Assembly (NCBI GenBank): GCA_023409435.1
Contig: JAEYHP010000156.1
Location: 2,959-66,958, forward strand
Reading direction: 5' to 3'
Source of the DNA: Bacillota bacterium
GTDB lineage: Bacteria; Bacillota; Clostridia; Christensenellales; CAG-138
DNA length: 64,000 nucleotides
The notes beneath the pieces were generated by a model, which was not told the origin of the DNA, made no database searches, and worked only from the letters and a program-made list of their open reading frames with translations. Positions 1 to 64,000 of this stretch are shown one piece after another (the stretch's first letter is position 1; each line of letters starts with the position of its first letter). The translations under genes and the position numbers were made by a program.

Positions 1-590
1 GCGGCAACGTTGCTGCCTCCCTTCCGGCCGCGGGCGACGATGCAGGGAATATCGGTCTGCATGATAAGCTCCTTTGCCTGCACCACGTTGACAAAGCCGA
101 CCGGCACGCCGATGATAAGCGCGGGGTTCAACTTTCCCTCGCCAATCAACTCGTATAAACGGACAAGCGCCGTGGGCGCGTTGCCGATGGCGAAAATAAA
201 AGGCGTATCCAGTGCGGCGGCCTTGTCCATGGATGCGGCGGCGCGGGTGGTGCCGTTTTTCTTTGCCGCGGCGGCAACGTCCTCATCCGACATGAAGCAA
301 AGCACCTCACCGCCCAGTTTATTGAACGCGAGTTTATTGATGCCCGCTCTTGCCATGTTGGTATCGGTCACGATCGACGCGCCGGATTTAAGCGCCGCAA
401 GCGCGAGCGGCACGGCGTTTTCGGAAAAATAAAGTGAATCCGCATAATCGAAATCCGCCGTGGTATGGATGACACGCTTGATGACGGGCGCAACCATCCG
501 ATCCAGCGGATGAGGAAGCTCTCTTTCGATGATTTCAAAGCTGCGGCGCTCAATCTCGTCGGGCAGCACGTTTTCAAGCTCTATTTTCAT
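1..590 (-). CDS. cbiC: Precorrin-8X methylmutase CbiC; the 3' end runs off the left edge of the window
   Basis: My own translation of the minus strand from the ATG at 588-590 reads [30 protein letters not shown]...[15 protein letters not shown]...GNAPTAL...[10 protein letters not shown] and stays open to position 1. It is absent from the ORF track because it has no stop in the window. It forms an ATGA overlap with the cbiP stop. Confidence 0.85.
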
Positions 591-2077
591 ATCCCCGCCT
601 CCAAAATGCGATAGATCAGCTTCATATCAAGGTGTTCGCGCACGGCAAGCGCCAATGCGTCGTACTGGCTTTCCCTATAAGCTTTCAGGTCAAAGGTATT
701 CGCTGCAAGGGAAACGCCTTTCCTTTCACACAGCGCGTTCAAAAGCGCCTCGCGGCAGGGCGTTGAATCAAAAAAACCGTGAAGATATGTGCCGTAGACG
801 CTGCCCTTTTGGCAGCCGTCTTTCGTTCCGTTTTCCAGAAGAACGAGCGGCATAGCGCCCTCGCGCAGCGCCGTGCGGCCCATGTGGATCTCGTACCCCT
901 CCACCTCCGCATCGCCTAAAGCCGCGAGCGTGCCTCCCGATAAAAGTACCTTGCCCGTAACGCGGGTACGGCGCTTCTCGCTCGTAAATTCGGTGGCGAC
1001 TGGCAGAAGCCCCATGCCGCCGATCTCGCCGCCGCCTTCCGCGCCCTCCGCGTCCGAAATGCGCTCCCCAAGCATTTGGTAGCCGCCGCACACGCCGAAA
1101 ACGGGTACTCCGCGCGCGGCAAGCTTTTTGATTACCGCCTCGAGACCGCATTGGCGGAGCCATTTCAAGTCGGAAATGGTGCTTTTCGTGCCGGGCAAAA
1201 TCACAAGATCGGGCGCTCCAAGCTCTTTGGCTGAATGAACATAGCGCACCCCCACGCCCTGCGTCGCTTCAAGCGCAGCAAAGTCGGTGAAGTTAGAGAG
1301 GCGCGGCAGGCGTATGACCGCGATATCGAGTACCGCGTCGGCTTGCTTGCGGGTGAGCCGTTCGGAAAGGCTGTCCTCATCGTCGATATCCACATCGAGG
1401 TACGGCAGCACGCCTGCTACAGGCTTATGGGTAAGGCTTTGGAGCATCTTAAGGCCGTCGCCCAAGAGTCCCACGTCCCCGCGGAACTTGTTAATGACCA
1501 TGGCCTTCACAATATCCCGCTCCTCTTCGTCAAGAAGCGCAATCGTGCCGTAAAGCTGCGCGAACACGCCTCCCCGGTCGATATCGCCCACGAGCAGCAC
1601 CGGCGCTTTCGCGAGCTTCGCCATGCCCATGTTGACGAAATCGCCCTGCTTCAAATTGATCTCGGCGGAGCTTCCCGCACCCTCAATCACAATGACGTCG
1701 TTTTCGGCAGCGAGGGAGGAATATGCCGCCATGATATCCGGCACAAGCGTATGCTTCATGGCGTAATATTCGCGCGCGCTCATATTGGAGCGCACCTCGC
1801 CGTTGACGATCACCTGCGAGCCTATGTTGGTGACGGGCTTTAATAAAATCGGGTTCATGCGTACGCTCGGCTCCGCGCCCGCCGCTTCCGCCTGCACAGC
1901 CTGCGCGCGGCCCATTTCAAGACCTTCCTTGGTGATGAATGAGTTGAGTGCCATGTTCTGGCTTTTAAAAGGTACTACGCGGTAGCCATCCTGCCTGAAC
2001 ACGCGGCAAAGCCCCGCGCATAAAAGGCTCTTGCCGGCATTGGACATCGTACCCTGCACCATGATGGTTTTAGCCAT
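587..2077 (-). CDS. cbiP: Cobyric acid synthase (CbiP/CobQ)
   Basis: 496-aa ORF. The N-terminus ([20 protein letters not shown]) is CobQ-type, and the C-terminus has a glutamine amidotransferase motif ([10 protein letters not shown]). The ATG is at 2075-2077 and overlaps cobD by 8 nt. Confidence 0.95.
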
Positions 2078-3107
2078 GGAGCACCACCTTTAGGGCTTGA
2101 AGAAGCGCCTCGTTTTCTTCGCGGGTCTTGAGCCCGATGCGGATAAACTGCTCATTTAGCCCGGTGAAATTGGCGCAATTGCGCACGAGGATGCCGCGCT
2201 TCTTGAGCGGCTCGTGCAGCGGTAAGGGGCTTTTGAGAAGTAGGAAATTCGCATCGGCGGGGGATACCGAGAGGCCCAGTGCCGTGAGGCTTTCGCGCAT
2301 AAAGTTGCGTTCCGCTCGCACGAGGCTCCGCGTCCGTTCCGCCCATGTGGGTTCTTCAAGCGACCCGAGACCCGCCGCCTGCGCCGCCGCGGAAACGCTC
2401 CATTCTGCGCCAAACGCGGCGACGCGGGAAAGAAGCGCCGTATCCGCGCACAAAAGATATCCCAACCTTAACCCCGCGAGCGCGTAGAGCTTGGTAAAAG
2501 CGTTGAGTATGAGAAGGTTCGGAAATTCTTTGAGCAGAGGAACCATAGATGGTCCACCTGTAAATTCAAGAAAACACTCGTCCACCATGAGAAGCGTGCC
2601 GTTTTTCGCGCAAACCTCTGTAACGCGGCGAAGCAAATCGAATGGCGCCAGCCTGCCCGTGGGGTTGTTGGGGTTGCATAGAAAAAACAATTCGGCGTCA
2701 GGCGTGGGCGCTTCAAGAATATCGTCCGTCAGCGCGAAACCGTCCGCTTCTTTCAGGCGGTATTCCGCCATTTCGCCGCCGAACAGCTTTACGGGCCGCT
2801 CGTATTCTGAAAAAGTGGGCGCGAGTGTCAGCGCCTTTTTGGGTTTCAGGCAGGCACAGACGCGGAATATCATATCCGCCGCGCCGTTGCCGCAAAGAAT
2901 GGCTTCGGGCGCTATGCCGTATTTTTCCGCGAGGGCTTTACGCAAAGCGCGGCATTGCGGATCGGGGTAGCGGATAAGGGCGTCCGCCGCCGCGAAAAGC
3001 GCCCGCCTCGCCGCTTCGGGCATGCCGAGCGGGTTCACATTGACGGAGAAATCCAGGTGTATCTCCGCGTTTGTGTAGATATCGCCGCCATGCTCATAAC
3101 GCAGCAT
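2070..3107 (-). CDS. cobD: L-threonine-O-3-phosphate decarboxylase (CobD, aminotransferase class I/II fold)
   Basis: 345-aa ORF starting [11 protein letters not shown], with an NPNNPTG aminotransferase-type motif. It sits between cbiB and cbiP, as in other cob operons. Confidence 0.85.
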
Positions 3108-4053
3108 ATAAGTACCCCCTTACAGCAAGCGCAAGGAAAAACATTAAAAAAGAGGCCGTGTAAAGGAGCCTGTGAGACAAAAGAATATCCTTGGGCTCGA
3201 TGGGCCGCAGGTCATCGCCGATGTATGGCTTTTCATGGAGCTTGCCGAAATAATAGGCGTTTCCGGCAAGGCGCACATTGAGCGCGCCCGCCATGGCGGC
3301 TTCCGTCTGTGCGGAGTTGGGGCTTGCGTGCTTGCGGCGGTCGCGCTTCCAGATGCGGCGTGCGCTTTTCGCATTCAACCCGCAGGGCCGCGCCATGGCG
3401 ATCATAAGGAGCGCGCTCAGGCGCGAGGGAAGGTAGTTCATACAATCATCGAGCTTCGCCGCAAAGCGGCCGAAATCCAAATACCTTTCGTTTTTATAGC
3501 CGATCATGGAATCCATGGTGTTGACGGCCTTGTAGAACATGCCGAACACCGCCCCGCCGAGCGCGAGGTAGAATAACGGCGCGATCACGCCGTCCGAGGC
3601 GTTTTCCGCCACGGTCTCCACGGCGGCGCGCGTCACGCCCGCCTCATCCAGAGCCGCCGTATCGCGCCCTACGATCATGGAAACCGCCTTGCGTGCGGCG
3701 GGAAGATCGTTTTTTATCAACTTGTCGTACACCTTCCGGCTTTCGGCCCGCAGGCTCTTGAGGGCAATAAGCTGCCAGCACAAAAGTGTCTCCAGAGCAA
3801 AGTACGCCCAAGGAGACAGCCGCCACGCCAAGCTAAGAAGTGCCGTGGGCAGCGCCGTGCAAACAAGAAGAACGCACAATACGAGCAGCGTGCCGCCGAA
3901 GCGTTTGTTTCTCATGAGGTAAAACACCTTCTCCAAAGCGGCAATTAACCCGCCGATACCGCGCACGATATGCGGCCAACCCTGCGGGTCGCCTAAGAAT
4001 AGGTCGAGGACGAAGCCCGCGCACAGGCCGAGCGTGGAAAGAGCTATGAGCAT
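3094..4053 (-). CDS. cbiB: Adenosylcobinamide-phosphate synthase CbiB
   Basis: 319-aa polytopic membrane ORF with the GDPQGWPHIVRGIGGLI motif typical of the CbiB/CobD family. The ATG is at 4051-4053. Confidence 0.9.
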   Translation of the reverse strand: MLIALSTLGLCAGFVLDLFLGDPQGWPHIVRGIGGLIAALEKVFYLMRNKRFGGTLLVLCVLLVCTALPTALLSLAWRLSPWAYFALETLLCWQLIALKSLRAESRKVYDKLIKNDLPAARKAVSMIVGRDTAALDEAGVTRAAVETVAENASDGVIAPLFYLALGGAVFGMFYKAVNTMDSMIGYKNERYLDFGRFAAKLDDCMNYLPSRLSALLMIAMARPCGLNAKSARRIWKRDRRKHASPNSAQTEAAMAGALNVRLAGNAYYFGKLHEKPYIGDDLRPIEPKDILLSHRLLYTASFLMFFLALAVRGYLYAAL

Positions 4054-4625
4054 AGAGGACCTCCCTCTATCGTGAGCGCGCGGCCATTGAACGTGCAGCG
4101 TACAAAGCAGCAGTTTCCAATGTGATATTCATAGAACATGCGCTTGGGTATGGAATAGGCTTCTAAAATCGCCATGATACAGCCGCCGTGGATGACGAAC
4201 GCCGCGGAGCCGTTTTCGTCTACTTCCTCCATGGCTTCAAAGAAAGAATTGCGGCAGCGCGTTTTGAAATCCTCCACGCTTTCGCCACCCGGTACAGGGC
4301 CGGTGCAATTTGTGGCGAGCCACGCGCCATACTCCACGTTGCCCTCAAGCTCCGCCGCTGTCTTGCCCTCGAACATGCCGAAGTCGCATTCCCGAAGCCC
4401 CTGCACGATGGTAAAGGCCGTATCGGGAAAAAGGATCGCTGCCGTTTCCATGCAGCGGATGTACGGGCTTGTAAAAACACGGTCAAACACAGGGATGCCC
4501 TCGGCCTTGAGCGCCGCCGCCTGCGTTCTGCCTTCCTCGCAAAGCGGTTCGTCCGTCCTTCCGACGTAGCGTTTTTCCCGGTTGCCCGCCGTCATGCCAT
4601 GACGAATGAGAAGGACCGTTTTCAT
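4044..4625 (-). CDS. cobC: Alpha-ribazole phosphatase (histidine phosphatase family)
   Basis: I trimmed the 251-aa track ORF to the internal ATG at 4623-4625 (MKTVLLIRHGMTAGNREKRYVGRTDEPL, RHG motif). That ATG forms an ATGA overlap with the cobS stop. The upstream 58 codons lie inside cobS. Confidence 0.8.
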   Translation of the reverse strand: MKTVLLIRHGMTAGNREKRYVGRTDEPLCEEGRTQAAALKAEGIPVFDRVFTSPYIRCMETAAILFPDTAFTIVQGLRECDFGMFEGKTAAELEGNVEYGAWLATNCTGPVPGGESVEDFKTRCRNSFFEAMEEVDENGSAAFVIHGGCIMAILEAYSIPKRMFYEYHIGNCCFVRCTFNGRALTIEGGPLCS

Positions 4626-5383
4626 ACAAGCCCTCCGATCCACGCGCCGAAAAGAAGCGCAAGCTCGCATGCCTGTAGGAAAAAGCCCGTGGTGTCGCCC
4701 GTAGCGCCGCCGAATTGTTTTATCGCCATAGCGCGGTATGCAAAAAACGCAAGAAGCGCAAATCCCGCCGCGAAACCGCCGACGACAGGCGAAGCCCATA
4801 CCATGCCGCCCGTTGTAAAGAGCGCAACGATGGTCATAACAAGCATAGCAGTATGTTTATGCGCATGCTCGGTGAACGCGCAGAGCATACCCTCCTTGCG
4901 CGCGTTTGGAAGCATCACCGCGCCCAGCACGGCCAAAGCCCGCGACAGGACGAAGCCAAAGCATACGATAAGGAGCGCGTCCGTTTGAAAAAGCGCATGA
5001 TACAACCCAAAGCTCAAAAGAAGATATACGACGCAGTAAACGACAGCGAACGCGCCTGCGTGCGGGTCCTTCAGGATGGCAAGCTTTTTTTCGCGTACCT
5101 GGTGCGAGGCGAGCGCATCCACCGTATCCATAAAGCCGTCCATGTGTATGCCGCCCGTAAGGAGGATCGGGAGCGCCGTCGCCACTACGGCGAACAGGAT
5201 GCCGTCCACGGCAAACGCCTTTGCCACCCACGCCCAAAGGTAGAACGCCGCTCCTATAACGAACCCCACGAGCGGCAAAAAGCAGATGGAAAAACGCATG
5301 TTCCTTTCGTTCCAGTCAAAGCGCGGCGCGGGCAGGACGCTGTATGTGCTGATTGCGATCCACATCGGTTCAAGAAAGCGCAT
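4622..5383 (-). CDS. cobS: Adenosylcobinamide-GDP ribazoletransferase (cobalamin synthase)
   Basis: 253-aa hydrophobic ORF with a GGATGDTTGFF motif, sitting in the cobU-cobS-cobC context. Confidence 0.9.
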   Translation of the reverse strand: MRFLEPMWIAISTYSVLPAPRFDWNERNMRFSICFLPLVGFVIGAAFYLWAWVAKAFAVDGILFAVVATALPILLTGGIHMDGFMDTVDALASHQVREKKLAILKDPHAGAFAVVYCVVYLLLSFGLYHALFQTDALLIVCFGFVLSRALAVLGAVMLPNARKEGMLCAFTEHAHKHTAMLVMTIVALFTTGGMVWASPVVGGFAAGFALLAFFAYRAMAIKQFGGATGDTTGFFLQACELALLFGAWIGGLV

Positions 5384-5885
5384 CTTCTTCTCCTTTTTTT
5401 AGCTGCGGAACCCCATTTCGCATTTCCACCACGGTATCGGCCAAGCTGAAAAGCGCGGCGTTGAGCACGTTGAGGGCCTCGATGTAGGCGCGCGTTTCCT
5501 CATCATAGGCCGACGCATCCAAACCGCTGATCGTCACCGCGACGAGGATGCGGCAGCGTTTTTGAAGCGCTATAATATCCGCAATCACCTCCGATGCCGT
5601 GCCGCCGCGCTCAAACATGCGGTTGCCGAGCAGGTTCGATACATCCTCAAGCAGCACCGCCGCGTCGGGCGGAATGGCGGCCTCGCCAACAACATACGGA
5701 AGCTCGAGCGTAAGAAAGCCCATGCCCTCCCGCTGGCGCAGGTGCTTCTTCACCCTCGCCGCGCCTTCCGCTCCATGGGGGATCATGGTGGCGATATAGC
5801 AGCGCGCGCCGCCCGCGCGGCAGGCAAGCTTCTCTGCATAAACACTTTTGCCGCTGCCGTTTTCGCCTGTAACGAGGATCAGCAT
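5370..5885 (-). CDS. cobU: Adenosylcobinamide kinase / adenosylcobinamide-phosphate guanylyltransferase
   Basis: 171-aa ORF starting MLILVTGENGSGKS (Walker A). Size and context are typical of CobU. Confidence 0.9.
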   Translation of the reverse strand: MLILVTGENGSGKSVYAEKLACRAGGARCYIATMIPHGAEGAARVKKHLRQREGMGFLTLELPYVVGEAAIPPDAAVLLEDVSNLLGNRMFERGGTASEVIADIIALQKRCRILVAVTISGLDASAYDEETRAYIEALNVLNAALFSLADTVVEMRNGVPQLKKGEEDALS

Positions 5886-6931
5886 GGCTGCCTCTTGTAC
5901 GCGTCCACCGCAATATCCGCAAATGTGGCCGCGTTCTTGTAGACCTCCGCCGCCATATCAAGAAGCGGGAACAGCGCCGCAGCGCCCGTGCCCTCGCCAA
6001 GCCGCAGTTCCGCGTGGAGAATGGGCTCCATTCCGAGCGTCTTACAGATCAACCGCGCGGCAGGCTCGGCGCTGATATGGGAAGGAATGATATAATCGCG
6101 AACCAAGGGATTGAGCGTTACGGCAATGAGCGCCGCCACAGCGGAGATCACGCCGTCCATCACGACGGGTACGCGATACAGCGCGCCGCCCAGGAAAGCG
6201 CCCGCCATAGCGGCGATATCAAGACCGCCCACCTTGGTAAGCACATCTAAAGGGTCGCTTGCGTCGGGCATGTTTACGCGGATGGCTTCCGCGATCGCGG
6301 CGCGCTTGCGCAAAAGCCCTTCGTCGTCGAGCCCCGCGCCGCGCCCCGTGACCGTCTCCACGGGCACAGAAAGCAAGACGCTCGCCATGGCGCTCGCGGT
6401 GGTGGTGTTGCCAATGCCTGTTTCGCCCGTGGCGATAAGTTTATAGCCCTGCTCTTTCTTCTCTTTGACCAATGCTACGCCAAGCTCGATCGCATCTATA
6501 GCCGTTTCGCGCGCCATGGCGGGGCCTTTTGTGATGTCATCCGTGCCAAAAGCGAGCTTGCGGTTCAAAAGACCATCCACGGTATCCACCATGCCCACAT
6601 CCACTGGGAATATCTCCGCGCCGCAGGCCTTTGCCATAACGCATACGCCCGATCTTCCGTTTGCGAGCATCCGCGCGATAGCGGTCGTGACTTCGTGCCC
6701 GCTTTGCGATACCCCCTGCGCCGTTACGCCGTTATCCGCGCAAAACACCAGGACGCATTTTTTTGCGATATCGATCTCAGCGCTGCCGTAAACGGCGGCA
6801 ATTTGCGCGAGCAAAGTTTCGAGCTTCCCGAGGCTTCCCACGGGCTTTGCCACCTGGTCAAAACGGGCGATGCAGGCGTCGTAGGTTGCCTCATCCACGG
6901 GGGATATGGCTTTGAGCATGTCTTTGAGCAT
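5879..6931 (-). CDS. cobT: Nicotinate-nucleotide--dimethylbenzimidazole phosphoribosyltransferase
   Basis: 350-aa ORF with KPVGSLGKLE and GETGIGNTTTAS motifs. Candidate ATGs are at 6931 and 6919; both overlap the 3' end of cbiA. Confidence 0.92.
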   Translation of the reverse strand: MLKDMLKAISPVDEATYDACIARFDQVAKPVGSLGKLETLLAQIAAVYGSAEIDIAKKCVLVFCADNGVTAQGVSQSGHEVTTAIARMLANGRSGVCVMAKACGAEIFPVDVGMVDTVDGLLNRKLAFGTDDITKGPAMARETAIDAIELGVALVKEKKEQGYKLIATGETGIGNTTTASAMASVLLSVPVETVTGRGAGLDDEGLLRKRAAIAEAIRVNMPDASDPLDVLTKVGGLDIAAMAGAFLGGALYRVPVVMDGVISAVAALIAVTLNPLVRDYIIPSHISAEPAARLICKTLGMEPILHAELRLGEGTGAAALFPLLDMAAEVYKNAATFADIAVDAYKRQPC

Positions 6932-8243
6932 AGTCGTTTGCCTTTCTTACAAATCGTTCCGCGAAGCTTGCGTTCGCGGGAAAATACAGATGCGGAAAGC
7001 CCGCGTACAGGCTTTCGGACGCGTGGATGCAGTCCCACGCGCGTCCGTTTGGCTTTTGAGCGGTGAAAGCATCGCCGCAGGAGGAGCTCTCATAGTAATG
7101 GAACTCATGCGCGCGGATGCTTTCGCCCGCCTCGCACAGGAGGTTGTCCTTTTTCGCGGTCAGCGTCGCATAGCCGAAACGATGCAGCTTCTCGGTTTTA
7201 TATGCCTTTGCGTGGATCGTGCCCGCCATGGGGAAGCCGTCGAGCGAATCATGTAAATAGAGGAACCCGCCGCACTCCGCGAGCGTGGGAAGACCGTCTT
7301 CCACAGCGGTTTTTATGGCGCGGCGCATGGCGGCGTTTTCCGCCAATGCCACGAGATGAAGCTCAGGGTAGCCGCCTGGCAAGTACAAGGCGCCGATGTT
7401 TTTGGGCAAAGCCGTATCGCTTAAGGGGCTGAAGAAGCAAAGCTCACACCCGAGGGCGCAAAGAAGCTCTAAATTTTCCTCATAGAGGAAGCAAAACGCG
7501 CTGTCCCGCGCCACGGCCACGCGCACGTTCGCGATGGGGCTGATTTTCTGTGCCCTCTTATGAAGCGCAGGCGCAGATGCGGCAAGCGCAAGTGCGCCGT
7601 CGATATCGATATGCCTCTGCGCAAGCGCGCCTAGTGCGCGAAGTTTCTCCTGCAAATCATCGATTTCGCCCGCCGTAACAAGCCCCAGGTGGCGGCTGCC
7701 GATGGAAAGCTCCTTTTCATACGGCAAAAAACCTAAGGGCGCAACGCCAGCGTCCATGGCAATCTGTTTTAAGCCCTCATAATGCCCCTGGGACACGCCG
7801 TTGAAGATGACGCCGCGCACGTTGCTTTGGCGCTTGAAGTCCTGAAAGCCGCGAAGGAGCGCGCCCGCCGAGGCATACATACCTTTCGCGTTTATCACGA
7901 GGATCACGGGGGTTTCGGTATCCCGCGCCACGTCGTAGGTGCTGAACGCGCCCTCCGGGCCCACACCGTCATAATAGCCCATCACGCCCTCAATTATGGA
8001 GAGCTTGCTGTCTTGCTCTGCGAGCGCGGCGCGAAGCTGCCCGTCCGTGCAAAAAAACGGGTCGAGGTTGCGGCTAAAAACCCCCAGCGCCGCGCGGTGA
8101 AACATGGGGTCGATGTAGTCCGGCCCGCATTTGAACGCGGCGAGGGAAAGTCCCCGCGCCTTAAGCGCACTTAGCAGCGCCAAAGTTGCGGTGGTCTTGC
8201 CGCAGCCCGAATGCGTGCCCGCGATCAGAATACGGCCGTTCAT
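6891..8243 (-). CDS. cbiA: Cobyrinic acid a,c-diamide synthase
   Basis: 450-aa ORF with an ILIAGTHSGCGKTT nucleotide-binding N-terminus and a GATase-like C-terminal half (AECGGFLYL). Confidence 0.92.
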   Translation of the reverse strand: MNGRILIAGTHSGCGKTTATLALLSALKARGLSLAAFKCGPDYIDPMFHRAALGVFSRNLDPFFCTDGQLRAALAEQDSKLSIIEGVMGYYDGVGPEGAFSTYDVARDTETPVILVINAKGMYASAGALLRGFQDFKRQSNVRGVIFNGVSQGHYEGLKQIAMDAGVAPLGFLPYEKELSIGSRHLGLVTAGEIDDLQEKLRALGALAQRHIDIDGALALAASAPALHKRAQKISPIANVRVAVARDSAFCFLYEENLELLCALGCELCFFSPLSDTALPKNIGALYLPGGYPELHLVALAENAAMRRAIKTAVEDGLPTLAECGGFLYLHDSLDGFPMAGTIHAKAYKTEKLHRFGYATLTAKKDNLLCEAGESIRAHEFHYYESSSCGDAFTAQKPNGRAWDCIHASESLYAGFPHLYFPANASFAERFVRKANDYAQRHAQSHIPRG

Positions 8244-9427
8244 TGTTCCCCTCCGCCCGAAACGATAAACACGGGATTCTGCGCCAGCATCATATGTAAG
8301 CCGCCCGCGGGCTTTGCCCGCGCGGCGTTAAGCTGTACGATCTCAGGCATGACGCCGTGCGCCTTGAACGCCTCGACCGCAGCATGCAAGGTTTCCAAGG
8401 CGATGGCGTTTACTATAATCCGCGCAAGAGGGCTTTTCGATAAAATCGCCGCAAAAATATCCCCCATCGCGCCGCCGCTCCCGCCGATGAACGCAGCGTC
8501 GAGCGGCGGCAGGGAAAGAAGCGCCCCGGGCGCGCTGCCCAGCACCGGCGTCACGTTGCCGATATGGAAGCGCTTGCAATTTTCCACAATCAGCGAAACG
8601 GCTTCCTCGCTTTTATCCACGGCGTAAACATGGCCTTCATAGGCGGCAAGCGCCATTTCCACCGTGATGGAACCCGTGCCCGCGCCGATGTCGCAGCATA
8701 CCGCATCGGGAGAAAGCACGAGGCGGCTTAGGCTCACGGCGCGCACCTCGGACTTCGTCATAGGCGCCGTGCCGCGGATGAATTCCTCGTCGGGGATGCC
8801 AAAGCGGATGCGCGCGTCGGCGTCCGGGTTTTCGATGAGCAGCACCGACAGCTTGCCGACGGGCGCTTTTACAAGCTCGTTTACCGGCAGCGTAAAAATG
8901 CGCTCGTTTTCTGCGCCGAGGTTTTCGCCCACAGTCACCGTCAGACCGCCGAGGCCCGCATCCGTAAGCCCCTTTGCAAGCGCGTCCGCATTGCCGCCCG
9001 TGAGCGCAAATGTCCGGCGATTGCGGCGCACGGTATCCGTAAGGTTCGTCCCCCTGCCGTGGCAGCTTAAAAGCGCCGCGCCTTGCCAGGGACGCTTGAT
9101 TTTTGCGAAGAAATACGAAACGGAGGAAATACCGGGGATGAGCCTCACTTCGTATCCGGAAAGCGTTTCGGCAAGCCCGTCCGCCGCGCTGTAAAAGCCT
9201 GTATCGCCCGAAACCAGCACGGCAAAGCACTGCATGCCGCTTTCGCCAAGAAGCGCCCTTATCTTCTCCGGCTCGTATACCGCATACGAAGGTTTATCCA
9301 AACGGGAAAACGCCGAAAGCATGCGCGGCGCGCCCAAAAGGACTTCCGCCTGCTCGATCGCGTGCAGGCCCTCGCCTGTTACGGTATCCGCACCCATGCC
9401 GACGCCTATGATTGCTACACTTTTCAT
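8240..9427 (-). CDS. cbiET: Fused CbiE/CbiT: cobalt-precorrin-6B/7 C5,C15-methyltransferase and decarboxylase
   Basis: 395-aa ORF. The N-terminal half has a tetrapyrrole-methylase fold and the C-terminal half has the SAM-methyltransferase motif CCDIGAGTGS. It has ATGA overlaps at both ends. Confidence 0.88.
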   Translation of the reverse strand: MKSVAIIGVGMGADTVTGEGLHAIEQAEVLLGAPRMLSAFSRLDKPSYAVYEPEKIRALLGESGMQCFAVLVSGDTGFYSAADGLAETLSGYEVRLIPGISSVSYFFAKIKRPWQGAALLSCHGRGTNLTDTVRRNRRTFALTGGNADALAKGLTDAGLGGLTVTVGENLGAENERIFTLPVNELVKAPVGKLSVLLIENPDADARIRFGIPDEEFIRGTAPMTKSEVRAVSLSRLVLSPDAVCCDIGAGTGSITVEMALAAYEGHVYAVDKSEEAVSLIVENCKRFHIGNVTPVLGSAPGALLSLPPLDAAFIGGSGGAMGDIFAAILSKSPLARIIVNAIALETLHAAVEAFKAHGVMPEIVQLNAARAKPAGGLHMMLAQNPVFIVSGGGEQ

Positions 9428-10176
9428 AGCCCGCCGCCTCCGATCTTTCGTTTTGCTTCCTCCAGGGTAAGCCCAGCTTCCTCATCGGGGCGCTCTAATA
9501 CTGCCACGATCATGCCGCAGGCGCGCGCCGCCGCGAGTTTTTCCAAAAAGCCACCCGGCGTGCCCGATTCCTTGGTAATGAGGATACTTGCCTTTGCCGC
9601 GCGGAACATGGCGGCGTTGAGTTCCTTAGAAAACGGTCCCTGCATACAGATGATGTGTTTTGCGGGGAAGCCCGCCTCGACGCAGGCATTGAGCCCTTCC
9701 GCAAAGGGTAAAATACGGAGCCAGACGCGGCGTTCAAAGCCCGTTACGGCGGTAAGAGCATGCGCCTCCTTCGCCCCAAGGCCGGAGAATATTACACCGT
9801 CGGTCGTGTTGAGCCATGCAATCAGCGCGTCCATCGTAGGGAATGTCACAAACCCATCCTCCGCGGCGCTTTCCCGCCTTACACGAAGGTACGCGGTATT
9901 TGCGTTTTCGCAGGCGGCGCGGATGTTTCGGCTCACCGCATCCGCGTAGGGGTGTGTGGCGTCCATAACAAGGCGCGGCCCGTGTTCCCTGATAAGCGCG
10001 GCCATGGCGCCTTCGTCGAGCCGCCCCGTATGGACAGTTACGCTGCCGCCTGTATTAAGAAGCGATTCCCCGTATTCCGTGGCGACGCATATGAGCGCGG
10101 AAATGCTCCTGGCTTTCAGGAGCGCCGCAAGCTCCCTTCCCTCGCTCGTGCCGCCGAACAAAAGAATCTCAGCCAA
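9424..10176 (-). CDS. cbiJ: Cobalt-precorrin-6A reductase
   Basis: 250-aa ORF containing LLFGGTSEGRELA. The TTG start at 10174-10176 is preceded by a GAGGGGG RBS. Confidence 0.85.
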   Translation of the reverse strand: MAEILLFGGTSEGRELAALLKARSISALICVATEYGESLLNTGGSVTVHTGRLDEGAMAALIREHGPRLVMDATHPYADAVSRNIRAACENANTAYLRVRRESAAEDGFVTFPTMDALIAWLNTTDGVIFSGLGAKEAHALTAVTGFERRVWLRILPFAEGLNACVEAGFPAKHIICMQGPFSKELNAAMFRAAKASILITKESGTPGGFLEKLAAARACGMIVAVLERPDEEAGLTLEEAKRKIGGGGL

Positions 10177-10900
10177 GGCAGTACCCCCTCGGCGTCACCA
10201 TTTTGCCCGCAATCTCCCGTGTTTGCGCGTTGCCGACAAACACGGTGGTGAACATATCGACCACAACGCCCCGAAGCTCATGCAAGGTCATAAGCGCCTT
10301 GCTTTCGCCCTCACGCCCAATGTTTTGCGCGATGCCGCACAGCGTATCGGGCGATTTGTATTGCAGAAGGATGTCGCAGGCCCTTTGTAAATAATCCGCC
10401 CGTTTTTTGCTGGACGGGTTGTAGAGCGCAACGCAAAAATCCCCCATGGAGGCGCAGCATAGGCGCTTTTCGATCAACTCCCAGGGAGTGAGGATGTCGG
10501 AAAGGCTGATCACGGCAAAGTCGTGTGTCAGCGGCGCGCCCAAAAGCCCTGCGCCCGCGAGCGCTGCCGTAACGCCGGGGACAATCTCTATTTCCACGTT
10601 CGGGTATTCCTCGGAGAGTTCCAAAACAAGCCCCGCCATGCCATATACGCCCGCGTCGCCGCTGCATACGACCGCTACGGTCTGCCCCTCATCCGCGAGC
10701 GCGAGCGCATGCCGGCAGCGTTCCACTTCGCCGAGCATGGGCGTCGCGAAAATAGTTTTTTTAGGATAGAGGGGCTTCACCAGCTCGATATACTTCGTGT
10801 AGCCCACCACGATATCCACCCGTTCTATGGCGGCGCGGCAGGCATATGTCATGCCTTCGGCGTTTCCCGGGCCAAGTCCGACGACAAATACCTTGCTCAT
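10169..10900 (-). CDS. cbiH: Cobalt-precorrin-3B C17-methyltransferase
   Basis: 243-aa ORF with VVGLGPGNAEGMT, the N-terminus of the tetrapyrrole methylase family. Confidence 0.9.
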   Translation of the reverse strand: MSKVFVVGLGPGNAEGMTYACRAAIERVDIVVGYTKYIELVKPLYPKKTIFATPMLGEVERCRHALALADEGQTVAVVCSGDAGVYGMAGLVLELSEEYPNVEIEIVPGVTAALAGAGLLGAPLTHDFAVISLSDILTPWELIEKRLCCASMGDFCVALYNPSSKKRADYLQRACDILLQYKSPDTLCGIAQNIGREGESKALMTLHELRGVVVDMFTTVFVGNAQTREIAGKMVTPRGYCLG

Positions 10901-18601: not shown

Positions 18602-19716
18602 GCATGGACTACTTCTTTTCCAGCAAACAGCTGGCCGTGGGCTACAACGGCAAGCCGCTCATCAGGGATATCGAGATACGGCTTCAAAAAGGTCGCATCC
18701 TGACGCTCATCGGTCCCAACGGCTCGGGCAAGTCTACGATTTTACGCAGCATCACCAAGCACCTCAAAAGCATCGCCGGTACGGTGTACATCGGCGGGCG
18801 CTCCATTGCGGATATGAGTGACCGCGACTTTTCCTACCGCATATCCGTGGTGCTGACCGAAAGACTTCGCACGGAGCTTATGACATGCGAGGAGATCGTG
18901 GAAGCGGGGCGCTACCCCTATACGGGCGTTCTTGGTATCCTCTCCGACACGGACAGGGCCGCAGTGCGCGAGGCCATGGCGCTTGTAAACGTGACGGATC
19001 TAAAAGACCGCGACTTCATGCAGATCAGCGACGGGCAGCGCCAGCGGGTGCTGCTTGCGCGGGCCATCTGCCAGCAACCCAAGATCATCGTGCTGGACGA
19101 GCCGACCTCGTACCTGGATATCCGCTACGAACTGGAACTTCTCGACATCCTGCGCGATATGGCGCGGGAACGGGGCATAGCCGTAATCCTATCCTTGCAT
19201 AACCTAAATTTGGCGCAGCGCGTTTCGGACGATGTGCTGTGCGTCAAGGGCGAACATATTTCCCATTACGGCAACGCAAGCGATATTTTTCGCCGTGACC
19301 TCATCCACGAGCTTTACGGTCTTACGGATGGCAGCTACAATCCGCTGTTCGGAAGCGTCGAATTGAAGCGGCCCGAGGGCGAGCCGCGCGTGTTCGTGGT
19401 CGCAGGCGGCGGCACGGGCGCCGAAGTTTACAGGACGCTGCAAAAAAAACGTATCCCCTTCATCACGGGCATACTCCACGAAAACGACGTCGACTATCAG
19501 GTGGCGCGGGACCTCGCAAGCGAGGTCATCAGCGAAAAGAGCTTCCATGCCATTTCGGACGCCGCCTATGCGCGCGCGCTCGAAAAGCTCCGCGCATGCG
19601 ACACGATGCTAAACTGCCTCACCGAATACGGCGAGACCAACCTAAAAAACCGCGCGCTTTACGAGGAAGCGAAGGCGATGGGGTGCAAGGTGGTTGGTGA
19701 AGTGGAGGAACTGTAA
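18598..19716 (+). CDS. ABC ATPase (FepC/BtuD type) with an extra C-terminal domain of about 115 aa
   Basis: It has Walker A GPNGSGKST, the signature ISDGQRQRV and Walker B IIVLDEPTS. Residues from about 255 to 372 have no ABC counterpart. Confidence 0.88.
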   Translation: MSMDYFFSSKQLAVGYNGKPLIRDIEIRLQKGRILTLIGPNGSGKSTILRSITKHLKSIAGTVYIGGRSIADMSDRDFSYRISVVLTERLRTELMTCEEIVEAGRYPYTGVLGILSDTDRAAVREAMALVNVTDLKDRDFMQISDGQRQRVLLARAICQQPKIIVLDEPTSYLDIRYELELLDILRDMARERGIAVILSLHNLNLAQRVSDDVLCVKGEHISHYGNASDIFRRDLIHELYGLTDGSYNPLFGSVELKRPEGEPRVFVVAGGGTGAEVYRTLQKKRIPFITGILHENDVDYQVARDLASEVISEKSFHAISDAAYARALEKLRACDTMLNCLTEYGETNLKNRALYEEAKAMGCKVVGEVEEL

Positions 19717-19824
19717 GAAGCGGAAAACCAAGGGTAGAAAACAAGTATCCAATTATTTGCGCTTCACGGTGCTTGCTTAAAAAGAAAGCAATTTTCACAA
19801 TGCCAAATAATTTATTGACACTCC

Positions 19825-19857
19825 AAGGCATCCCTTCTTCATAGAAGCGGATGCCTT
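19825..19857. terminator. Bidirectional hairpin between the convergent ABC operon and kdgK
   Basis: A 9-bp stem (AAGGCATCC...GGATGCCTT) sits in the 200-nt convergent intergenic region. Confidence 0.5.
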
Positions 19858-19917
19858 CAAATGAAATAGACTCTCTGAATTTAACGGTTCAACTGCTTGC
19901 CGGAACTTATTGTTCCA

Positions 19918-20946
19918 TCAGCGTTGCACACGACCGGAGCCGTCGCCACCGATGAGATTCATGACCTCGTTTACCGAGGAGAGATTGAAGTCAAACTCGA
20001 TAGAGTGCTTGAGACAGCTGGCGCCCGCCGCGAACTCGACCGCTTTTTGATTGTCAAAATCGTTGAGGCAGGCATAGATGAGACCGGAGGCAAAAGAATC
20101 TCCGCCGCCAACTCGGTCCACGATCTGCATAGCATATTTTCTCGAAAGATAGGTCGTATCATCGGCGTAGAGCATGGCCGACCAATTATTAACCGAAGCG
20201 GAGATTGATTCACGCAGCGTGATTGCAACCTTCTCAAAGCCAAAGGTTTCGGTTAGCTTTTTCGCGAGGCCGGAATAGCCTTCAATGCTCAACTTCCCTG
20301 CCGTAATATCGGTATTATCCGCCTTGATACCAAGAACCTTTTCGGAATCCTCCTCGTTAGCAATACAGACGTCAACATACTGCATAAGGGGCTTCGTGGC
20401 AGCCTGAGCCTCTTGGGGCGTCCAAAGAGATTTGCGGTAATTAAGGTCTATGCTGACCTTTACCCCATGCCTTTTAGCGGCGATGCAGGCCTGCCTGCAT
20501 ATCTCCTGCATATTTTTACTCAGAGCTACAGTGATGCCGGTAAAGTGAAACCAGCCAGCATCCTTGAAGATTTCGTCCCAATCAAAGTCGCTGGGATCCG
20601 CCTCTGCGACGGCGGAGTGCTTACGGTCATAAATGACCTTGGAAGGACGCTGAGAGGCACCGCGTTCAAGATAATAGACACCCATACGCTCGCCGCCCCA
20701 GGCAATGTGCTTGGTCTCAACTTCAAACTTTGTCAGCATGCGCTTGGCGCAGCGACCTATCTCATTGTCTGGGAATTTCGTTACCATCTCGGCAGGCATG
20801 CCCATGTAGGACAGAGCGATGGCCATATTGGCCTCCGCACCAGTATAGTTAAGGTTGAAATTATTCGCCTGCGCAAGACGAAGATAACCGTCCGGCGCAA
20901 GACGCAGCATCATTTCGCCGAATCCAATAAATTTTTTCTTTTCCAT
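19918..20946 (-). CDS. kdgK: 2-dehydro-3-deoxygluconokinase (PfkB family)
   Basis: 342-aa ORF starting GFGEMMLRLAP..., with the DRVGGGDSFASGLIY PfkB C-terminal motif. It is adjacent to eda. Confidence 0.85.
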   Translation of the reverse strand: MEKKKFIGFGEMMLRLAPDGYLRLAQANNFNLNYTGAEANMAIALSYMGMPAEMVTKFPDNEIGRCAKRMLTKFEVETKHIAWGGERMGVYYLERGASQRPSKVIYDRKHSAVAEADPSDFDWDEIFKDAGWFHFTGITVALSKNMQEICRQACIAAKRHGVKVSIDLNYRKSLWTPQEAQAATKPLMQYVDVCIANEEDSEKVLGIKADNTDITAGKLSIEGYSGLAKKLTETFGFEKVAITLRESISASVNNWSAMLYADDTTYLSRKYAMQIVDRVGGGDSFASGLIYACLNDFDNQKAVEFAAGASCLKHSIEFDFNLSSVNEVMNLIGGDGSGRVQR

Positions 20947-20964
20947 GACCTGTTCTCCTCACGA

Positions 20965-21612
20965 TCAATATGCTTTTGCAATCTCAGTGAAGTCCCTTGC
21001 TCTCTTGGAAATCTCCACAAAATCGCCCGCAGCAATGCACTTTTTGTCGCAAAGACGCCCACTGATACCTGCACCCGCAAAGCCCAGTTCAAGATACTGG
21101 CCGAAATTGTCCTCGGTTACGCCGCCAGTCGCGCAGAGCTTGACGTGGCTAATGGGTGCAAGGATATCCTTGATATAGGAAAAATTGAGGTAACCTGAGG
21201 GAAACAGCTTGACTATGTCCGCTCCATAGTTGTGGGCAGCAATGATCTCGCTCGGCGTCATCGCGCCGGGAATGGACACAAGGCCAAGTTCCTTGGTATA
21301 AGCAATAATCTCGGGATCGGTGTTCGGCGAGATGATATAGCGTCCGCCCGCCTCTTTGGCAGCCTTGACTTGCTCTTTGGTCAGGACGGTGCCCGCACCG
21401 AACATCATTTGGTCGCCGTATTTTTTATTGAGAGCGTCGACGGCCTCGCTGGTTTTCCTGACGCACGCAGGGTCCGCCTGATCAAATGTAACCTCAATGA
21501 GTTTTACGCCGCCCGTAAGCAGCGCGCCCGCAAGATTGAGCAGGTCTTCACCGTAGACCTTGCGGCAGATGGTAATCACTTTGTTTTGCAATATAAACTT
21601 AAGAGTATCCAT
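20965..21612 (-). CDS. eda: KDPG / 4-hydroxy-2-oxoglutarate aldolase
   Basis: 215-aa ORF with an Eda-family pattern (VKLIEVTF, GAGTVLT, GADIVKLFPSG). Confidence 0.88.
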   Translation of the reverse strand: MDTLKFILQNKVITICRKVYGEDLLNLAGALLTGGVKLIEVTFDQADPACVRKTSEAVDALNKKYGDQMMFGAGTVLTKEQVKAAKEAGGRYIISPNTDPEIIAYTKELGLVSIPGAMTPSEIIAAHNYGADIVKLFPSGYLNFSYIKDILAPISHVKLCATGGVTEDNFGQYLELGFAGAGISGRLCDKKCIAAGDFVEISKRARDFTEIAKAY

Positions 21613-21742
21613 ATTGATAATCTCCTTTGATTATTTGATTATTGAAAAACTACTTGCAGCAGTTCCTCTATCCGGTAGTTTCTTTACCCAACAAATTCAG
21701 CTTTGCATTCCGAATTAACCCTGCTGGTATATAGTTGACCCA

Positions 21743-22105
21743 TCATGCTCTGAGCAGATGGATGGCAAACCCTTCAATTTCTTCTTGGAGAAATATGCGA
21801 ACAATCCCTCCCTCTGCGTTGCGGGTAATCGATTCATCGATGAAAGCGACGCCCTGCTCCTTCAAATAATGAATCGCCTCGTCAATATCGCTTGTTTTTA
21901 CGGCGATGTGTCCGTTTGAGCCATATCCCGGCTTTTTCAAGAGTTCAATTTCTTTACTTGCAAAAACGGAAGAGTTTCCGTGTTTAACAGGGAAGCCAAA
22001 CAGGTCGTTAAATTTTGCCCCAGCCACGGCGGCGCTCTGTTCATCGGGGCAATTGATGCCAATATGCGCTACGGTAAATCCCAGATCAGTGATCGGCTTC
22101 TTCAT
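21743..22105 (-). CDS. VOC/glyoxalase-fold family protein
   Basis: 120-aa ORF. The pattern (HIGINCPDE...NGHIAVKTSDIDEAI) fits a single VOC module. The substrate is unknown. Confidence 0.6.
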   Translation of the reverse strand: MKKPITDLGFTVAHIGINCPDEQSAAVAGAKFNDLFGFPVKHGNSSVFASKEIELLKKPGYGSNGHIAVKTSDIDEAIHYLKEQGVAFIDESITRNAEGGIVRIFLQEEIEGFAIHLLRA

Positions 22106-22195
22106 CTCTTTTTTCTCCCATCCGGTTTTGCTGTTTCTATACTTATTGTCATGCAGAATATCTTCACAAACAATAGAAGGAGTTACTGCAATATG

Positions 22196-22224
22196 TTGTA
22201 ATATTACGATTCTTTTGATAGTAT
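22196..22224 (+). promoter_or_regulatory. Putative promoter giving a leaderless araC-family mRNA
   Basis: A TTGTAA -35 box (22196-22201) is followed by a 17-nt spacer and a TAGTAT -10 box (22219-22224). The ATG is at 22231 and has no SD. Confidence 0.4.
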
Positions 22225-22230
22225 CATATT

Positions 22231-23106
22231 ATGAGCAAACGAATTGGTTTTGGTAAGAATACCCCTCTCTCATTTCGGGAGAATCTTCAATTTGACGAGG
22301 ATTGTCCATACAAAATCCGCTGTAAGGAATTTGTGAATGACGATATTGCCCCGCTTCATTATGCCGACGCAATGGAGATTTTAATATGTTGCAGAATTAT
22401 TGGCGAAGTTGTGATAGAGAATAAACGCATCGCTATCGACGGCAACGCCGCCGTATTGATCCCGCCCGGCGCTGTGCACTCGGTCACTATCCATAAAGGG
22501 AATGGACGCGCTTATGTACTGCACATCTCCTTTGCTGAACTGCGCGGGGTGGTGGATGTGACCGCCCTGATGAAACAGAGCAACCTCACGCTTGCAGGGA
22601 TTGATTACATTTGCCCGGAGTTCGACCGGGTGCTTGCGCTTGTCAACGAGATGATCGCTAAAGACGACGTGCCCTTTGCAAGAACTCGTGCTTTGCTTGA
22701 GATTTTTGAGATTCTCTCAAACCAGATGAAGACAAGCGAAGCGCCAGACCGTCTGCAAACCGGACGCGGCAGCGAGGAGTTGCGCCGTATCCTGCGCTGG
22801 ACCGAGCAGAATTTTATTGACCCCGTGCGGCTGGAACAAGCGGCGGCCGCCGTCGGTTTCACCAAGAATTATTTCTGCTTCTGGTTCAAGGCGAACACCG
22901 GCATCACCTACAACCATTATTTAAACAATGTTCGAGTCAGCAATGCCTGCCGCGTGCTCGCGAAGGCTGGCTCGATCACCGATGCGTGTTATGAGAGCGG
23001 GTTTCGGGATATGAGCTATTTCATCCAGCTATTCAAAAAAACGCAAGGTTGCACTCCGAAAGCCTATGCCGACCGGATTACGAAGCGGTCTGGCGGAAAC
23101 CCTTAA
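22231..23106 (+). CDS. AraC/XylS-family transcriptional regulator (cupin sensor plus HTH)
   Basis: 291-aa ORF. The C-terminus has two HTH_AraC repeats (GFTKNYFCFWFK..., ESGFRDMSYFIQLFKK). Confidence 0.88.
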   Translation: MSKRIGFGKNTPLSFRENLQFDEDCPYKIRCKEFVNDDIAPLHYADAMEILICCRIIGEVVIENKRIAIDGNAAVLIPPGAVHSVTIHKGNGRAYVLHISFAELRGVVDVTALMKQSNLTLAGIDYICPEFDRVLALVNEMIAKDDVPFARTRALLEIFEILSNQMKTSEAPDRLQTGRGSEELRRILRWTEQNFIDPVRLEQAAAAVGFTKNYFCFWFKANTGITYNHYLNNVRVSNACRVLAKAGSITDACYESGFRDMSYFIQLFKKTQGCTPKAYADRITKRSGGNP

Positions 23107-23172
23107 CAAGATGATGCTTAGCGACTTTATCCGGAATACCCGGCGAGCATTGCCAGGTATTCCGGCTCTTAT

Positions 23173-24066
23173 TTAGTAAAGCGCCGACATCCAACGACGT
23201 AACCGCTCGACGCAAACGGGCAAGCCTTCCGCCGCAGCAGGGAGGTCCTGCTTTCCCCAGCGACGCTCATATTCGAGCGAAAGCCAGCCAGCATACCCGT
23301 TGTCCTTAAGTTCCTGAAGAATTGCGGGCCAGTTCAATACGCCGTTGCCGGGAAACCGGCTGTAGACGGTACGTATCTCCTCTGAAATGTGGGAAACGCT
23401 GTCCGACTTAAATTTTACGGGCACACCGCCGCGATAAACGAGATCCTTAACGTGGACATAGCGGATCCAATCTTTTTGCAGTGCAATGGCTTCTCGGTAC
23501 TCCTCGGCCGGGAAAAACGCGAGGTTGGCCTGATCGTATAGAATACCGACATTAGGATGGTTGATTGCCTTAATGGCTTTCATCGTATTTTGGGCGGTCG
23601 TCGTCATGGTGCCAAAATGATTCTCAATAGAAAGCTGTATTCCATACCGTACCGCATACTCACCACATTCCCGCATGGACTTGACCAATTGAGAAAGTTT
23701 CGCGCCACCAGGATCTATCTCATCATCCGCAAACGCACCGCCATAGATGCGAATGCTCTTGGCGCCAAGAATCTGCGCCATATCGATCACGCGATTGAGC
23801 GCCGCGACCTCGTTGCGACGCGCCGTCTCATCAAGATCATTGTATCGGTTCAGATAAGGCGTCACCCCCGCAATCTCCAAGCCAAGGGAATCCGCCTCAT
23901 CCTTGACCTTCTGTACAAACGCGTCGTCCGCTTCATACGGAATACCGCTTTCATACCCCGTCTGAACCACGATCTCCGCACCATCCAGTTTCAGTTTTGC
24001 AAAGAAACGAAGCGCCTCAAATACATCAAATTCTGGCGTCGCCATTGTGTGTCCTGCCAGTTTCAT
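23173..24066 (-). CDS. Xylose-isomerase-like TIM-barrel protein (sugar phosphate isomerase/epimerase family)
   Basis: 297-aa ORF with the family pattern (IRIYGG..., SIENHFGT, LSLEYE). Confidence 0.8.
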   Translation of the reverse strand: MKLAGHTMATPEFDVFEALRFFAKLKLDGAEIVVQTGYESGIPYEADDAFVQKVKDEADSLGLEIAGVTPYLNRYNDLDETARRNEVAALNRVIDMAQILGAKSIRIYGGAFADDEIDPGGAKLSQLVKSMRECGEYAVRYGIQLSIENHFGTMTTTAQNTMKAIKAINHPNVGILYDQANLAFFPAEEYREAIALQKDWIRYVHVKDLVYRGGVPVKFKSDSVSHISEEIRTVYSRFPGNGVLNWPAILQELKDNGYAGWLSLEYERRWGKQDLPAAAEGLPVCVERLRRWMSALY

Positions 24067-24067
24067 G

Positions 24068-25033
24068 TCAATGCCGCCATTCCTTTGTGAGATCCGGCAG
24101 GCCAGCGGAGACCAGAATCCGGTTCATGAGTTCATGCGTTTTAAAAGCATCTTCCGCCGACGTAAGCGGCTTTTGCCGTGACTTTACACAATCAATAAAA
24201 TGTCGGTCGCATGCCTGGAAGCCAATGCATTCAACGTAGTTTGCCCACCCTTTATGCAGCGGCGTGGAATTGTAAACTTCCTCGTGATCGGGTTTGATTA
24301 CGGTCAGCCGGTCCGGGCTCTCCATAATGACAGTTTTGTTGCCGCCAAACAATTCAATGCGTTCATACCACTGCCCGGCCTCCCGGCTTGCATTGAGCAT
24401 CCCGATGCCGCCGTTTTCAAAGATTAGTTGCGCAGCGCAGAGATCCTCAAAAAACGGGTCGTTGCCCCAACGCGCCTCCGCCTTGACCGATATGCATTCT
24501 CCCATCACATACCGCATCATATCTACCATGTGAATTGCATTTTCAAGCGTGGCACGATACTCTTTAAATTCGCGGGATTTGCTCGCAACCATGAGATGCG
24601 GTGCTTTGCCTGCAAATTCTGCAATGCCTTTTTGGTTAACCGGCGCGTACCGGCGGTTGAATGCCACCATTACAATCTGGCCCGACTTTACCGAGATGTC
24701 GGCAAGCTCCTCGCACTCCTTCATGGTTGATGCGAGTGGTTTTTCCACCAGCACATCAAGATTTGCATTGAGTAGAGGGCCAAGATATTCCTTGCGAACC
24801 GTCTTGGGTGTCAGCAGCACAGCAGCGTCGAGATCGAGCCGTAGCAGTTCATTCAAGTTTTCCGCTGCGCAGGGAATGCCGCGACGCCTCGCTGCGGCCT
24901 CGCTTTTTTCTCGGCTTGAGCCCAATACCCCCACAATCTCGACATCCTCCATCGCCCCAAAGGCCGGAAAATGGGCGGCATGAGCAATAGAGCCCGTTCC
25001 AATAATTCCAACTCTGATTTTCTTCTCACTCAT
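24068..25033 (-). CDS. Gfo/Idh/MocA-family NAD(P) oxidoreductase
   Basis: 321-aa ORF starting IRVGIIGTGSIAHAAHFPAF (Rossmann fold), with the EKPLA motif. Confidence 0.88.
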   Translation of the reverse strand: MSEKKIRVGIIGTGSIAHAAHFPAFGAMEDVEIVGVLGSSREKSEAAARRRGIPCAAENLNELLRLDLDAAVLLTPKTVRKEYLGPLLNANLDVLVEKPLASTMKECEELADISVKSGQIVMVAFNRRYAPVNQKGIAEFAGKAPHLMVASKSREFKEYRATLENAIHMVDMMRYVMGECISVKAEARWGNDPFFEDLCAAQLIFENGGIGMLNASREAGQWYERIELFGGNKTVIMESPDRLTVIKPDHEEVYNSTPLHKGWANYVECIGFQACDRHFIDCVKSRQKPLTSAEDAFKTHELMNRILVSAGLPDLTKEWRH

Positions 25034-26031
25034 TTACCCTGCTCTCCTCGTGCGTAATGGGGTTGTCTGTTCCTAAGTGCATACGAAATTTCGACTGACT
25101 GCAAGAAAGCAGATACCGGGAAAACTGTCAGCTCTCCCCCTTCAATCGCCTTAATTATCCGCTTGTCCTCTTCATAAAATCCATTCAGCACAAACCCGTC
25201 CTCGCTGTTTGAGAGTTCGCTGCCCATAATCCGCATAGTCTCACACTCTTTCTCGGCGCACACAAGAGACCCAGGGAAATCAAACCCCCGTAAATAGGTC
25301 GTACCGCTCCAGACCGGAAGATTGAGATAAAACTGTTTCCCTGTGGTATATACCGAGATTCTCTCGGTCACTGCACCTGCGCAGGGTAAAAATCGCATAT
25401 CAACGTGAGCGCCACTTTCAAGACTGCCATGCGCAAAATAATCGACATTTCCACGTACGGTATCCACTTCATAATCGAGCGACAGCTTACGAAAATCCCC
25501 AAACAAATGACGCAGGCAGTCAATCCCATGAATTGCTGTCGTGGTAAAATCTTTTTCCGATCGCCCTTCCCGGCACATCTCAAGCGATACTGCCACAACC
25601 CGCTCCTCTGCCAGTTTTTCTTTGAGAAGCTGAACCAGCGGCATTGAGCGCCGGTTAAACAGTACCGCGTGATAAAGGTTATGGTCTTGGGCTGCCGCTG
25701 CGATTGCGCGCGCCTCTCTCGCACTGACGCCGGGGGGTTTTTCCATGATCACCGGATAACCTAATTCAAGCGTCCTGATTGCACAGGCCGCATTATACCA
25801 AACCGGAAGTAATGTAAAAACCGCATTGGGCTTTTCCGTATCCAGCATCATCTCATAGTCGCTGTACGCACGTGTAAAGCCGAATTTTTGGCGAAACGAT
25901 TCCGCCTTTGCGGTATCCATGTCACAGCAGGCGATAAGTTCGGCGATGCCTTCAGATTGTAGACGGCTTAATGCCGGTCCATGTGCGGCAAATGCAATGC
26001 TGCCGCATCCAATCAGGCAGATCCGTATCAT
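25030..26031 (-). CDS. Gfo/Idh/MocA-family NAD(P) oxidoreductase
   Basis: 333-aa ORF starting MIRICLIGCGSIAFAAHGPAL, with the MEKPPG motif. It has ATGA overlaps with both neighbours. Confidence 0.88.
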   Translation of the reverse strand: MIRICLIGCGSIAFAAHGPALSRLQSEGIAELIACCDMDTAKAESFRQKFGFTRAYSDYEMMLDTEKPNAVFTLLPVWYNAACAIRTLELGYPVIMEKPPGVSAREARAIAAAAQDHNLYHAVLFNRRSMPLVQLLKEKLAEERVVAVSLEMCREGRSEKDFTTTAIHGIDCLRHLFGDFRKLSLDYEVDTVRGNVDYFAHGSLESGAHVDMRFLPCAGAVTERISVYTTGKQFYLNLPVWSGTTYLRGFDFPGSLVCAEKECETMRIMGSELSNSEDGFVLNGFYEEDKRIIKAIEGGELTVFPVSAFLQSVEISYALRNRQPHYARGEQGK

Positions 26032-26825
26032 GATTCCATCTCCTTTTTCATTATCGCGAGCAACTCCCTAAGATAGGCCACGCTGTCTGCGCCAGATGCA
26101 AGATCCGGCTCGTGCAGCGCCTCGACCGAGAGCCGCGGGCTCGGCGTGCGCAGTATATGTCGAATATAATTCGAATAGTCACAACCGTCCGTACGGCGCG
26201 GGAATAATCGCTTTTCTCCGAACGGGAAGTCAATGTGGGTGTGAAGAACCCAATCCTTATATTTTTCAATCTCGCTGATCGGATCCGTTGATGCGGTCAT
26301 ATGCCTAAGATCACACATCGTTCCGATGTCGGGCGCACCCATTCCCTGCACAAAGCGTACGCTCTGTCCAATCGTTTGCAGGCAGTTTGAATACAGAGGC
26401 CCGAGCGGTTCTATCGCAATCCGGATTCCGAATTCCCGGGCAACCTCGGCCATTGATGCCACAAAAGCAGAGAATCTTGCCTCTTGCGCAGCCTCGCTGC
26501 CGTTACCGGGCTTAAAGCTCCGGCCTTTCCCGCTGCCCAAAGGCCAAACGACCGTTCCAAGGGCGGCGCTGCGCTCGGCGCCTGTTTTCAGATAACCCTG
26601 CCAGGTGTCAAAATCAAGGTCGGGGGCCGTCAAGTCGGCCTCAATCGGCATCACCCAAGAGCAGGCGTCAACGCCAAGGCCCGCTGCCGTAAGCCGTGAT
26701 TGCACCCCACGAAACTGCTCCTTTGAAAGGGAGATCAGTTCTTTAAGATTGAGTTCAATAAAATCGAAACCCGCTTTGGAAATATCTTCAATGTCCTTGA
26801 CGGTTCCGAAGCATCCAAGTCTCAT
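26028..26825 (-). CDS. Xylose-isomerase-like TIM-barrel protein
   Basis: 265-aa ORF with the family pattern (FDFIELN..., IAIEPL, HTHIDFP). A TAAGGAG RBS lies upstream. Confidence 0.78.
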   Translation of the reverse strand: MRLGCFGTVKDIEDISKAGFDFIELNLKELISLSKEQFRGVQSRLTAAGLGVDACSWVMPIEADLTAPDLDFDTWQGYLKTGAERSAALGTVVWPLGSGKGRSFKPGNGSEAAQEARFSAFVASMAEVAREFGIRIAIEPLGPLYSNCLQTIGQSVRFVQGMGAPDIGTMCDLRHMTASTDPISEIEKYKDWVLHTHIDFPFGEKRLFPRRTDGCDYSNYIRHILRTPSPRLSVEALHEPDLASGADSVAYLRELLAIMKKEMES

Positions 26826-26931
26826 CTGTGTTACTCCTTAGATCGCTTCTTTTTTAGACGGGCGCCGCATCGGTTCCGAGGTAATTAACAGATGCCGAAT
26901 GCAACTAACGCGCCCAGTATCCCAGCACATT

Positions 26932-27627
26932 TTATTCGCCTAGGTATGCCTTCTGCACGGCCGGGTCTTCAAGCAGCTCCTTGGATGGCCCTTCGAGGGT
27001 AATGCGTCCATTCTCCAATACATAGGTATGGTCGCTGACGCCAAGCGCCTGGCGGGCATTTTGCTCAATGAGCAGGATGGTGGTGCCCAACTTGTTGATC
27101 TGCTTGATGATCTTGAACACCTGCTTCACGATGACCGGCGCAAGACCCAGGGAAGGCTCATCAAACATAATGAATTTCGGCTCGGACATCAGCGCACGGC
27201 CGATGGCGAGCATCTGCTGTTCACCGCCGGAAAGGGTGCCCGCTTGTTGGTGGCGGCGCTCGCCGAGGATGGGGAACATCTTGTAGATTTCCTCTTCCTT
27301 TTCCTTGAAAGGCTTCTTGAGCTGGGAGGAACCCATGATAAGATTTTCCTGAACCGAAAGACCGGCAAAAACTTTGCGGCCTTCCGGCACCTGCACAACA
27401 CCCTTGGCGACAATCTTATGGGAGGCCTTGGGTAACAGTTCGCCGTTAAAGAGGATCTCGCCGTTCAGCGGCTTAACAAGGCCCGAGATGGTGTTCACAA
27501 GGGAGGTCTTCCCGGCGCCGTTCGCGCCAATAATGCTGACAATTTGGCCTACGGGAACCGCGATACTGACGTCATGCAGCGCGTCGACATGCCCATAGCT
27601 GACAGAAATATTTTTGACCTGCAGCAT
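26932..27627 (-). CDS. Liv/HAAT-family ABC ATPase (LivF type)
   Basis: 231-aa ORF with GANGAGKTS, LSGGEQQML and MFDEPSLGLAP motifs. Confidence 0.9.
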   Translation of the reverse strand: MLQVKNISVSYGHVDALHDVSIAVPVGQIVSIIGANGAGKTSLVNTISGLVKPLNGEILFNGELLPKASHKIVAKGVVQVPEGRKVFAGLSVQENLIMGSSQLKKPFKEKEEEIYKMFPILGERRHQQAGTLSGGEQQMLAIGRALMSEPKFIMFDEPSLGLAPVIVKQVFKIIKQINKLGTTILLIEQNARQALGVSDHTYVLENGRITLEGPSKELLEDPAVQKAYLGE

Positions 27628-28415
27628 TACGCTTCTTCCTCCTCATCGTCGTCTTCGCCCATATATGCCTCGATAACACTGGCATTGTTCTGTACTTCCT
27701 CGGGCGTGCCTTCGGTGAGCAGTTCTCCGAAGTTGAGGACAAAGACTTTATGCGATAGGGTGGTTACTACCTTGATACGGTGCTCAATGAGCAGGATGGT
27801 CAACTTTCTCTGCTCTTTGATTCTGCGGATCAGTTCGATGAACTCCTCAACCTCGACCGGGTTGAGTCCAGCGGCAGGTTCGTCCAGCAGCAGCATTTTC
27901 GGGTTGGAAGCGAGCGCACGCGCAAGCTCAAGCTTACGCTGCATGCCGTAGGGTAGGCAACCCGGGCGCTCGTGGGCAAACTCCCGAAGGCCGACCAGAT
28001 CGAGGCATTCCATCGCAATCTCATAGTTCTTTTTATCCTCTTTTAACTTCGCTGGCAGGCCGAGGATTGCCTGAAAAATATTGTAATCCGCGCGGGCATC
28101 CAGTGCAGACTGGACGTTGCGTACGTTGTCAAGCTGCGAGAACAGGCGGATATTTTGAAAGGTACGGGCCATACCAAGGCGGGAAACCTCATGCTGTTTC
28201 ATGCTGGTAATATTGGTACTGTCAAACATGACCTTGCCCGCGGTAGGCTTGTAGACACCCGAGATAATATTGAAAAAGGTAGTCTTCCCCGCACCGTTAG
28301 GACCGATAATGCTGGTGATGGAGCCCTTTTCAATATCGAGCGTCACGTTCCGAACCGCCTTGACCCCTCCGAAGTTGATCGAGACATTCTCGCAGGATAA
28401 GATATTCTGGTTCAT
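27627..28415 (-). CDS. Liv/HAAT-family ABC ATPase (LivG type)
   Basis: 262-aa ORF with GPNGAGKTT, an LPYGMQRKLELARAL motif and LLLDEPAAGLNP. It ends in the acidic tail GEDDDEEEEA. Confidence 0.9.
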   Translation of the reverse strand: MNQNILSCENVSINFGGVKAVRNVTLDIEKGSITSIIGPNGAGKTTFFNIISGVYKPTAGKVMFDSTNITSMKQHEVSRLGMARTFQNIRLFSQLDNVRNVQSALDARADYNIFQAILGLPAKLKEDKKNYEIAMECLDLVGLREFAHERPGCLPYGMQRKLELARALASNPKMLLLDEPAAGLNPVEVEEFIELIRRIKEQRKLTILLIEHRIKVVTTLSHKVFVLNFGELLTEGTPEEVQNNASVIEAYMGEDDDEEEEA

Positions 28416-29296
28416 TTCATCTCTCCCTTCTTGGCTTTGCCGGAGAGTTTTTCAAGCTGCTTTTTTATCCAGCAATAAATGTCCTTAAACTCATGCTCTC
28501 CGAACAATCCGTTCGGAACAAAGTTGATGATGCCAAGGATGAGAAGGCTCTGGATGAGAGTTCGCAGGGTGCTGGTCGTGCGCAGCATTTCCGTCATCAG
28601 GCTGAAGATCATCGCCATGACCACCGAACCGGAGAGGCTGTTAATGCCGCCGATAAATACGATGCCAATCCATTCGATGGACTTCGCTGCACCGAACGAG
28701 TTTGGATCGATATATGACGTTGCATAAGCCAGCATAGCCCCGGAGAGTGCCGTTAAGCCCCCCGCAAAGACGAACGCAGTCATCTTGACGCGGGTGACAT
28801 TGATGCCCATAGAAGCCGCCGAGATCTCATCGTTCTTGACTGCGATGCACTGACGGCCGAACCTGGAGTCTTTGAAGTTGAGGACAAGATAGCCGACAAC
28901 CGCGAGAATAATAAAGCCGATGACTAGATTGATGTTACGGGGAATCTTATTGATGCCCATGGCGCCACCCGTCACATTGCTGAACGTGTTGAGCACGGCG
29001 ACGATCGCCTCGCCAAATGCCAGAGTAATAAGCGCAACATAGTCTCGCCGCAATTTCATAATCGGGATCCCCACGAGGTATGCGGAAACCATGCCCCCAA
29101 GAACCGCAAGAATTAAAGTAAGCAGAAAGGGTACGCTGGACTTGGTTGCTAAGATACCTACGATATAGGCACCAATGCACATGAAAGATGCCTGGCCCAT
29201 CGAAAAAATGCCGGTCAACCCCATGAGCACGAACATCGATATGACCGCTACCATTGTGATAACTACGTTTAAAATGACCGTTACGTTATAGCTCAT
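28412..29296 (-). CDS. Liv/HAAT-family ABC permease (LivM type)
   Basis: 294-aa polytopic ORF in the LivH-LivM-LivG-LivF gene order. Confidence 0.85.
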   Translation of the reverse strand: MSYNVTVILNVVITMVAVISMFVLMGLTGIFSMGQASFMCIGAYIVGILATKSSVPFLLTLILAVLGGMVSAYLVGIPIMKLRRDYVALITLAFGEAIVAVLNTFSNVTGGAMGINKIPRNINLVIGFIILAVVGYLVLNFKDSRFGRQCIAVKNDEISAASMGINVTRVKMTAFVFAGGLTALSGAMLAYATSYIDPNSFGAAKSIEWIGIVFIGGINSLSGSVVMAMIFSLMTEMLRTTSTLRTLIQSLLILGIINFVPNGLFGEHEFKDIYCWIKKQLEKLSGKAKKGEMK

Positions 29297-29308
29297 CCTC
29301 CTCGCCCC

Positions 29309-30190
29309 CTAAACTTTCTCTTTCGTAAACTTGCCGCTGATTCCCTGTGGGCGGAGAATTAGGAAGATAATCGCAAACAGGAATGTGAATGCAGGCTGCA
29401 GGCTGGAACCAACAAAGTTGGTCATAAAGATCTCCATCACGCCTAGGAGCAGGCCTCCGTAAAGCGCGCCGCTGATATTTCCGAGGCCGCCGAGAATGGA
29501 AGCAGTCATACCTTTCATGACAAGATCCTTCAGTTGGGGATATAACAGATATTTCATGCCGCACAGAACGCCCGCAACCGCCCCAAGAACACCTGAAATG
29601 AAGAAAGTGAGCGCGATGACCCTGGAAACGTTGACCCCCATAAGCTTGGCTGCTTCGCTATCCATGGACAGGGCACGGATCGAAATGCCCAGCCTGGTTT
29701 TATACAGAACAAACATCAAGATCATGATACCGATTGAGGATAACACGAGCATGATGACATCGGTAACACCTATGGTAAGATTGGGTGTGAGCTGAAAGAA
29801 TTTCTGGGAGAAAAAGCCGGGATACGAATAATAGGTACTCGAGAAAGTGATGACGATGATGTTCTGGAGAAATATGCCCAGGTTCGAAGAGGATACAAAG
29901 AACAGCATCGTGCTGCCTTTTATTCTCCTCAACCGTTCAAAGCCAATATACTGCGCCAGGCAGGAAAGCAAACCGCCGAAAACCACCGTGATGGCGATCA
30001 TCGGGACAAAGCCGAGGTCAAACTGGTTGGTAATGATGTATCCGAAATAAGCGGATACGACCATTACGCCGCCGTGTGAAAAGTTGGAAAACTTCAGAAT
30101 GCTGAAGATCAGCGTGAAGCCGAGCGCTATGATCGAATAAACGGAGCCAAGGGCAATGCCGTTTATCAGCAATTGGATGTAATATGTCAT
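29309..30190 (-). CDS. Liv/HAAT-family ABC permease (LivH type)
   Basis: I trimmed the track ORF to the ATG at 30188-30190 (MTYYIQLLINGIALGSVYSIIALG), which follows a GGAGGGG RBS. Confidence 0.85.
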   Translation of the reverse strand: MTYYIQLLINGIALGSVYSIIALGFTLIFSILKFSNFSHGGVMVVSAYFGYIITNQFDLGFVPMIAITVVFGGLLSCLAQYIGFERLRRIKGSTMLFFVSSSNLGIFLQNIIVITFSSTYYSYPGFFSQKFFQLTPNLTIGVTDVIMLVLSSIGIMILMFVLYKTRLGISIRALSMDSEAAKLMGVNVSRVIALTFFISGVLGAVAGVLCGMKYLLYPQLKDLVMKGMTASILGGLGNISGALYGGLLLGVMEIFMTNFVGSSLQPAFTFLFAIIFLILRPQGISGKFTKEKV

Positions 30191-30223
30191 GTGAAATTTC
30201 CCCTCCACCTTTGTAGAGAATAT

Positions 30224-30259
30224 GGTGGTGAAGCGCCGGCTACAGAGCGCTTCACCACC
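30224..30259 (-). other. 13-bp GC-rich hairpin between the substrate-binding-protein and permease genes
   Basis: The stem is GGTGGTGAAGCGC...GCGCTTCACCACC with no U-tract. It is probably an mRNA-stabilising or attenuating element. Confidence 0.5.
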
Positions 30260-30295
30260 GCAACTCAACGACTTAAGGTTCTTTAATAGGAAAGC

Positions 30296-31555
30296 TTACG
30301 GCTTGAGATAGCCCTTGTACTCGAGAGTACCTTTTGTGATTTCATAGACTGCCATGCCAAGTCCCTCAGGAGAGTGGGTCTTGCCGCTTTGAATGTAATT
30401 ATCGGTGCACAGGAGGCTCAAACCGTTGATGCTATTCTCCATTGCGTTCTTGATGGCGTCACGGTCCGCGGATCCCGCAGTCTTAATCGCGGCGGCGATG
30501 ATTTGAACGGTGTCATAACCATTGACTGCCTTGATGGTTGCAGGTTCGCCGAAACGGGCCTCATAGTTTTTGCAGAAGTCGGTCAGGCGGGGATCCTGCA
30601 TGTAAGCGGAGGATTGAAAGTAGGCCTTGGAAATAATCGTCGGATCGGAAAGCAGGGAGAGGAACGGATCGTTCATATCCATTGCGCCCGCATAAGGGAT
30701 GTCAAGGCCAAGCTGGTTCGCCTGTTGAACCATGATGGTGAGCTGGGCGGTGGGGTTGGGCGTGTAAATGAACTCAGCGCCGCTGCTCTTGATCTTGGAA
30801 AGCTGGGTAGTGAAATCCTGGTCGGCGGAGTTGCAGGTCTGCTGGATGGTAACTTCCTTGCCAAGCTTTTCCCACTCTGTGATAAAGCCATTAATATTCG
30901 CAACCGCATATGCGTTGGCTTGATCATAGAAGATAGCCGCCTTGGTCAGATCGGTGTTCTGGTTCAGATAGTTCGCAATAATTGCAGCCTGCTGCGGAGC
31001 ATTGCACTGGGCGGTAAGGAACATATACGGGTAGGCCTCGCCGTTGCCTTCGGTATCCATCACCGCTCGGGGATCGGAGGGCATTCCACAGGCAACAACT
31101 CCCTTTTCGGTGCTGACCTCAATAAGGGACATGCAGATTGAACTTGCATCGGGTACGACAATCGCACTGGCTTTATCAACGTCAGCCAGACGGGTATAGG
31201 CGTTAATGGATTCCTGGGAGTCGTTCTTATTGTCATAAGAAACAAACTTGATCTGTTTGCCAAGAAGACCACCGGCTGCATTGATTTCCTCAATCGCAAG
31301 GATTGCGCCATTGTTGATCGCGTTGCCCGTAACCGAACGGTTGCCGGTCAGGTCGTTGATACCGCCGATGACGATGACATCACCACCACTTGCAGCATTG
31401 TTGCCGGCCGGAGCCCCGTTGGTGGCCGGAGCTTCGGTGCTGGCCGGAGCCTCGTTGGTGGCCGGAGCGTTGTTGGCGCCCGTGTTGCCGCTGCAAGCGG
31501 TAAACACTCCCAAAACCAGGGTCAGGACGAGTGCCAGAGCCAAAAGTTTTTTCAT
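30296..31555 (-). CDS. Liv-type (Peripla_BP_6) substrate-binding lipoprotein; ligand unknown
   Basis: I trimmed the track ORF to the ATG at 31553-31555. The N-terminus is MKKLLALALVLTLVLGVFTAC (lipobox), followed by a repetitive APATNEAPASTEAPATNGAP tether. Confidence 0.85.
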   Translation of the reverse strand: MKKLLALALVLTLVLGVFTACSGNTGANNAPATNEAPASTEAPATNGAPAGNNAASGGDVIVIGGINDLTGNRSVTGNAINNGAILAIEEINAAGGLLGKQIKFVSYDNKNDSQESINAYTRLADVDKASAIVVPDASSICMSLIEVSTEKGVVACGMPSDPRAVMDTEGNGEAYPYMFLTAQCNAPQQAAIIANYLNQNTDLTKAAIFYDQANAYAVANINGFITEWEKLGKEVTIQQTCNSADQDFTTQLSKIKSSGAEFIYTPNPTAQLTIMVQQANQLGLDIPYAGAMDMNDPFLSLLSDPTIISKAYFQSSAYMQDPRLTDFCKNYEARFGEPATIKAVNGYDTVQIIAAAIKTAGSADRDAIKNAMENSINGLSLLCTDNYIQSGKTHSPEGLGMAVYEITKGTLEYKGYLKP

Positions 31556-31695
31556 GTTCTTCTCTCCTTTTATGTTTTTTTGCCAGAATGTATGATCTGA
31601 GCAAGATTGTTTCTGATAAAGCCGCAGCAACCTCCCCGTCGCTACAGTAGGAATTGCAGAGGTTTACTGTTGTTCTGACTCACGTCAAACGGGAC

Positions 31696-32889
31696 TTAGA
31701 ATAGATTAGATTCACGGAATTTAGCAATTTCCTCGTCGCTGTAACCCAAACCGTGGAGTATTTCGTTGTTATGCTGACCCAGCAACGGGGCGGGGCGGCG
31801 AATGGTCGTGGGTGTTTCGCTGAACTCGATCGGCGTGCCGATCGCCTTGTATGTGCCGGCGAGAGGGTGCCCAATCTCCTTAATGATGCCGTTGTGAATG
31901 ACCTGAGGATCGTTCACAACATCCTCATAATTGTTGACTTTCGCGCACCAGAAGCCGACTTCTCGGAACTTCTCAACCCAGTATTCAGTGTCCTGCTTAA
32001 CAAGAGCAGTCTCAATAATATCATGCAGTTTGTCGCGATCTCTCATCATGACCTTCTTGTTGGGCATAAGCTCTTCAAGGTTGTCGATGCCAATGAGTTC
32101 CCCGAAAAGTTTCACTTTCTCGGAGGCGTTTGTCGCCATGCACATCCAGCCGTTTTGGGTCTTATAGATGCCATATGGCGACTCCTGCAAGAAGTGGCCG
32201 GAGTGGTTCTTTGGCCTCTTAGGCTGGACACCGGTGTTGAGATAATAAGCAATTTCTTGCGACTGCATGTGGATACCGGAATTGAGCAAATTCACCTCAA
32301 CCTTTTGCCCTTTGCCTGTCTCACGGGCGCTGATGACGGCGGCAAGCACGCCCACCGTAAGCATCATCGCACTGTACATGTCAACGGCATAGATGCCGCC
32401 CGTAATCGGCCGGCCATCCTGATCGGGCCCGATAATTGTGGTTAAACCGCTCATGCACTGCGCAAGAAGGTCCTGGCCGGGGAGCTTGGCATAGGGGCCG
32501 GAGCTGCCATAACCGAGCGCCTCACAGTAGATGATACGGGGGTTGATATTTTTTGCGTCTTCGTATCCAAAACCTAGCTTATCAAGCGTGCCGGGACGAT
32601 AATTCGTTACGACAACGTCGACATCCTTGAGAAGCTTGTGCACGATCTCCTTTGCGTCTGGGCTTTTGAGGTCCAGCGACAGGCTGCGCTTGTTGCGGTT
32701 CATGGCGAGGAAGAACGGGCTTTCGCCGCCAAGACTCTCCTGAGCCAAAAACGTACGGTTGAAGTCGCCTACGCCAGGACGTTCAACATTGATGATGTCC
32801 GCCCCAAGGTCTCCGAGCAGTTGAAGAGAAAAAGGAGCCTGCGCAAAATGCGTAAATCCAAGAATTTTTACTCCGTCCAGTGCGCCCAT
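31696..32889 (-). CDS. Type III (CaiB/BaiF-family) CoA-transferase
   Basis: 397-aa ORF. The N-terminus LDGVKILGFTHFAQAPFSLQLLGDLGADIINVERP is a family hallmark. Confidence 0.88.
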   Translation of the reverse strand: MGALDGVKILGFTHFAQAPFSLQLLGDLGADIINVERPGVGDFNRTFLAQESLGGESPFFLAMNRNKRSLSLDLKSPDAKEIVHKLLKDVDVVVTNYRPGTLDKLGFGYEDAKNINPRIIYCEALGYGSSGPYAKLPGQDLLAQCMSGLTTIIGPDQDGRPITGGIYAVDMYSAMMLTVGVLAAVISARETGKGQKVEVNLLNSGIHMQSQEIAYYLNTGVQPKRPKNHSGHFLQESPYGIYKTQNGWMCMATNASEKVKLFGELIGIDNLEELMPNKKVMMRDRDKLHDIIETALVKQDTEYWVEKFREVGFWCAKVNNYEDVVNDPQVIHNGIIKEIGHPLAGTYKAIGTPIEFSETPTTIRRPAPLLGQHNNEILHGLGYSDEEIAKFRESNLF

Positions 32890-33377
32890 TATTCTGCCTC
32901 CGCCGTTTTGTCTTCTTGGCCATCAAACGCCGAGCGACGGCCAATATACTGCTTGTCTATATAGAAGATGACCGTCTCGCCGCGCTGATTTACGACGTTC
33001 ACGTTCCATGTTACGACGCCAAACTGATCGTTCTTAACGGTTTGATCAATGACTTCTGTCTCGCAGTGGACCGTATCACCGGGATAGGTCGGCTTTACAA
33101 AGCGAACCTTGTCCATGCCATAGTGGATGGAGGGAACCTTGGACGGAGTAATCTCCTTGGCGAAAAAGCCGTCCGCGACGCCAAGAATCAGATCCCCTTG
33201 TAGGATGCAGCCGGTGACCGACGGGTGCTTTTCGCAATATTCCGCGTCGACATGCACCGGATGGGTATTGTCCGAGCAGCCGATAAACAAGCGGATATCT
33301 GCTTCGGTCATCGTTCTGCCGCTGGTCTTCTGCTTTTGGCCGACAGTATAATCTTCAAAATATTTATAGCCCGGCAT
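32889..33377 (-). CDS. MaoC-like (R)-specific enoyl-CoA hydratase/dehydratase (hot-dog fold)
   Basis: The ATG at 33375-33377 follows an AAAGGGG RBS; the track start is a TTG. The N-terminus is MPGYKYFEDYTVGQ...TMTEADIRLF. The stop overlaps the CoA-transferase ATG by 1 nt. Confidence 0.8.
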   Translation of the reverse strand: MPGYKYFEDYTVGQKQKTSGRTMTEADIRLFIGCSDNTHPVHVDAEYCEKHPSVTGCILQGDLILGVADGFFAKEITPSKVPSIHYGMDKVRFVKPTYPGDTVHCETEVIDQTVKNDQFGVVTWNVNVVNQRGETVIFYIDKQYIGRRSAFDGQEDKTAEAE

Positions 33378-33400
33378 GATAATCGCCCCTTTCAAACGAG

Positions 33401-34753
33401 TTATTTCTCAGGAATGAGCACGTTCTGTGCCCTAAGCTGACTTTGAAGCTTTTTGACATCAATTTCTTTAACGTCCTTGCCCTCCTTAACCGCCAGCGCC
33501 GCAGCCACACCACACGCTTCGCCCATGAGCATTGCAGTCGGAATGACGCGCAGCATCTCAATGGCACCGAAATCGCCCGAGATGCAGCGACCGGCCACAA
33601 GCAGGCCTTTGATCGTCTTGGGGAGAAAGCAACGATAAGGGACTTCCTTTAAATTATCATCCGTGCTGAACTGCTTATACGGGGGCTGCGCAACAACAAC
33701 CGCATCATCGAACTGTGCGCCTGCCATAAGCTCTTTGCGTGTAATCGTGTATTCACCATCCAGCATACGGCTGCTACGTGTACCAACCTGAGGTGCCGTG
33801 TCAATCACGCAAGCGTGCTCAAACCCGGGGACGTTCGCTTTAAAGTATTCAATGGTGCGCATCATCGCCTGACGAATCTCTATTTCCACGCGGGTGAGAT
33901 CCTCAATATCTACCGCGCTGCCCTTGAGAGTTGTGTTGAACCATACGACGTTGCTGATGCTACTTCTCATGTAAAAGCCCATCGGCAGTTCGCCGAAGCT
34001 ATAGCCGCCTTGCACGCCTTTGATGCGCTTCAGGTCATTTGTGATCCTTTCGCCGTTCTCGGCAATTGCGAGGAATTCCTCTGCCTTCTCGCTATCCACG
34101 TTCGCAACACGGAAGACAAGTCCCAGCGGTAGGTTGCCCGTGTTATAATTTTCCCCCGCAGTATAGAATACATCTCCATCGCCGGTGCAGTCGATGACAA
34201 CTTTTGCAAGAACAGCCTTGCGGCCTGATTTGGACTCGAAGATCGCGCCCTTGGCAACGCCGTCCTGGATATATGCCTTGCTGAACCACGCATGAAGCAG
34301 CAGCTGGACGCCCGCCTCAAGCGCCATATCGTTCGCGACGCATTTCATCATTTCGGGATCCACGACCGGGCTGTAGCGGACGATTTTGTCCTCACCGCCA
34401 GTGCCGCCATATCTGCGCCACAGTAAAATGTCATCCATGTTGGAAGATCCCCAGCACTCCTTGGGTTGTTCAATAATGCCGTCAACTTTACGCAGACGCT
34501 TAATCATCTCTTCAACAAGCCCTTTGATCACAAGATTCCCTTTTCCGTCGCACAGGCAATCAAGCAATAGTACATAGCCGCCCGTCGCCATACCACCAAG
34601 ATAGCCATACCGCTCCATCAAGATAACTTTGGCGCCGTTCCGCGCCGCACTAATTGCCGCACATATACCCGCCGGGCCACCACCTACGACCAGTACATCT
34701 GCTTCAACGTGAACTTCAATCTGCTGTCTTTCTTCTACAATAAACTTTTTCAC
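33401..34753 (-). CDS. FAD-dependent oxidoreductase (GIDA/FAD_oxidored-like)
   Basis: 450-aa ORF with the dinucleotide-binding motif DVLVVGGGPAGICAAISAARNGAKV. The apparent start is the GTG at 34751-34753. Confidence 0.8.
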   Translation of the reverse strand: MKKFIVEERQQIEVHVEADVLVVGGGPAGICAAISAARNGAKVILMERYGYLGGMATGGYVLLLDCLCDGKGNLVIKGLVEEMIKRLRKVDGIIEQPKECWGSSNMDDILLWRRYGGTGGEDKIVRYSPVVDPEMMKCVANDMALEAGVQLLLHAWFSKAYIQDGVAKGAIFESKSGRKAVLAKVVIDCTGDGDVFYTAGENYNTGNLPLGLVFRVANVDSEKAEEFLAIAENGERITNDLKRIKGVQGGYSFGELPMGFYMRSSISNVVWFNTTLKGSAVDIEDLTRVEIEIRQAMMRTIEYFKANVPGFEHACVIDTAPQVGTRSSRMLDGEYTITRKELMAGAQFDDAVVVAQPPYKQFSTDDNLKEVPYRCFLPKTIKGLLVAGRCISGDFGAIEMLRVIPTAMLMGEACGVAAALAVKEGKDVKEIDVKKLQSQLRAQNVLIPEK

Positions 34754-34853
34754 TTTTTATTTGGCTCTCCTAATTAATTGGTTTCCGTTTGATTGGCTCT
34801 TCTGTTTGATTGACCCGTTTGAATAGTCGCGCATAGCATAATTGGAATTTCGA

Positions 34854-34879
34854 ATGTAACTGTATGTAATCTGTTACAT
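34854..34879. promoter_or_regulatory. Candidate LacI-type operator (inverted ATGTAAC boxes)
   Basis: ATGTAAC (34854-34860) and GTTACAT (34873-34879) form an inverted repeat immediately downstream of the putative minus-strand -10 box. Confidence 0.4.
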
Positions 34880-34881
34880 AA

Positions 34882-34910
34882 ATATTATCATGCTGTTTCG
34901 GATTTTACAA
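34882..34910 (-). promoter_or_regulatory. Putative promoter of the FAD-oxidoreductase operon
   Basis: On the minus strand, a TTGTAA -35 box (34905-34910) is followed by a 17-nt spacer and an extended -10 box, TGaTAATAT (34882-34890). Confidence 0.4.
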
Positions 34911-35145
34911 TACCAAAATGCACGTTTTTTTATTTGGAAATTTTTAATTGAATAAGGGGATGAATAGTTAGATGCCCTATCCTAAAACTGGGGGACGGCT
35001 CTCGGTTGAACCGGTATTGAGCCAAACATCCAGCATTTTAGCACCATCTATTCCTCAAGGCGAGCATCCGCCGCTAATCCACCCCCTTAGCTTCTCAATG
35101 TGACGAACCAAAAAATACGTATTCTCCTGTTGTACAAAAATAACG

Positions 35146-35174
35146 TTGACAACCCCTTCCACGCCTACTATCAT
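35146..35174 (+). promoter_or_regulatory. Putative promoter of the lacI-family gene
   Basis: A TTGACA -35 box (35146-35151) is followed by a 17-nt spacer and a TATCAT -10 box (35169-35174). Confidence 0.5.
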
Positions 35175-35178
35175 AATA

Positions 35179-35205
35179 ATGTAACACATATGTAACTACG
35201 TTGTA
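35179..35205. promoter_or_regulatory. Candidate LacI-type operator boxes
   Basis: ATGTAAC occurs at 35179-35185 and 35190-35196. The imperfect palindrome TGTAAC-tac-GTTGTA lies at 35191-35205, right after the -10 box. Confidence 0.4.
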
Positions 35206-35235
35206 GAATTTCGATAGTTAGAGGCTTAATGTTTC

Positions 35236-36276
35236 ATGAATATTAGAGAAATTGCAACTCTGGCTGAAACATCCGTTGCTACGGTGTCGCGTGTGATCAA
35301 CAATGACGACTATGTCTCTGATGAGACGCGCAAGCGGGTGTTGGAAGTAATTGAATCAACGGGCTACAAGCCAAATCTTGTCGGTCGGGCGCTGCGTTCG
35401 CAGCGAAGCGGAAAGATTCTGGTACTCCTCCCCTCCATCTCCAACCCGTACTATTCCCGCGTACTTCAAGGAGTGGAGCATCGCGCAAGCGCCTTTGGAT
35501 ACGATACTCTCGCCTGCATCACTCACCGTGACCCTGCTTCCGAGACACGGTATCTGGACTTCCTGCGCACCAAGCAGGTGGACGGCGTAATTGGCTTTAC
35601 CAGCTCTCTTTCTGCCGAAAAGATACTCAAATTTGCAACGAAGTATCCGTATGTACAGTGCGGTGCGCGCACGAGCGGAGCAGGTATCTGCTACACCTGT
35701 ATTGACAACGTCGCAGCAGCAGAAGAAGCGATTGAATACTTCATTAAAACCGGCCACACACGCATCGCGTTTGTCAATGGAATGTTCGACCGTCCATATG
35801 AGCAGGACCGTGAAGTCGGTTATAAAAACATGCTGCTGAAATATGACATTCCATTCCGAAAGGAATATTTGCTCGGATGTGATTATAACTACAGCAGCGG
35901 CTATGATAGTTGCAAGGCACTCATGTCCCTACCTGAACCGCCGACAGCAATCTTCACTTCAAGCGATCAGACTGCCGCGGGCGTAACCAAATATCTGCTC
36001 AAGGTTGGTAAAACTCCGGGAAAAGATGTCGATGTGATCGGATTTGACGGCACTTACCTTTCCGACATGTGTACGCCAGCGATTTCATCGGTCGACCAAC
36101 CCGGCTACGACATGGGCAAGACTTCATTCGACCTGCTTTACGAGCGGATCACAGACCCGAAATCTATTGTCAAACGGGTTGTAATGGCCCACAAGATAAC
36201 CCATAAGGAGACGACGCGTCCGTTGCCCGACGCTGACAGATCTTCTGCCTTAAAGCGAGAAGAAAGGCATATATAG
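35236..36276 (+). CDS. LacI/GalR-family transcriptional regulator
   Basis: 346-aa ORF starting MNIREIATLAETSVATVSRVINN (HTH), followed by a periplasmic-binding-protein-like sensor domain. Confidence 0.92.
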   Translation: MNIREIATLAETSVATVSRVINNDDYVSDETRKRVLEVIESTGYKPNLVGRALRSQRSGKILVLLPSISNPYYSRVLQGVEHRASAFGYDTLACITHRDPASETRYLDFLRTKQVDGVIGFTSSLSAEKILKFATKYPYVQCGARTSGAGICYTCIDNVAAAEEAIEYFIKTGHTRIAFVNGMFDRPYEQDREVGYKNMLLKYDIPFRKEYLLGCDYNYSSGYDSCKALMSLPEPPTAIFTSSDQTAAGVTKYLLKVGKTPGKDVDVIGFDGTYLSDMCTPAISSVDQPGYDMGKTSFDLLYERITDPKSIVKRVVMAHKITHKETTRPLPDADRSSALKREERHI

Positions 36277-36304
36277 ATACTAGCCGGGCTCATGAAATAG
36301 AAAG

Positions 36305-36342
36305 ACGCCATCCATCTGCCTATACAGATAAATGGCGTTTTC
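36305..36342 (+). terminator. Intrinsic terminator after lacI
   Basis: The stem is ACGCCATCCATCTG...CAGATAAATGGCGT (2 mismatches) followed by TTTT. Confidence 0.65.
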
Positions 36343-36657
36343 ATAATGAACAAATCAATCAACGGTCAGGCTGCTTTGCATATTTTTTTGAATGTGTCAT
36401 GTTTTTCCGGTGTTGTTATAGGCCGTACTATAAGGCACTTTCTTCAAAATGTCTTACTCTGGCGATATTGTTCTCCACCAGACCCGTTAACCGGCTAGGT
36501 TAGCGGTTTTTTTGTTTCTATGTTACCCTGCATAAAATGCTGTTGCATGTCGGCGAATGATTTCTGCCGGTTATTTGGTTGCCTTGACATATTCCGCGCC
36601 ATAGAATCCTGTTTATCTCAGGGTTAAACACAACACGAAGTTTGTATAGCGCGTTTT

Positions 36658-36671
36658 TGTTTCATGAAACA
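36658..36671. promoter_or_regulatory. Perfect 14-bp palindrome TGTTTCATGAAACA (distal operator candidate)
   Basis: It is an exact palindrome and is identical to the copy at 36791-36804. Confidence 0.5.
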
Positions 36672-36733
36672 ATATCATTCAAAGCATTCAAATTATACAA
36701 GAAAATATGGCAGAAATCTTAGGAATAATTCTA

Positions 36734-36762
36734 TTGACAGCATATATTGTTCATACTATACT
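36734..36762 (+). promoter_or_regulatory. Putative promoter of the kinase-lacI-GH4-ABC-PHP operon
   Basis: A TTGACA -35 box (36734-36739) is followed by a 17-nt spacer and a TATACT -10 box (36757-36762). Confidence 0.55.
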
Positions 36763-36790
36763 AATGGCGACGATATGGAACACATCATTA

Positions 36791-36804
36791 TGTTTCATGA
36801 AACA
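36791..36804. promoter_or_regulatory. Perfect 14-bp palindrome TGTTTCATGAAACA (proximal operator candidate)
   Basis: It is an exact copy of the 36658-36671 palindrome. It lies between the -10 box and the RBS of the kinase gene. Confidence 0.5.
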
Positions 36805-36815
36805 AGAGGTGGCAC

Positions 36816-37721
36816 ATGGCTGCTAAAATCGGTGCGATTAACCTGATCACACTCGATCTCATCTACGCGAATCTTTCCCGAATTCCCGGTATGGGAGAAG
36901 AAGTTTCCACCGACAGCCTGACCGTTTCCCTGGGAGGCGGCCCGGTTGCGGCACTGGTCACGGCCCGGCGCCTTGGTGCTTCCGTCTGCCTCGCGACATG
37001 CCTGGGCGAAGACCATATGAGCGATATCGCCCGCGGCTTTCTGGAGGAAGAGGGGCTGGATTACCGAAGTTTTTATCCCAGCGATTTTACGGCGTCCCCT
37101 GTCAATATAACAAGCGTCATGACCTTTCGAAATCTGGACCGCGCCTTCGTATCCTATTTCCCCAAAACCGATTTTTATCGTGTCAGCACAGATTCCATGT
37201 ACTCGTACCTGAAAAACTGCGTCTTTTGCATCGCTTCCGATCCAAACCCGGAATTGTTTCAAAAGCTGCGGCAGAACGGGTGCAAAACGATTTATGATGT
37301 GGGCTGGCACGACAATCTCAATATAGAGGACCTGCGGGACGTGCTTAAGTTGGTTTATCTTTTTGCACCCAACGATAAGGAAGCTATGAAATTGACAGGC
37401 GCTCCCACTCCCCAGGCGGCCCTGCTTCGGTTAGCGGATTATGTGGAACAGCCCATCGTCAAGATGGGGAAAGAGGGAGCATTGTTGCTGCATCAGGGCC
37501 AGATCGTGCACGCGCCCCCCACAGCCTTTTTGTCGGTGGATTCCACCGGCGCGGGGGATGCTTTCTTAGGCGGAGTCACTTACGGCCTGCTTCAGGGATG
37601 GGATATTCTTCGTTGTGTGGAACTGGGCAACTATGCCGGCGGCAAGGCAACCACCGCTATCGGCTGCCTTACGGCAAAATGCAGCATGAAAGAGTTTGAA
37701 AGAATGGGAAGATTGCAATGA
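36816..37721 (+). CDS. PfkB-family carbohydrate kinase
   Basis: 301-aa ORF with the C-terminal motif DSTGAGDAFLGGVTYGL. An AGAGGTGG RBS lies upstream. Confidence 0.85.
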   Translation: MAAKIGAINLITLDLIYANLSRIPGMGEEVSTDSLTVSLGGGPVAALVTARRLGASVCLATCLGEDHMSDIARGFLEEEGLDYRSFYPSDFTASPVNITSVMTFRNLDRAFVSYFPKTDFYRVSTDSMYSYLKNCVFCIASDPNPELFQKLRQNGCKTIYDVGWHDNLNIEDLRDVLKLVYLFAPNDKEAMKLTGAPTPQAALLRLADYVEQPIVKMGKEGALLLHQGQIVHAPPTAFLSVDSTGAGDAFLGGVTYGLLQGWDILRCVELGNYAGGKATTAIGCLTAKCSMKEFERMGRLQ

Positions 37722-38722
37722 ATATTAGGGAAATTTCAAAAATCTGCGGCGTTTCTCCCGCAACGGTATCCAGAGTAATCAACGGCGGCGCCCCGGTAAA
37801 CGCTGCCACGCGGAAAAAAATTGAGGATGCCATTCTGCAGCACGGCTATAAGCCGAGCCCCACGCACCTCAAAGGCAAGACGCGCAGCGGAACGGTTGGG
37901 GTTCTGCTTCCGTCGCTGAACCATGTATTTTTTCAAAGGGTACTGGATGTGATTGACGTCTTCCTGATGCAGCAGGGAAAGTACATGGTCGTGTTTCCCG
38001 AACGCATTCCCAACGCCCTGCAACGGATACAGGCCATGCCTCTTGACGGGATTATACTGCTTTGCGAGGAAACGGACAGTGAAACCGTCAGGCAATTGCA
38101 TCGGATGGGGCTCGCCACCGTAATGTGCGGCGCACTTTCCCTGAGCAAGTCCTGTCCGGCCGTTCATGTGGACGATTTGGCCGCCGCCTATGACGGGGTG
38201 AATTATCTGCTGGGATTGGGACACCGAAAGATAGGCATCATTTCCGATTCCCCCCGGTCCATCAGCTCAGGCTTCCAGCGAATCGCGGGTTGCCGCAAGG
38301 CGATGGAAGACTATGGGCTTCCTTTCCGGGACGAATGTGTGTTTTCGCAGGGAAGCGACTATAAATGCGGTTATGACGGCGCCAAAAAGCTGATGGCGCG
38401 CAACCCGGATATTACGGCCATTTTTACGCACAGCGACGCATCGGCGGTGGGCGCCATGTCGGCCCTGATAGATTTGGGGTTGAAAATTCCGCAGGATGTT
38501 TCGCTGCTGGGGTTTGACGATACCGGCCTGGGCGAACAAATTCGCCCGCGTCTGACCTGCGTACACCAGCCAATCGAGGATATCGTCTCAAAAACCCTGG
38601 AGCTGCTGTTCGAAAGTATGGAACATCCCGATATGCAAAGCCCGCCTTCCATTACCCTCCCCCACAGCATAACGGCGCGGGAAAGCTGCTGGGCAATCGA
38701 CTCGCTCAAATCTCCGGTTTAG
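37718..38722 (+). CDS. LacI/GalR-family transcriptional regulator
   Basis: 334-aa ORF starting MNIREISKICGVSPATVSRVING. It forms an ATGA overlap with the kinase stop. Confidence 0.92.
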   Translation: MNIREISKICGVSPATVSRVINGGAPVNAATRKKIEDAILQHGYKPSPTHLKGKTRSGTVGVLLPSLNHVFFQRVLDVIDVFLMQQGKYMVVFPERIPNALQRIQAMPLDGIILLCEETDSETVRQLHRMGLATVMCGALSLSKSCPAVHVDDLAAAYDGVNYLLGLGHRKIGIISDSPRSISSGFQRIAGCRKAMEDYGLPFRDECVFSQGSDYKCGYDGAKKLMARNPDITAIFTHSDASAVGAMSALIDLGLKIPQDVSLLGFDDTGLGEQIRPRLTCVHQPIEDIVSKTLELLFESMEHPDMQSPPSITLPHSITARESCWAIDSLKSPV

Positions 38723-38733
38723 GGGGAGAAACC

Positions 38734-40098
38734 ATGAAAAAGCTGACCATCATCGGCGGAGGCAGCGTACGTGCGCCCTTCTTTGCACATAGTCTCGCAA
38801 AGCGCGCGTCGGAACTCAACATCTCTACTTTATGCCTGTACGACAACGATCCCGAAAAACTGCGTATCATCGGAACGCTGGCCAAACACGTAACCAATCA
38901 GGTGAATCCCGCCTTACAGGTTCTGCTTGAAACAGACGCAACAAATGCGATTACGGGCACGGATTACTTCGTTACCACCATACGGGTTGGCGGAGACCAT
39001 TCCCGGGTACTTGACGAGCAGATCGCGGTGAAGAACGACGTGCTCGGCCAGGAAACCACCGGGGCGGGAGGTTTCTTTATGGCCGCCCGCAGCATACCGG
39101 CGCTGGAGGGTTACTGCAAACAAATCAAAGCCCTGGCTCCTCAGGCGTGGATTTTTAACTTTACCAACCCATCGGGTTTGGTGACCCAAGCTCTGCGTTC
39201 GCTCGGATATGACAGAGTGATCGGCATCTGTGACACACCCAGTTCCACCAAACTGCGCATCGCACAGGCAATGGGCTATGACAACGACGCATTTTCCATG
39301 GAATTTTTCGGCCTGAACCATCTTTCCTGGGCGCGCCGGGCCGTCTATCAGGGCGAAGAGGTAATGGAGCGCATTCTCTCCAATCCGGCTATTACCCAAA
39401 AGGTAGGAGAACTGGCGATGTTCGACCCGGAATTGATTCGGCTGATCAGGCATATCCCCAACGAGTATCTTTATTATTTCTATTACCGTGATAAGGCTTT
39501 GAACAACATCAGAAAAGCAGGCACAACCCGTGGGCTTACCATAGAGGAAAACAATAAAAAAATGATGGCTGAGCTCCGGCATATGGATCTCGATGGGAAT
39601 GCGGCCGAAGCCTTGCAGGTTTATCTTTCCCACATGTATGCCCGCGAGTCCTCCTACATGCAGATTGAAACCACCAAGCAGGTCATGCATGTGCCCGACA
39701 AACTGGTTATGCCGGAGGGACAGGGTTATGCAGGCATCGCAATGGATTTTGCCGCCGCAGTGGAAAGCGGCGTAAGCCGCCAGGTTGTGCTCTCGGTGCC
39801 CAATAACGGCAGCATTCGTGGCCTTGCCGACGATGATGTGGTTGAAATCACCTGCAATGTGGATAAAAGCGGACCTGTTCCGGTCAAAATCGGCTCGGTC
39901 GGCAGTGAGCTTTTCTCCATTATATGGGCGGTAAAGGCATATGAGAGACTTTCTGTGGAAGCTATTCTGAGCGGCTCAAGACGCTTGGCGGTACAGGCCC
40001 TGATGGCGCATCCTCTGATTGGATCCTATAATGTCGCAGAAAACCTTGTAGCGGATTTTATGCAGCTGCAAAGCAAGTATGTAAGATGTTGGGAATAA
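38734..40098 (+). CDS. Glycoside hydrolase family 4 (NAD+/Mn2+-dependent; 6-phospho-glycosidase or glycosidase)
   Basis: 454-aa ORF with MKKLTIIGGGSVRAPFF (NAD site), GICDTPS (Cys-x-x-Pro metal site) and GLNHLSW. The size is typical of GH4. Confidence 0.85.
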   Translation: MKKLTIIGGGSVRAPFFAHSLAKRASELNISTLCLYDNDPEKLRIIGTLAKHVTNQVNPALQVLLETDATNAITGTDYFVTTIRVGGDHSRVLDEQIAVKNDVLGQETTGAGGFFMAARSIPALEGYCKQIKALAPQAWIFNFTNPSGLVTQALRSLGYDRVIGICDTPSSTKLRIAQAMGYDNDAFSMEFFGLNHLSWARRAVYQGEEVMERILSNPAITQKVGELAMFDPELIRLIRHIPNEYLYYFYYRDKALNNIRKAGTTRGLTIEENNKKMMAELRHMDLDGNAAEALQVYLSHMYARESSYMQIETTKQVMHVPDKLVMPEGQGYAGIAMDFAAAVESGVSRQVVLSVPNNGSIRGLADDDVVEITCNVDKSGPVPVKIGSVGSELFSIIWAVKAYERLSVEAILSGSRRLAVQALMAHPLIGSYNVAENLVADFMQLQSKYVRCWE

Positions 40099-40124
40099 CT
40101 GCAACATGATAAGGAGGTATTTTC

Positions 40125-41204
40125 ATGAAAAAAGCCCTAAGCGCGCTACTTGCTCTCGTCTTACTGCTTTCCCTTTCCGCCTGCGCAGGCAGTCAGACCG
40201 GTGATTTGACCCCAGCCAGCCAGCCGGGGGACGCTGCCTCCGCTCCGACGCCTGCCGAGCAGCCCCCCGCCCCCGCCGCTGCGCCCGAGGCGGCACAAGC
40301 CAGCGGCAATCTGGTCATCTATACCGGCTGCGGCCCGGAAATAACAGACCCCATACTTGCGCTTTTTAATAAGCAGTATCCCGACATTAAGGTAGAGATC
40401 GTCAAAGCCGGTTCCGGCGAACTGATGGCTAGAATCAAGGCCGAGGCTGAAAACCCCGGAGGCGACGTTCTGATCGGCGGCGAGCCGTACCTGTATGAAT
40501 CCAACGCGGATGTATTTGAACCATACGTCTCCCCCACCGATAAGGATATGATTCTTTCCCACCCCGAAGGGCTCTGGCATCCCTGGAGCATCATGCTCAC
40601 CCCCATTGCCGTCAACAAGGATCGTCTGCCCAACGAAGCCGACTGGCCTAAGAAACTCAGCGAGCTTTCCGATCCCAAGTTCGCGGCGGATCGCATCGCT
40701 TTTTGTGACCCCAGCAAGAGCGGCACCGGCGCCACCATTACAAACAATATCGCTTCTCTGTACGATTGGGATTTTATCACCGCCATGCTGGACAACTGTG
40801 AAGTGCTCGCAGGGTCCGATCCCATGTTTGACGCCGTAAAGGACGGCACATACCCCATTGGCTTTGTAAACGAGGATTTAGGCCGTAAGTGGCTGGAAGT
40901 CGGGCTGCCCATTGAGCTCATATATCCGGAGGACGGCGTGGTCAACACCGTGGACTGCCTCTCCATCATCAAGGGCGCAAAGAATATGGACAACGCCAAA
41001 CTGTTTATCGACTTCTTCGGATCCCCCGAAAACCATGCCGTGCTGGTCGATCCCATTCTGCGCCGCTCCACACGCACCGATGCGCCCCTGGCAGCGGGCC
41101 TCACCCCGACCACCGAGTTTAAACTGATCAGCGCGGAGCGCATCTCCCGGGATGAAATTACTGAAAAATACAACAGCGCCTATGAAAAATCCCGCACGAA
41201 CTGA
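40125..41204 (+). CDS. ABC substrate-binding lipoprotein, FbpA/AfuA/PotD-like (ferric-type fold)
   Basis: 359-aa ORF with the lipobox LLLSLSAC and a Pro/Ala-rich tether. The core (LVIYTG...VKAGSGEL...GDVLIGG) is typical of this family. Confidence 0.8.
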   Translation: MKKALSALLALVLLLSLSACAGSQTGDLTPASQPGDAASAPTPAEQPPAPAAAPEAAQASGNLVIYTGCGPEITDPILALFNKQYPDIKVEIVKAGSGELMARIKAEAENPGGDVLIGGEPYLYESNADVFEPYVSPTDKDMILSHPEGLWHPWSIMLTPIAVNKDRLPNEADWPKKLSELSDPKFAADRIAFCDPSKSGTGATITNNIASLYDWDFITAMLDNCEVLAGSDPMFDAVKDGTYPIGFVNEDLGRKWLEVGLPIELIYPEDGVVNTVDCLSIIKGAKNMDNAKLFIDFFGSPENHAVLVDPILRRSTRTDAPLAAGLTPTTEFKLISAERISRDEITEKYNSAYEKSRTN

Positions 41205-41215
41205 GCGTAAAGCCG

Positions 41216-41249
41216 GAGGGCGGCCGGTGTAAGGCCGCCCTCAATTTTT
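41216..41249 (+). terminator. Strong hairpin with a T-tract between the substrate-binding-protein and permease genes (attenuator or partial terminator)
   Basis: The hairpin is GAGGGCGGCC-ggtgtaa-GGCCGCCCTC followed by aaTTTTT. Confidence 0.65.
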
Positions 41250-41274
41250 GAAAGAATGCGAGGATGGCAACCCA

Positions 41275-42957
41275 ATGAAGGAAAGGGCGTTTGCGCAACT
41301 GCGAAGAAGGCTGCGCGATCCCTGGATATTGTTTGCGCTTATTTGCCTGCTCATATCGTTAGGGCTCATCATTATCCCTCAATTATCGATTTTCCTGTCG
41401 TCGGCAAAAGACGCACAGGGGGATGTATCCGCCGCCAATTATGGCACCTTTTTCACGAGTTACCGTTACCAGATCGCTTTTTTGAACAGCCTTAAGGTAA
41501 CGGCGCTCACCACCCTCTTCGCTACCGTAATCGCAGTGCCCCTGGCCTGGCTTTTGGCGAGATACCAGTTTAAAGGGCGTAACGCCGTGGTTACCCTCAT
41601 CACAATGGCAACCGCATCGCCTCCCTTCTTGGGCGCCTATGCGTGGATCATTCTTTTAGGAAGGTACGGCGCTTTCAACAAACTGGTAAAGGCGCTCACC
41701 GGCATAGAACTTACCTGGGCATTCCACGGGGGCGACGCCGTAATCTGGGTCATTGCGTGGATGGTATTTCCCCTGATTTTTCTGATGGCGTTCGATTCAT
41801 TCAGCGAAGAAGACGTGTTCCATAAAGAAGCCGCCATGAGCCTGGGGGCCAACCCCCTGAAAAGCTTTTTTCACGTGGAACTGCCCCTTGCCATGCCGGG
41901 GATCCTGACCGGCATGCTGATGGCCGCCCTGGCCGCCTTTGCCGACTTTGGCACCCCCGCGGTGATCGGCGGGGAATTTCCCCTGCTGCCCACCGCCGTT
42001 TACAACGAGTTTGTCAGCGAAGTGGGCGGGAACATGGGGATGGCCTCTACAGTGGGCGTCGTTATGATCGTCATGTCTACCGTGATGCTGTATGCGCAGA
42101 GGGTCATTCTGGCCAGGAAGACTTACGCGGCTGTCTCCGTCAAACGGTATCAGTTGGAAAAGCCAAGGAAAGGCACCCGGGTTGCAATCGGGGCATGCGT
42201 CACAGTGGCTCTCACGATGTCCTTCCTGCCCCATATCACGCTATGCGTGGTATCCTTTATGGAATGGAAATATGGAGTGCTCCTGGGCAACTTTACGACG
42301 GCCCATTATCAAAAGCTCTTTACCCAGCAGCTTACCCCCGTCTGGATGACGTTTGCCCTGGGCATTGCGGCCACGCTGCTTACATTCCTGTTTGGTATCG
42401 GCATCGCCTATTTGATCGTGCGCAAACGGTACAAGTTCATCTCCGGCTTCATCAACTCCATTATCATGATCCCCTATGTAATTCCCGGCACGGTGCTGGC
42501 GGTGGGCTTCATCATGATCTTTAACAAAGGGCCTTTCCTGCTGACCGGAACCTGGATGATTCTGGTCCTCAGCTACTTTATACGCAAGCTGCCCTATTCG
42601 GTGAAAAGCGCCGAAGCTTCCCTTTATTCGGTACACCGGGCGCTGGAGGAGGCGGCCATGGCATCGGGCGCGCGGCCCTTCAAATCCTTCAAGGATATCA
42701 CATTCCCGCTGATGATCGGCGGCGTGATATCCGGGGCCACGCTGTCGTTTCTTCAGATCATGACGGAGCTGTCCTCCACAATCATCTTATACCGGCCGCC
42801 CTATGTTACCATGCCTATCGTAATCTTTGAAAATACAATGTCTTCCGGGGCGGATTTTGGTATCGCCGCTTCTATGGGGGTGCTTCTCATGGTATTTGTT
42901 TATGTGCCGCTGTTGATCGTCAACAAACTGACCCGCGTACGGGCAAACGTGCTTTAA
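41275..42957 (+). CDS. Fused two-module ABC permease (FbpB/AfuB type)
   Basis: I trimmed the track ORF to the ATG at 41275 (MKERAFAQL...). The roughly 560-aa protein has two BPD_transp_1-like halves with about 12 TM helices. Confidence 0.85.
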   Translation: MKERAFAQLRRRLRDPWILFALICLLISLGLIIIPQLSIFLSSAKDAQGDVSAANYGTFFTSYRYQIAFLNSLKVTALTTLFATVIAVPLAWLLARYQFKGRNAVVTLITMATASPPFLGAYAWIILLGRYGAFNKLVKALTGIELTWAFHGGDAVIWVIAWMVFPLIFLMAFDSFSEEDVFHKEAAMSLGANPLKSFFHVELPLAMPGILTGMLMAALAAFADFGTPAVIGGEFPLLPTAVYNEFVSEVGGNMGMASTVGVVMIVMSTVMLYAQRVILARKTYAAVSVKRYQLEKPRKGTRVAIGACVTVALTMSFLPHITLCVVSFMEWKYGVLLGNFTTAHYQKLFTQQLTPVWMTFALGIAATLLTFLFGIGIAYLIVRKRYKFISGFINSIIMIPYVIPGTVLAVGFIMIFNKGPFLLTGTWMILVLSYFIRKLPYSVKSAEASLYSVHRALEEAAMASGARPFKSFKDITFPLMIGGVISGATLSFLQIMTELSSTIILYRPPYVTMPIVIFENTMSSGADFGIAASMGVLLMVFVYVPLLIVNKLTRVRANVL

Positions 42958-42970
42958 GGAGGAGAACGGA

Positions 42971-44029
42971 ATGATTAAGAACGCTATTGCTTCCGTTCCC
43001 GTGCATATCAGAGAGATCTGCAAATCCTTTGGGGAAAATCAGGTACTCCGGCATGTGAATATCAGCATCGAGCAGGGGGAATTTTTCACCCTGCTGGGCT
43101 CCTCCGGCTGCGGAAAGACAACCTTGCTCCGATGCATCGCAGGGTTTGAGAAACCCACATCGGGCCAGATTTTTTTCGGCAACAAGGATGTGGGGCTTCT
43201 CAACCCCTGGGAAAAGGATGTGGGTTTCGTTTTTCAAAACTACGCATTGTGGCCGCACAAGACCGTGTTTGAAAACATTGCCTATGGGCTCAAGCTGCGC
43301 AAGCTCAGCAAAAAGGAGATCGCCGAAACCGTGAAATGGGCCATGGAGCTCATCGATCTGCCGGATGTGGAAGGCCGATACCCCAACCAGCTTTCAGGCG
43401 GGCAGCAGCAGCGTATCGCCATAGCAAGGGCATTGGTCATCAAGCCGCAGGTGCTGCTGCTGGACGAACCCCTCTCCAACCTGGACGCCAAGCTGCGCAT
43501 CAAAATGCGCAAAGATATCAAGATGCTGCAAAACAAGCTGGGGATCACTACGGTTTATGTGACCCACGATCAGGAGGAAGCCCTGGAGATTTCCGACCAT
43601 ATTGCGGTGTTCAGTGAAGGAGTCGTACAGCAGGTGGGCTCCCCCGAGGAGATTTATGCGACCCCGCAAAACCGTTTTGTAGCCAACTTCGTGGGCAAAA
43701 GCAACTTCCTGGAGGGATCCGTCTCTGCCGACGGCTTTATCACGAAAGGCGGCACCAATATTCCATGTAAGCTGGATACGGGCGTAAAGGGAGACGCCAT
43801 TCTTGGGTTCCGCCCCGAATCGGTTATTTGGGGCGACGCGCCCTGCGCTCTGGAAGGGAAGGTCGTCACCAGCTTTTACCGGGGAGCGGGATATCAGTAT
43901 GTGGTTGCAATTGACGATCAAACGGAGATCACCATAGAGCACAAGCAGAAGCTGCATACCGGCGAACGGGTGCGTTTCGTATTGGGCGGGGCTGTGCTTT
44001 TCCACAGCCAGACGGGAGAACGGCTATGA
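42971..44029 (+). CDS. ABC ATPase (FbpC/PotA/MalK type with a C-terminal TOBE-like domain)
   Basis: 352-aa ORF with GSSGCGKTT, LSGGQQQRIAIARAL and LLLDEPLSNLD motifs. Confidence 0.9.
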   Translation: MIKNAIASVPVHIREICKSFGENQVLRHVNISIEQGEFFTLLGSSGCGKTTLLRCIAGFEKPTSGQIFFGNKDVGLLNPWEKDVGFVFQNYALWPHKTVFENIAYGLKLRKLSKKEIAETVKWAMELIDLPDVEGRYPNQLSGGQQQRIAIARALVIKPQVLLLDEPLSNLDAKLRIKMRKDIKMLQNKLGITTVYVTHDQEEALEISDHIAVFSEGVVQQVGSPEEIYATPQNRFVANFVGKSNFLEGSVSADGFITKGGTNIPCKLDTGVKGDAILGFRPESVIWGDAPCALEGKVVTSFYRGAGYQYVVAIDDQTEITIEHKQKLHTGERVRFVLGGAVLFHSQTGERL

Positions 44030-44925
44030 TACTGAAAAGCCCATATAAAAATGCCGGGGCGTGGTACCGCGGCAGCCTGCACATCCATTCCACCTTCAGC
44101 GCATGCGGCTGGCACAGCATAGAAGAGCTTGCCCTTGCCTATCGGGATTATGATTATATCGCGCTCACGGACCATGACCGGATCAGCACCGAAACGGAAC
44201 CTCTGAAAAACCACGTGATATTTCGCGGCGTTGAGGTGAGCGGCGACCACCATATGCTGCTGGTAGGCATCGCGCCTCCCGCAAAGGAACCCATCGAGAG
44301 CGCCTTTTCCACTGCTCACTATGGATTTTTAGCTAGCGAGGCCGTGAATGCAGGAGCCCTTGCCATAGCGGCGCATCCGATGCGCCAATTCGGGCAGCAT
44401 TGGAACGAAGATGAATTGGTGGCTACCCCCGGCCTTATCGGGATGGAAGTGTTCAGCGGCGACGGCATTCACGTGGACCAGGATATAGGGTTTGAGATGT
44501 GGGACCGGGTGCTTTCACGCGGCAAAGCCCTGTGGGGTTTTGGAAACGACGATTTCCACCACTGGGGGCAGGAGCGCCGAGCGTGGAATATGGTCAATGC
44601 CGCCGAAAAAACGCCCGCCGCCATTCTTGCGGCTATGCGGCAGGGTGATTTCTATATTTCCACAGGGTTTGGATTTGAACGGATTGATACGGAAGGCGAG
44701 ACAGTAGTCTTCCACCTGCGCAAGGATACGGCCCAGTACAGGGAGGCGTATAAGTACCTGACCCTGTATGGGAAAAACGGCAGAGTGCTGGCAGAACAAA
44801 CCGGGCGCTTTGACTGCTTTACATACAGGGCGAACGGAGATGAAGGCTACATCCGCGCGGAGGCCTATATGAGCGGCGGTTACGGAGCGTTTTCCCAGCC
44901 CATCTATGTTTTCGGGGATATGTGA
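44026..44925 (+). CDS. PHP-domain (CehA/McbA-like) metal-dependent phosphoesterase
   Basis: 299-aa ORF with GSLHIHSTFSACG...YDYIALTDHD...AAHP motifs. Its start overlaps the ATPase stop (TATGA). Confidence 0.7.
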   Translation: MILKSPYKNAGAWYRGSLHIHSTFSACGWHSIEELALAYRDYDYIALTDHDRISTETEPLKNHVIFRGVEVSGDHHMLLVGIAPPAKEPIESAFSTAHYGFLASEAVNAGALAIAAHPMRQFGQHWNEDELVATPGLIGMEVFSGDGIHVDQDIGFEMWDRVLSRGKALWGFGNDDFHHWGQERRAWNMVNAAEKTPAAILAAMRQGDFYISTGFGFERIDTEGETVVFHLRKDTAQYREAYKYLTLYGKNGRVLAEQTGRFDCFTYRANGDEGYIRAEAYMSGGYGAFSQPIYVFGDM

Positions 44926-44991
44926 TATGGTTCCATGCCGCTAACCCATCAGGGTATGCGCCACACCATTTTATCAGCACATGTGACGATA

Positions 44992-45033
44992 AGCCCAGCA
45001 ACGTGCCGGAGTACCCCGGCGCGTTGCTGGGCT
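44992..45033. other. Long GC-rich hairpin in a convergent intergenic region
   Basis: A 12-bp stem (AGCCCAGCAACG...CGTTGCTGGGCT) encloses a small inner hairpin (GCCGG..CCGGC). Confidence 0.5.
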
Positions 45034-45062
45034 TGTAGAGTATCCGGAGGCGCGTGCCGCCG

Positions 45063-45089
45063 ACCCGCCAACCCGGTTAGCGGGTTTTT
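45063..45089 (+). terminator. Intrinsic terminator after the PHP gene
   Basis: The stem is ACCCGC...GCGGGT followed by TTTT. Confidence 0.5.
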
Positions 45090-45173
45090 AAGTGCACTTT
45101 TATGGTTGGTAATCGTTTGCTTGCCTCAAGGGAGAGACGGTGTTAGGGCAACTTTTTATTATGGCTGGTTAAG

Positions 45174-46313
45174 TCATCCCTCCACGCCGATCCGGACGCT
45201 CACCCCATTGACTTCCACGTCCGCATCCGCGGGAATCAGGATGTATCTGCTCCCGTCGATCACCCGCGTTTCGATGAGATCGCTCCGCTCCGGATCGACC
45301 TTGATCACCACATCCGGCGTGCGGATCACAAACTGCTTTTTGTCGATGACGTTGGCGGGCGGAAGCTGCGCGTCCGCACCAAACTGCGCGTCAAAGGCAG
45401 CGGCAAAGGCCTGAACATGCGCTTCGGATACGCCGCACTCCTGCAGCACCGCGCCGATTTCCCTTTGCGAGAGCAACAGCTGCTCGGGCTCCTTGTTTTC
45501 CTTGTGTCGGTCTATCATTTCGCTAAAGTGTTCATGGACAGCCTGCACCACTGTGAGGCTGCAATCCTCCTTGAGCGTTTCCGTCAATATCGCTTGGAAT
45601 GTCTCCTTTTGTGCCGCGGCGGGCATGGGCGGCTCTACACGGAATACCGTATCGACAAATTCCTGATGGTTCTCCGCGGCGCTCTTCATATAGTACAACG
45701 CGCCGTAGATATTGGCTGCCCTGTCATCGAAGGCCGGAAACAGAAAGCCCAATTCCGGCGCGGATACGACATAACCCTGCGAGGTGGTATGGAAGCGGTT
45801 CTCTGCCAGTTGGTAACTTAGTTCCGCCGGGGTCAGTTTCACCGGGCATATGCTGCAAAGAATGTAGCTGAATTCCTCATCGGAAGCATCCTTCTGTACA
45901 TCGCCGTCCTTGGCCCTATATGGCACGGTATATACGTCATGGGTCAGCAGGATAAGATAGTTGCCCTCCATTTTCAGCGTTTCGATGACCCGCTGATAGA
46001 AGGTTTGCAGCATATCCGAATCCTTTAACCCCGTCTGACGGAGCATGGACAGAAGCTTGTGTTCGTCGCTGTCTATCACCTGTTTGGTGCTGAATTCTAT
46101 ATTGATCAGATTCTTTCCAAGGGAACCGGATAGAGACTTCTTCAAAAGGGAAAGAAAGCGTTCCGACCCCTCCTGCGGCATACCGGAAAGGAATTCTTCA
46201 AACGTAGCGACAACCTTTCTGTTCTCATTGACATAGCAGCCGTATACGCTGCCGATCATGCTTTTGTCCGGCCTGAAACGGCGCCGGATCTCCCGTACCT
46301 CTTTTTCGTTCAT
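45174..46313 (-). CDS. Conserved hypothetical protein, DUF4317-like
   Basis: 379-aa ORF. The N-terminus MNEKEVREIRRRFRPDKSMIGSVYGCYVNE...LSGSLGKNLINIEF matches my recollection of clostridial DUF4317 proteins. I see no catalytic motif. Confidence 0.55.
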   Translation of the reverse strand: MNEKEVREIRRRFRPDKSMIGSVYGCYVNENRKVVATFEEFLSGMPQEGSERFLSLLKKSLSGSLGKNLINIEFSTKQVIDSDEHKLLSMLRQTGLKDSDMLQTFYQRVIETLKMEGNYLILLTHDVYTVPYRAKDGDVQKDASDEEFSYILCSICPVKLTPAELSYQLAENRFHTTSQGYVVSAPELGFLFPAFDDRAANIYGALYYMKSAAENHQEFVDTVFRVEPPMPAAAQKETFQAILTETLKEDCSLTVVQAVHEHFSEMIDRHKENKEPEQLLLSQREIGAVLQECGVSEAHVQAFAAAFDAQFGADAQLPPANVIDKKQFVIRTPDVVIKVDPERSDLIETRVIDGSRYILIPADADVEVNGVSVRIGVEG

Positions 46314-46457
46314 GCTTAACCTCGCTGTTACAATATAAGGAAGCGCCGCCGCAAAAGCGGCAGCAGCATGAATTATATCATGCCGGAAGCGATGTTGTCT
46401 TGCCTCCGTTTTTCGGTTTCCGCTTCATTCGCAACAATTATCACGCGAAAGTCCAAC

Positions 46458-46478
46458 AAAAAACGAGCCGCGGCTCGT
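46458..46478 (-). terminator. Terminator after the gntR-family gene
   Basis: On the minus strand, the hairpin ACGAGCC-GC-GGCTCGT is followed by UUUUUU (A-run at 46458-46463 on the plus strand). Confidence 0.6.
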
Positions 46479-46502
46479 CTTTCATTTTTGTCGCTTATCG
46501 TG

Positions 46503-47279
46503 CTAGTCTGCCCTTTTCCTGTTGATCTCGATATGGCAGCACTCCTTTTGCACATAGTGCTTGTTGCACACGGCGGGTGCGGGATCGCCATCTACGTAAA
46601 TATCCTCCCGGATCAGCATGACCTCCTTGTTGGGGGACATGACGTATTTGCCGGAGATGAAGTTTCCGACCGACGTGGAAGAGACCAAAAGCCTTGTGCG
46701 CTCCGCCTGCTGGTATATGCCGGTTTCAAGCGTCTGCAGCAGCGTGTTGACCTGGTTGAGCTTGATTTCAAGCCTGGGCAGCGCTTCCACGGGGATCAGC
46801 GCCAGAGAATACGCCACAATGTTCCCCTTGCTCCTGTACCAGCGGTCCACCGCGATCATGACGGCGGAGTCCCGTTGGAACAGCTCAATGTTCTGCTCAT
46901 TGGGCACTTCAATGCGGAACTCCATCTCCACATCGTCTATCTCAAGCTCGCAGCACTGATACACGGGATGCCCCAGCGCATCCAAATTCTTATGCGCCCT
47001 TGTCCCCTGTCGAATCACATAATTACCCTTGCCCTGGTGCTTGCGGATCAATCCATCCTCGCGCAGCAGTTCAAGCGCCTGCCGCAGCGTCATGCGGCTT
47101 ACGCCGAGCATAGCGGCAAGCTTGGGCTCGGAAGGCAGCCACGTATCTCCCGGGAACGTTCCATCCAGCAACAGCTTTAACAGCTGCTCGTATACGCGGA
47201 CAAATGTAAGCGATTTTTCCTGTGCCAGCTGACGCAAATCCGCAGCGGGAGTATTCTTATCATTGTTTGTTTGCATCAT
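46503..47279 (-). CDS. GntR-family (HutC/UTRA subfamily) transcriptional regulator
   Basis: I trimmed the track ORF to the ATG at 47277-47279 (MMQTNND...). The HTH region is LPSEPKLAAMLGVSRMTLRQALELLREDGLI and the C-terminus is UTRA-like. Confidence 0.85.
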   Translation of the reverse strand: MMQTNNDKNTPAADLRQLAQEKSLTFVRVYEQLLKLLLDGTFPGDTWLPSEPKLAAMLGVSRMTLRQALELLREDGLIRKHQGKGNYVIRQGTRAHKNLDALGHPVYQCCELEIDDVEMEFRIEVPNEQNIELFQRDSAVMIAVDRWYRSKGNIVAYSLALIPVEALPRLEIKLNQVNTLLQTLETGIYQQAERTRLLVSSTSVGNFISGKYVMSPNKEVMLIREDIYVDGDPAPAVCNKHYVQKECCHIEINRKRAD

Positions 47280-47358
47280 GGACCCTCTTTGCATCGTTGG
47301 GGGTTTTTTCAATCGTATGCTGTTTTGGGTAAAATTGCAAGAGTACTGCTGAAGTTCG

Positions 47359-48138
47359 TTATCCATTCTGCAACTGCTCAAATCGATAGATTGTTTCAAG
47401 CACGATCTGGATTTCACGTTCCCATGCATCGTGCAGGCGATCGTTGCGCGTCGTATAGACAACTTCCGCATTGGTGAGGTTGCCGGATGTCCCGCAGATG
47501 CAGGCGGTGCGCACGCCGCGTAAATGGCCGATGGTGTAGAGCGCGGAAGCCTCCATCTCAATGTTCATGATCTTATATTTGCGCAGACGGTCCAGAAACT
47601 CAGGGGTTTCTCCATAGAACGCGTCATCGCTGGAGTTGACGCCGACATATACGTCGTATCCGGTATCTTTCGTCATTTCCTTCGCGGTTTGGATCAGGTG
47701 CCAGGTAAACTCATAATCCGGAACCGCGGGGAACGATTCGGGCACATAGAAGCGGGACGTACCCTCGTTCTTCATAGCCGCGGTGCTGACCATCAAGTCC
47801 CCGATGCGGATGCGCGAATCCAACGCCGCGGAGCTTCCGATACGGATGAGCGTCTTTGCGCCGATATTGATGAGCTCTTCCGCCGCGATAGCCGCGGACG
47901 GGCAGCCCATACCTGTGGACGTCACGCTGATCTTCACGCCTTTATAAAAGCCGGTGAATGTCCTGTGTTCCCGGTTGTTCGCTACAAATTTCGCATCGTC
48001 AAGGTAGGAGGCAACGATATCGCTGCGGGCGGGATCGCCCGGCAAAAGTACATAGTCGCCGATATCCCCCGGTGAAAGCGCAATATGGTACTGTTTTTGG
48101 CCCTTGGTTACTTCGTTTTTATTGAGTATACTCTCCAT
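47359..48138 (-). CDS. Uridine-phosphorylase-like nucleoside phosphorylase (PNP_UDP_1 family)
   Basis: 259-aa ORF collinear with E. coli Udp motifs (LLPGDPARSD, STGMGCPSAAIAAEEL, LIRIGSSAAL, NIEMEASAL). Confidence 0.85.
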   Translation of the reverse strand: MESILNKNEVTKGQKQYHIALSPGDIGDYVLLPGDPARSDIVASYLDDAKFVANNREHRTFTGFYKGVKISVTSTGMGCPSAAIAAEELINIGAKTLIRIGSSAALDSRIRIGDLMVSTAAMKNEGTSRFYVPESFPAVPDYEFTWHLIQTAKEMTKDTGYDVYVGVNSSDDAFYGETPEFLDRLRKYKIMNIEMEASALYTIGHLRGVRTACICGTSGNLTNAEVVYTTRNDRLHDAWEREIQIVLETIYRFEQLQNG

Positions 48139-48158
48139 GGTTCCTGTCTCCTTTTCTC

Positions 48159-49493
48159 TTACAGCCTAGAGTGGCTGACTAAATATTCTGAAGCCTGCTG
48201 CGCGTTACGCCGCACGGCGTCACAATCCATTGTCAAAATTTCTCTGTTGCGCATCACCCACCGCCCGTCCACGGCCATATCCGAAACATCCGCGCCATAG
48301 GCCGAATACGCGATTGTCGCGTACAGGTTTTTGATACTCCCCCGGTGCAACGGGCAGAGCCTTGGGCTGCTCTGATCCAGCGCAATGAAGTCCGCGCGCT
48401 TATTGACCTCCAGGCTTCCGATCTTATCCTCCATATACAGCGCTTTCGCGCCTTCAATGGTGGTTAGGCGTACCATTTCCCTTGCCCCGAACATCGTCGG
48501 GTCTGCGTTCGTCTGCTTTTGCAAAAGTGCTCCGGTGCGAAGGTCCCGCAGGAGATCCATGCTGTTGTTGCTCTGCGCGCCGTCCGTACCGATGGAAACC
48601 TGTATATCCCGGTCAACAAGCGCTTTGTAGGGCATGATGCCTGAAACGAGCTTGAGATTGCTCACAGGATTGTAGCTGACATGAACGTTGTACTTTGCGT
48701 ACAGCTCCATATCCCTCTCGCCCAAGTGGATGCTGTGCGCGGCAAGCACGCGCTGGTTGAGTACGCCCAGCTGTTCAAGCCATTGGGTAGGCGTCAGGCC
48801 CGTCTTTTTTTGTATCTGCACGTTCTCGTCGAGTGTTTCGGAAATATGCGTGTGGAGGAGCACACCGTACTTTTCGCAGACTGCCGCGACCTTTTGAAAC
48901 AGCTCCCCACTTACGCTGTAGGGCGCGTGCGGGCCCATGCAGGGATATACACGCGTTTCCTCTTCGCGGCCATGCCACTTTTCCATAAATTCCGCCGCCG
49001 CGCGGAACGTGTCATCCGTCTGCGCGCATGGGTTTGTAAATACCGTGGCGCCCAATACGGCGCGGATGCCGCTGCCGCTTGCGACGTTTGCAATGTCATC
49101 CGCAAAATAAAACTGGTCCGCATAGGTCGTAATGCCGCATGAGATATACTCCATGCAGGAAAGCGCCGTCGCGGCGCACGCGCGCTCGGCATTCAGGTGG
49201 GCTTCCATCGGCCACATGGCAAGGTTGAGCCAGTCCATCAGCCGAAGATCGTCCGCCTGGTTTTTAAACAGGGAAGAATGCGAGTGGGTATGGGTATTGA
49301 TCAACCCCGGCATCACAAGCTTCCCCTGCATATCCACAACCGCGCCTTCCGGCGCAATGTCCTGCGCCGCCCCAAGCTTTGCTATCCGATTGTCTTTGAC
49401 GACCATGCTGCCGTTTTCGTAAAAGCTGTCCTGCCCGTCCACCGTAAGCAGCGTACAGTTGGTGATGGTATAGGTCCGGTTGTTTTCCGCCAT
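48159..49493 (-). CDS. Amidohydrolase-superfamily deaminase (MtaD/TRZ-ATZ-like; nucleoside or nucleobase deaminase)
   Basis: I trimmed the track ORF to the ATG at 49491-49493, which follows a GGGAGGG RBS. It has MPGLINTHTHSHSSLF (HxH metal motif) and ADDLRLMDWL. Confidence 0.8.
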   Translation of the reverse strand: MAENNRTYTITNCTLLTVDGQDSFYENGSMVVKDNRIAKLGAAQDIAPEGAVVDMQGKLVMPGLINTHTHSHSSLFKNQADDLRLMDWLNLAMWPMEAHLNAERACAATALSCMEYISCGITTYADQFYFADDIANVASGSGIRAVLGATVFTNPCAQTDDTFRAAAEFMEKWHGREEETRVYPCMGPHAPYSVSGELFQKVAAVCEKYGVLLHTHISETLDENVQIQKKTGLTPTQWLEQLGVLNQRVLAAHSIHLGERDMELYAKYNVHVSYNPVSNLKLVSGIMPYKALVDRDIQVSIGTDGAQSNNSMDLLRDLRTGALLQKQTNADPTMFGAREMVRLTTIEGAKALYMEDKIGSLEVNKRADFIALDQSSPRLCPLHRGSIKNLYATIAYSAYGADVSDMAVDGRWVMRNREILTMDCDAVRRNAQQASEYLVSHSRL

Positions 49494-49506
49494 AACGCCC
49501 TCCCGT

Positions 49507-50424
49507 TTAATCAATCATCTCGCCCGGAGCTTCGGGAGCTTTCGTTTTGCGGCCCACGCCGACGAGCACAAGCAGCGTAAGCGCATAAGGCACCATCTGT
49601 ACAAACTGGTCGGGTATGGGCAGGCTCAGGTTGATGCGAATCGCCTGGGCAAGCGCAAACAGCAGGCTTGCGAGGAACGAGCCAAGCGGGTTCCATCCCC
49701 CGAATATATTGGCCGCAAGCGCCATAAACCCGCGCCCGGCAACCATGTTGTTCACGAATACGTTGTTCTGCACAATGGAAAGGTAAGCGCCGGCCATGCC
49801 GCAGAGCATCCCGCAAATGACAACGGCAAAATACCGATATTTCCTGACATTGATGCCCACGGTGGCGGCCGCCTGGGGATGGTCGCCGATTGCCCTGAGC
49901 CTGAGCCCCGGCTTGGTTTTATAGAGCACGGACCATGCGGCAAATACAATGAGCAGCATCAGGAACAAAAACGGAGACTGTTCATGAAACAGCTCGCCCA
50001 CGACGGGGATTTCCTTCAAAAGCGGAATGCTCATGTTGGGGAGCTGCTTCACCGTGCCGCTGATGCCGTCCGTCTGCCAAACCACACGGGCAAGCACCAC
50101 GGTAAGCCCCTGCGCCAGGATATTGATGCCCACGCCGCTGACCGTCTGATTGGTTTTGAAACGGATGCTCAATACCGCATGTAAAAGTCCTGTCAGGCCG
50201 CCGCAGAATATGGAGAAAAGAACGCCAAACCACGGGCTGCCGGAAATATGCGTGCCAAACACCGCGCCAAACGCGCCGATCAGCATCATGCCCTCCACGC
50301 CCAGGTTGATAATGCCGCTGCGTTCACAAATGGTCGCCCCCACAGCCGCAAGCGCAAGGGGGATGGCAAAGCGCAGCGTGGTGAGCACAATGTTGAATGT
50401 AAAAAGGTTTCCTAAGTTATCCAT
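49507..50424 (-). CDS. ABC permease of a BMP/nucleoside-type importer
   Basis: I trimmed the track ORF to the ATG at 50422-50424 (MDNLGNLFTFNIVLTTLRFAIPLAL). The protein is polytopic. Confidence 0.85.
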   Translation of the reverse strand: MDNLGNLFTFNIVLTTLRFAIPLALAAVGATICERSGIINLGVEGMMLIGAFGAVFGTHISGSPWFGVLFSIFCGGLTGLLHAVLSIRFKTNQTVSGVGINILAQGLTVVLARVVWQTDGISGTVKQLPNMSIPLLKEIPVVGELFHEQSPFLFLMLLIVFAAWSVLYKTKPGLRLRAIGDHPQAAATVGINVRKYRYFAVVICGMLCGMAGAYLSIVQNNVFVNNMVAGRGFMALAANIFGGWNPLGSFLASLLFALAQAIRINLSLPIPDQFVQMVPYALTLLVLVGVGRKTKAPEAPGEMID

Positions 50425-51487
50425 ACGCTTTCTCTCCTTTGCGGGACACGATCTGTCTGACAATCTCGGGCGTAGCCACAAACAGGATGACAAGCCCCTG
50501 TATGACCATGACCATGTTGGTGGAAACGCTCGCCACATAACTCATCTTCATGGAGCCCGCTTCCAACGCGCCAAACAGGATGGATGTCAGGATAATGCCA
50601 AAAGGATTGTTCTGCCCCAACACAGCCACCGCGATCCCGGTAAACCCGAACCCGGGCGAGAAACCGTCGATAAAGCGGCCATACTTGCCCAATACCTCCG
50701 TCACCCCGGCCATACCGGCAAGCGCGCCGCTTGCCGCCATGACGCCGATGGTCGTAAGCGGAATATTGATGCCCGAAGGCCTCGCGGCATGCGGATTTTC
50801 CCCGATTGCGCGGATATTGAACCCGACACGGGTGGAATGGAACAGGAAGTAAAGAAGCACCGCCGCCCCCAAGCCCAAATAAAGAGCCGTCGTCAGTTGG
50901 GACCTGGGAATGATTTTTGAAAACAGGTAGACGTCGGCAATCGCCTCCGTCTGCGCCGTCATGCTCCCTTCCGCCTTCATGGGGTTGTTTACAACATAGG
51001 AAGTAAACAGCGAGACGATGTAGTTGAGCATGATGGCAACGATAACTTCGTTGATCTTAAGCTTGGCCTTGATAAACCCGATGACGGAGCCGACAAGCCC
51101 GCCCGCCACCATGCCGGCAAGGATGGCGGCACAGAGCACAAGGATGCGGGGAAGGCCATTTAGCGCGAGCGCCACGGCTGCACTGGCCAGCGCGCCAAGA
51201 TATAGCTGCCCTTCCCCGCCTATGTTGAAGATTCCCGCCTTGTTCGCAACCGCAAAGGCAAAGCCTGTAAACATCAGCGGGATACTTTTACTCAGTGTGT
51301 TCGCAATGGCGTTTGCCGAGCCAAACGCGCCGTTGAGCATGGCTGAAAACGCCTTAACGGGGTCATACCCCGCAGCAAGCATGACCACGGTAGCCACGAC
51401 AAGAGAAAGCAGGATTGCCGCAACCGAATAGATCAACTGGATCACAACTGGGTGCAGACGGCCTTTATTCCTTTCAGGCATGGGCAT
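50417..51487 (-). CDS. ABC permease of a BMP/nucleoside-type importer
   Basis: 356-aa polytopic ORF that overlaps both neighbours. Confidence 0.85.
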   Translation of the reverse strand: MPMPERNKGRLHPVVIQLIYSVAAILLSLVVATVVMLAAGYDPVKAFSAMLNGAFGSANAIANTLSKSIPLMFTGFAFAVANKAGIFNIGGEGQLYLGALASAAVALALNGLPRILVLCAAILAGMVAGGLVGSVIGFIKAKLKINEVIVAIMLNYIVSLFTSYVVNNPMKAEGSMTAQTEAIADVYLFSKIIPRSQLTTALYLGLGAAVLLYFLFHSTRVGFNIRAIGENPHAARPSGINIPLTTIGVMAASGALAGMAGVTEVLGKYGRFIDGFSPGFGFTGIAVAVLGQNNPFGIILTSILFGALEAGSMKMSYVASVSTNMVMVIQGLVILFVATPEIVRQIVSRKGEKAYG

Positions 51488-52988
51488 TCCCCTCCTTCCT
51501 TCCGGCCATCAGCAGGCTGATGGTTTGTGTATCGTATTCCTCCGCTTTCCTTACATCCATCAGTTCGCCCTTGTAGAGCACGCCGATGGTATCGCTCAGC
51601 TGGAAAATATCCGAAAGCTCCGCGGAAATCAGGAGTATGGCGGCGCCTTCGCTGCGAAGGCGCAGGAGCACGCTGTGAATATACTTAATCGCGCCGATGT
51701 CGAGCCCGCGCACCGGCTGACAGGCAAGGACAAACGGAGGCGCTTTTCCCACCTCGCGCGCAAGCACAAACTTCTGCTGGTTGCCGCCCGAAAGCGAGCC
51801 GGCGCTTTGCTGCGCATCCACCGCGCGCACGTCAAATTCCTTCATCATGCGTTCCGTGCACGCTTTGAGATGCTGTTTCCGGATGAGCCCCCGCCGTATA
51901 TACTGATCCCCGTATTGGTTGCCAAGCAGGTAGTTTTCCTGCAGAGAGAATCCTGACAAAATCGCCTGCTTCAACCGGTCGGAAGGAATATAGCCAAAAT
52001 TCAGATCCCGCCGCGCCTTAGGCGGCTTGTTCATCAGATCCATTTCCTGGTACAAAAGCTTTCCCGTCTTGCTGCGGCAAAGCCCCATGACGATCTCCTC
52101 CAGCTGCTGCTGGCCGTTGCCCTCCACACCTGCTATTCCGAATATTTCCCCCGCCTTTACCTCAAAGGAAACGGTGGACTGAGCATTGGGCAGTAACCTT
52201 ACATCCTGCACGCGCAGTACGGTATCACCCGCCTGAACCGCAGGTTTTTCCACCTCAAACGTCACGTCATAGCCCACCATCTGCCTGGCAAGCTCATTCG
52301 GGCAGGTTTGTGCCGTATCGAGCAGCGCAACGGATTTTCCCGCGCGCAGTATGGTGATGCGGTCCGCCACTTCCATGGTTTCCTTGAGCTTGTGGGTAAT
52401 GAATATAATTGTCTTGCCCTGTATCCGCATGTCCTTCAGGATAGAAAGGAGCTGCTCCGCCTCGATGGGGGTGAGCACCGCGGTCGGTTCATCCAGTATG
52501 ATGATCTCGGCGCCCCGGTAGAGAGTCTTTAATATTTCCACGCGCTGCTTCATGCCGACGGAAAGGCCGCATAAGAGCGCGTCCAGGTCTACGTCAAAAT
52601 GGTACTGGTCCGAAAGTTTTTGAACCGTCTGCCGCGCCGCTTTTTTGTCTATCACGATCCGGCCCGGCTCGCTGCCCAATATGATATTCTCCAGGCAGCT
52701 TAAATTGTTGATGAGCATAAAGTGCTGATGTACCATGCCGATGCCAAGCTGAAAAGCCATACGCGGATTCATTTGGCATATAGGCTTGCCGTTAATCTCC
52801 ACCGAACCCTCCTCGGGCCGGTATAAGCCGAAGAGGACCTTCATCAAGGTGGACTTTCCCGCCCCGTTTTCGCCCAGCAAGCAATGGATTTCGCCTTTTT
52901 TGACTTCAAAATCGATATGATCGTTCGCGGTCATATTGCCAAAGCGTTTGGTAATGCCGCGCATGTTTACTGCCAGCAAAAGGCCCAC
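51474..52988 (-). CDS. Tandem-domain ABC ATPase of a BMP/nucleoside-type importer
   Basis: 504-aa ORF with two NBDs (GENGAGKST...ILDEPTA and LSGGNQQKF). The track start is a GTG at 52988. An alternative ATG lies at 52964, so the start is uncertain. Confidence 0.88.
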   Translation of the reverse strand: MGLLLAVNMRGITKRFGNMTANDHIDFEVKKGEIHCLLGENGAGKSTLMKVLFGLYRPEEGSVEINGKPICQMNPRMAFQLGIGMVHQHFMLINNLSCLENIILGSEPGRIVIDKKAARQTVQKLSDQYHFDVDLDALLCGLSVGMKQRVEILKTLYRGAEIIILDEPTAVLTPIEAEQLLSILKDMRIQGKTIIFITHKLKETMEVADRITILRAGKSVALLDTAQTCPNELARQMVGYDVTFEVEKPAVQAGDTVLRVQDVRLLPNAQSTVSFEVKAGEIFGIAGVEGNGQQQLEEIVMGLCRSKTGKLLYQEMDLMNKPPKARRDLNFGYIPSDRLKQAILSGFSLQENYLLGNQYGDQYIRRGLIRKQHLKACTERMMKEFDVRAVDAQQSAGSLSGGNQQKFVLAREVGKAPPFVLACQPVRGLDIGAIKYIHSVLLRLRSEGAAILLISAELSDIFQLSDTIGVLYKGELMDVRKAEEYDTQTISLLMAGRKEGNAHA

Positions 52989-53073
52989 CTCGTTTCATTT
53001 GGTAAGGAATGAACGCGTGTTGTAAAAGAGCCCGTACCCGTGGGAGATGCAGGGCAACAAAAAACAAGTAAGG

Positions 53074-53103
53074 GCCGGTCGGCGCTATGCAGCGCCGACC
53101 GGC
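53074..53103 (-). other. 12-bp GC hairpin between the substrate-binding-protein and ATPase genes
   Basis: The hairpin is GCCGGTCGGCGC-tatgca-GCGCCGACCGGC. Confidence 0.55.
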
Positions 53104-53114
53104 AGGGATTATAT

Positions 53115-54248
53115 TTAGCCGATCGGGTTTGCTAAGACAAACGCGTCTACTTCTTCAAGCGTGGTGGGAATGATGAGGCTGCCATCCTTCACCTTTTCCT
53201 TTAAGGATTCGATGATTGCCACATCTTCGTCGCTGACCTTGATGTTGCTGCCTTCGAGCGTATAGCCTACGCCGTCATCCTTCAGGCCAAGTATGGTGGT
53301 CGTGCCCACAGCGAGATTGCCGTCTACACACGCCGCCTTTACAATTTCAAACGCCGCGGTATCCACGCGCTTCAACATGCTGGCTACGATATGGTCCGGA
53401 TCCAATACGTTCTGGTTGGAGTTGACGCCGATGGCCATAAAGTTCTTTTCCTTTGCCGCCTGGAACACGCCAAGGCCGGAACCGCCCGCAGCATGGTAGA
53501 TGACGTCTGCGCCCTTATCGAACTGGCTGAGCGCAATTTCTTTAGCGGTTGTGATGTCGCTGAACGGGTTGTTGCCGCTTACATAGTCGGTAAATACGCT
53601 GATCTGAGGATTCACCAGCTTTGCGCCAGCCTGATAGCCTGCGTTGAACTTGACAAGAAGGGGAATTTCCATTGCGGCAATAAAGCCAAGCTGATTGTTG
53701 TCCGCAACGCCGTAAGCCGCGGCATTCTTCTTCATCAGGCCCGCAAGAGCGCCCACAAGAAAAGAGCCTTCTTCTTCTTTACAGGTGTAGTTCGCAATGT
53801 TGTCACCCGTTACTTCGCCATCAATCAGGGCAAACTGCTGGTCAGGGAATTCGGGGGCGACTTTGGTGAGGGGATCTACCTGGTCAAAACCGACGCAGAC
53901 GATTACGCCATATTCGCCGGAGCTGGCCATGTCGCGCATGATGAGCTCAAACTCGGAAATCTGCTTGGGTTCTGCATAGTCAAAGGCAACGCCGAGGTCA
54001 CTTTCGGCCTTCTTCATGCCGGCATATACCAGATCGTTGTAGGATTGGTCGCCCAGACCGCCGACGCCAAGGATGACTGCCGCCTTCGTTGCGCTTGTCT
54101 GCTCAGGCTGCACCGCTTGCTCGGTCTGCTCAGGGGCAGGAGCGGATCCCGCAGGGGTTTCCGATGGGGCGGCGCCGGGGGCAGCGCAGGAGACCGCCAT
54201 ACCGCATACAAGCAGCACAGCAAGCACCATAACCGTAAGCTTTTTCAT
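53115..54248 (-). CDS. BMP-family (PnrA/Med-like) nucleoside-binding lipoprotein
   Basis: I trimmed the track ORF to the ATG at 54246-54248. The N-terminus is MKKLTVMVLAVLLVCGMAVSC (lipobox), followed by a Pro/Ala/Glu tether and the BMP core (GVGGLGDQSYNDL). Confidence 0.88.
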   Translation of the reverse strand: MKKLTVMVLAVLLVCGMAVSCAAPGAAPSETPAGSAPAPEQTEQAVQPEQTSATKAAVILGVGGLGDQSYNDLVYAGMKKAESDLGVAFDYAEPKQISEFELIMRDMASSGEYGVIVCVGFDQVDPLTKVAPEFPDQQFALIDGEVTGDNIANYTCKEEEGSFLVGALAGLMKKNAAAYGVADNNQLGFIAAMEIPLLVKFNAGYQAGAKLVNPQISVFTDYVSGNNPFSDITTAKEIALSQFDKGADVIYHAAGGSGLGVFQAAKEKNFMAIGVNSNQNVLDPDHIVASMLKRVDTAAFEIVKAACVDGNLAVGTTTILGLKDDGVGYTLEGSNIKVSDEDVAIIESLKEKVKDGSLIIPTTLEEVDAFVLANPIG

Positions 54249-54346
54249 GTTCTTTCCTCCGTTCAACCTTTCAAATGTAATCCTGCCGCCAAAGCGCGAC
54301 AAAAGCAGCTTGGCCAATTCATTTTCGTACCACGCTGTACATTGTT

Positions 54347-54658
54347 TATACAAGTTACGCTTTGGAAGCAAGATTTGTCTAAATCATAGCACGCAAAAAA
54401 CAGACAGTCAATAGGGTTAATTTGAAATTATGTTCGCTCTAGGCCGAATATTAGCAGGCCTCCGTTTGCTTTTTCATTGATTGCTCTTATAGCCAACCGA
54501 GACACTTGTATAACCACCGGAACTTGTACCGGCCAAAACAGGCCGACTTTGCATGAATCGAGGCCCGGATGCTTGATCGGAGTGCCGTAGCAACTGATGG
54601 AAATATTCACAGGACTTATAAAGAAACAATAGCCACTTGTACAAAACAGCCTGTACAA
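54347..54658. promoter_or_regulatory. Cluster of ACTTGTA(Y) half-site motifs (candidate GntR-family operators) in the 480-nt leader/promoter region
   Basis: The copies are TATACAAGT (54347-54355, inverted), ACTTGTATA (54504-54512), ACTTGTACC (54522-54530) and ACTTGTACA (54635-54643, inside the palindrome TTGTACAA). CTGTACAA also occurs at 54651-54658 and CTGTAC at 54335-54340. Confidence 0.5.
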
Positions 54659-54728
54659 CAAAAGAACCCCACCGAATCCCGCTGACGGGCGTTCGCTGGG
54701 GCATTTCCCATTCATACTCTTTAATGCG

Positions 54729-55700
54729 CTATGCCAGCGTTCCGCCCAATGCGCCAAACAGCTCATCAAGCACGCCCTTTTCATCCACGTCCACGCAGGC
54801 TTGAACCATAGGCCCCGCGAAAGGACGGCAGCGTTCGTCTACCACAACTTTGCCGCGGCAGTATGCTCCGCCGCACTCCACATGCGCGCGGAAAGAACGT
54901 ATGGTAAACAGTTCAGGGCGCAGCGCGCAAATCACGGCGGAAGGATCGTGCAGCGGGGAACTGCCGTCGCAGCCCTCCACCCTTCGGTAGAAGTCCATAT
55001 AGTGCCGGGTGGCGGCCTCAATATATTCCCAAGACGAGCGCGCATCCGGTGCGGCGGCTGCAAGGGAAGCCTGTATTTGGCGTACCGTCAGGCGCGTCTT
55101 GGTTGTTACGTCAAGCCCAACGAATGTAAAGGGGATGCCGGAGCATATCGCGTATTCTGCCGCTTCCGGGTCGCCGAATATGTTGGCTTCCGCACAGCAG
55201 GTGATGTTGCCGGGCGTATAGATCGTGCCGCCCATCGATACAACGCGCGCAAGCTCCTCTTTCAGGGAGGGGTATTGCTCCAGTGCGCGCGCAAGCGTTG
55301 TGAGCCTGCCCAGGGTTACAAGCACGAGCTTTCCGCCCAGTTCCCGTGCGGTGTTCGAAAGAAAGCGTTCTGCGAATTCCGCAAGGGGCCGCTGCGCGGA
55401 AGCGGGCAGCGTTACCCCGCCGATGCCGTTCTCTCCATGCACGCTGACGGTGGGACCTTCCATCCATTCGCCGCCAAGCGGCTTGTCCGCACCCAAGACC
55501 ACGGGCACCTCATACCCGGGAGCAGCAAGCCGGATGATGCGCAGCGTATTTTCCGCAGCCTGCTCCGCCGTTGTGTTGCCAAAGCTGGCAATCACGCCAT
55601 GCACGCGGATCGCGGGATTTTTAAGCGCGTATAAAAGCGCAATGGAATCGTCAATGCCCGTATCGGCATCGATAACGATATGCAGAGGTTCCTTTGTCAT
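54729..55700 (-). CDS. Inosine-uridine-preferring-type nucleoside hydrolase (IUNH family)
   Basis: I trimmed the track ORF to the ATG at 55698-55700 (MTKEPLHIVIDADTGIDDSIALLYAL), which carries the DxDxxxDD Ca-binding fingerprint. Confidence 0.88.
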   Translation of the reverse strand: MTKEPLHIVIDADTGIDDSIALLYALKNPAIRVHGVIASFGNTTAEQAAENTLRIIRLAAPGYEVPVVLGADKPLGGEWMEGPTVSVHGENGIGGVTLPASAQRPLAEFAERFLSNTARELGGKLVLVTLGRLTTLARALEQYPSLKEELARVVSMGGTIYTPGNITCCAEANIFGDPEAAEYAICSGIPFTFVGLDVTTKTRLTVRQIQASLAAAAPDARSSWEYIEAATRHYMDFYRRVEGCDGSSPLHDPSAVICALRPELFTIRSFRAHVECGGAYCRGKVVVDERCRPFAGPMVQACVDVDEKGVLDELFGALGGTLA

Positions 55701-55701
55701 T

Positions 55702-56547
55702 TTATACAACCAATATCCTTTCACAGCCTGCCTGCCGTACGATGCTTGCAAGCGCTTCCATTTCGGCGTCGTCGGGCACGGCGTGCGCCCGGTATGTATC
55801 CCGTACGCCTAAGGGGCGGAAGCGTATCAGCTTGTACCGGACGGGACTGCCGGTTTTCCAATAAGGAGCGAGGATGCTGCATACCTGTTCCACGGTATCC
55901 GCGTTGGGCAAGGCGTTTGACACCACAACGGTCCGCACCTCTTCCAATTTCCCCGCTCCAGCAAGAAAATCAAGGTTTTTTAACGCCATGTCGTTCGTTT
56001 GCCCCGTAAGCTGCAGGTGCTGGGCCGTGTCTGCGCATTTTATATCCAGCATCACGCCGTCGCAGACGGACAGAAGCGCAGGATCGGCTGCAAAATCATA
56101 GCTGCCGTTGGAATCAAACAGCACCGTGAGCCCAAGCGCCTTTGCGCCCCTGGAGACCTCATAGAGAAAATCCCGCCAAAGCGTACACTCCCCGCCGGAA
56201 AACGTAATGCCGCGGATAAACGGAATGTTGCGCTTGATGCGGTCAAGCGCCTGCTCCGGCGTCATCCAATTGATTTTCGGAGAAGCATTGTGCATACATG
56301 CTTTCAGGCACGCGTCGCAGGCGCAGCAAACGGAAGCGTCCCAGCGGACAGCGCCATCCTTCATACGCAGCGCCCCTGTGGGACAGACGCTTACGCAATC
56401 CCCGCAATGGATACAGGCATTGATGGTCTCCGGGTTGTGGCAGTAGCCGCAGTTGAAATTGCAGCCCTGCAAAAACAGCGCGGTACGGTTTCCCGGACCG
56501 TCCACGCTGCTTTGGTCAATGATACGGTTGACAGGCGCCAGCATCAT
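55702..56547 (-). CDS. yjjW: Glycyl-radical-enzyme activase, YjjW-like (radical SAM with two extra ferredoxin-type clusters)
   Basis: 281-aa ORF with GCNFNCGYCHNPE (CX3CX2C), CIHCGDCVSVCP and CCACDACLKAC motifs. It forms an ATGA overlap with the glycyl-radical-enzyme (GRE) stop. Confidence 0.85.
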   Translation of the reverse strand: MMLAPVNRIIDQSSVDGPGNRTALFLQGCNFNCGYCHNPETINACIHCGDCVSVCPTGALRMKDGAVRWDASVCCACDACLKACMHNASPKINWMTPEQALDRIKRNIPFIRGITFSGGECTLWRDFLYEVSRGAKALGLTVLFDSNGSYDFAADPALLSVCDGVMLDIKCADTAQHLQLTGQTNDMALKNLDFLAGAGKLEEVRTVVVSNALPNADTVEQVCSILAPYWKTGSPVRYKLIRFRPLGVRDTYRAHAVPDDAEMEALASIVRQAGCERILVV

Positions 56548-58112
56548 AGCTGGCGGACTTTCCGTTCCAGAATTTTCGCGTTTCGCACCTCACCAAGACC
56601 CCAAAGGGCGTTGTGCTGCTGCACGGCCTCGCCGCGCGCAAGCTTTTCCATATCCGAGCGCTTGACAAGATACCCGGTAATACGCACCACGTCCGCGTCG
56701 CTGGCATAGGTGGAGAAATAGCGCATGCCTACCGAGAACGAGCCTCGAATAAGATCCAGCAGGCTTTCGGGGTTGTTTTTGAGCGTGACCTCAAACGGGA
56801 AGATATCTCCCGTTCCGGAATGGAAGAAGGGGTGAAACTTTCCCGCGTGGCGCAGGTGCTCATAAAGCGGGATTTCCTCGCCGATGGGGATGCGCGCGCC
56901 GGGGCTGGTACCGATATCGCTGTCGATGCCGACCTGCGCGTGCAGGGAATAGTGGTCGGCGCTGATCTCGCAATACGCGCAGCGGTGCGCCTCCACAAGC
57001 GCGGTGAGCCGTTCCATAACGGTAAGCCCCAGCGCGTCCGCCTCCTTGCTGTGGCCAAAGCGGAAGGAATTGCCCGCCTTTTCACACAGCGTGTTGACGC
57101 ATTCTGCCAAGCCTACCATACCGAACATGCCGGTGAACAGCTCGCGCTTCAAGAAGCCTTCCTGCACCAGAAAGTTGGAGCGGAAGAACAGGCTTTCCTC
57201 CACCAAAAACTTGATTTTCTCGTCCATGAAGGCATTGATTGTAAATACCGCTTGCGGCAGCACGCGGGCAAAGAAATCTTCCTGGTCCGCCGCCTGTTTT
57301 GCCGCCTGGTGAAGGTTCAGGCGGCACAGCGTATACGCCCCGCCGCCCACGGGCAGCGCGTTGTAACAGCTTGCGATGCCGTATTCCACCGGATACTCGT
57401 TCCGATACGTCTTATGGTCGGCAAAGCTGGGGCTTGCGTAGGCAAGGGCGTTGCGGATGCACTTGTTCGCAAACGCGTCGGGCGTAATATCGGGGTCATA
57501 CAGCATGGTCATGCCGGGGACGGCGTTCTGCAGTTCATATCCGCAATCCAATATGATATTGCCCGCCAAAGTTTCCTCCGGCCCGATATTGGCGTGCGCG
57601 TAGGAATCTGAAATCGTTCTATCGATGAATATCAGGAAATTCTTGATCAGGTAATGTGCTTCTTCCTCATCCTTTATAAACGGATTGAGCAATTGATCAA
57701 TCCTGCCGAGGTAAACCGGGAAATTGGTTACAGAAGGGACGTGGCGGTAAAACATAAGAAGCGCCTGGGTGGCCTCAAACAGGTTCGTTGGCGGATCGAT
57801 ACGCAAAAACTTGCAGCCGTCCTTCATCAGCTTGGCGTAATCCGGCAGCAGGTAACGCGGGCAGTAGGGCGCATATCCTTCCCCAAGGTCGGAGATTACG
57901 CCTAAGTCCGAGAGCTGCTCGTACCCTTCGGGTATTGGGAAAGCGAAAAACGCCTGTGCGGGCAGGCGGGAAAGGTTCATCATCGCCTGTTCGTGCGTAA
58001 ATGAAGTATCCTTGATAATACGCAGCGCACTTTCAGGCAGAGGGGAAAGTAGACTCATAAGGCTCATCCTTTCAACTTCAGATATGCCGATCTCTTTAAT
58101 TTCATTATACAA
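56544..58112 (-). CDS. yjjI: YjjI-family (DUF3029) putative glycyl radical enzyme
   Basis: The ORF is about 505-522 aa. A C-terminal VVRITGYLV motif (RxxG glycyl-radical loop) lies about 45 aa from the end. Size and pairing with a YjjW-type activase fit the family. The track start is a TTG with no RBS. The ATGs at 58067 and 58058 are better start candidates, the latter preceded by AAAGGA. Confidence 0.75.
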   Translation of the reverse strand: MYNEIKEIGISEVERMSLMSLLSPLPESALRIIKDTSFTHEQAMMNLSRLPAQAFFAFPIPEGYEQLSDLGVISDLGEGYAPYCPRYLLPDYAKLMKDGCKFLRIDPPTNLFEATQALLMFYRHVPSVTNFPVYLGRIDQLLNPFIKDEEEAHYLIKNFLIFIDRTISDSYAHANIGPEETLAGNIILDCGYELQNAVPGMTMLYDPDITPDAFANKCIRNALAYASPSFADHKTYRNEYPVEYGIASCYNALPVGGGAYTLCRLNLHQAAKQAADQEDFFARVLPQAVFTINAFMDEKIKFLVEESLFFRSNFLVQEGFLKRELFTGMFGMVGLAECVNTLCEKAGNSFRFGHSKEADALGLTVMERLTALVEAHRCAYCEISADHYSLHAQVGIDSDIGTSPGARIPIGEEIPLYEHLRHAGKFHPFFHSGTGDIFPFEVTLKNNPESLLDLIRGSFSVGMRYFSTYASDADVVRITGYLVKRSDMEKLARGEAVQQHNALWGLGEVRNAKILERKVRQL

Positions 58113-58367
58113 GTTGATAAAAAAGATGCAACGCTTTTAGGAAGAAAAAATCCGCATCATATAAAATTCCAGATATATTCTGGGATTCTCGCATAAGAAA
58201 AGTTAAATAGACGTGGAATTAATTTTAGACAAGTTTAAAACAGATTTAGCGGCCGGAGTTCGCTTTAAACCGCACATCAAAGCATTTTGACATTTAGAAA
58301 AAAATATGGGAATATATGATAAAGGTCATCAGACATAACGAACAGATCATAAAAGGAGAGTAAAATC

Positions 58368-58838
58368 ATGAGGAAGCTGCCCGTAATTCTCTGCATATTG
58401 CTGATGTCTTTCATGTTGGCTATACCCGCGTTTGCCGCTGCATACTCTCCCGCGGAACTGGACGAACTTTGCGGCGTTGTGGAGGGTATTCTGGGAAAAG
58501 AACATACCTATACGACTGCTGTGAAATGGGATTCTGTGTTCGTCGAAGTTGATAACGATCAGTTTTATGATGTATGTGACTTTGTACAAAGCAATCCCTC
58601 CTTTGAGAACATCCCAATTATCGTGCACAACAAATCAGGGGGAACGTATTTAGGTAAAGATGATGAGGGCTGGTATATAGTGGAGCCCAACGCTATCCCG
58701 ACCGACGGGGAACCCGTGCTTAATCCGCCTTCGACGGGGGACATACCCAACGTCTTCCCAAGCGTTGCGTTGGTGGCCATGGCTGTTGGCGCGCTGGCAT
58801 TACTGTCAACATACAGGCGGCGAGGTCGGCAACATTGA
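58368..58838 (+). CDS. Small secreted, probably sortase-anchored surface protein
   Basis: 156-aa ORF with an AAAGGAG RBS and the signal peptide ...IPAFA/AA. The C-terminus is NPPSTGD, then a hydrophobic helix, then RRRGRQH. This is an (S/P)PxTG-type sorting signal. Confidence 0.7.
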   Translation: MRKLPVILCILLMSFMLAIPAFAAAYSPAELDELCGVVEGILGKEHTYTTAVKWDSVFVEVDNDQFYDVCDFVQSNPSFENIPIIVHNKSGGTYLGKDDEGWYIVEPNAIPTDGEPVLNPPSTGDIPNVFPSVALVAMAVGALALLSTYRRRGRQH

Positions 58839-58884
58839 AATGTCTTTTAAGATCAAAGCTAACAATCAAATATTGTGTTGCCTG

Positions 58885-59442
58885 TCAACGGGGCGGACGC
58901 CCCATGATAAAATGACTGAGGAAAAACAGATGGCTAAAACGAAATGCTATACAAACAGTTACTATTAAGGCAAGAATATTTACAACCTTAACAGTCCTGC
59001 TCGTAAAGATCCTGAATAATAAAGCATAAATACCAATGCCGAGTATCCCGCCAAGCGTATTACCCAGTATGTCGGTGATGTCGGTTCTTCCCATTGCAAA
59101 AATGAACTGTGTACCTTCAAATAGTAAGGATAGACCGATAACCGGAAGGACTTTTTTCACAAAAGACCATTCGCTTTTTAACATGCCAATATAGATGCCT
59201 AACGGGATAAAAAGAAGTATATTATAAATGATTTCACGTAAAAGTATAACTCCGTCTGCATCAAAAGACCCCTGAAGCGGAATCAGGTTGATTACTCGTA
59301 TCCCATCCGATATTTCAGAATAAAACGGCAGTTTGAAAAGAATAATCCCCGTCAATATCAACATGTATATCGCGAACAATACGATTGTAAGAGTATTTTG
59401 CTTTTCACTTTTCATTGGCTTTTCTCCTATATAGTTGCTCAC
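58885..59442 (-). CDS. vanZ: VanZ-family membrane protein
   Basis: 185-aa ORF with 4-5 TM helices and a VanZ-like pattern (NLIPL..., DITDILGNTLGGILG). It follows vanY directly. Confidence 0.7.
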   Translation of the reverse strand: MSNYIGEKPMKSEKQNTLTIVLFAIYMLILTGIILFKLPFYSEISDGIRVINLIPLQGSFDADGVILLREIIYNILLFIPLGIYIGMLKSEWSFVKKVLPVIGLSLLFEGTQFIFAMGRTDITDILGNTLGGILGIGIYALLFRIFTSRTVKVVNILALIVTVCIAFRFSHLFFLSHFIMGRPPR

Positions 59443-59459
59443 ATCTGCGGTACAACTGG

Positions 59460-60188
59460 TTATTTCATATTATCCAGGTATTCCTCGAGGCAGATACCCT
59501 GCGTGTAAATTTCCTTTGCCGCTTCCACTCCAACATATCTGTAATGCCATGGCTCATAAATCGTACCTGTTATGTCAGCTTTATCAGACGGATAACGGAG
59601 GATAAACCCGTATTTATAGCCGTTTTTATGCAGCCACCCGTAAACCTCGTCACTCGTTGATTGATCCGCATCCGCATTGATGTCAACCGCAATTCCCAGT
59701 TGATGTTCGCTTGTTCCCGGAACCGCAACCGATTCTTCGGCTAATTCTTGCGCCTTCGCCGCGGAATAGCCTTGCGCTTTATATTCCTCAACTTTTTCAT
59801 CCAGAAGGTTTTGCTGATAGTCCGCCGTCCTATACCCCGATGCAACAACAGGATATATGCCGTCCGCTCTTGCGGCATCGAACATGGCCTGGAGGCTGGG
59901 GTAAATCCTCGTATCAACGTTCTGGCCGTTTGAGAGCTGCGTCAGATCCACTTCATAATCCTCGGGTATGGTATTTTGCCGGTTGACAAGGATCAGGCTC
60001 CATATATCGGCTTTTGTCGACGATCTATCCCACAGATCATCTATATTGATTTTGTCGATCAGCAGCTTTCCGCAAACCAGCACGATAAGGCAGATAACTA
60101 TCAATAAAGATTTTCGTATCTTTCCTGCTCCTGAATTGTGACGCGCCCGCTGCTGTCTGTTATTCGCTTTATAAGAGCCCCGTTCCAT
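59460..60188 (-). CDS. vanY: VanY-type D,D-carboxypeptidase (peptidase M15B)
   Basis: I trimmed the track ORF to the ATG at 60186-60188, which follows an AAGGAG RBS. It has an N-terminal TM anchor and the motifs SGYRTADYQ, PGTSEHQLGIAVDI, GFILRYP and EPWHYRYVG. Confidence 0.8.
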   Translation of the reverse strand: MERGSYKANNRQQRARHNSGAGKIRKSLLIVICLIVLVCGKLLIDKINIDDLWDRSSTKADIWSLILVNRQNTIPEDYEVDLTQLSNGQNVDTRIYPSLQAMFDAARADGIYPVVASGYRTADYQQNLLDEKVEEYKAQGYSAAKAQELAEESVAVPGTSEHQLGIAVDINADADQSTSDEVYGWLHKNGYKYGFILRYPSDKADITGTIYEPWHYRYVGVEAAKEIYTQGICLEEYLDNMK

Positions 60189-60338
60189 TCCATACTCCTT
60201 TAACGAAAAAAGCCGGTTTATCCTTGGCATCAAGTATACCGTCGGATAAACAGGCGCTACTTTAATCTGAAATTGCTATTTTACTAAGAAAGAATTGAGG
60301 CATCCATAAGATTTTATTAACATTAGAAGGAACTTGTC

Positions 60339-61493
60339 TTAGGGCGTCTTTACCGATAAATCAACGGGGAGTTCCACACAAAATGTTGTACATTCATTGT
60401 CACTCTCAGCGCTGATGGTACCGCCATGTAAAGAAATGATATCTTTGGCAATGGCAAGCCCTAACCCCGCTCCGCCCGTTGCGCTTGATCTGGCGGCGTC
60501 CAACCTGTAAAACTTCTCAAATATTAAATTCAGCTGGTCCTTGGGAACGACCCCCTGGTTTTCAAAACGAATACTGACTTTATCGGGTTTTGCTTCCGCA
60601 GTGATATCAATCGTGCTGTCATCCACGCTATACGCAATCGCGTTTTTCAGAATATTGTTGAACACCCTGGCGAGCTTCTCGGAATCCCCGTAAACGATGA
60701 CATTTTCTTTGATATCGGTTTTTATTTGTTTTCCGCTCGCAGCAAGCTGCGGATACATTTCATCGGCAATCTGCACCATCATATAGCACAGGTTTATGTT
60801 TTCCTTGTTAAGCGGCAAATACTGAAGGTTATAGCGTGTGATCTCAAAGAACTCGCTGATCAGCTTTTCAAGGCGATACGCCTTTTCAAGCGCTATCCCA
60901 ACATATTTCGCTTTCTGCTTCGTCGGCATGTCCGGGGCCTCGTTAAGCAGGCTTAAATATCCGATTACCGAAGTAAGAGGGGTCCTGATATCGTGTGCAA
61001 GATAAACGACGAGGTCGTTTTTTCGCTGTTCCTCGGCCTGAGCTTGTTCCGTACGTTTTTTCAGCTTGTCCTTTACCTCAGTCAGTTTTGTTTCCATGAA
61101 TTTAAGCTCGGGGCTCAGTACAATTGCCTCATTGTCTTCCTCCGCCAACTTGTCTATGCCGGTAACAATCTGATCAAAATATTTCGCAAACCAGGAAAAT
61201 GACAGACGTAACAAAATAAAGAAAAATACAATCATTGTGGCCACAATGATAATATCTAAATTGTTTCTGATATACCACTGATAGATGAAGTCTGAGGACT
61301 TCGGATCAGTACGCCACAGGATTCCAATGAGCCGAACCAGAAAGTCCGCCAATTTCCCTCTCAATACAACGCGCAGCACGAGTACAAGAACGGCGGCGGC
61401 CCCCAGTACCGCAATTGTCTGATAGAATAATCTTTGGATCAGCTTACTGTATACTTTTCCCCTTAACGTTTTATTTTTCAATTTTGTAGCCAA
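60339..61493 (-). CDS. vanS: VanS-type sensor histidine kinase
   Basis: 384-aa ORF collinear with my recollection of Tn1546 VanS (KLKNK..., QRKNDLVVYLAHDIRTPLTSVIGYLSLL, APDMP..KAKYV, ARVFNNILKNA, GGAGLGLAIAK). It has a TTG start that overlaps vanR by 23 nt. Confidence 0.85.
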   Translation of the reverse strand: MATKLKNKTLRGKVYSKLIQRLFYQTIAVLGAAAVLVLVLRVVLRGKLADFLVRLIGILWRTDPKSSDFIYQWYIRNNLDIIIVATMIVFFFILLRLSFSWFAKYFDQIVTGIDKLAEEDNEAIVLSPELKFMETKLTEVKDKLKKRTEQAQAEEQRKNDLVVYLAHDIRTPLTSVIGYLSLLNEAPDMPTKQKAKYVGIALEKAYRLEKLISEFFEITRYNLQYLPLNKENINLCYMMVQIADEMYPQLAASGKQIKTDIKENVIVYGDSEKLARVFNNILKNAIAYSVDDSTIDITAEAKPDKVSIRFENQGVVPKDQLNLIFEKFYRLDAARSSATGGAGLGLAIAKDIISLHGGTISAESDNECTTFCVELPVDLSVKTP

Positions 61494-62172
61494 CCCCCCA
61501 TACCGTTTTGATATACTTCGGGTTTTCTACCGTGTCGTTCATTTTCTCTCGTAAATGGCGGATGTGGACGGTGATCGTATTATTGTTCTTGTTGAAATAT
61601 TCGTCCTTCCAGATTTCATGGAACAATTCTTCTGAGCTGACGACCTTGCCTTTCCTCTCCAGCAGGATGCGAAGTATGGAAAACTCGGTAGGTGTGAGTA
61701 CAAGCGGTGTTTCGTTTATAAAGCATTCATGGGTTTTGTCATTCATCACCAGGTCGGAATAAACAATAACAGATTCCGGGGCGACGTCAATCTGTGCAGT
61801 ATTGTACTTTTTGTATCTGCGCAATTGAGCTTTCACCCTCGCCACCAGTTCAAGAGGACGAAAAGGCTTTGTAACATAATCGTCTGCTCCCAAAGTCAGC
61901 CCGGTAATCTTGTCGGTTTCTTCATCTTTGGCTGTCAGCATAATAATGGGATAGGTAAAACGTTCCCGTATTTTCTGACAAAGCGCAAAACCATGGATGT
62001 CCGGCAGCATAATGTCAAGAATTGCAAGGTCAAGCTCCGTAGTATCTATACATGTAAGAGCGTCCTTTGCAGAGTAAAACTTAAATACTTCATAATTTTC
62101 ATTCCGCAGGTATACTTCTATTAAATCCGCTATTTCATGTTCATCGTCAACAACAAGAACTTTATCGTCCAT
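61471..62172 (-). CDS. vanR: VanR-type OmpR-family response regulator
   Basis: 233-aa ORF with near full-length similarity to my recollection of Tn1546 VanR (VDDEHEIADL, DLAILDIMLP, TKPFRPLEL.ARVKAQLRRYKK, ITVHIRHLREKMNDT..NPKYIKTVWGVGYKIEK). Confidence 0.88.
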   Translation of the reverse strand: MDDKVLVVDDEHEIADLIEVYLRNENYEVFKFYSAKDALTCIDTTELDLAILDIMLPDIHGFALCQKIRERFTYPIIMLTAKDEETDKITGLTLGADDYVTKPFRPLELVARVKAQLRRYKKYNTAQIDVAPESVIVYSDLVMNDKTHECFINETPLVLTPTEFSILRILLERKGKVVSSEELFHEIWKDEYFNKNNNTITVHIRHLREKMNDTVENPKYIKTVWGVGYKIEK

Positions 62173-62460
62173 GATTTTCAGCTCCTTTCAGGCAGGACTC
62201 AACATCTTACTATTTTATCAAATTCGGTAACGATATTTATAATTTCCCGCATGAGAAAGTATTAAAATTCTCATAAGGACCCCGCTTCCTTATGCCTGCA
62301 CTCAACGAAGTTCTCCATTCATCTGTTCACGGGGCCTTGACCAGGCGAAGTCCCCAGCACACCCTCTTACCGCCAATATTTCCCTCGCCTCTGTTTGACA
62401 CCTTTACAATCCCCGCGCGTCATATTACCATAGCAACAGACGTGCGAAGGGGGATACTGA

Positions 62461-64000
62461 ATGAACGCGGGCGGCAAGGGAACGGGTAAGGTCGGGCGGA
62501 TGTTTCGCGCGGGACTGCTGCTGCTTGCGCTTGCGGGGCTGCTGGTACTCGGCCGCACGCTGTTCGTGGTGTTTGAGGACCCCATGCGGGCGTTTAGAAC
62601 GCCCCAGCCCGCCGGTACCGCCGTTATGCCTACAGCAACTGGATCCGCGCCGGCCGTTACGCCAGCCGTTACAGCCATGCCAAGCGTTATTCCGGCCGCT
62701 ACGGCCACACCGGGCGTTACGCCAGCCGCTACGGCAGCTCCAACCCCCGCGCCCACGCCGGCAAATCTCGAGTATATGAGCGAGCGCGTGAACATACTGC
62801 TCGTGGGGTACGACAGCAGCCCCGAGCGCACGGTGGAGGAGAGCGAGGTCTACCGCGACGAGACCAACGATTTCCGGTCCGACGTGCTTATGCTGCTGAC
62901 GGTCAATTTTAAGGCCAAGAGCGTGGATCTCATCTCCGTGCCGCGCGACAGCTACGCGCCCATCTACAACGAAAAAGGTGAGCTTTACAGCAGAAACGGC
63001 AAATGGAAGATCAACGCCGCATTCGCCAAGGGCGGCAGCGAAGGCTCGCGCGGCTATAAATTCGCCATGCAGACGGTATCGAAGCTGCTCGGCGTACCCA
63101 TAGACTACTACGCGGGCGTGGACATGGAGGGGCTCAAGGGCGTGGTCAACGCCATGGGCGGGGTGTATTACGACGTGGACCTGACCATACACCTCAACGG
63201 CCGCACGCTGCGCCCCGGCTACCAGAAGCTCAGCGGGCAGGATGTGCTCGATTATGTGCGCGCGCGCAAGGGCATCAGCACCGACACGGGACGCAATGAC
63301 CGCCAGCAGCGCATACTCTTCGCCATATTCGAGCAGTTGAAGAGCAAGGACCAGCTCAAGAACTTCCCCAAGATATACCGCTCCATCAAAAAATATCTGC
63401 ACACCAACCTGACCACAGAACAGGTGGCCGCCATCGCCGCATTCGGCATGCAGTTAAACATGGACGATATCCACCGCCACACTCTCGAGGGCGAATACCG
63501 CAGCGACACACCCTATTCCAGCGCGAACTATTACCTCATCGACAACGGGAAGCTCGCAGTACTCATCAAAAGCATTTACGGCATCGACATCGCGGTGAAT
63601 CCGCGCTACGATATCGGCTACGTGCTCGCAGACATCGCAGCAAGGGCGGCGCGCTCTGACGTGTCCGATGCGGAATACCTGCTCACGCGCTCCAAGGTCA
63701 AGGCGGCGTTTCCCACCGACGATGCGGGCCAATACCCGGTTGGCAGCTCTGCCCGCGCACTCCTCGAACAGATCGCCGCTTTGCGCGCGCTGTCCACCCG
63801 CGCCGAAAATGCCGACCTCGATGTGCCGTTCGATGTGCGCGCCATCCACGCCGCCCAGTCCGTCCTCTACGTACGCATGCTCTCACTCTGCGAGGCCGCG
63901 AATATCTCGCAGCGCGACGTGAGCAAATCCCGCCTGCCCGAGACCGTCTACAACGCCCTGCCCGAGCGCTCCGCCACGCCCGCGCCCACGGCGACCCCGG
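62461..64000 (+). CDS. LytR-CpsA-Psr (LCP) family cell-envelope phosphotransferase; the 3' end runs off the right edge
   Basis: My own translation from the ATG at 62461 (RBS GAAGGGGGA) is open to position 64000. It shows an N-terminal TM helix, a Pro/Ala/Thr tether and the LCP core (VNILLVGYDS...RSDVLMLLTVN...ISVPRDSY...INAAFA...GGV). It is absent from the ORF track because it has no stop. Confidence 0.85.
   Translation, partial: MNAGGKGTGKVGRMFRAGLLLLALAGLLVLGRTLFVVFEDPMRAFRTPQPAGTAVMPTATGSAPAVTPAVTAMPSVIPAATATPGVTPAATAAPTPAPTPANLEYMSERVNILLVGYDSSPERTVEESEVYRDETNDFRSDVLMLLTVNFKAKSVDLISVPRDSYAPIYNEKGELYSRNGKWKINAAFAKGGSEGSRGYKFAMQTVSKLLGVPIDYYAGVDMEGLKGVVNAMGGVYYDVDLTIHLNGRTLRPGYQKLSGQDVLDYVRARKGISTDTGRNDRQQRILFAIFEQLKSKDQLKNFPKIYRSIKKYLHTNLTTEQVAAIAAFGMQLNMDDIHRHTLEGEYRSDTPYSSANYYLIDNGKLAVLIKSIYGIDIAVNPRYDIGYVLADIAARAARSDVSDAEYLLTRSKVKAAFPTDDAGQYPVGSSARALLEQIAALRALSTRAENADLDVPFDVRAIHAAQSVLYVRMLSLCEAANISQRDVSKSRLPETVYNALPERSATPAPTATP

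Follow-up and report, generated by a model that had tools for sequence, protein, structure and literature searches.

A YjjI/YjjW glycyl radical enzyme pair translationally coupled to a nucleoside hydrolase, and its recurrent linkage to nucleoside genes

YjjI is among the few glycyl radical enzymes (GREs) of E. coli still without an assigned reaction. In an older study, E. coli yjjI fell by its expression among nitrate- and FNR-controlled genes, and a function in nitrogen metabolism was proposed. The protein is still termed uncharacterised in a preprint of August 2026, in which Gly465 of the E. coli glycyl radical motif was labelled in living cells. It is absent from a GRE review of June 2026, and the NCBIfam status of the family in that month was 'hypoth_equivalog'. 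In agreement with an initial annotation of the DNA described here, no published function for the YjjI reaction was found in the literature up to September 2026, and the literature searched held no connection between YjjI and nucleosides. The family ranges across gut Clostridia, Enterobacterales, Pasteurellaceae and other anaerobes and facultative anaerobes. The closest described systems are the class III ribonucleotide reductases (RNRs; NrdD), of about 600–700 aa, and the PFL-type dehydratases and lyases, of about 750–850 aa (glycerol/propanediol dehydratase, HypD, CutC, and PflD, which acts on a sugar phosphate). PFL-type enzymes carry a Cys loop of the G-C-x-E type.

Here we describe a yjjI-like gene at positions 56544..58058 of the window, the whole 64,000-nucleotide stretch of Clostridia DNA that was analysed (contig JAEYHP010000156.1). 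The gene lies on the minus strand, as do all genes of the locus, the hydrolase and BMP block included. The mechanically called reading frame (56544..58112) opens at a TTG (58112) that sits within the -10 element of a probable promoter. Translation more likely begins at ATG 58058, which stands 8 nt from a ribosome-binding site (GAAAGGA) and gives a protein of 504 aa; ATG 58067 is an alternative start codon. The protein, which includes the sequence ASDADVVRITGYLVKRSD, matched Pfam PF11230 (YjjI-like, formerly DUF3029) with an E value of 3.5e-196 over profile positions 2–485 of 485. Against NCBIfam TIGR04040 it scored 640.6 bits (cutoff 498.3), residues 11–502 aligning with positions 3–497 of 497. 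In alignments of 12 and 60 sequences that included E. coli, the glycyl radical motif (R459, T461, G462 and Y463; RITGY) and the Cys loop S230-C231-Y232-N233 (SCYN) were invariant. G462 and C231 were unchanged across Firmicutes, E. coli and one Fusobacteriota member, and C231 was the sole invariant cysteine of the family in both alignments. C231 aligns with C419 of PFL and, at low probability, with the catalytic Cys of NrdD (the MGC384R stretch of the E. coli protein). The GRE-like protein with an RxxG glycyl loop that had been annotated is thus borne out, together with its radical Gly and Cys residues.

The adjoining yjjW-like gene (55702..56547, minus strand) encodes a radical SAM activase of 281 aa that scored 348.1 bits against TIGR04041 (cutoff 250.2), so that the models of both families, set beforehand as a test, were exceeded at their curated cutoffs. 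Its SAM cluster motif is C29-x3-C33-x2-C36 (CNFNCGYC). Two further ferredoxin-type motifs, CIHCGDCVSVCP and CCACDACLKAC, contain C45/C48/C51/C55 and C74–C84, and Pfam matches were Radical_SAM, Fer4_12 and Fer4_7. The next best NCBIfam matches were PflC/HypD-type activases, not NrdG, compared with which YjjW has two extra ferredoxin-like clusters; YjjW fell below the NrdG models TIGR02491 (41 bits, cutoff 126) and TIGR02495 (NrdG2; 77 bits, cutoff 131). A yjjW gene adjoined yjjI in 77 of the 83 loci examined. E. coli YjjI and YjjW are 39% and 41% identical to the window proteins over nearly their full length (YjjI over 98%). The E. coli pair shares with the window pair the RxTGY glycine motif, the single SCYN cysteine, the overlap of yjjI with yjjW and a nucleoside-catabolic neighbour. 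It differs in its setting: as stated in the initial annotation, the E. coli genes lie next to deoCABD, from which they diverge, and by the older expression work they are FNR-linked, whereas the window pair shows translational coupling to a nucleoside hydrolase gene and has a BMP-type ABC importer and a GntR gene as neighbours. Altogether, these matches confirm a genuine YjjI/YjjW-family pair of oxygen-sensitive radical enzymes, belonging to a known uncharacterised family.

Within the window, the ATG of yjjW overlaps the yjjI stop as ATGA (56544–56547), and the yjjW stop (TAA, 55702–55704) is followed by one base (55701) and then by the ATG (55700) of an IUNH-family nucleoside hydrolase gene; the overlap and the single-nucleotide spacing were both as annotated. 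The hydrolase (54729..55700, minus strand, 323 aa) matched PF01156 over its full length (E 9.6e-79; 265.5 bits, cutoff 34.2) and carries the N-terminal DxDxxxDD calcium/ribose-binding motif as D11-A-D13-T-G-I-D17-D18. It scored far below the RihA, RihC and UriH equivalog cutoffs (183 versus 433, 174 versus 382 and 144 versus 450 bits), so its substrate preference cannot be named from the models. A candidate promoter precedes yjjI at 58104..58131 (minus strand), with a -35 element TTGCAT (58131–58126), a 16-nt spacer and an extended -10 element TG-TATAAT (58111–58104). A consensus promoter scan missed it, the -35 element being under threshold; the block GCGTTGCA...TTGTATAAT.AAA is kept upstream of yjjI in the relatives L094 (96% protein identity) and L003 (86%). 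About 27 nt past the hydrolase stop, a GC-rich terminator-like hairpin followed by UUCUUUUGUUG (54657..54702, minus strand) lies in a 92-nt stretch with a predicted RNA fold of -30.7 kcal/mol (z = -1.9). This hairpin, which a simple terminator scan did not pick up, is the probable end of the three-gene operon. The three genes thus probably make up a separate operon with its own promoter and terminator-like hairpin.

The hydrolase gene is separated from the BMP gene by about 480 nt that hold the hairpin and a sigma-70-like promoter (54383..54411, minus strand; TTGACT, 17 nt, TG-TATGAT). This promoter has 10 of 12 consensus matches and an extended -10, but promoter-like sites in the region are no commoner than in shuffles and it is only suggestive. 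Further genes follow on the same strand. A BMP/PnrA-family substrate-binding lipoprotein of a nucleoside-type ABC importer (53115..54248; PF02608, E 3.6e-56) is followed by the ATPase (51474..52988; PF00005) and two permeases (50417..51487 and 49507..50424; PF02653) of the same importer. Next come an amidohydrolase of the TRZ/ATZ, 5'-deoxyadenosine-deaminase or SsnA group (48159..49493; PF01979, E 2.7e-60) and a Udp/DeoD-family nucleoside phosphorylase (47359..48138; PF01048, E 2e-43). The best NCBIfam matches of the amidohydrolase were all under cutoff; it is probably a nucleoside or base deaminase, and was found with yjjI in 10 loci. The phosphorylase is 35% identical to E. coli DeoD and scored 203 bits against the uridine phosphorylase model TIGR01718, under its cutoff of 280. 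Last is a GntR-family gene (46503..~47279; PF00392, E 9.7e-16), whose product is the probable regulator of the locus; in L094, a GntR gene directly follows the hydrolase gene. All the genes that had been annotated as lying directly downstream are therefore present, but the block is not contiguous with the hydrolase gene and has its own candidate promoter.

The GRE superfamily is recognised by a ten-stranded barrel with Gly and Cys finger loops, and the top Foldseek matches of the predicted YjjI structure (AF2 model, pLDDT 93.2, pTM 0.92) were exclusively GRE structures. The top 30 PDB matches were all class III RNRs (E about 1e-17 to 5e-13, query TM-score up to 0.78), followed by the PFL-type enzymes as a second tier (E about 1e-12 to 1e-10), and the predicted fold is closest to class III RNR. 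YjjI, of about 500 aa, has the C-terminal glycyl radical loop in common with NrdD. Identity is only 12–14%, the residue alignment is weak (hhalign probability 26%) and the NRDD Pfam model PF13597 covers only residues 238–357 (120 residues, 31.1 bits). The second active-site cysteine of NrdD (T4 C79 equivalent), which reduction requires, is missing, the aligned stretch being P-R68-Y69. The C-terminal four-cysteine zinc site that precedes the glycine loop in NrdD is also missing, no Cys being conserved at residues 380–462 in either alignment, and YjjI is without an ATP-cone. Invariant R68 and R246 align, in this weak alignment, with NrdD active-site stretches, a predicted placement that would suit a phosphorylated substrate. 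The genes around YjjI serve catabolism and transport, not dNTP supply as for class III RNR. The single invariant cysteine and the lack of a zinc site make a canonical reductase unlikely. PFL-type enzymes resemble YjjI in using a single thiyl cysteine, in having their own activase with auxiliary clusters and in being encoded in catabolic operons; YjjI is about 300 aa shorter, its Cys loop is S-C-Y-N rather than G-C-x-E, and the PFL-like Pfam model covers only 68 of its residues. Assignment of YjjI to class III RNR itself is not supported, given the absent second Cys and zinc site, the partial NRDD match and the non-NrdG activase. Fold similarity to NrdD leaves the chemistry of YjjI unfixed.

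We then compared the neighbourhoods of 80 loci, the closest relatives of the query and hence biased towards Firmicutes. At least one nucleoside-specific gene lay within 10 kb in 43 of 78 species-level loci, and directly adjacent in 25 of the 78. The rate of nucleoside genes per slot was 30% at -1, 24% at -2 and 19% at -3, and 3.6% (13/360) at positions -4 to -10. BMP homologues adjoined yjjI in 30/78 loci. In 16 species the yjjI-yjjW pair is inserted into the transporter operon itself, flanked by the BMP gene on one side and the ABC ATPase gene of that transporter on the other, and the gaps are as short as -1 to 114 nt. Partners with checked labels were Udp/DeoD, Cdd, DeoB, DeoC, Add, PunA, IUNH, a PsuK-like kinase and PsuG. 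Udp-like proteins were the most frequent (20 loci), followed by Cdd (11), PsuK/PsuG (7–9) and RihA-like IUNH (6); purine-enzyme partners were rarer (4–6 loci), and DeoC was linked in nine Firmicute loci. The deoCABD linkage in E. coli is shared with Salmonella and Edwardsiella but not Proteus, and so carries little weight alone. A nupC-yjjI-yjjW operon occurs in Moellerella and L090, and NupC lies beside the pair in H. influenzae; the Gammaproteobacterial deoCABD and nupC links are independent of the Firmicute ones. At least five different nucleoside-linked architectures and two unrelated transporter families were seen. The BMP-linked loci fall into two clades that lie side by side in a YjjI tree, so the raw counts represent perhaps five to seven independent linkage events, not 43. 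In 35 of the 78 loci (about 45% of this Firmicute-biased set) there was no nucleoside gene within about 9–10 kb, and nucleoside genes were absent near yjjI in Proteus, Vibrio, Aeromonas, Microbulbifer, a Chloroflexota bacterium, Haliovirga and the metagenome contig L093. The expected association across genomes thus holds up: the nucleoside link is strong and recurrent, yet not universal.

On the basis of sequence and gene order, we lean slightly towards a predicted working YjjI/YjjW and hydrolase operon, set beside a GntR-linked operon for nucleoside import and breakdown, in which YjjI would target the ribosyl part of a nucleoside-derived substrate. The initial annotation had argued from one Firmicute and one Proteobacterium for an anaerobic radical step on a nucleoside-derived substrate, at either its sugar or its base, and the clustering supports this on genomic grounds. 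It is rather unlikely, in our judgement, that the substrate is instead a common anaerobic metabolite unrelated to nucleosides, the clustering reflecting shared anaerobic or scavenging regulation, or inherited synteny in a few lineages. Such a substrate would suit the solitary pairs seen in about 45% of the loci sampled and in the majority of the non-enteric Proteobacteria sampled, the 21 loci in which a Crp/Fnr-type regulator, not a nucleoside gene, neighbours yjjI, and the E. coli co-expression with nitrate- and FNR-controlled genes. It would also suit the compactness and high conservation of the family, which are to be expected if the substrate is a common metabolite. However, co-regulation alone hardly explains insertion within a transporter operon in 16 species, tight NupC operons or translational coupling to a nucleoside hydrolase, and the variety of architectures and transporter families also speaks against it. 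Were the substrate ribose-5-phosphate or a similarly common metabolite, the solitary pairs and the link to nucleosides would be compatible.

Which part of the nucleoside is attacked can be approached through the same neighbours. Uracil is a common product of uridine phosphorylase, of cytidine deaminase plus phosphorylase, of pyrimidine nucleoside hydrolase and of pseudouridine-5'-phosphate glycosidase, and the commonest partners (Udp-like, Cdd, PsuK/PsuG and RihA-like IUNH) converge on it; the coupled hydrolase of the window would free a base together with unphosphorylated ribose. Even so, we consider a released nucleobase, most plausibly uracil, an improbable substrate. No base-degrading or base-transport family recurs near yjjI in the surveyed loci, nor does a base permease, phosphoribosyltransferase or ring-opening enzyme, and the fold is closest to a ribose-directed enzyme. 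The two invariant arginines, in predicted active-site stretches, fit an anionic substrate better than uracil, and the pyrimidine specificity of Udp-like proteins that score below the uridine phosphorylase cutoff is not established. The sugar-specific DeoB and DeoC and ribose/pseudouridine-type kinases recur near yjjI. These neighbours favour the ribosyl part over the base, short of proof.

For a ribosyl-directed YjjI, the following mechanism can be envisaged. Under anoxia, YjjW would generate a radical on Gly462 by means of SAM and its [4Fe-4S] cluster, and this radical would pass to Cys231. The Cys231 thiyl radical would then take a hydrogen atom from an imported nucleoside, at its ribosyl part, or from a nucleoside monophosphate or ribose phosphate produced from it, much as in the first step of class III RNR. 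Since YjjI lacks a zinc site and only C231 is invariant among its cysteines, we favour elimination, dehydration or a lyase-type reaction over canonical two-electron reduction. We tentatively suggest, with less than even confidence, that YjjI may be an unrecognised kind of GRE, whose RNR-like hydrogen abstraction would serve catabolism, not dNTP synthesis, with the ribosyl group of a nucleoside, a nucleoside monophosphate or a ribose phosphate as its target. That YjjI truly is a reductase, as a pared-down relative of class III RNR that makes 2'-deoxy products from nucleosides, nucleoside monophosphates or ribose-5-phosphate for DeoC or deoxynucleoside salvage, is very improbable: the NrdD structural matches, the DeoC linkage in Firmicutes and the three enterobacteria, and formate, the NrdD reductant that E. 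coli makes in excess anaerobically, speak for it, but the bottom-face Cys stretch of NrdD is P-R68-Y69 in YjjI, there is no zinc-ribbon Cys motif, ATP-cone or NrdG-type activase, and the NRDD match is partial.

The comparative data cut the substrate search to a purchasable list: nucleosides, nucleoside monophosphates, ribose and deoxyribose phosphates, and possibly uracil. A ribose-directed radical reaction, if true, would be a new reaction type in the GRE superfamily and would connect class III RNR with the catabolic GREs in evolution. A gap in how gut bacteria ferment nucleosides anaerobically would be closed as well. Anaerobes, among them E. coli and many of the gut Clostridia, would then have a radical route for breaking down nucleosides or pentoses that current pathway maps lack. 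There is nothing unusual in the window copy as such, which is a well-conserved member of its family and sits in an operon that makes sense, and the order yjjI-yjjW-IUNH is also found in L003 and L094.

All genes of the yjjI locus lie on the minus strand. The product of the glycyl radical enzyme (GRE) gene (56544..58058) matched the YjjI-like family PF11230 from end to end (E = 3.5e-196) and scored 640.6 bits against NCBIfam TIGR04040 (cutoff 498.3). The adjoining activase scored 348.1 bits against TIGR04041, the YjjW activase model (cutoff 250.2), so that both models bore out the YjjI/YjjW identity put forward in the initial annotation. Alignment with E. coli YjjI covers 98% of the GRE at 39.4% identity, and the activase shares 41% identity with E. 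coli YjjW. The third protein, a nucleoside hydrolase (54729..55700), matched PF01156 (inosine-uridine nucleoside hydrolase) with 265.5 bits. It fell far below the equivalog cutoffs of the NCBIfam RihA, RihC and UriH models, which would have assigned a specificity.

A mechanical ORF call starts the GRE gene at TTG 58112 and ends it at 56544. This start was rejected, since it lies inside a conserved TG-TATAAT (-10) element. ATG 58058 is the likely start, giving a protein of 504 aa, with ATG 58067 as an alternative; GAAAGGA is found eight bases ahead of ATG 58058, and an 86%-identical relative has the same arrangement of ribosome-binding site and ATG at yjjI. The promoter block upstream of yjjI (TTGCAT, a 16-nt spacer and TG-TATAAT, 58131-58104) is kept in two relatives despite diverged surrounding sequence. 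YjjI ends in ...ASDADVVRITGYLVKRSD..., and its stop codon overlaps the yjjW start in ATGA (56544-56547). The yjjW gene (55702..56547) encodes a 281-aa activase whose cysteines C29, C33 and C36 lie in CNFNCGYC; CIHCGDCVSVCP and CCACDACLKAC are its two ferredoxin-type motifs, and it is expected to hold three [4Fe-4S] clusters. Just one A separates the yjjW TAA from the hydrolase ATG at 55700, which opens a 323-aa reading frame with the motif DADTGIDD. Every structural statement of the initial annotation on these genes, including the C-terminal sequence, the overlap, the activase cysteine clusters and the one-nucleotide spacing, proved correct when checked against the sequence. About 27 nt past the hydrolase stop, a GC-rich hairpin followed by UUCUUUUGUUG forms a putative terminator. 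Judged by this layout, yjjI, yjjW and the hydrolase gene look like one transcription unit. Directly past the putative terminator, at 54637-54658, comes TTGTACA-N8-TGTACAA, a perfect inverted repeat with no second copy in the window and a possible binding site for a regulator.

The residues expected of a radical enzyme were present. G462 (R-I-T-G-Y) and C231 (S-C-Y-N) were invariant both in a 12-sequence alignment that takes in E. coli and a Fusobacteriota member and in a larger one of 60; C231 was the sole invariant cysteine in both. Across 1.84 billion representatives, the family profile found 636 matches, of which only about 20 are full-length clusters at 50% identity, and this compactness suggests one conserved function. 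A 574-aa predicted protein (P0274) on a 2.9-kb E. coli contig combines YjjI-like and DeoC/LacD aldolase Pfam domains; since yjjI and deoC are divergent neighbours in E. coli, the fusion is probably an assembly or gene-calling artefact.

The window's locus is a newly found case of a known, uncharacterised family, and the instance itself is unsurprising. In agreement with the initial annotation, we found no published reaction for YjjI, in a search that left most subscription journals outside, so that a paper there is possible. TIGR04040 and TIGR04041 are both typed as hypothetical equivalogs in NCBIfam release 20 (June 2026), and a June 2026 review of the GRE superfamily leaves YjjI unmentioned. 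In-cell labelling of E. coli Gly465, in the motif equivalent to RITGY, was reported in an August 2026 preprint, which describes the enzyme as still uncharacterised. From narG co-expression and an FNR-like motif, an expression-clustering study of 2011 suggested that YjjI takes part in nitrogen metabolism. Literature searches linking glycyl radical enzymes with nucleosides, uracil, deoxyribose, deoC or nupC returned nothing relevant.

The initial annotation had placed an importer, a deaminase, a Udp-like phosphorylase and a GntR repressor directly downstream of the hydrolase gene. Domain matches agree with this gene content: a BMP-family binding protein (53115..54248), an ABC ATPase, two permeases, an amidohydrolase of the TRZ/ATZ / 5'-deoxyadenosine-deaminase group, a Udp/DeoD-family phosphorylase and then a GntR regulator. 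However, the BMP gene starts about 480 nt beyond the hydrolase gene and is preceded by a sigma-70-like promoter with an extended -10 (54411..54383), and these genes are therefore better described as the next operon. A search for DeoB, DeoC, NrdD and NupC found none of them encoded in the 64-kb window. In a related locus whose YjjI is 96% identical (L094, 9001-13498, compared with 46503-58058 in the window), the order is YjjI-YjjW-hydrolase-GntR and the BMP/ABC/amidohydrolase/Udp block is absent. The conserved core in the window's lineage is accordingly yjjI, yjjW, the hydrolase gene and the GntR gene, and close relatives differ by an insertion or deletion of the transporter block, which spans roughly 7 kb.

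The 12-mer AACTTGTMTAAA has just two copies in the 64-kb window, one upstream of the BMP gene (54345-54356) and one upstream of yjjI (58224-58235). A near copy at 58105-58116 runs into the -10 element of yjjI. The pattern itself was defined from the two exact copies, and some 0.7 near-matches of this kind would be expected between the two upstream regions. That the GntR regulator recognises the 12-mer as a common operator is possible, and we offer it as a lead rather than a result. A search of 44-60 kb for riboswitches at permissive thresholds found no Rfam family in the 480-nt gap or the leader. A match to the plant microRNA MIR8008 (44989-45034, 38 bits against a gathering score of 66) lies in a GC-rich region and was taken as chance.

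To survey yjjI neighbourhoods, one genome per species was scanned, giving at least 591 loci with a YjjI relative. The closest 80, mostly from Clostridia and hence a biased sample, were taken with 10-kb flanks; ORFs were called, 1,322 flanking proteins were clustered by all-against-all BLAST, and recurrent clusters were labelled with NCBIfam and Pfam. Apart from YjjI and YjjW themselves, the recurrent neighbours included an ABC ATPase (43 loci), a BMP binding protein (30-31), permeases of the BMP transporter (28), a Udp/DeoD-family phosphorylase (20-21), cytidine deaminase (11), a TRZ/ATZ-group amidohydrolase (10), phosphopentomutase and deoxyribose-phosphate aldolase (9-10 each), a PfkB kinase of pseudouridine/ribokinase type (9), pseudouridine-5'-phosphate glycosidase (7), nucleoside hydrolase (6-7), adenosine deaminase (6) and a PunA-type phosphorylase (4). 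DHFR, S58 peptidase, MATE efflux, thiolase, BirA, glycine cleavage genes, PepF and chemotaxis receptors were set aside as lineage-specific synteny.

When counts were restricted to strictly nucleoside-specific families, 43 of 78 loci among these Clostridia-biased closest relatives carried at least one such gene in the flank, and in 25 of 78 it was directly adjacent. The rate per slot decayed with distance, from 30% at -1 to 24% at -2, 19% at -3 and 3.6% (13/360) at -4 to -10; it was 16-22% at +4 to +6, just beyond three transporter genes. The pair yjjI-yjjW is flanked by the BMP gene and its ATPase gene on the same strand in 16 species, where the gaps are short (114, -1 and 12 nt in one such locus, L080). 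On a YjjI tree, BMP-linked loci formed two neighbouring clades, one divergent (the window's clade) and one inserted (Lachnospiraceae), and pseudouridine genes fell in two Clostridium subclades with two arrangements. This distribution points to an estimated 5-7 or so independent linkage events rather than 43.

In two Lachnospiraceae loci (L070, L078), ORF clustering placed several nucleoside genes between yjjI and yjjW (Udp-like, Cdd or DeoB, a Crp-type regulator and a second BMP gene), which may be a real rearrangement or else an assembly or ORF-calling effect. A Crp/Fnr-family regulator (cNMP-binding plus HTH_Crp_2) adjoins yjjI in 21 related loci, often divergently (for example, L010 9006-9737 and L020 12449-13171), and loci lacking nucleoside genes are among these. 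The window has no such gene. This neighbour suggests dedicated control of yjjI, possibly by anoxia or a small ligand.

Beyond Firmicutes, the adjacency of E. coli yjjI-yjjW to deoCABD stated in the initial annotation was confirmed as a divergent arrangement, found likewise in Salmonella and Edwardsiella; in Edwardsiella, a NupC-family nucleoside transporter also adjoins yjjW. In Moellerella and another contig (L090), nupC, yjjI and yjjW follow one another in the same orientation, the gap measuring about 70-80 nt, and deo genes are absent; a Haemophilus influenzae genome note records a YjjI enzyme, a radical SAM protein and a NupC/NupG transporter within one 3.1-kb region. That two unrelated nucleoside importer families stand beside yjjI-yjjW in different phyla is, in our view, the strongest single argument.

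No nucleoside gene was found within about 9-10 kb of yjjI in Proteus, Vibrio, Aeromonas, Microbulbifer, a Chloroflexota bacterium and Haliovirga, where tblastn with Deo, Udp, Cdd, Add, PunA, PsuK/G, IUNH, BMP and NupC queries yielded yjjI and yjjW only, or within 6 kb on contig L093. The deo adjacency of E. coli is therefore not conserved across Enterobacterales, and taken singly would be weak evidence. Stand-alone pairs of this kind would suit a YjjI substrate unrelated to nucleosides, with the clustering coincidental or regulatory, which we consider unlikely yet worth serious thought. Set against it is the convergent clustering in several phyla, which, as far as genomics reaches, supports the nucleoside-derived substrate suggested in the initial annotation.

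An AlphaFold2 model of YjjI built from 60 sequences was of high confidence (pLDDT 93.2, pTM 0.92). Its top 30 solved-structure matches were all class III ribonucleotide reductases (E about 1e-17 to 5e-13, query TM-score up to 0.78, identity 12-14%), with PFL-type dehydratases as the next tier. A family-profile search of PDB chains found no YjjI structure, only marginal PFL and HPAD hits. Profile alignment with E. coli NrdD reached a probability of 26% and is weak, being based on a single NrdD sequence; a diverse set was sought among the sampled yjjI loci, where no NrdD is present. In this alignment the NrdD catalytic cysteine lies opposite C231, and its second-cysteine stretch opposite the invariant P-R68-Y69. 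Unlike class III reductases, YjjI has neither a second invariant cysteine nor the four-cysteine zinc motif, and it is about 500 aa long; YjjW resembles PflC/HypD-type activases with auxiliary clusters, not NrdG. YjjI thus fails several defining features of a ribonucleotide reductase, with which it plausibly shares its first step.

Starting from what is observed at the locus (family membership, radical residues, operon coupling and a nucleoside neighbourhood), we propose that YjjW would generate a Gly462 radical, that Cys231 would be turned into a thiyl radical, and that the latter would take hydrogen from a ribosyl substrate, be it an imported nucleoside, its monophosphate or a ribose phosphate. 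We prefer the ribosyl part over the base as target since the fold relatives of YjjI act on ribose, sugar-specific partners recur (DeoB, DeoC, ribose/pseudouridine-type kinases), and two invariant arginines in predicted active-site stretches suit phosphate. The frequent stand-alone pairs would likewise fit a central metabolite, ribose-5-phosphate for example, which speaks further for the ribosyl part. A base-directed reaction could draw on uracil as a product common to many partner enzymes, but no base-degrading or base-transport family recurs near yjjI, and we think such a reaction improbable. With its single cysteine, a ribosyl-directed YjjI seems more likely to carry out elimination or dehydration than reduction; a true reductase feeding DeoC, which does recur as a neighbour, is very improbable. 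A long-standing orphan enzyme of E. coli and many gut anaerobes thereby gains a specific substrate hypothesis that is cheap to test.

Just past the GntR gene, the window encodes a 379-aa DUF4317 protein (45174-46313, E = 3.6e-140), seen beside yjjI only here among the loci sampled. On the other side, directly upstream of the yjjI promoter, GC falls from about 56% to 43-44% over 58300-62200. This stretch encodes a VanZ-like protein (58885..59442), a VanY-type D-Ala-D-Ala carboxypeptidase (59460..60233), a two-component system comprising a histidine kinase (60339..61493) and an OmpR-type response regulator (61471..62172), and a membrane-anchored ORF of 156 aa that Pfam does not match. The stretch seems to be an acquired island for cell-wall or glycopeptide response, unrelated to yjjI; in L094, a PTS_EIIC_2-family membrane protein lies upstream of yjjI in its place.
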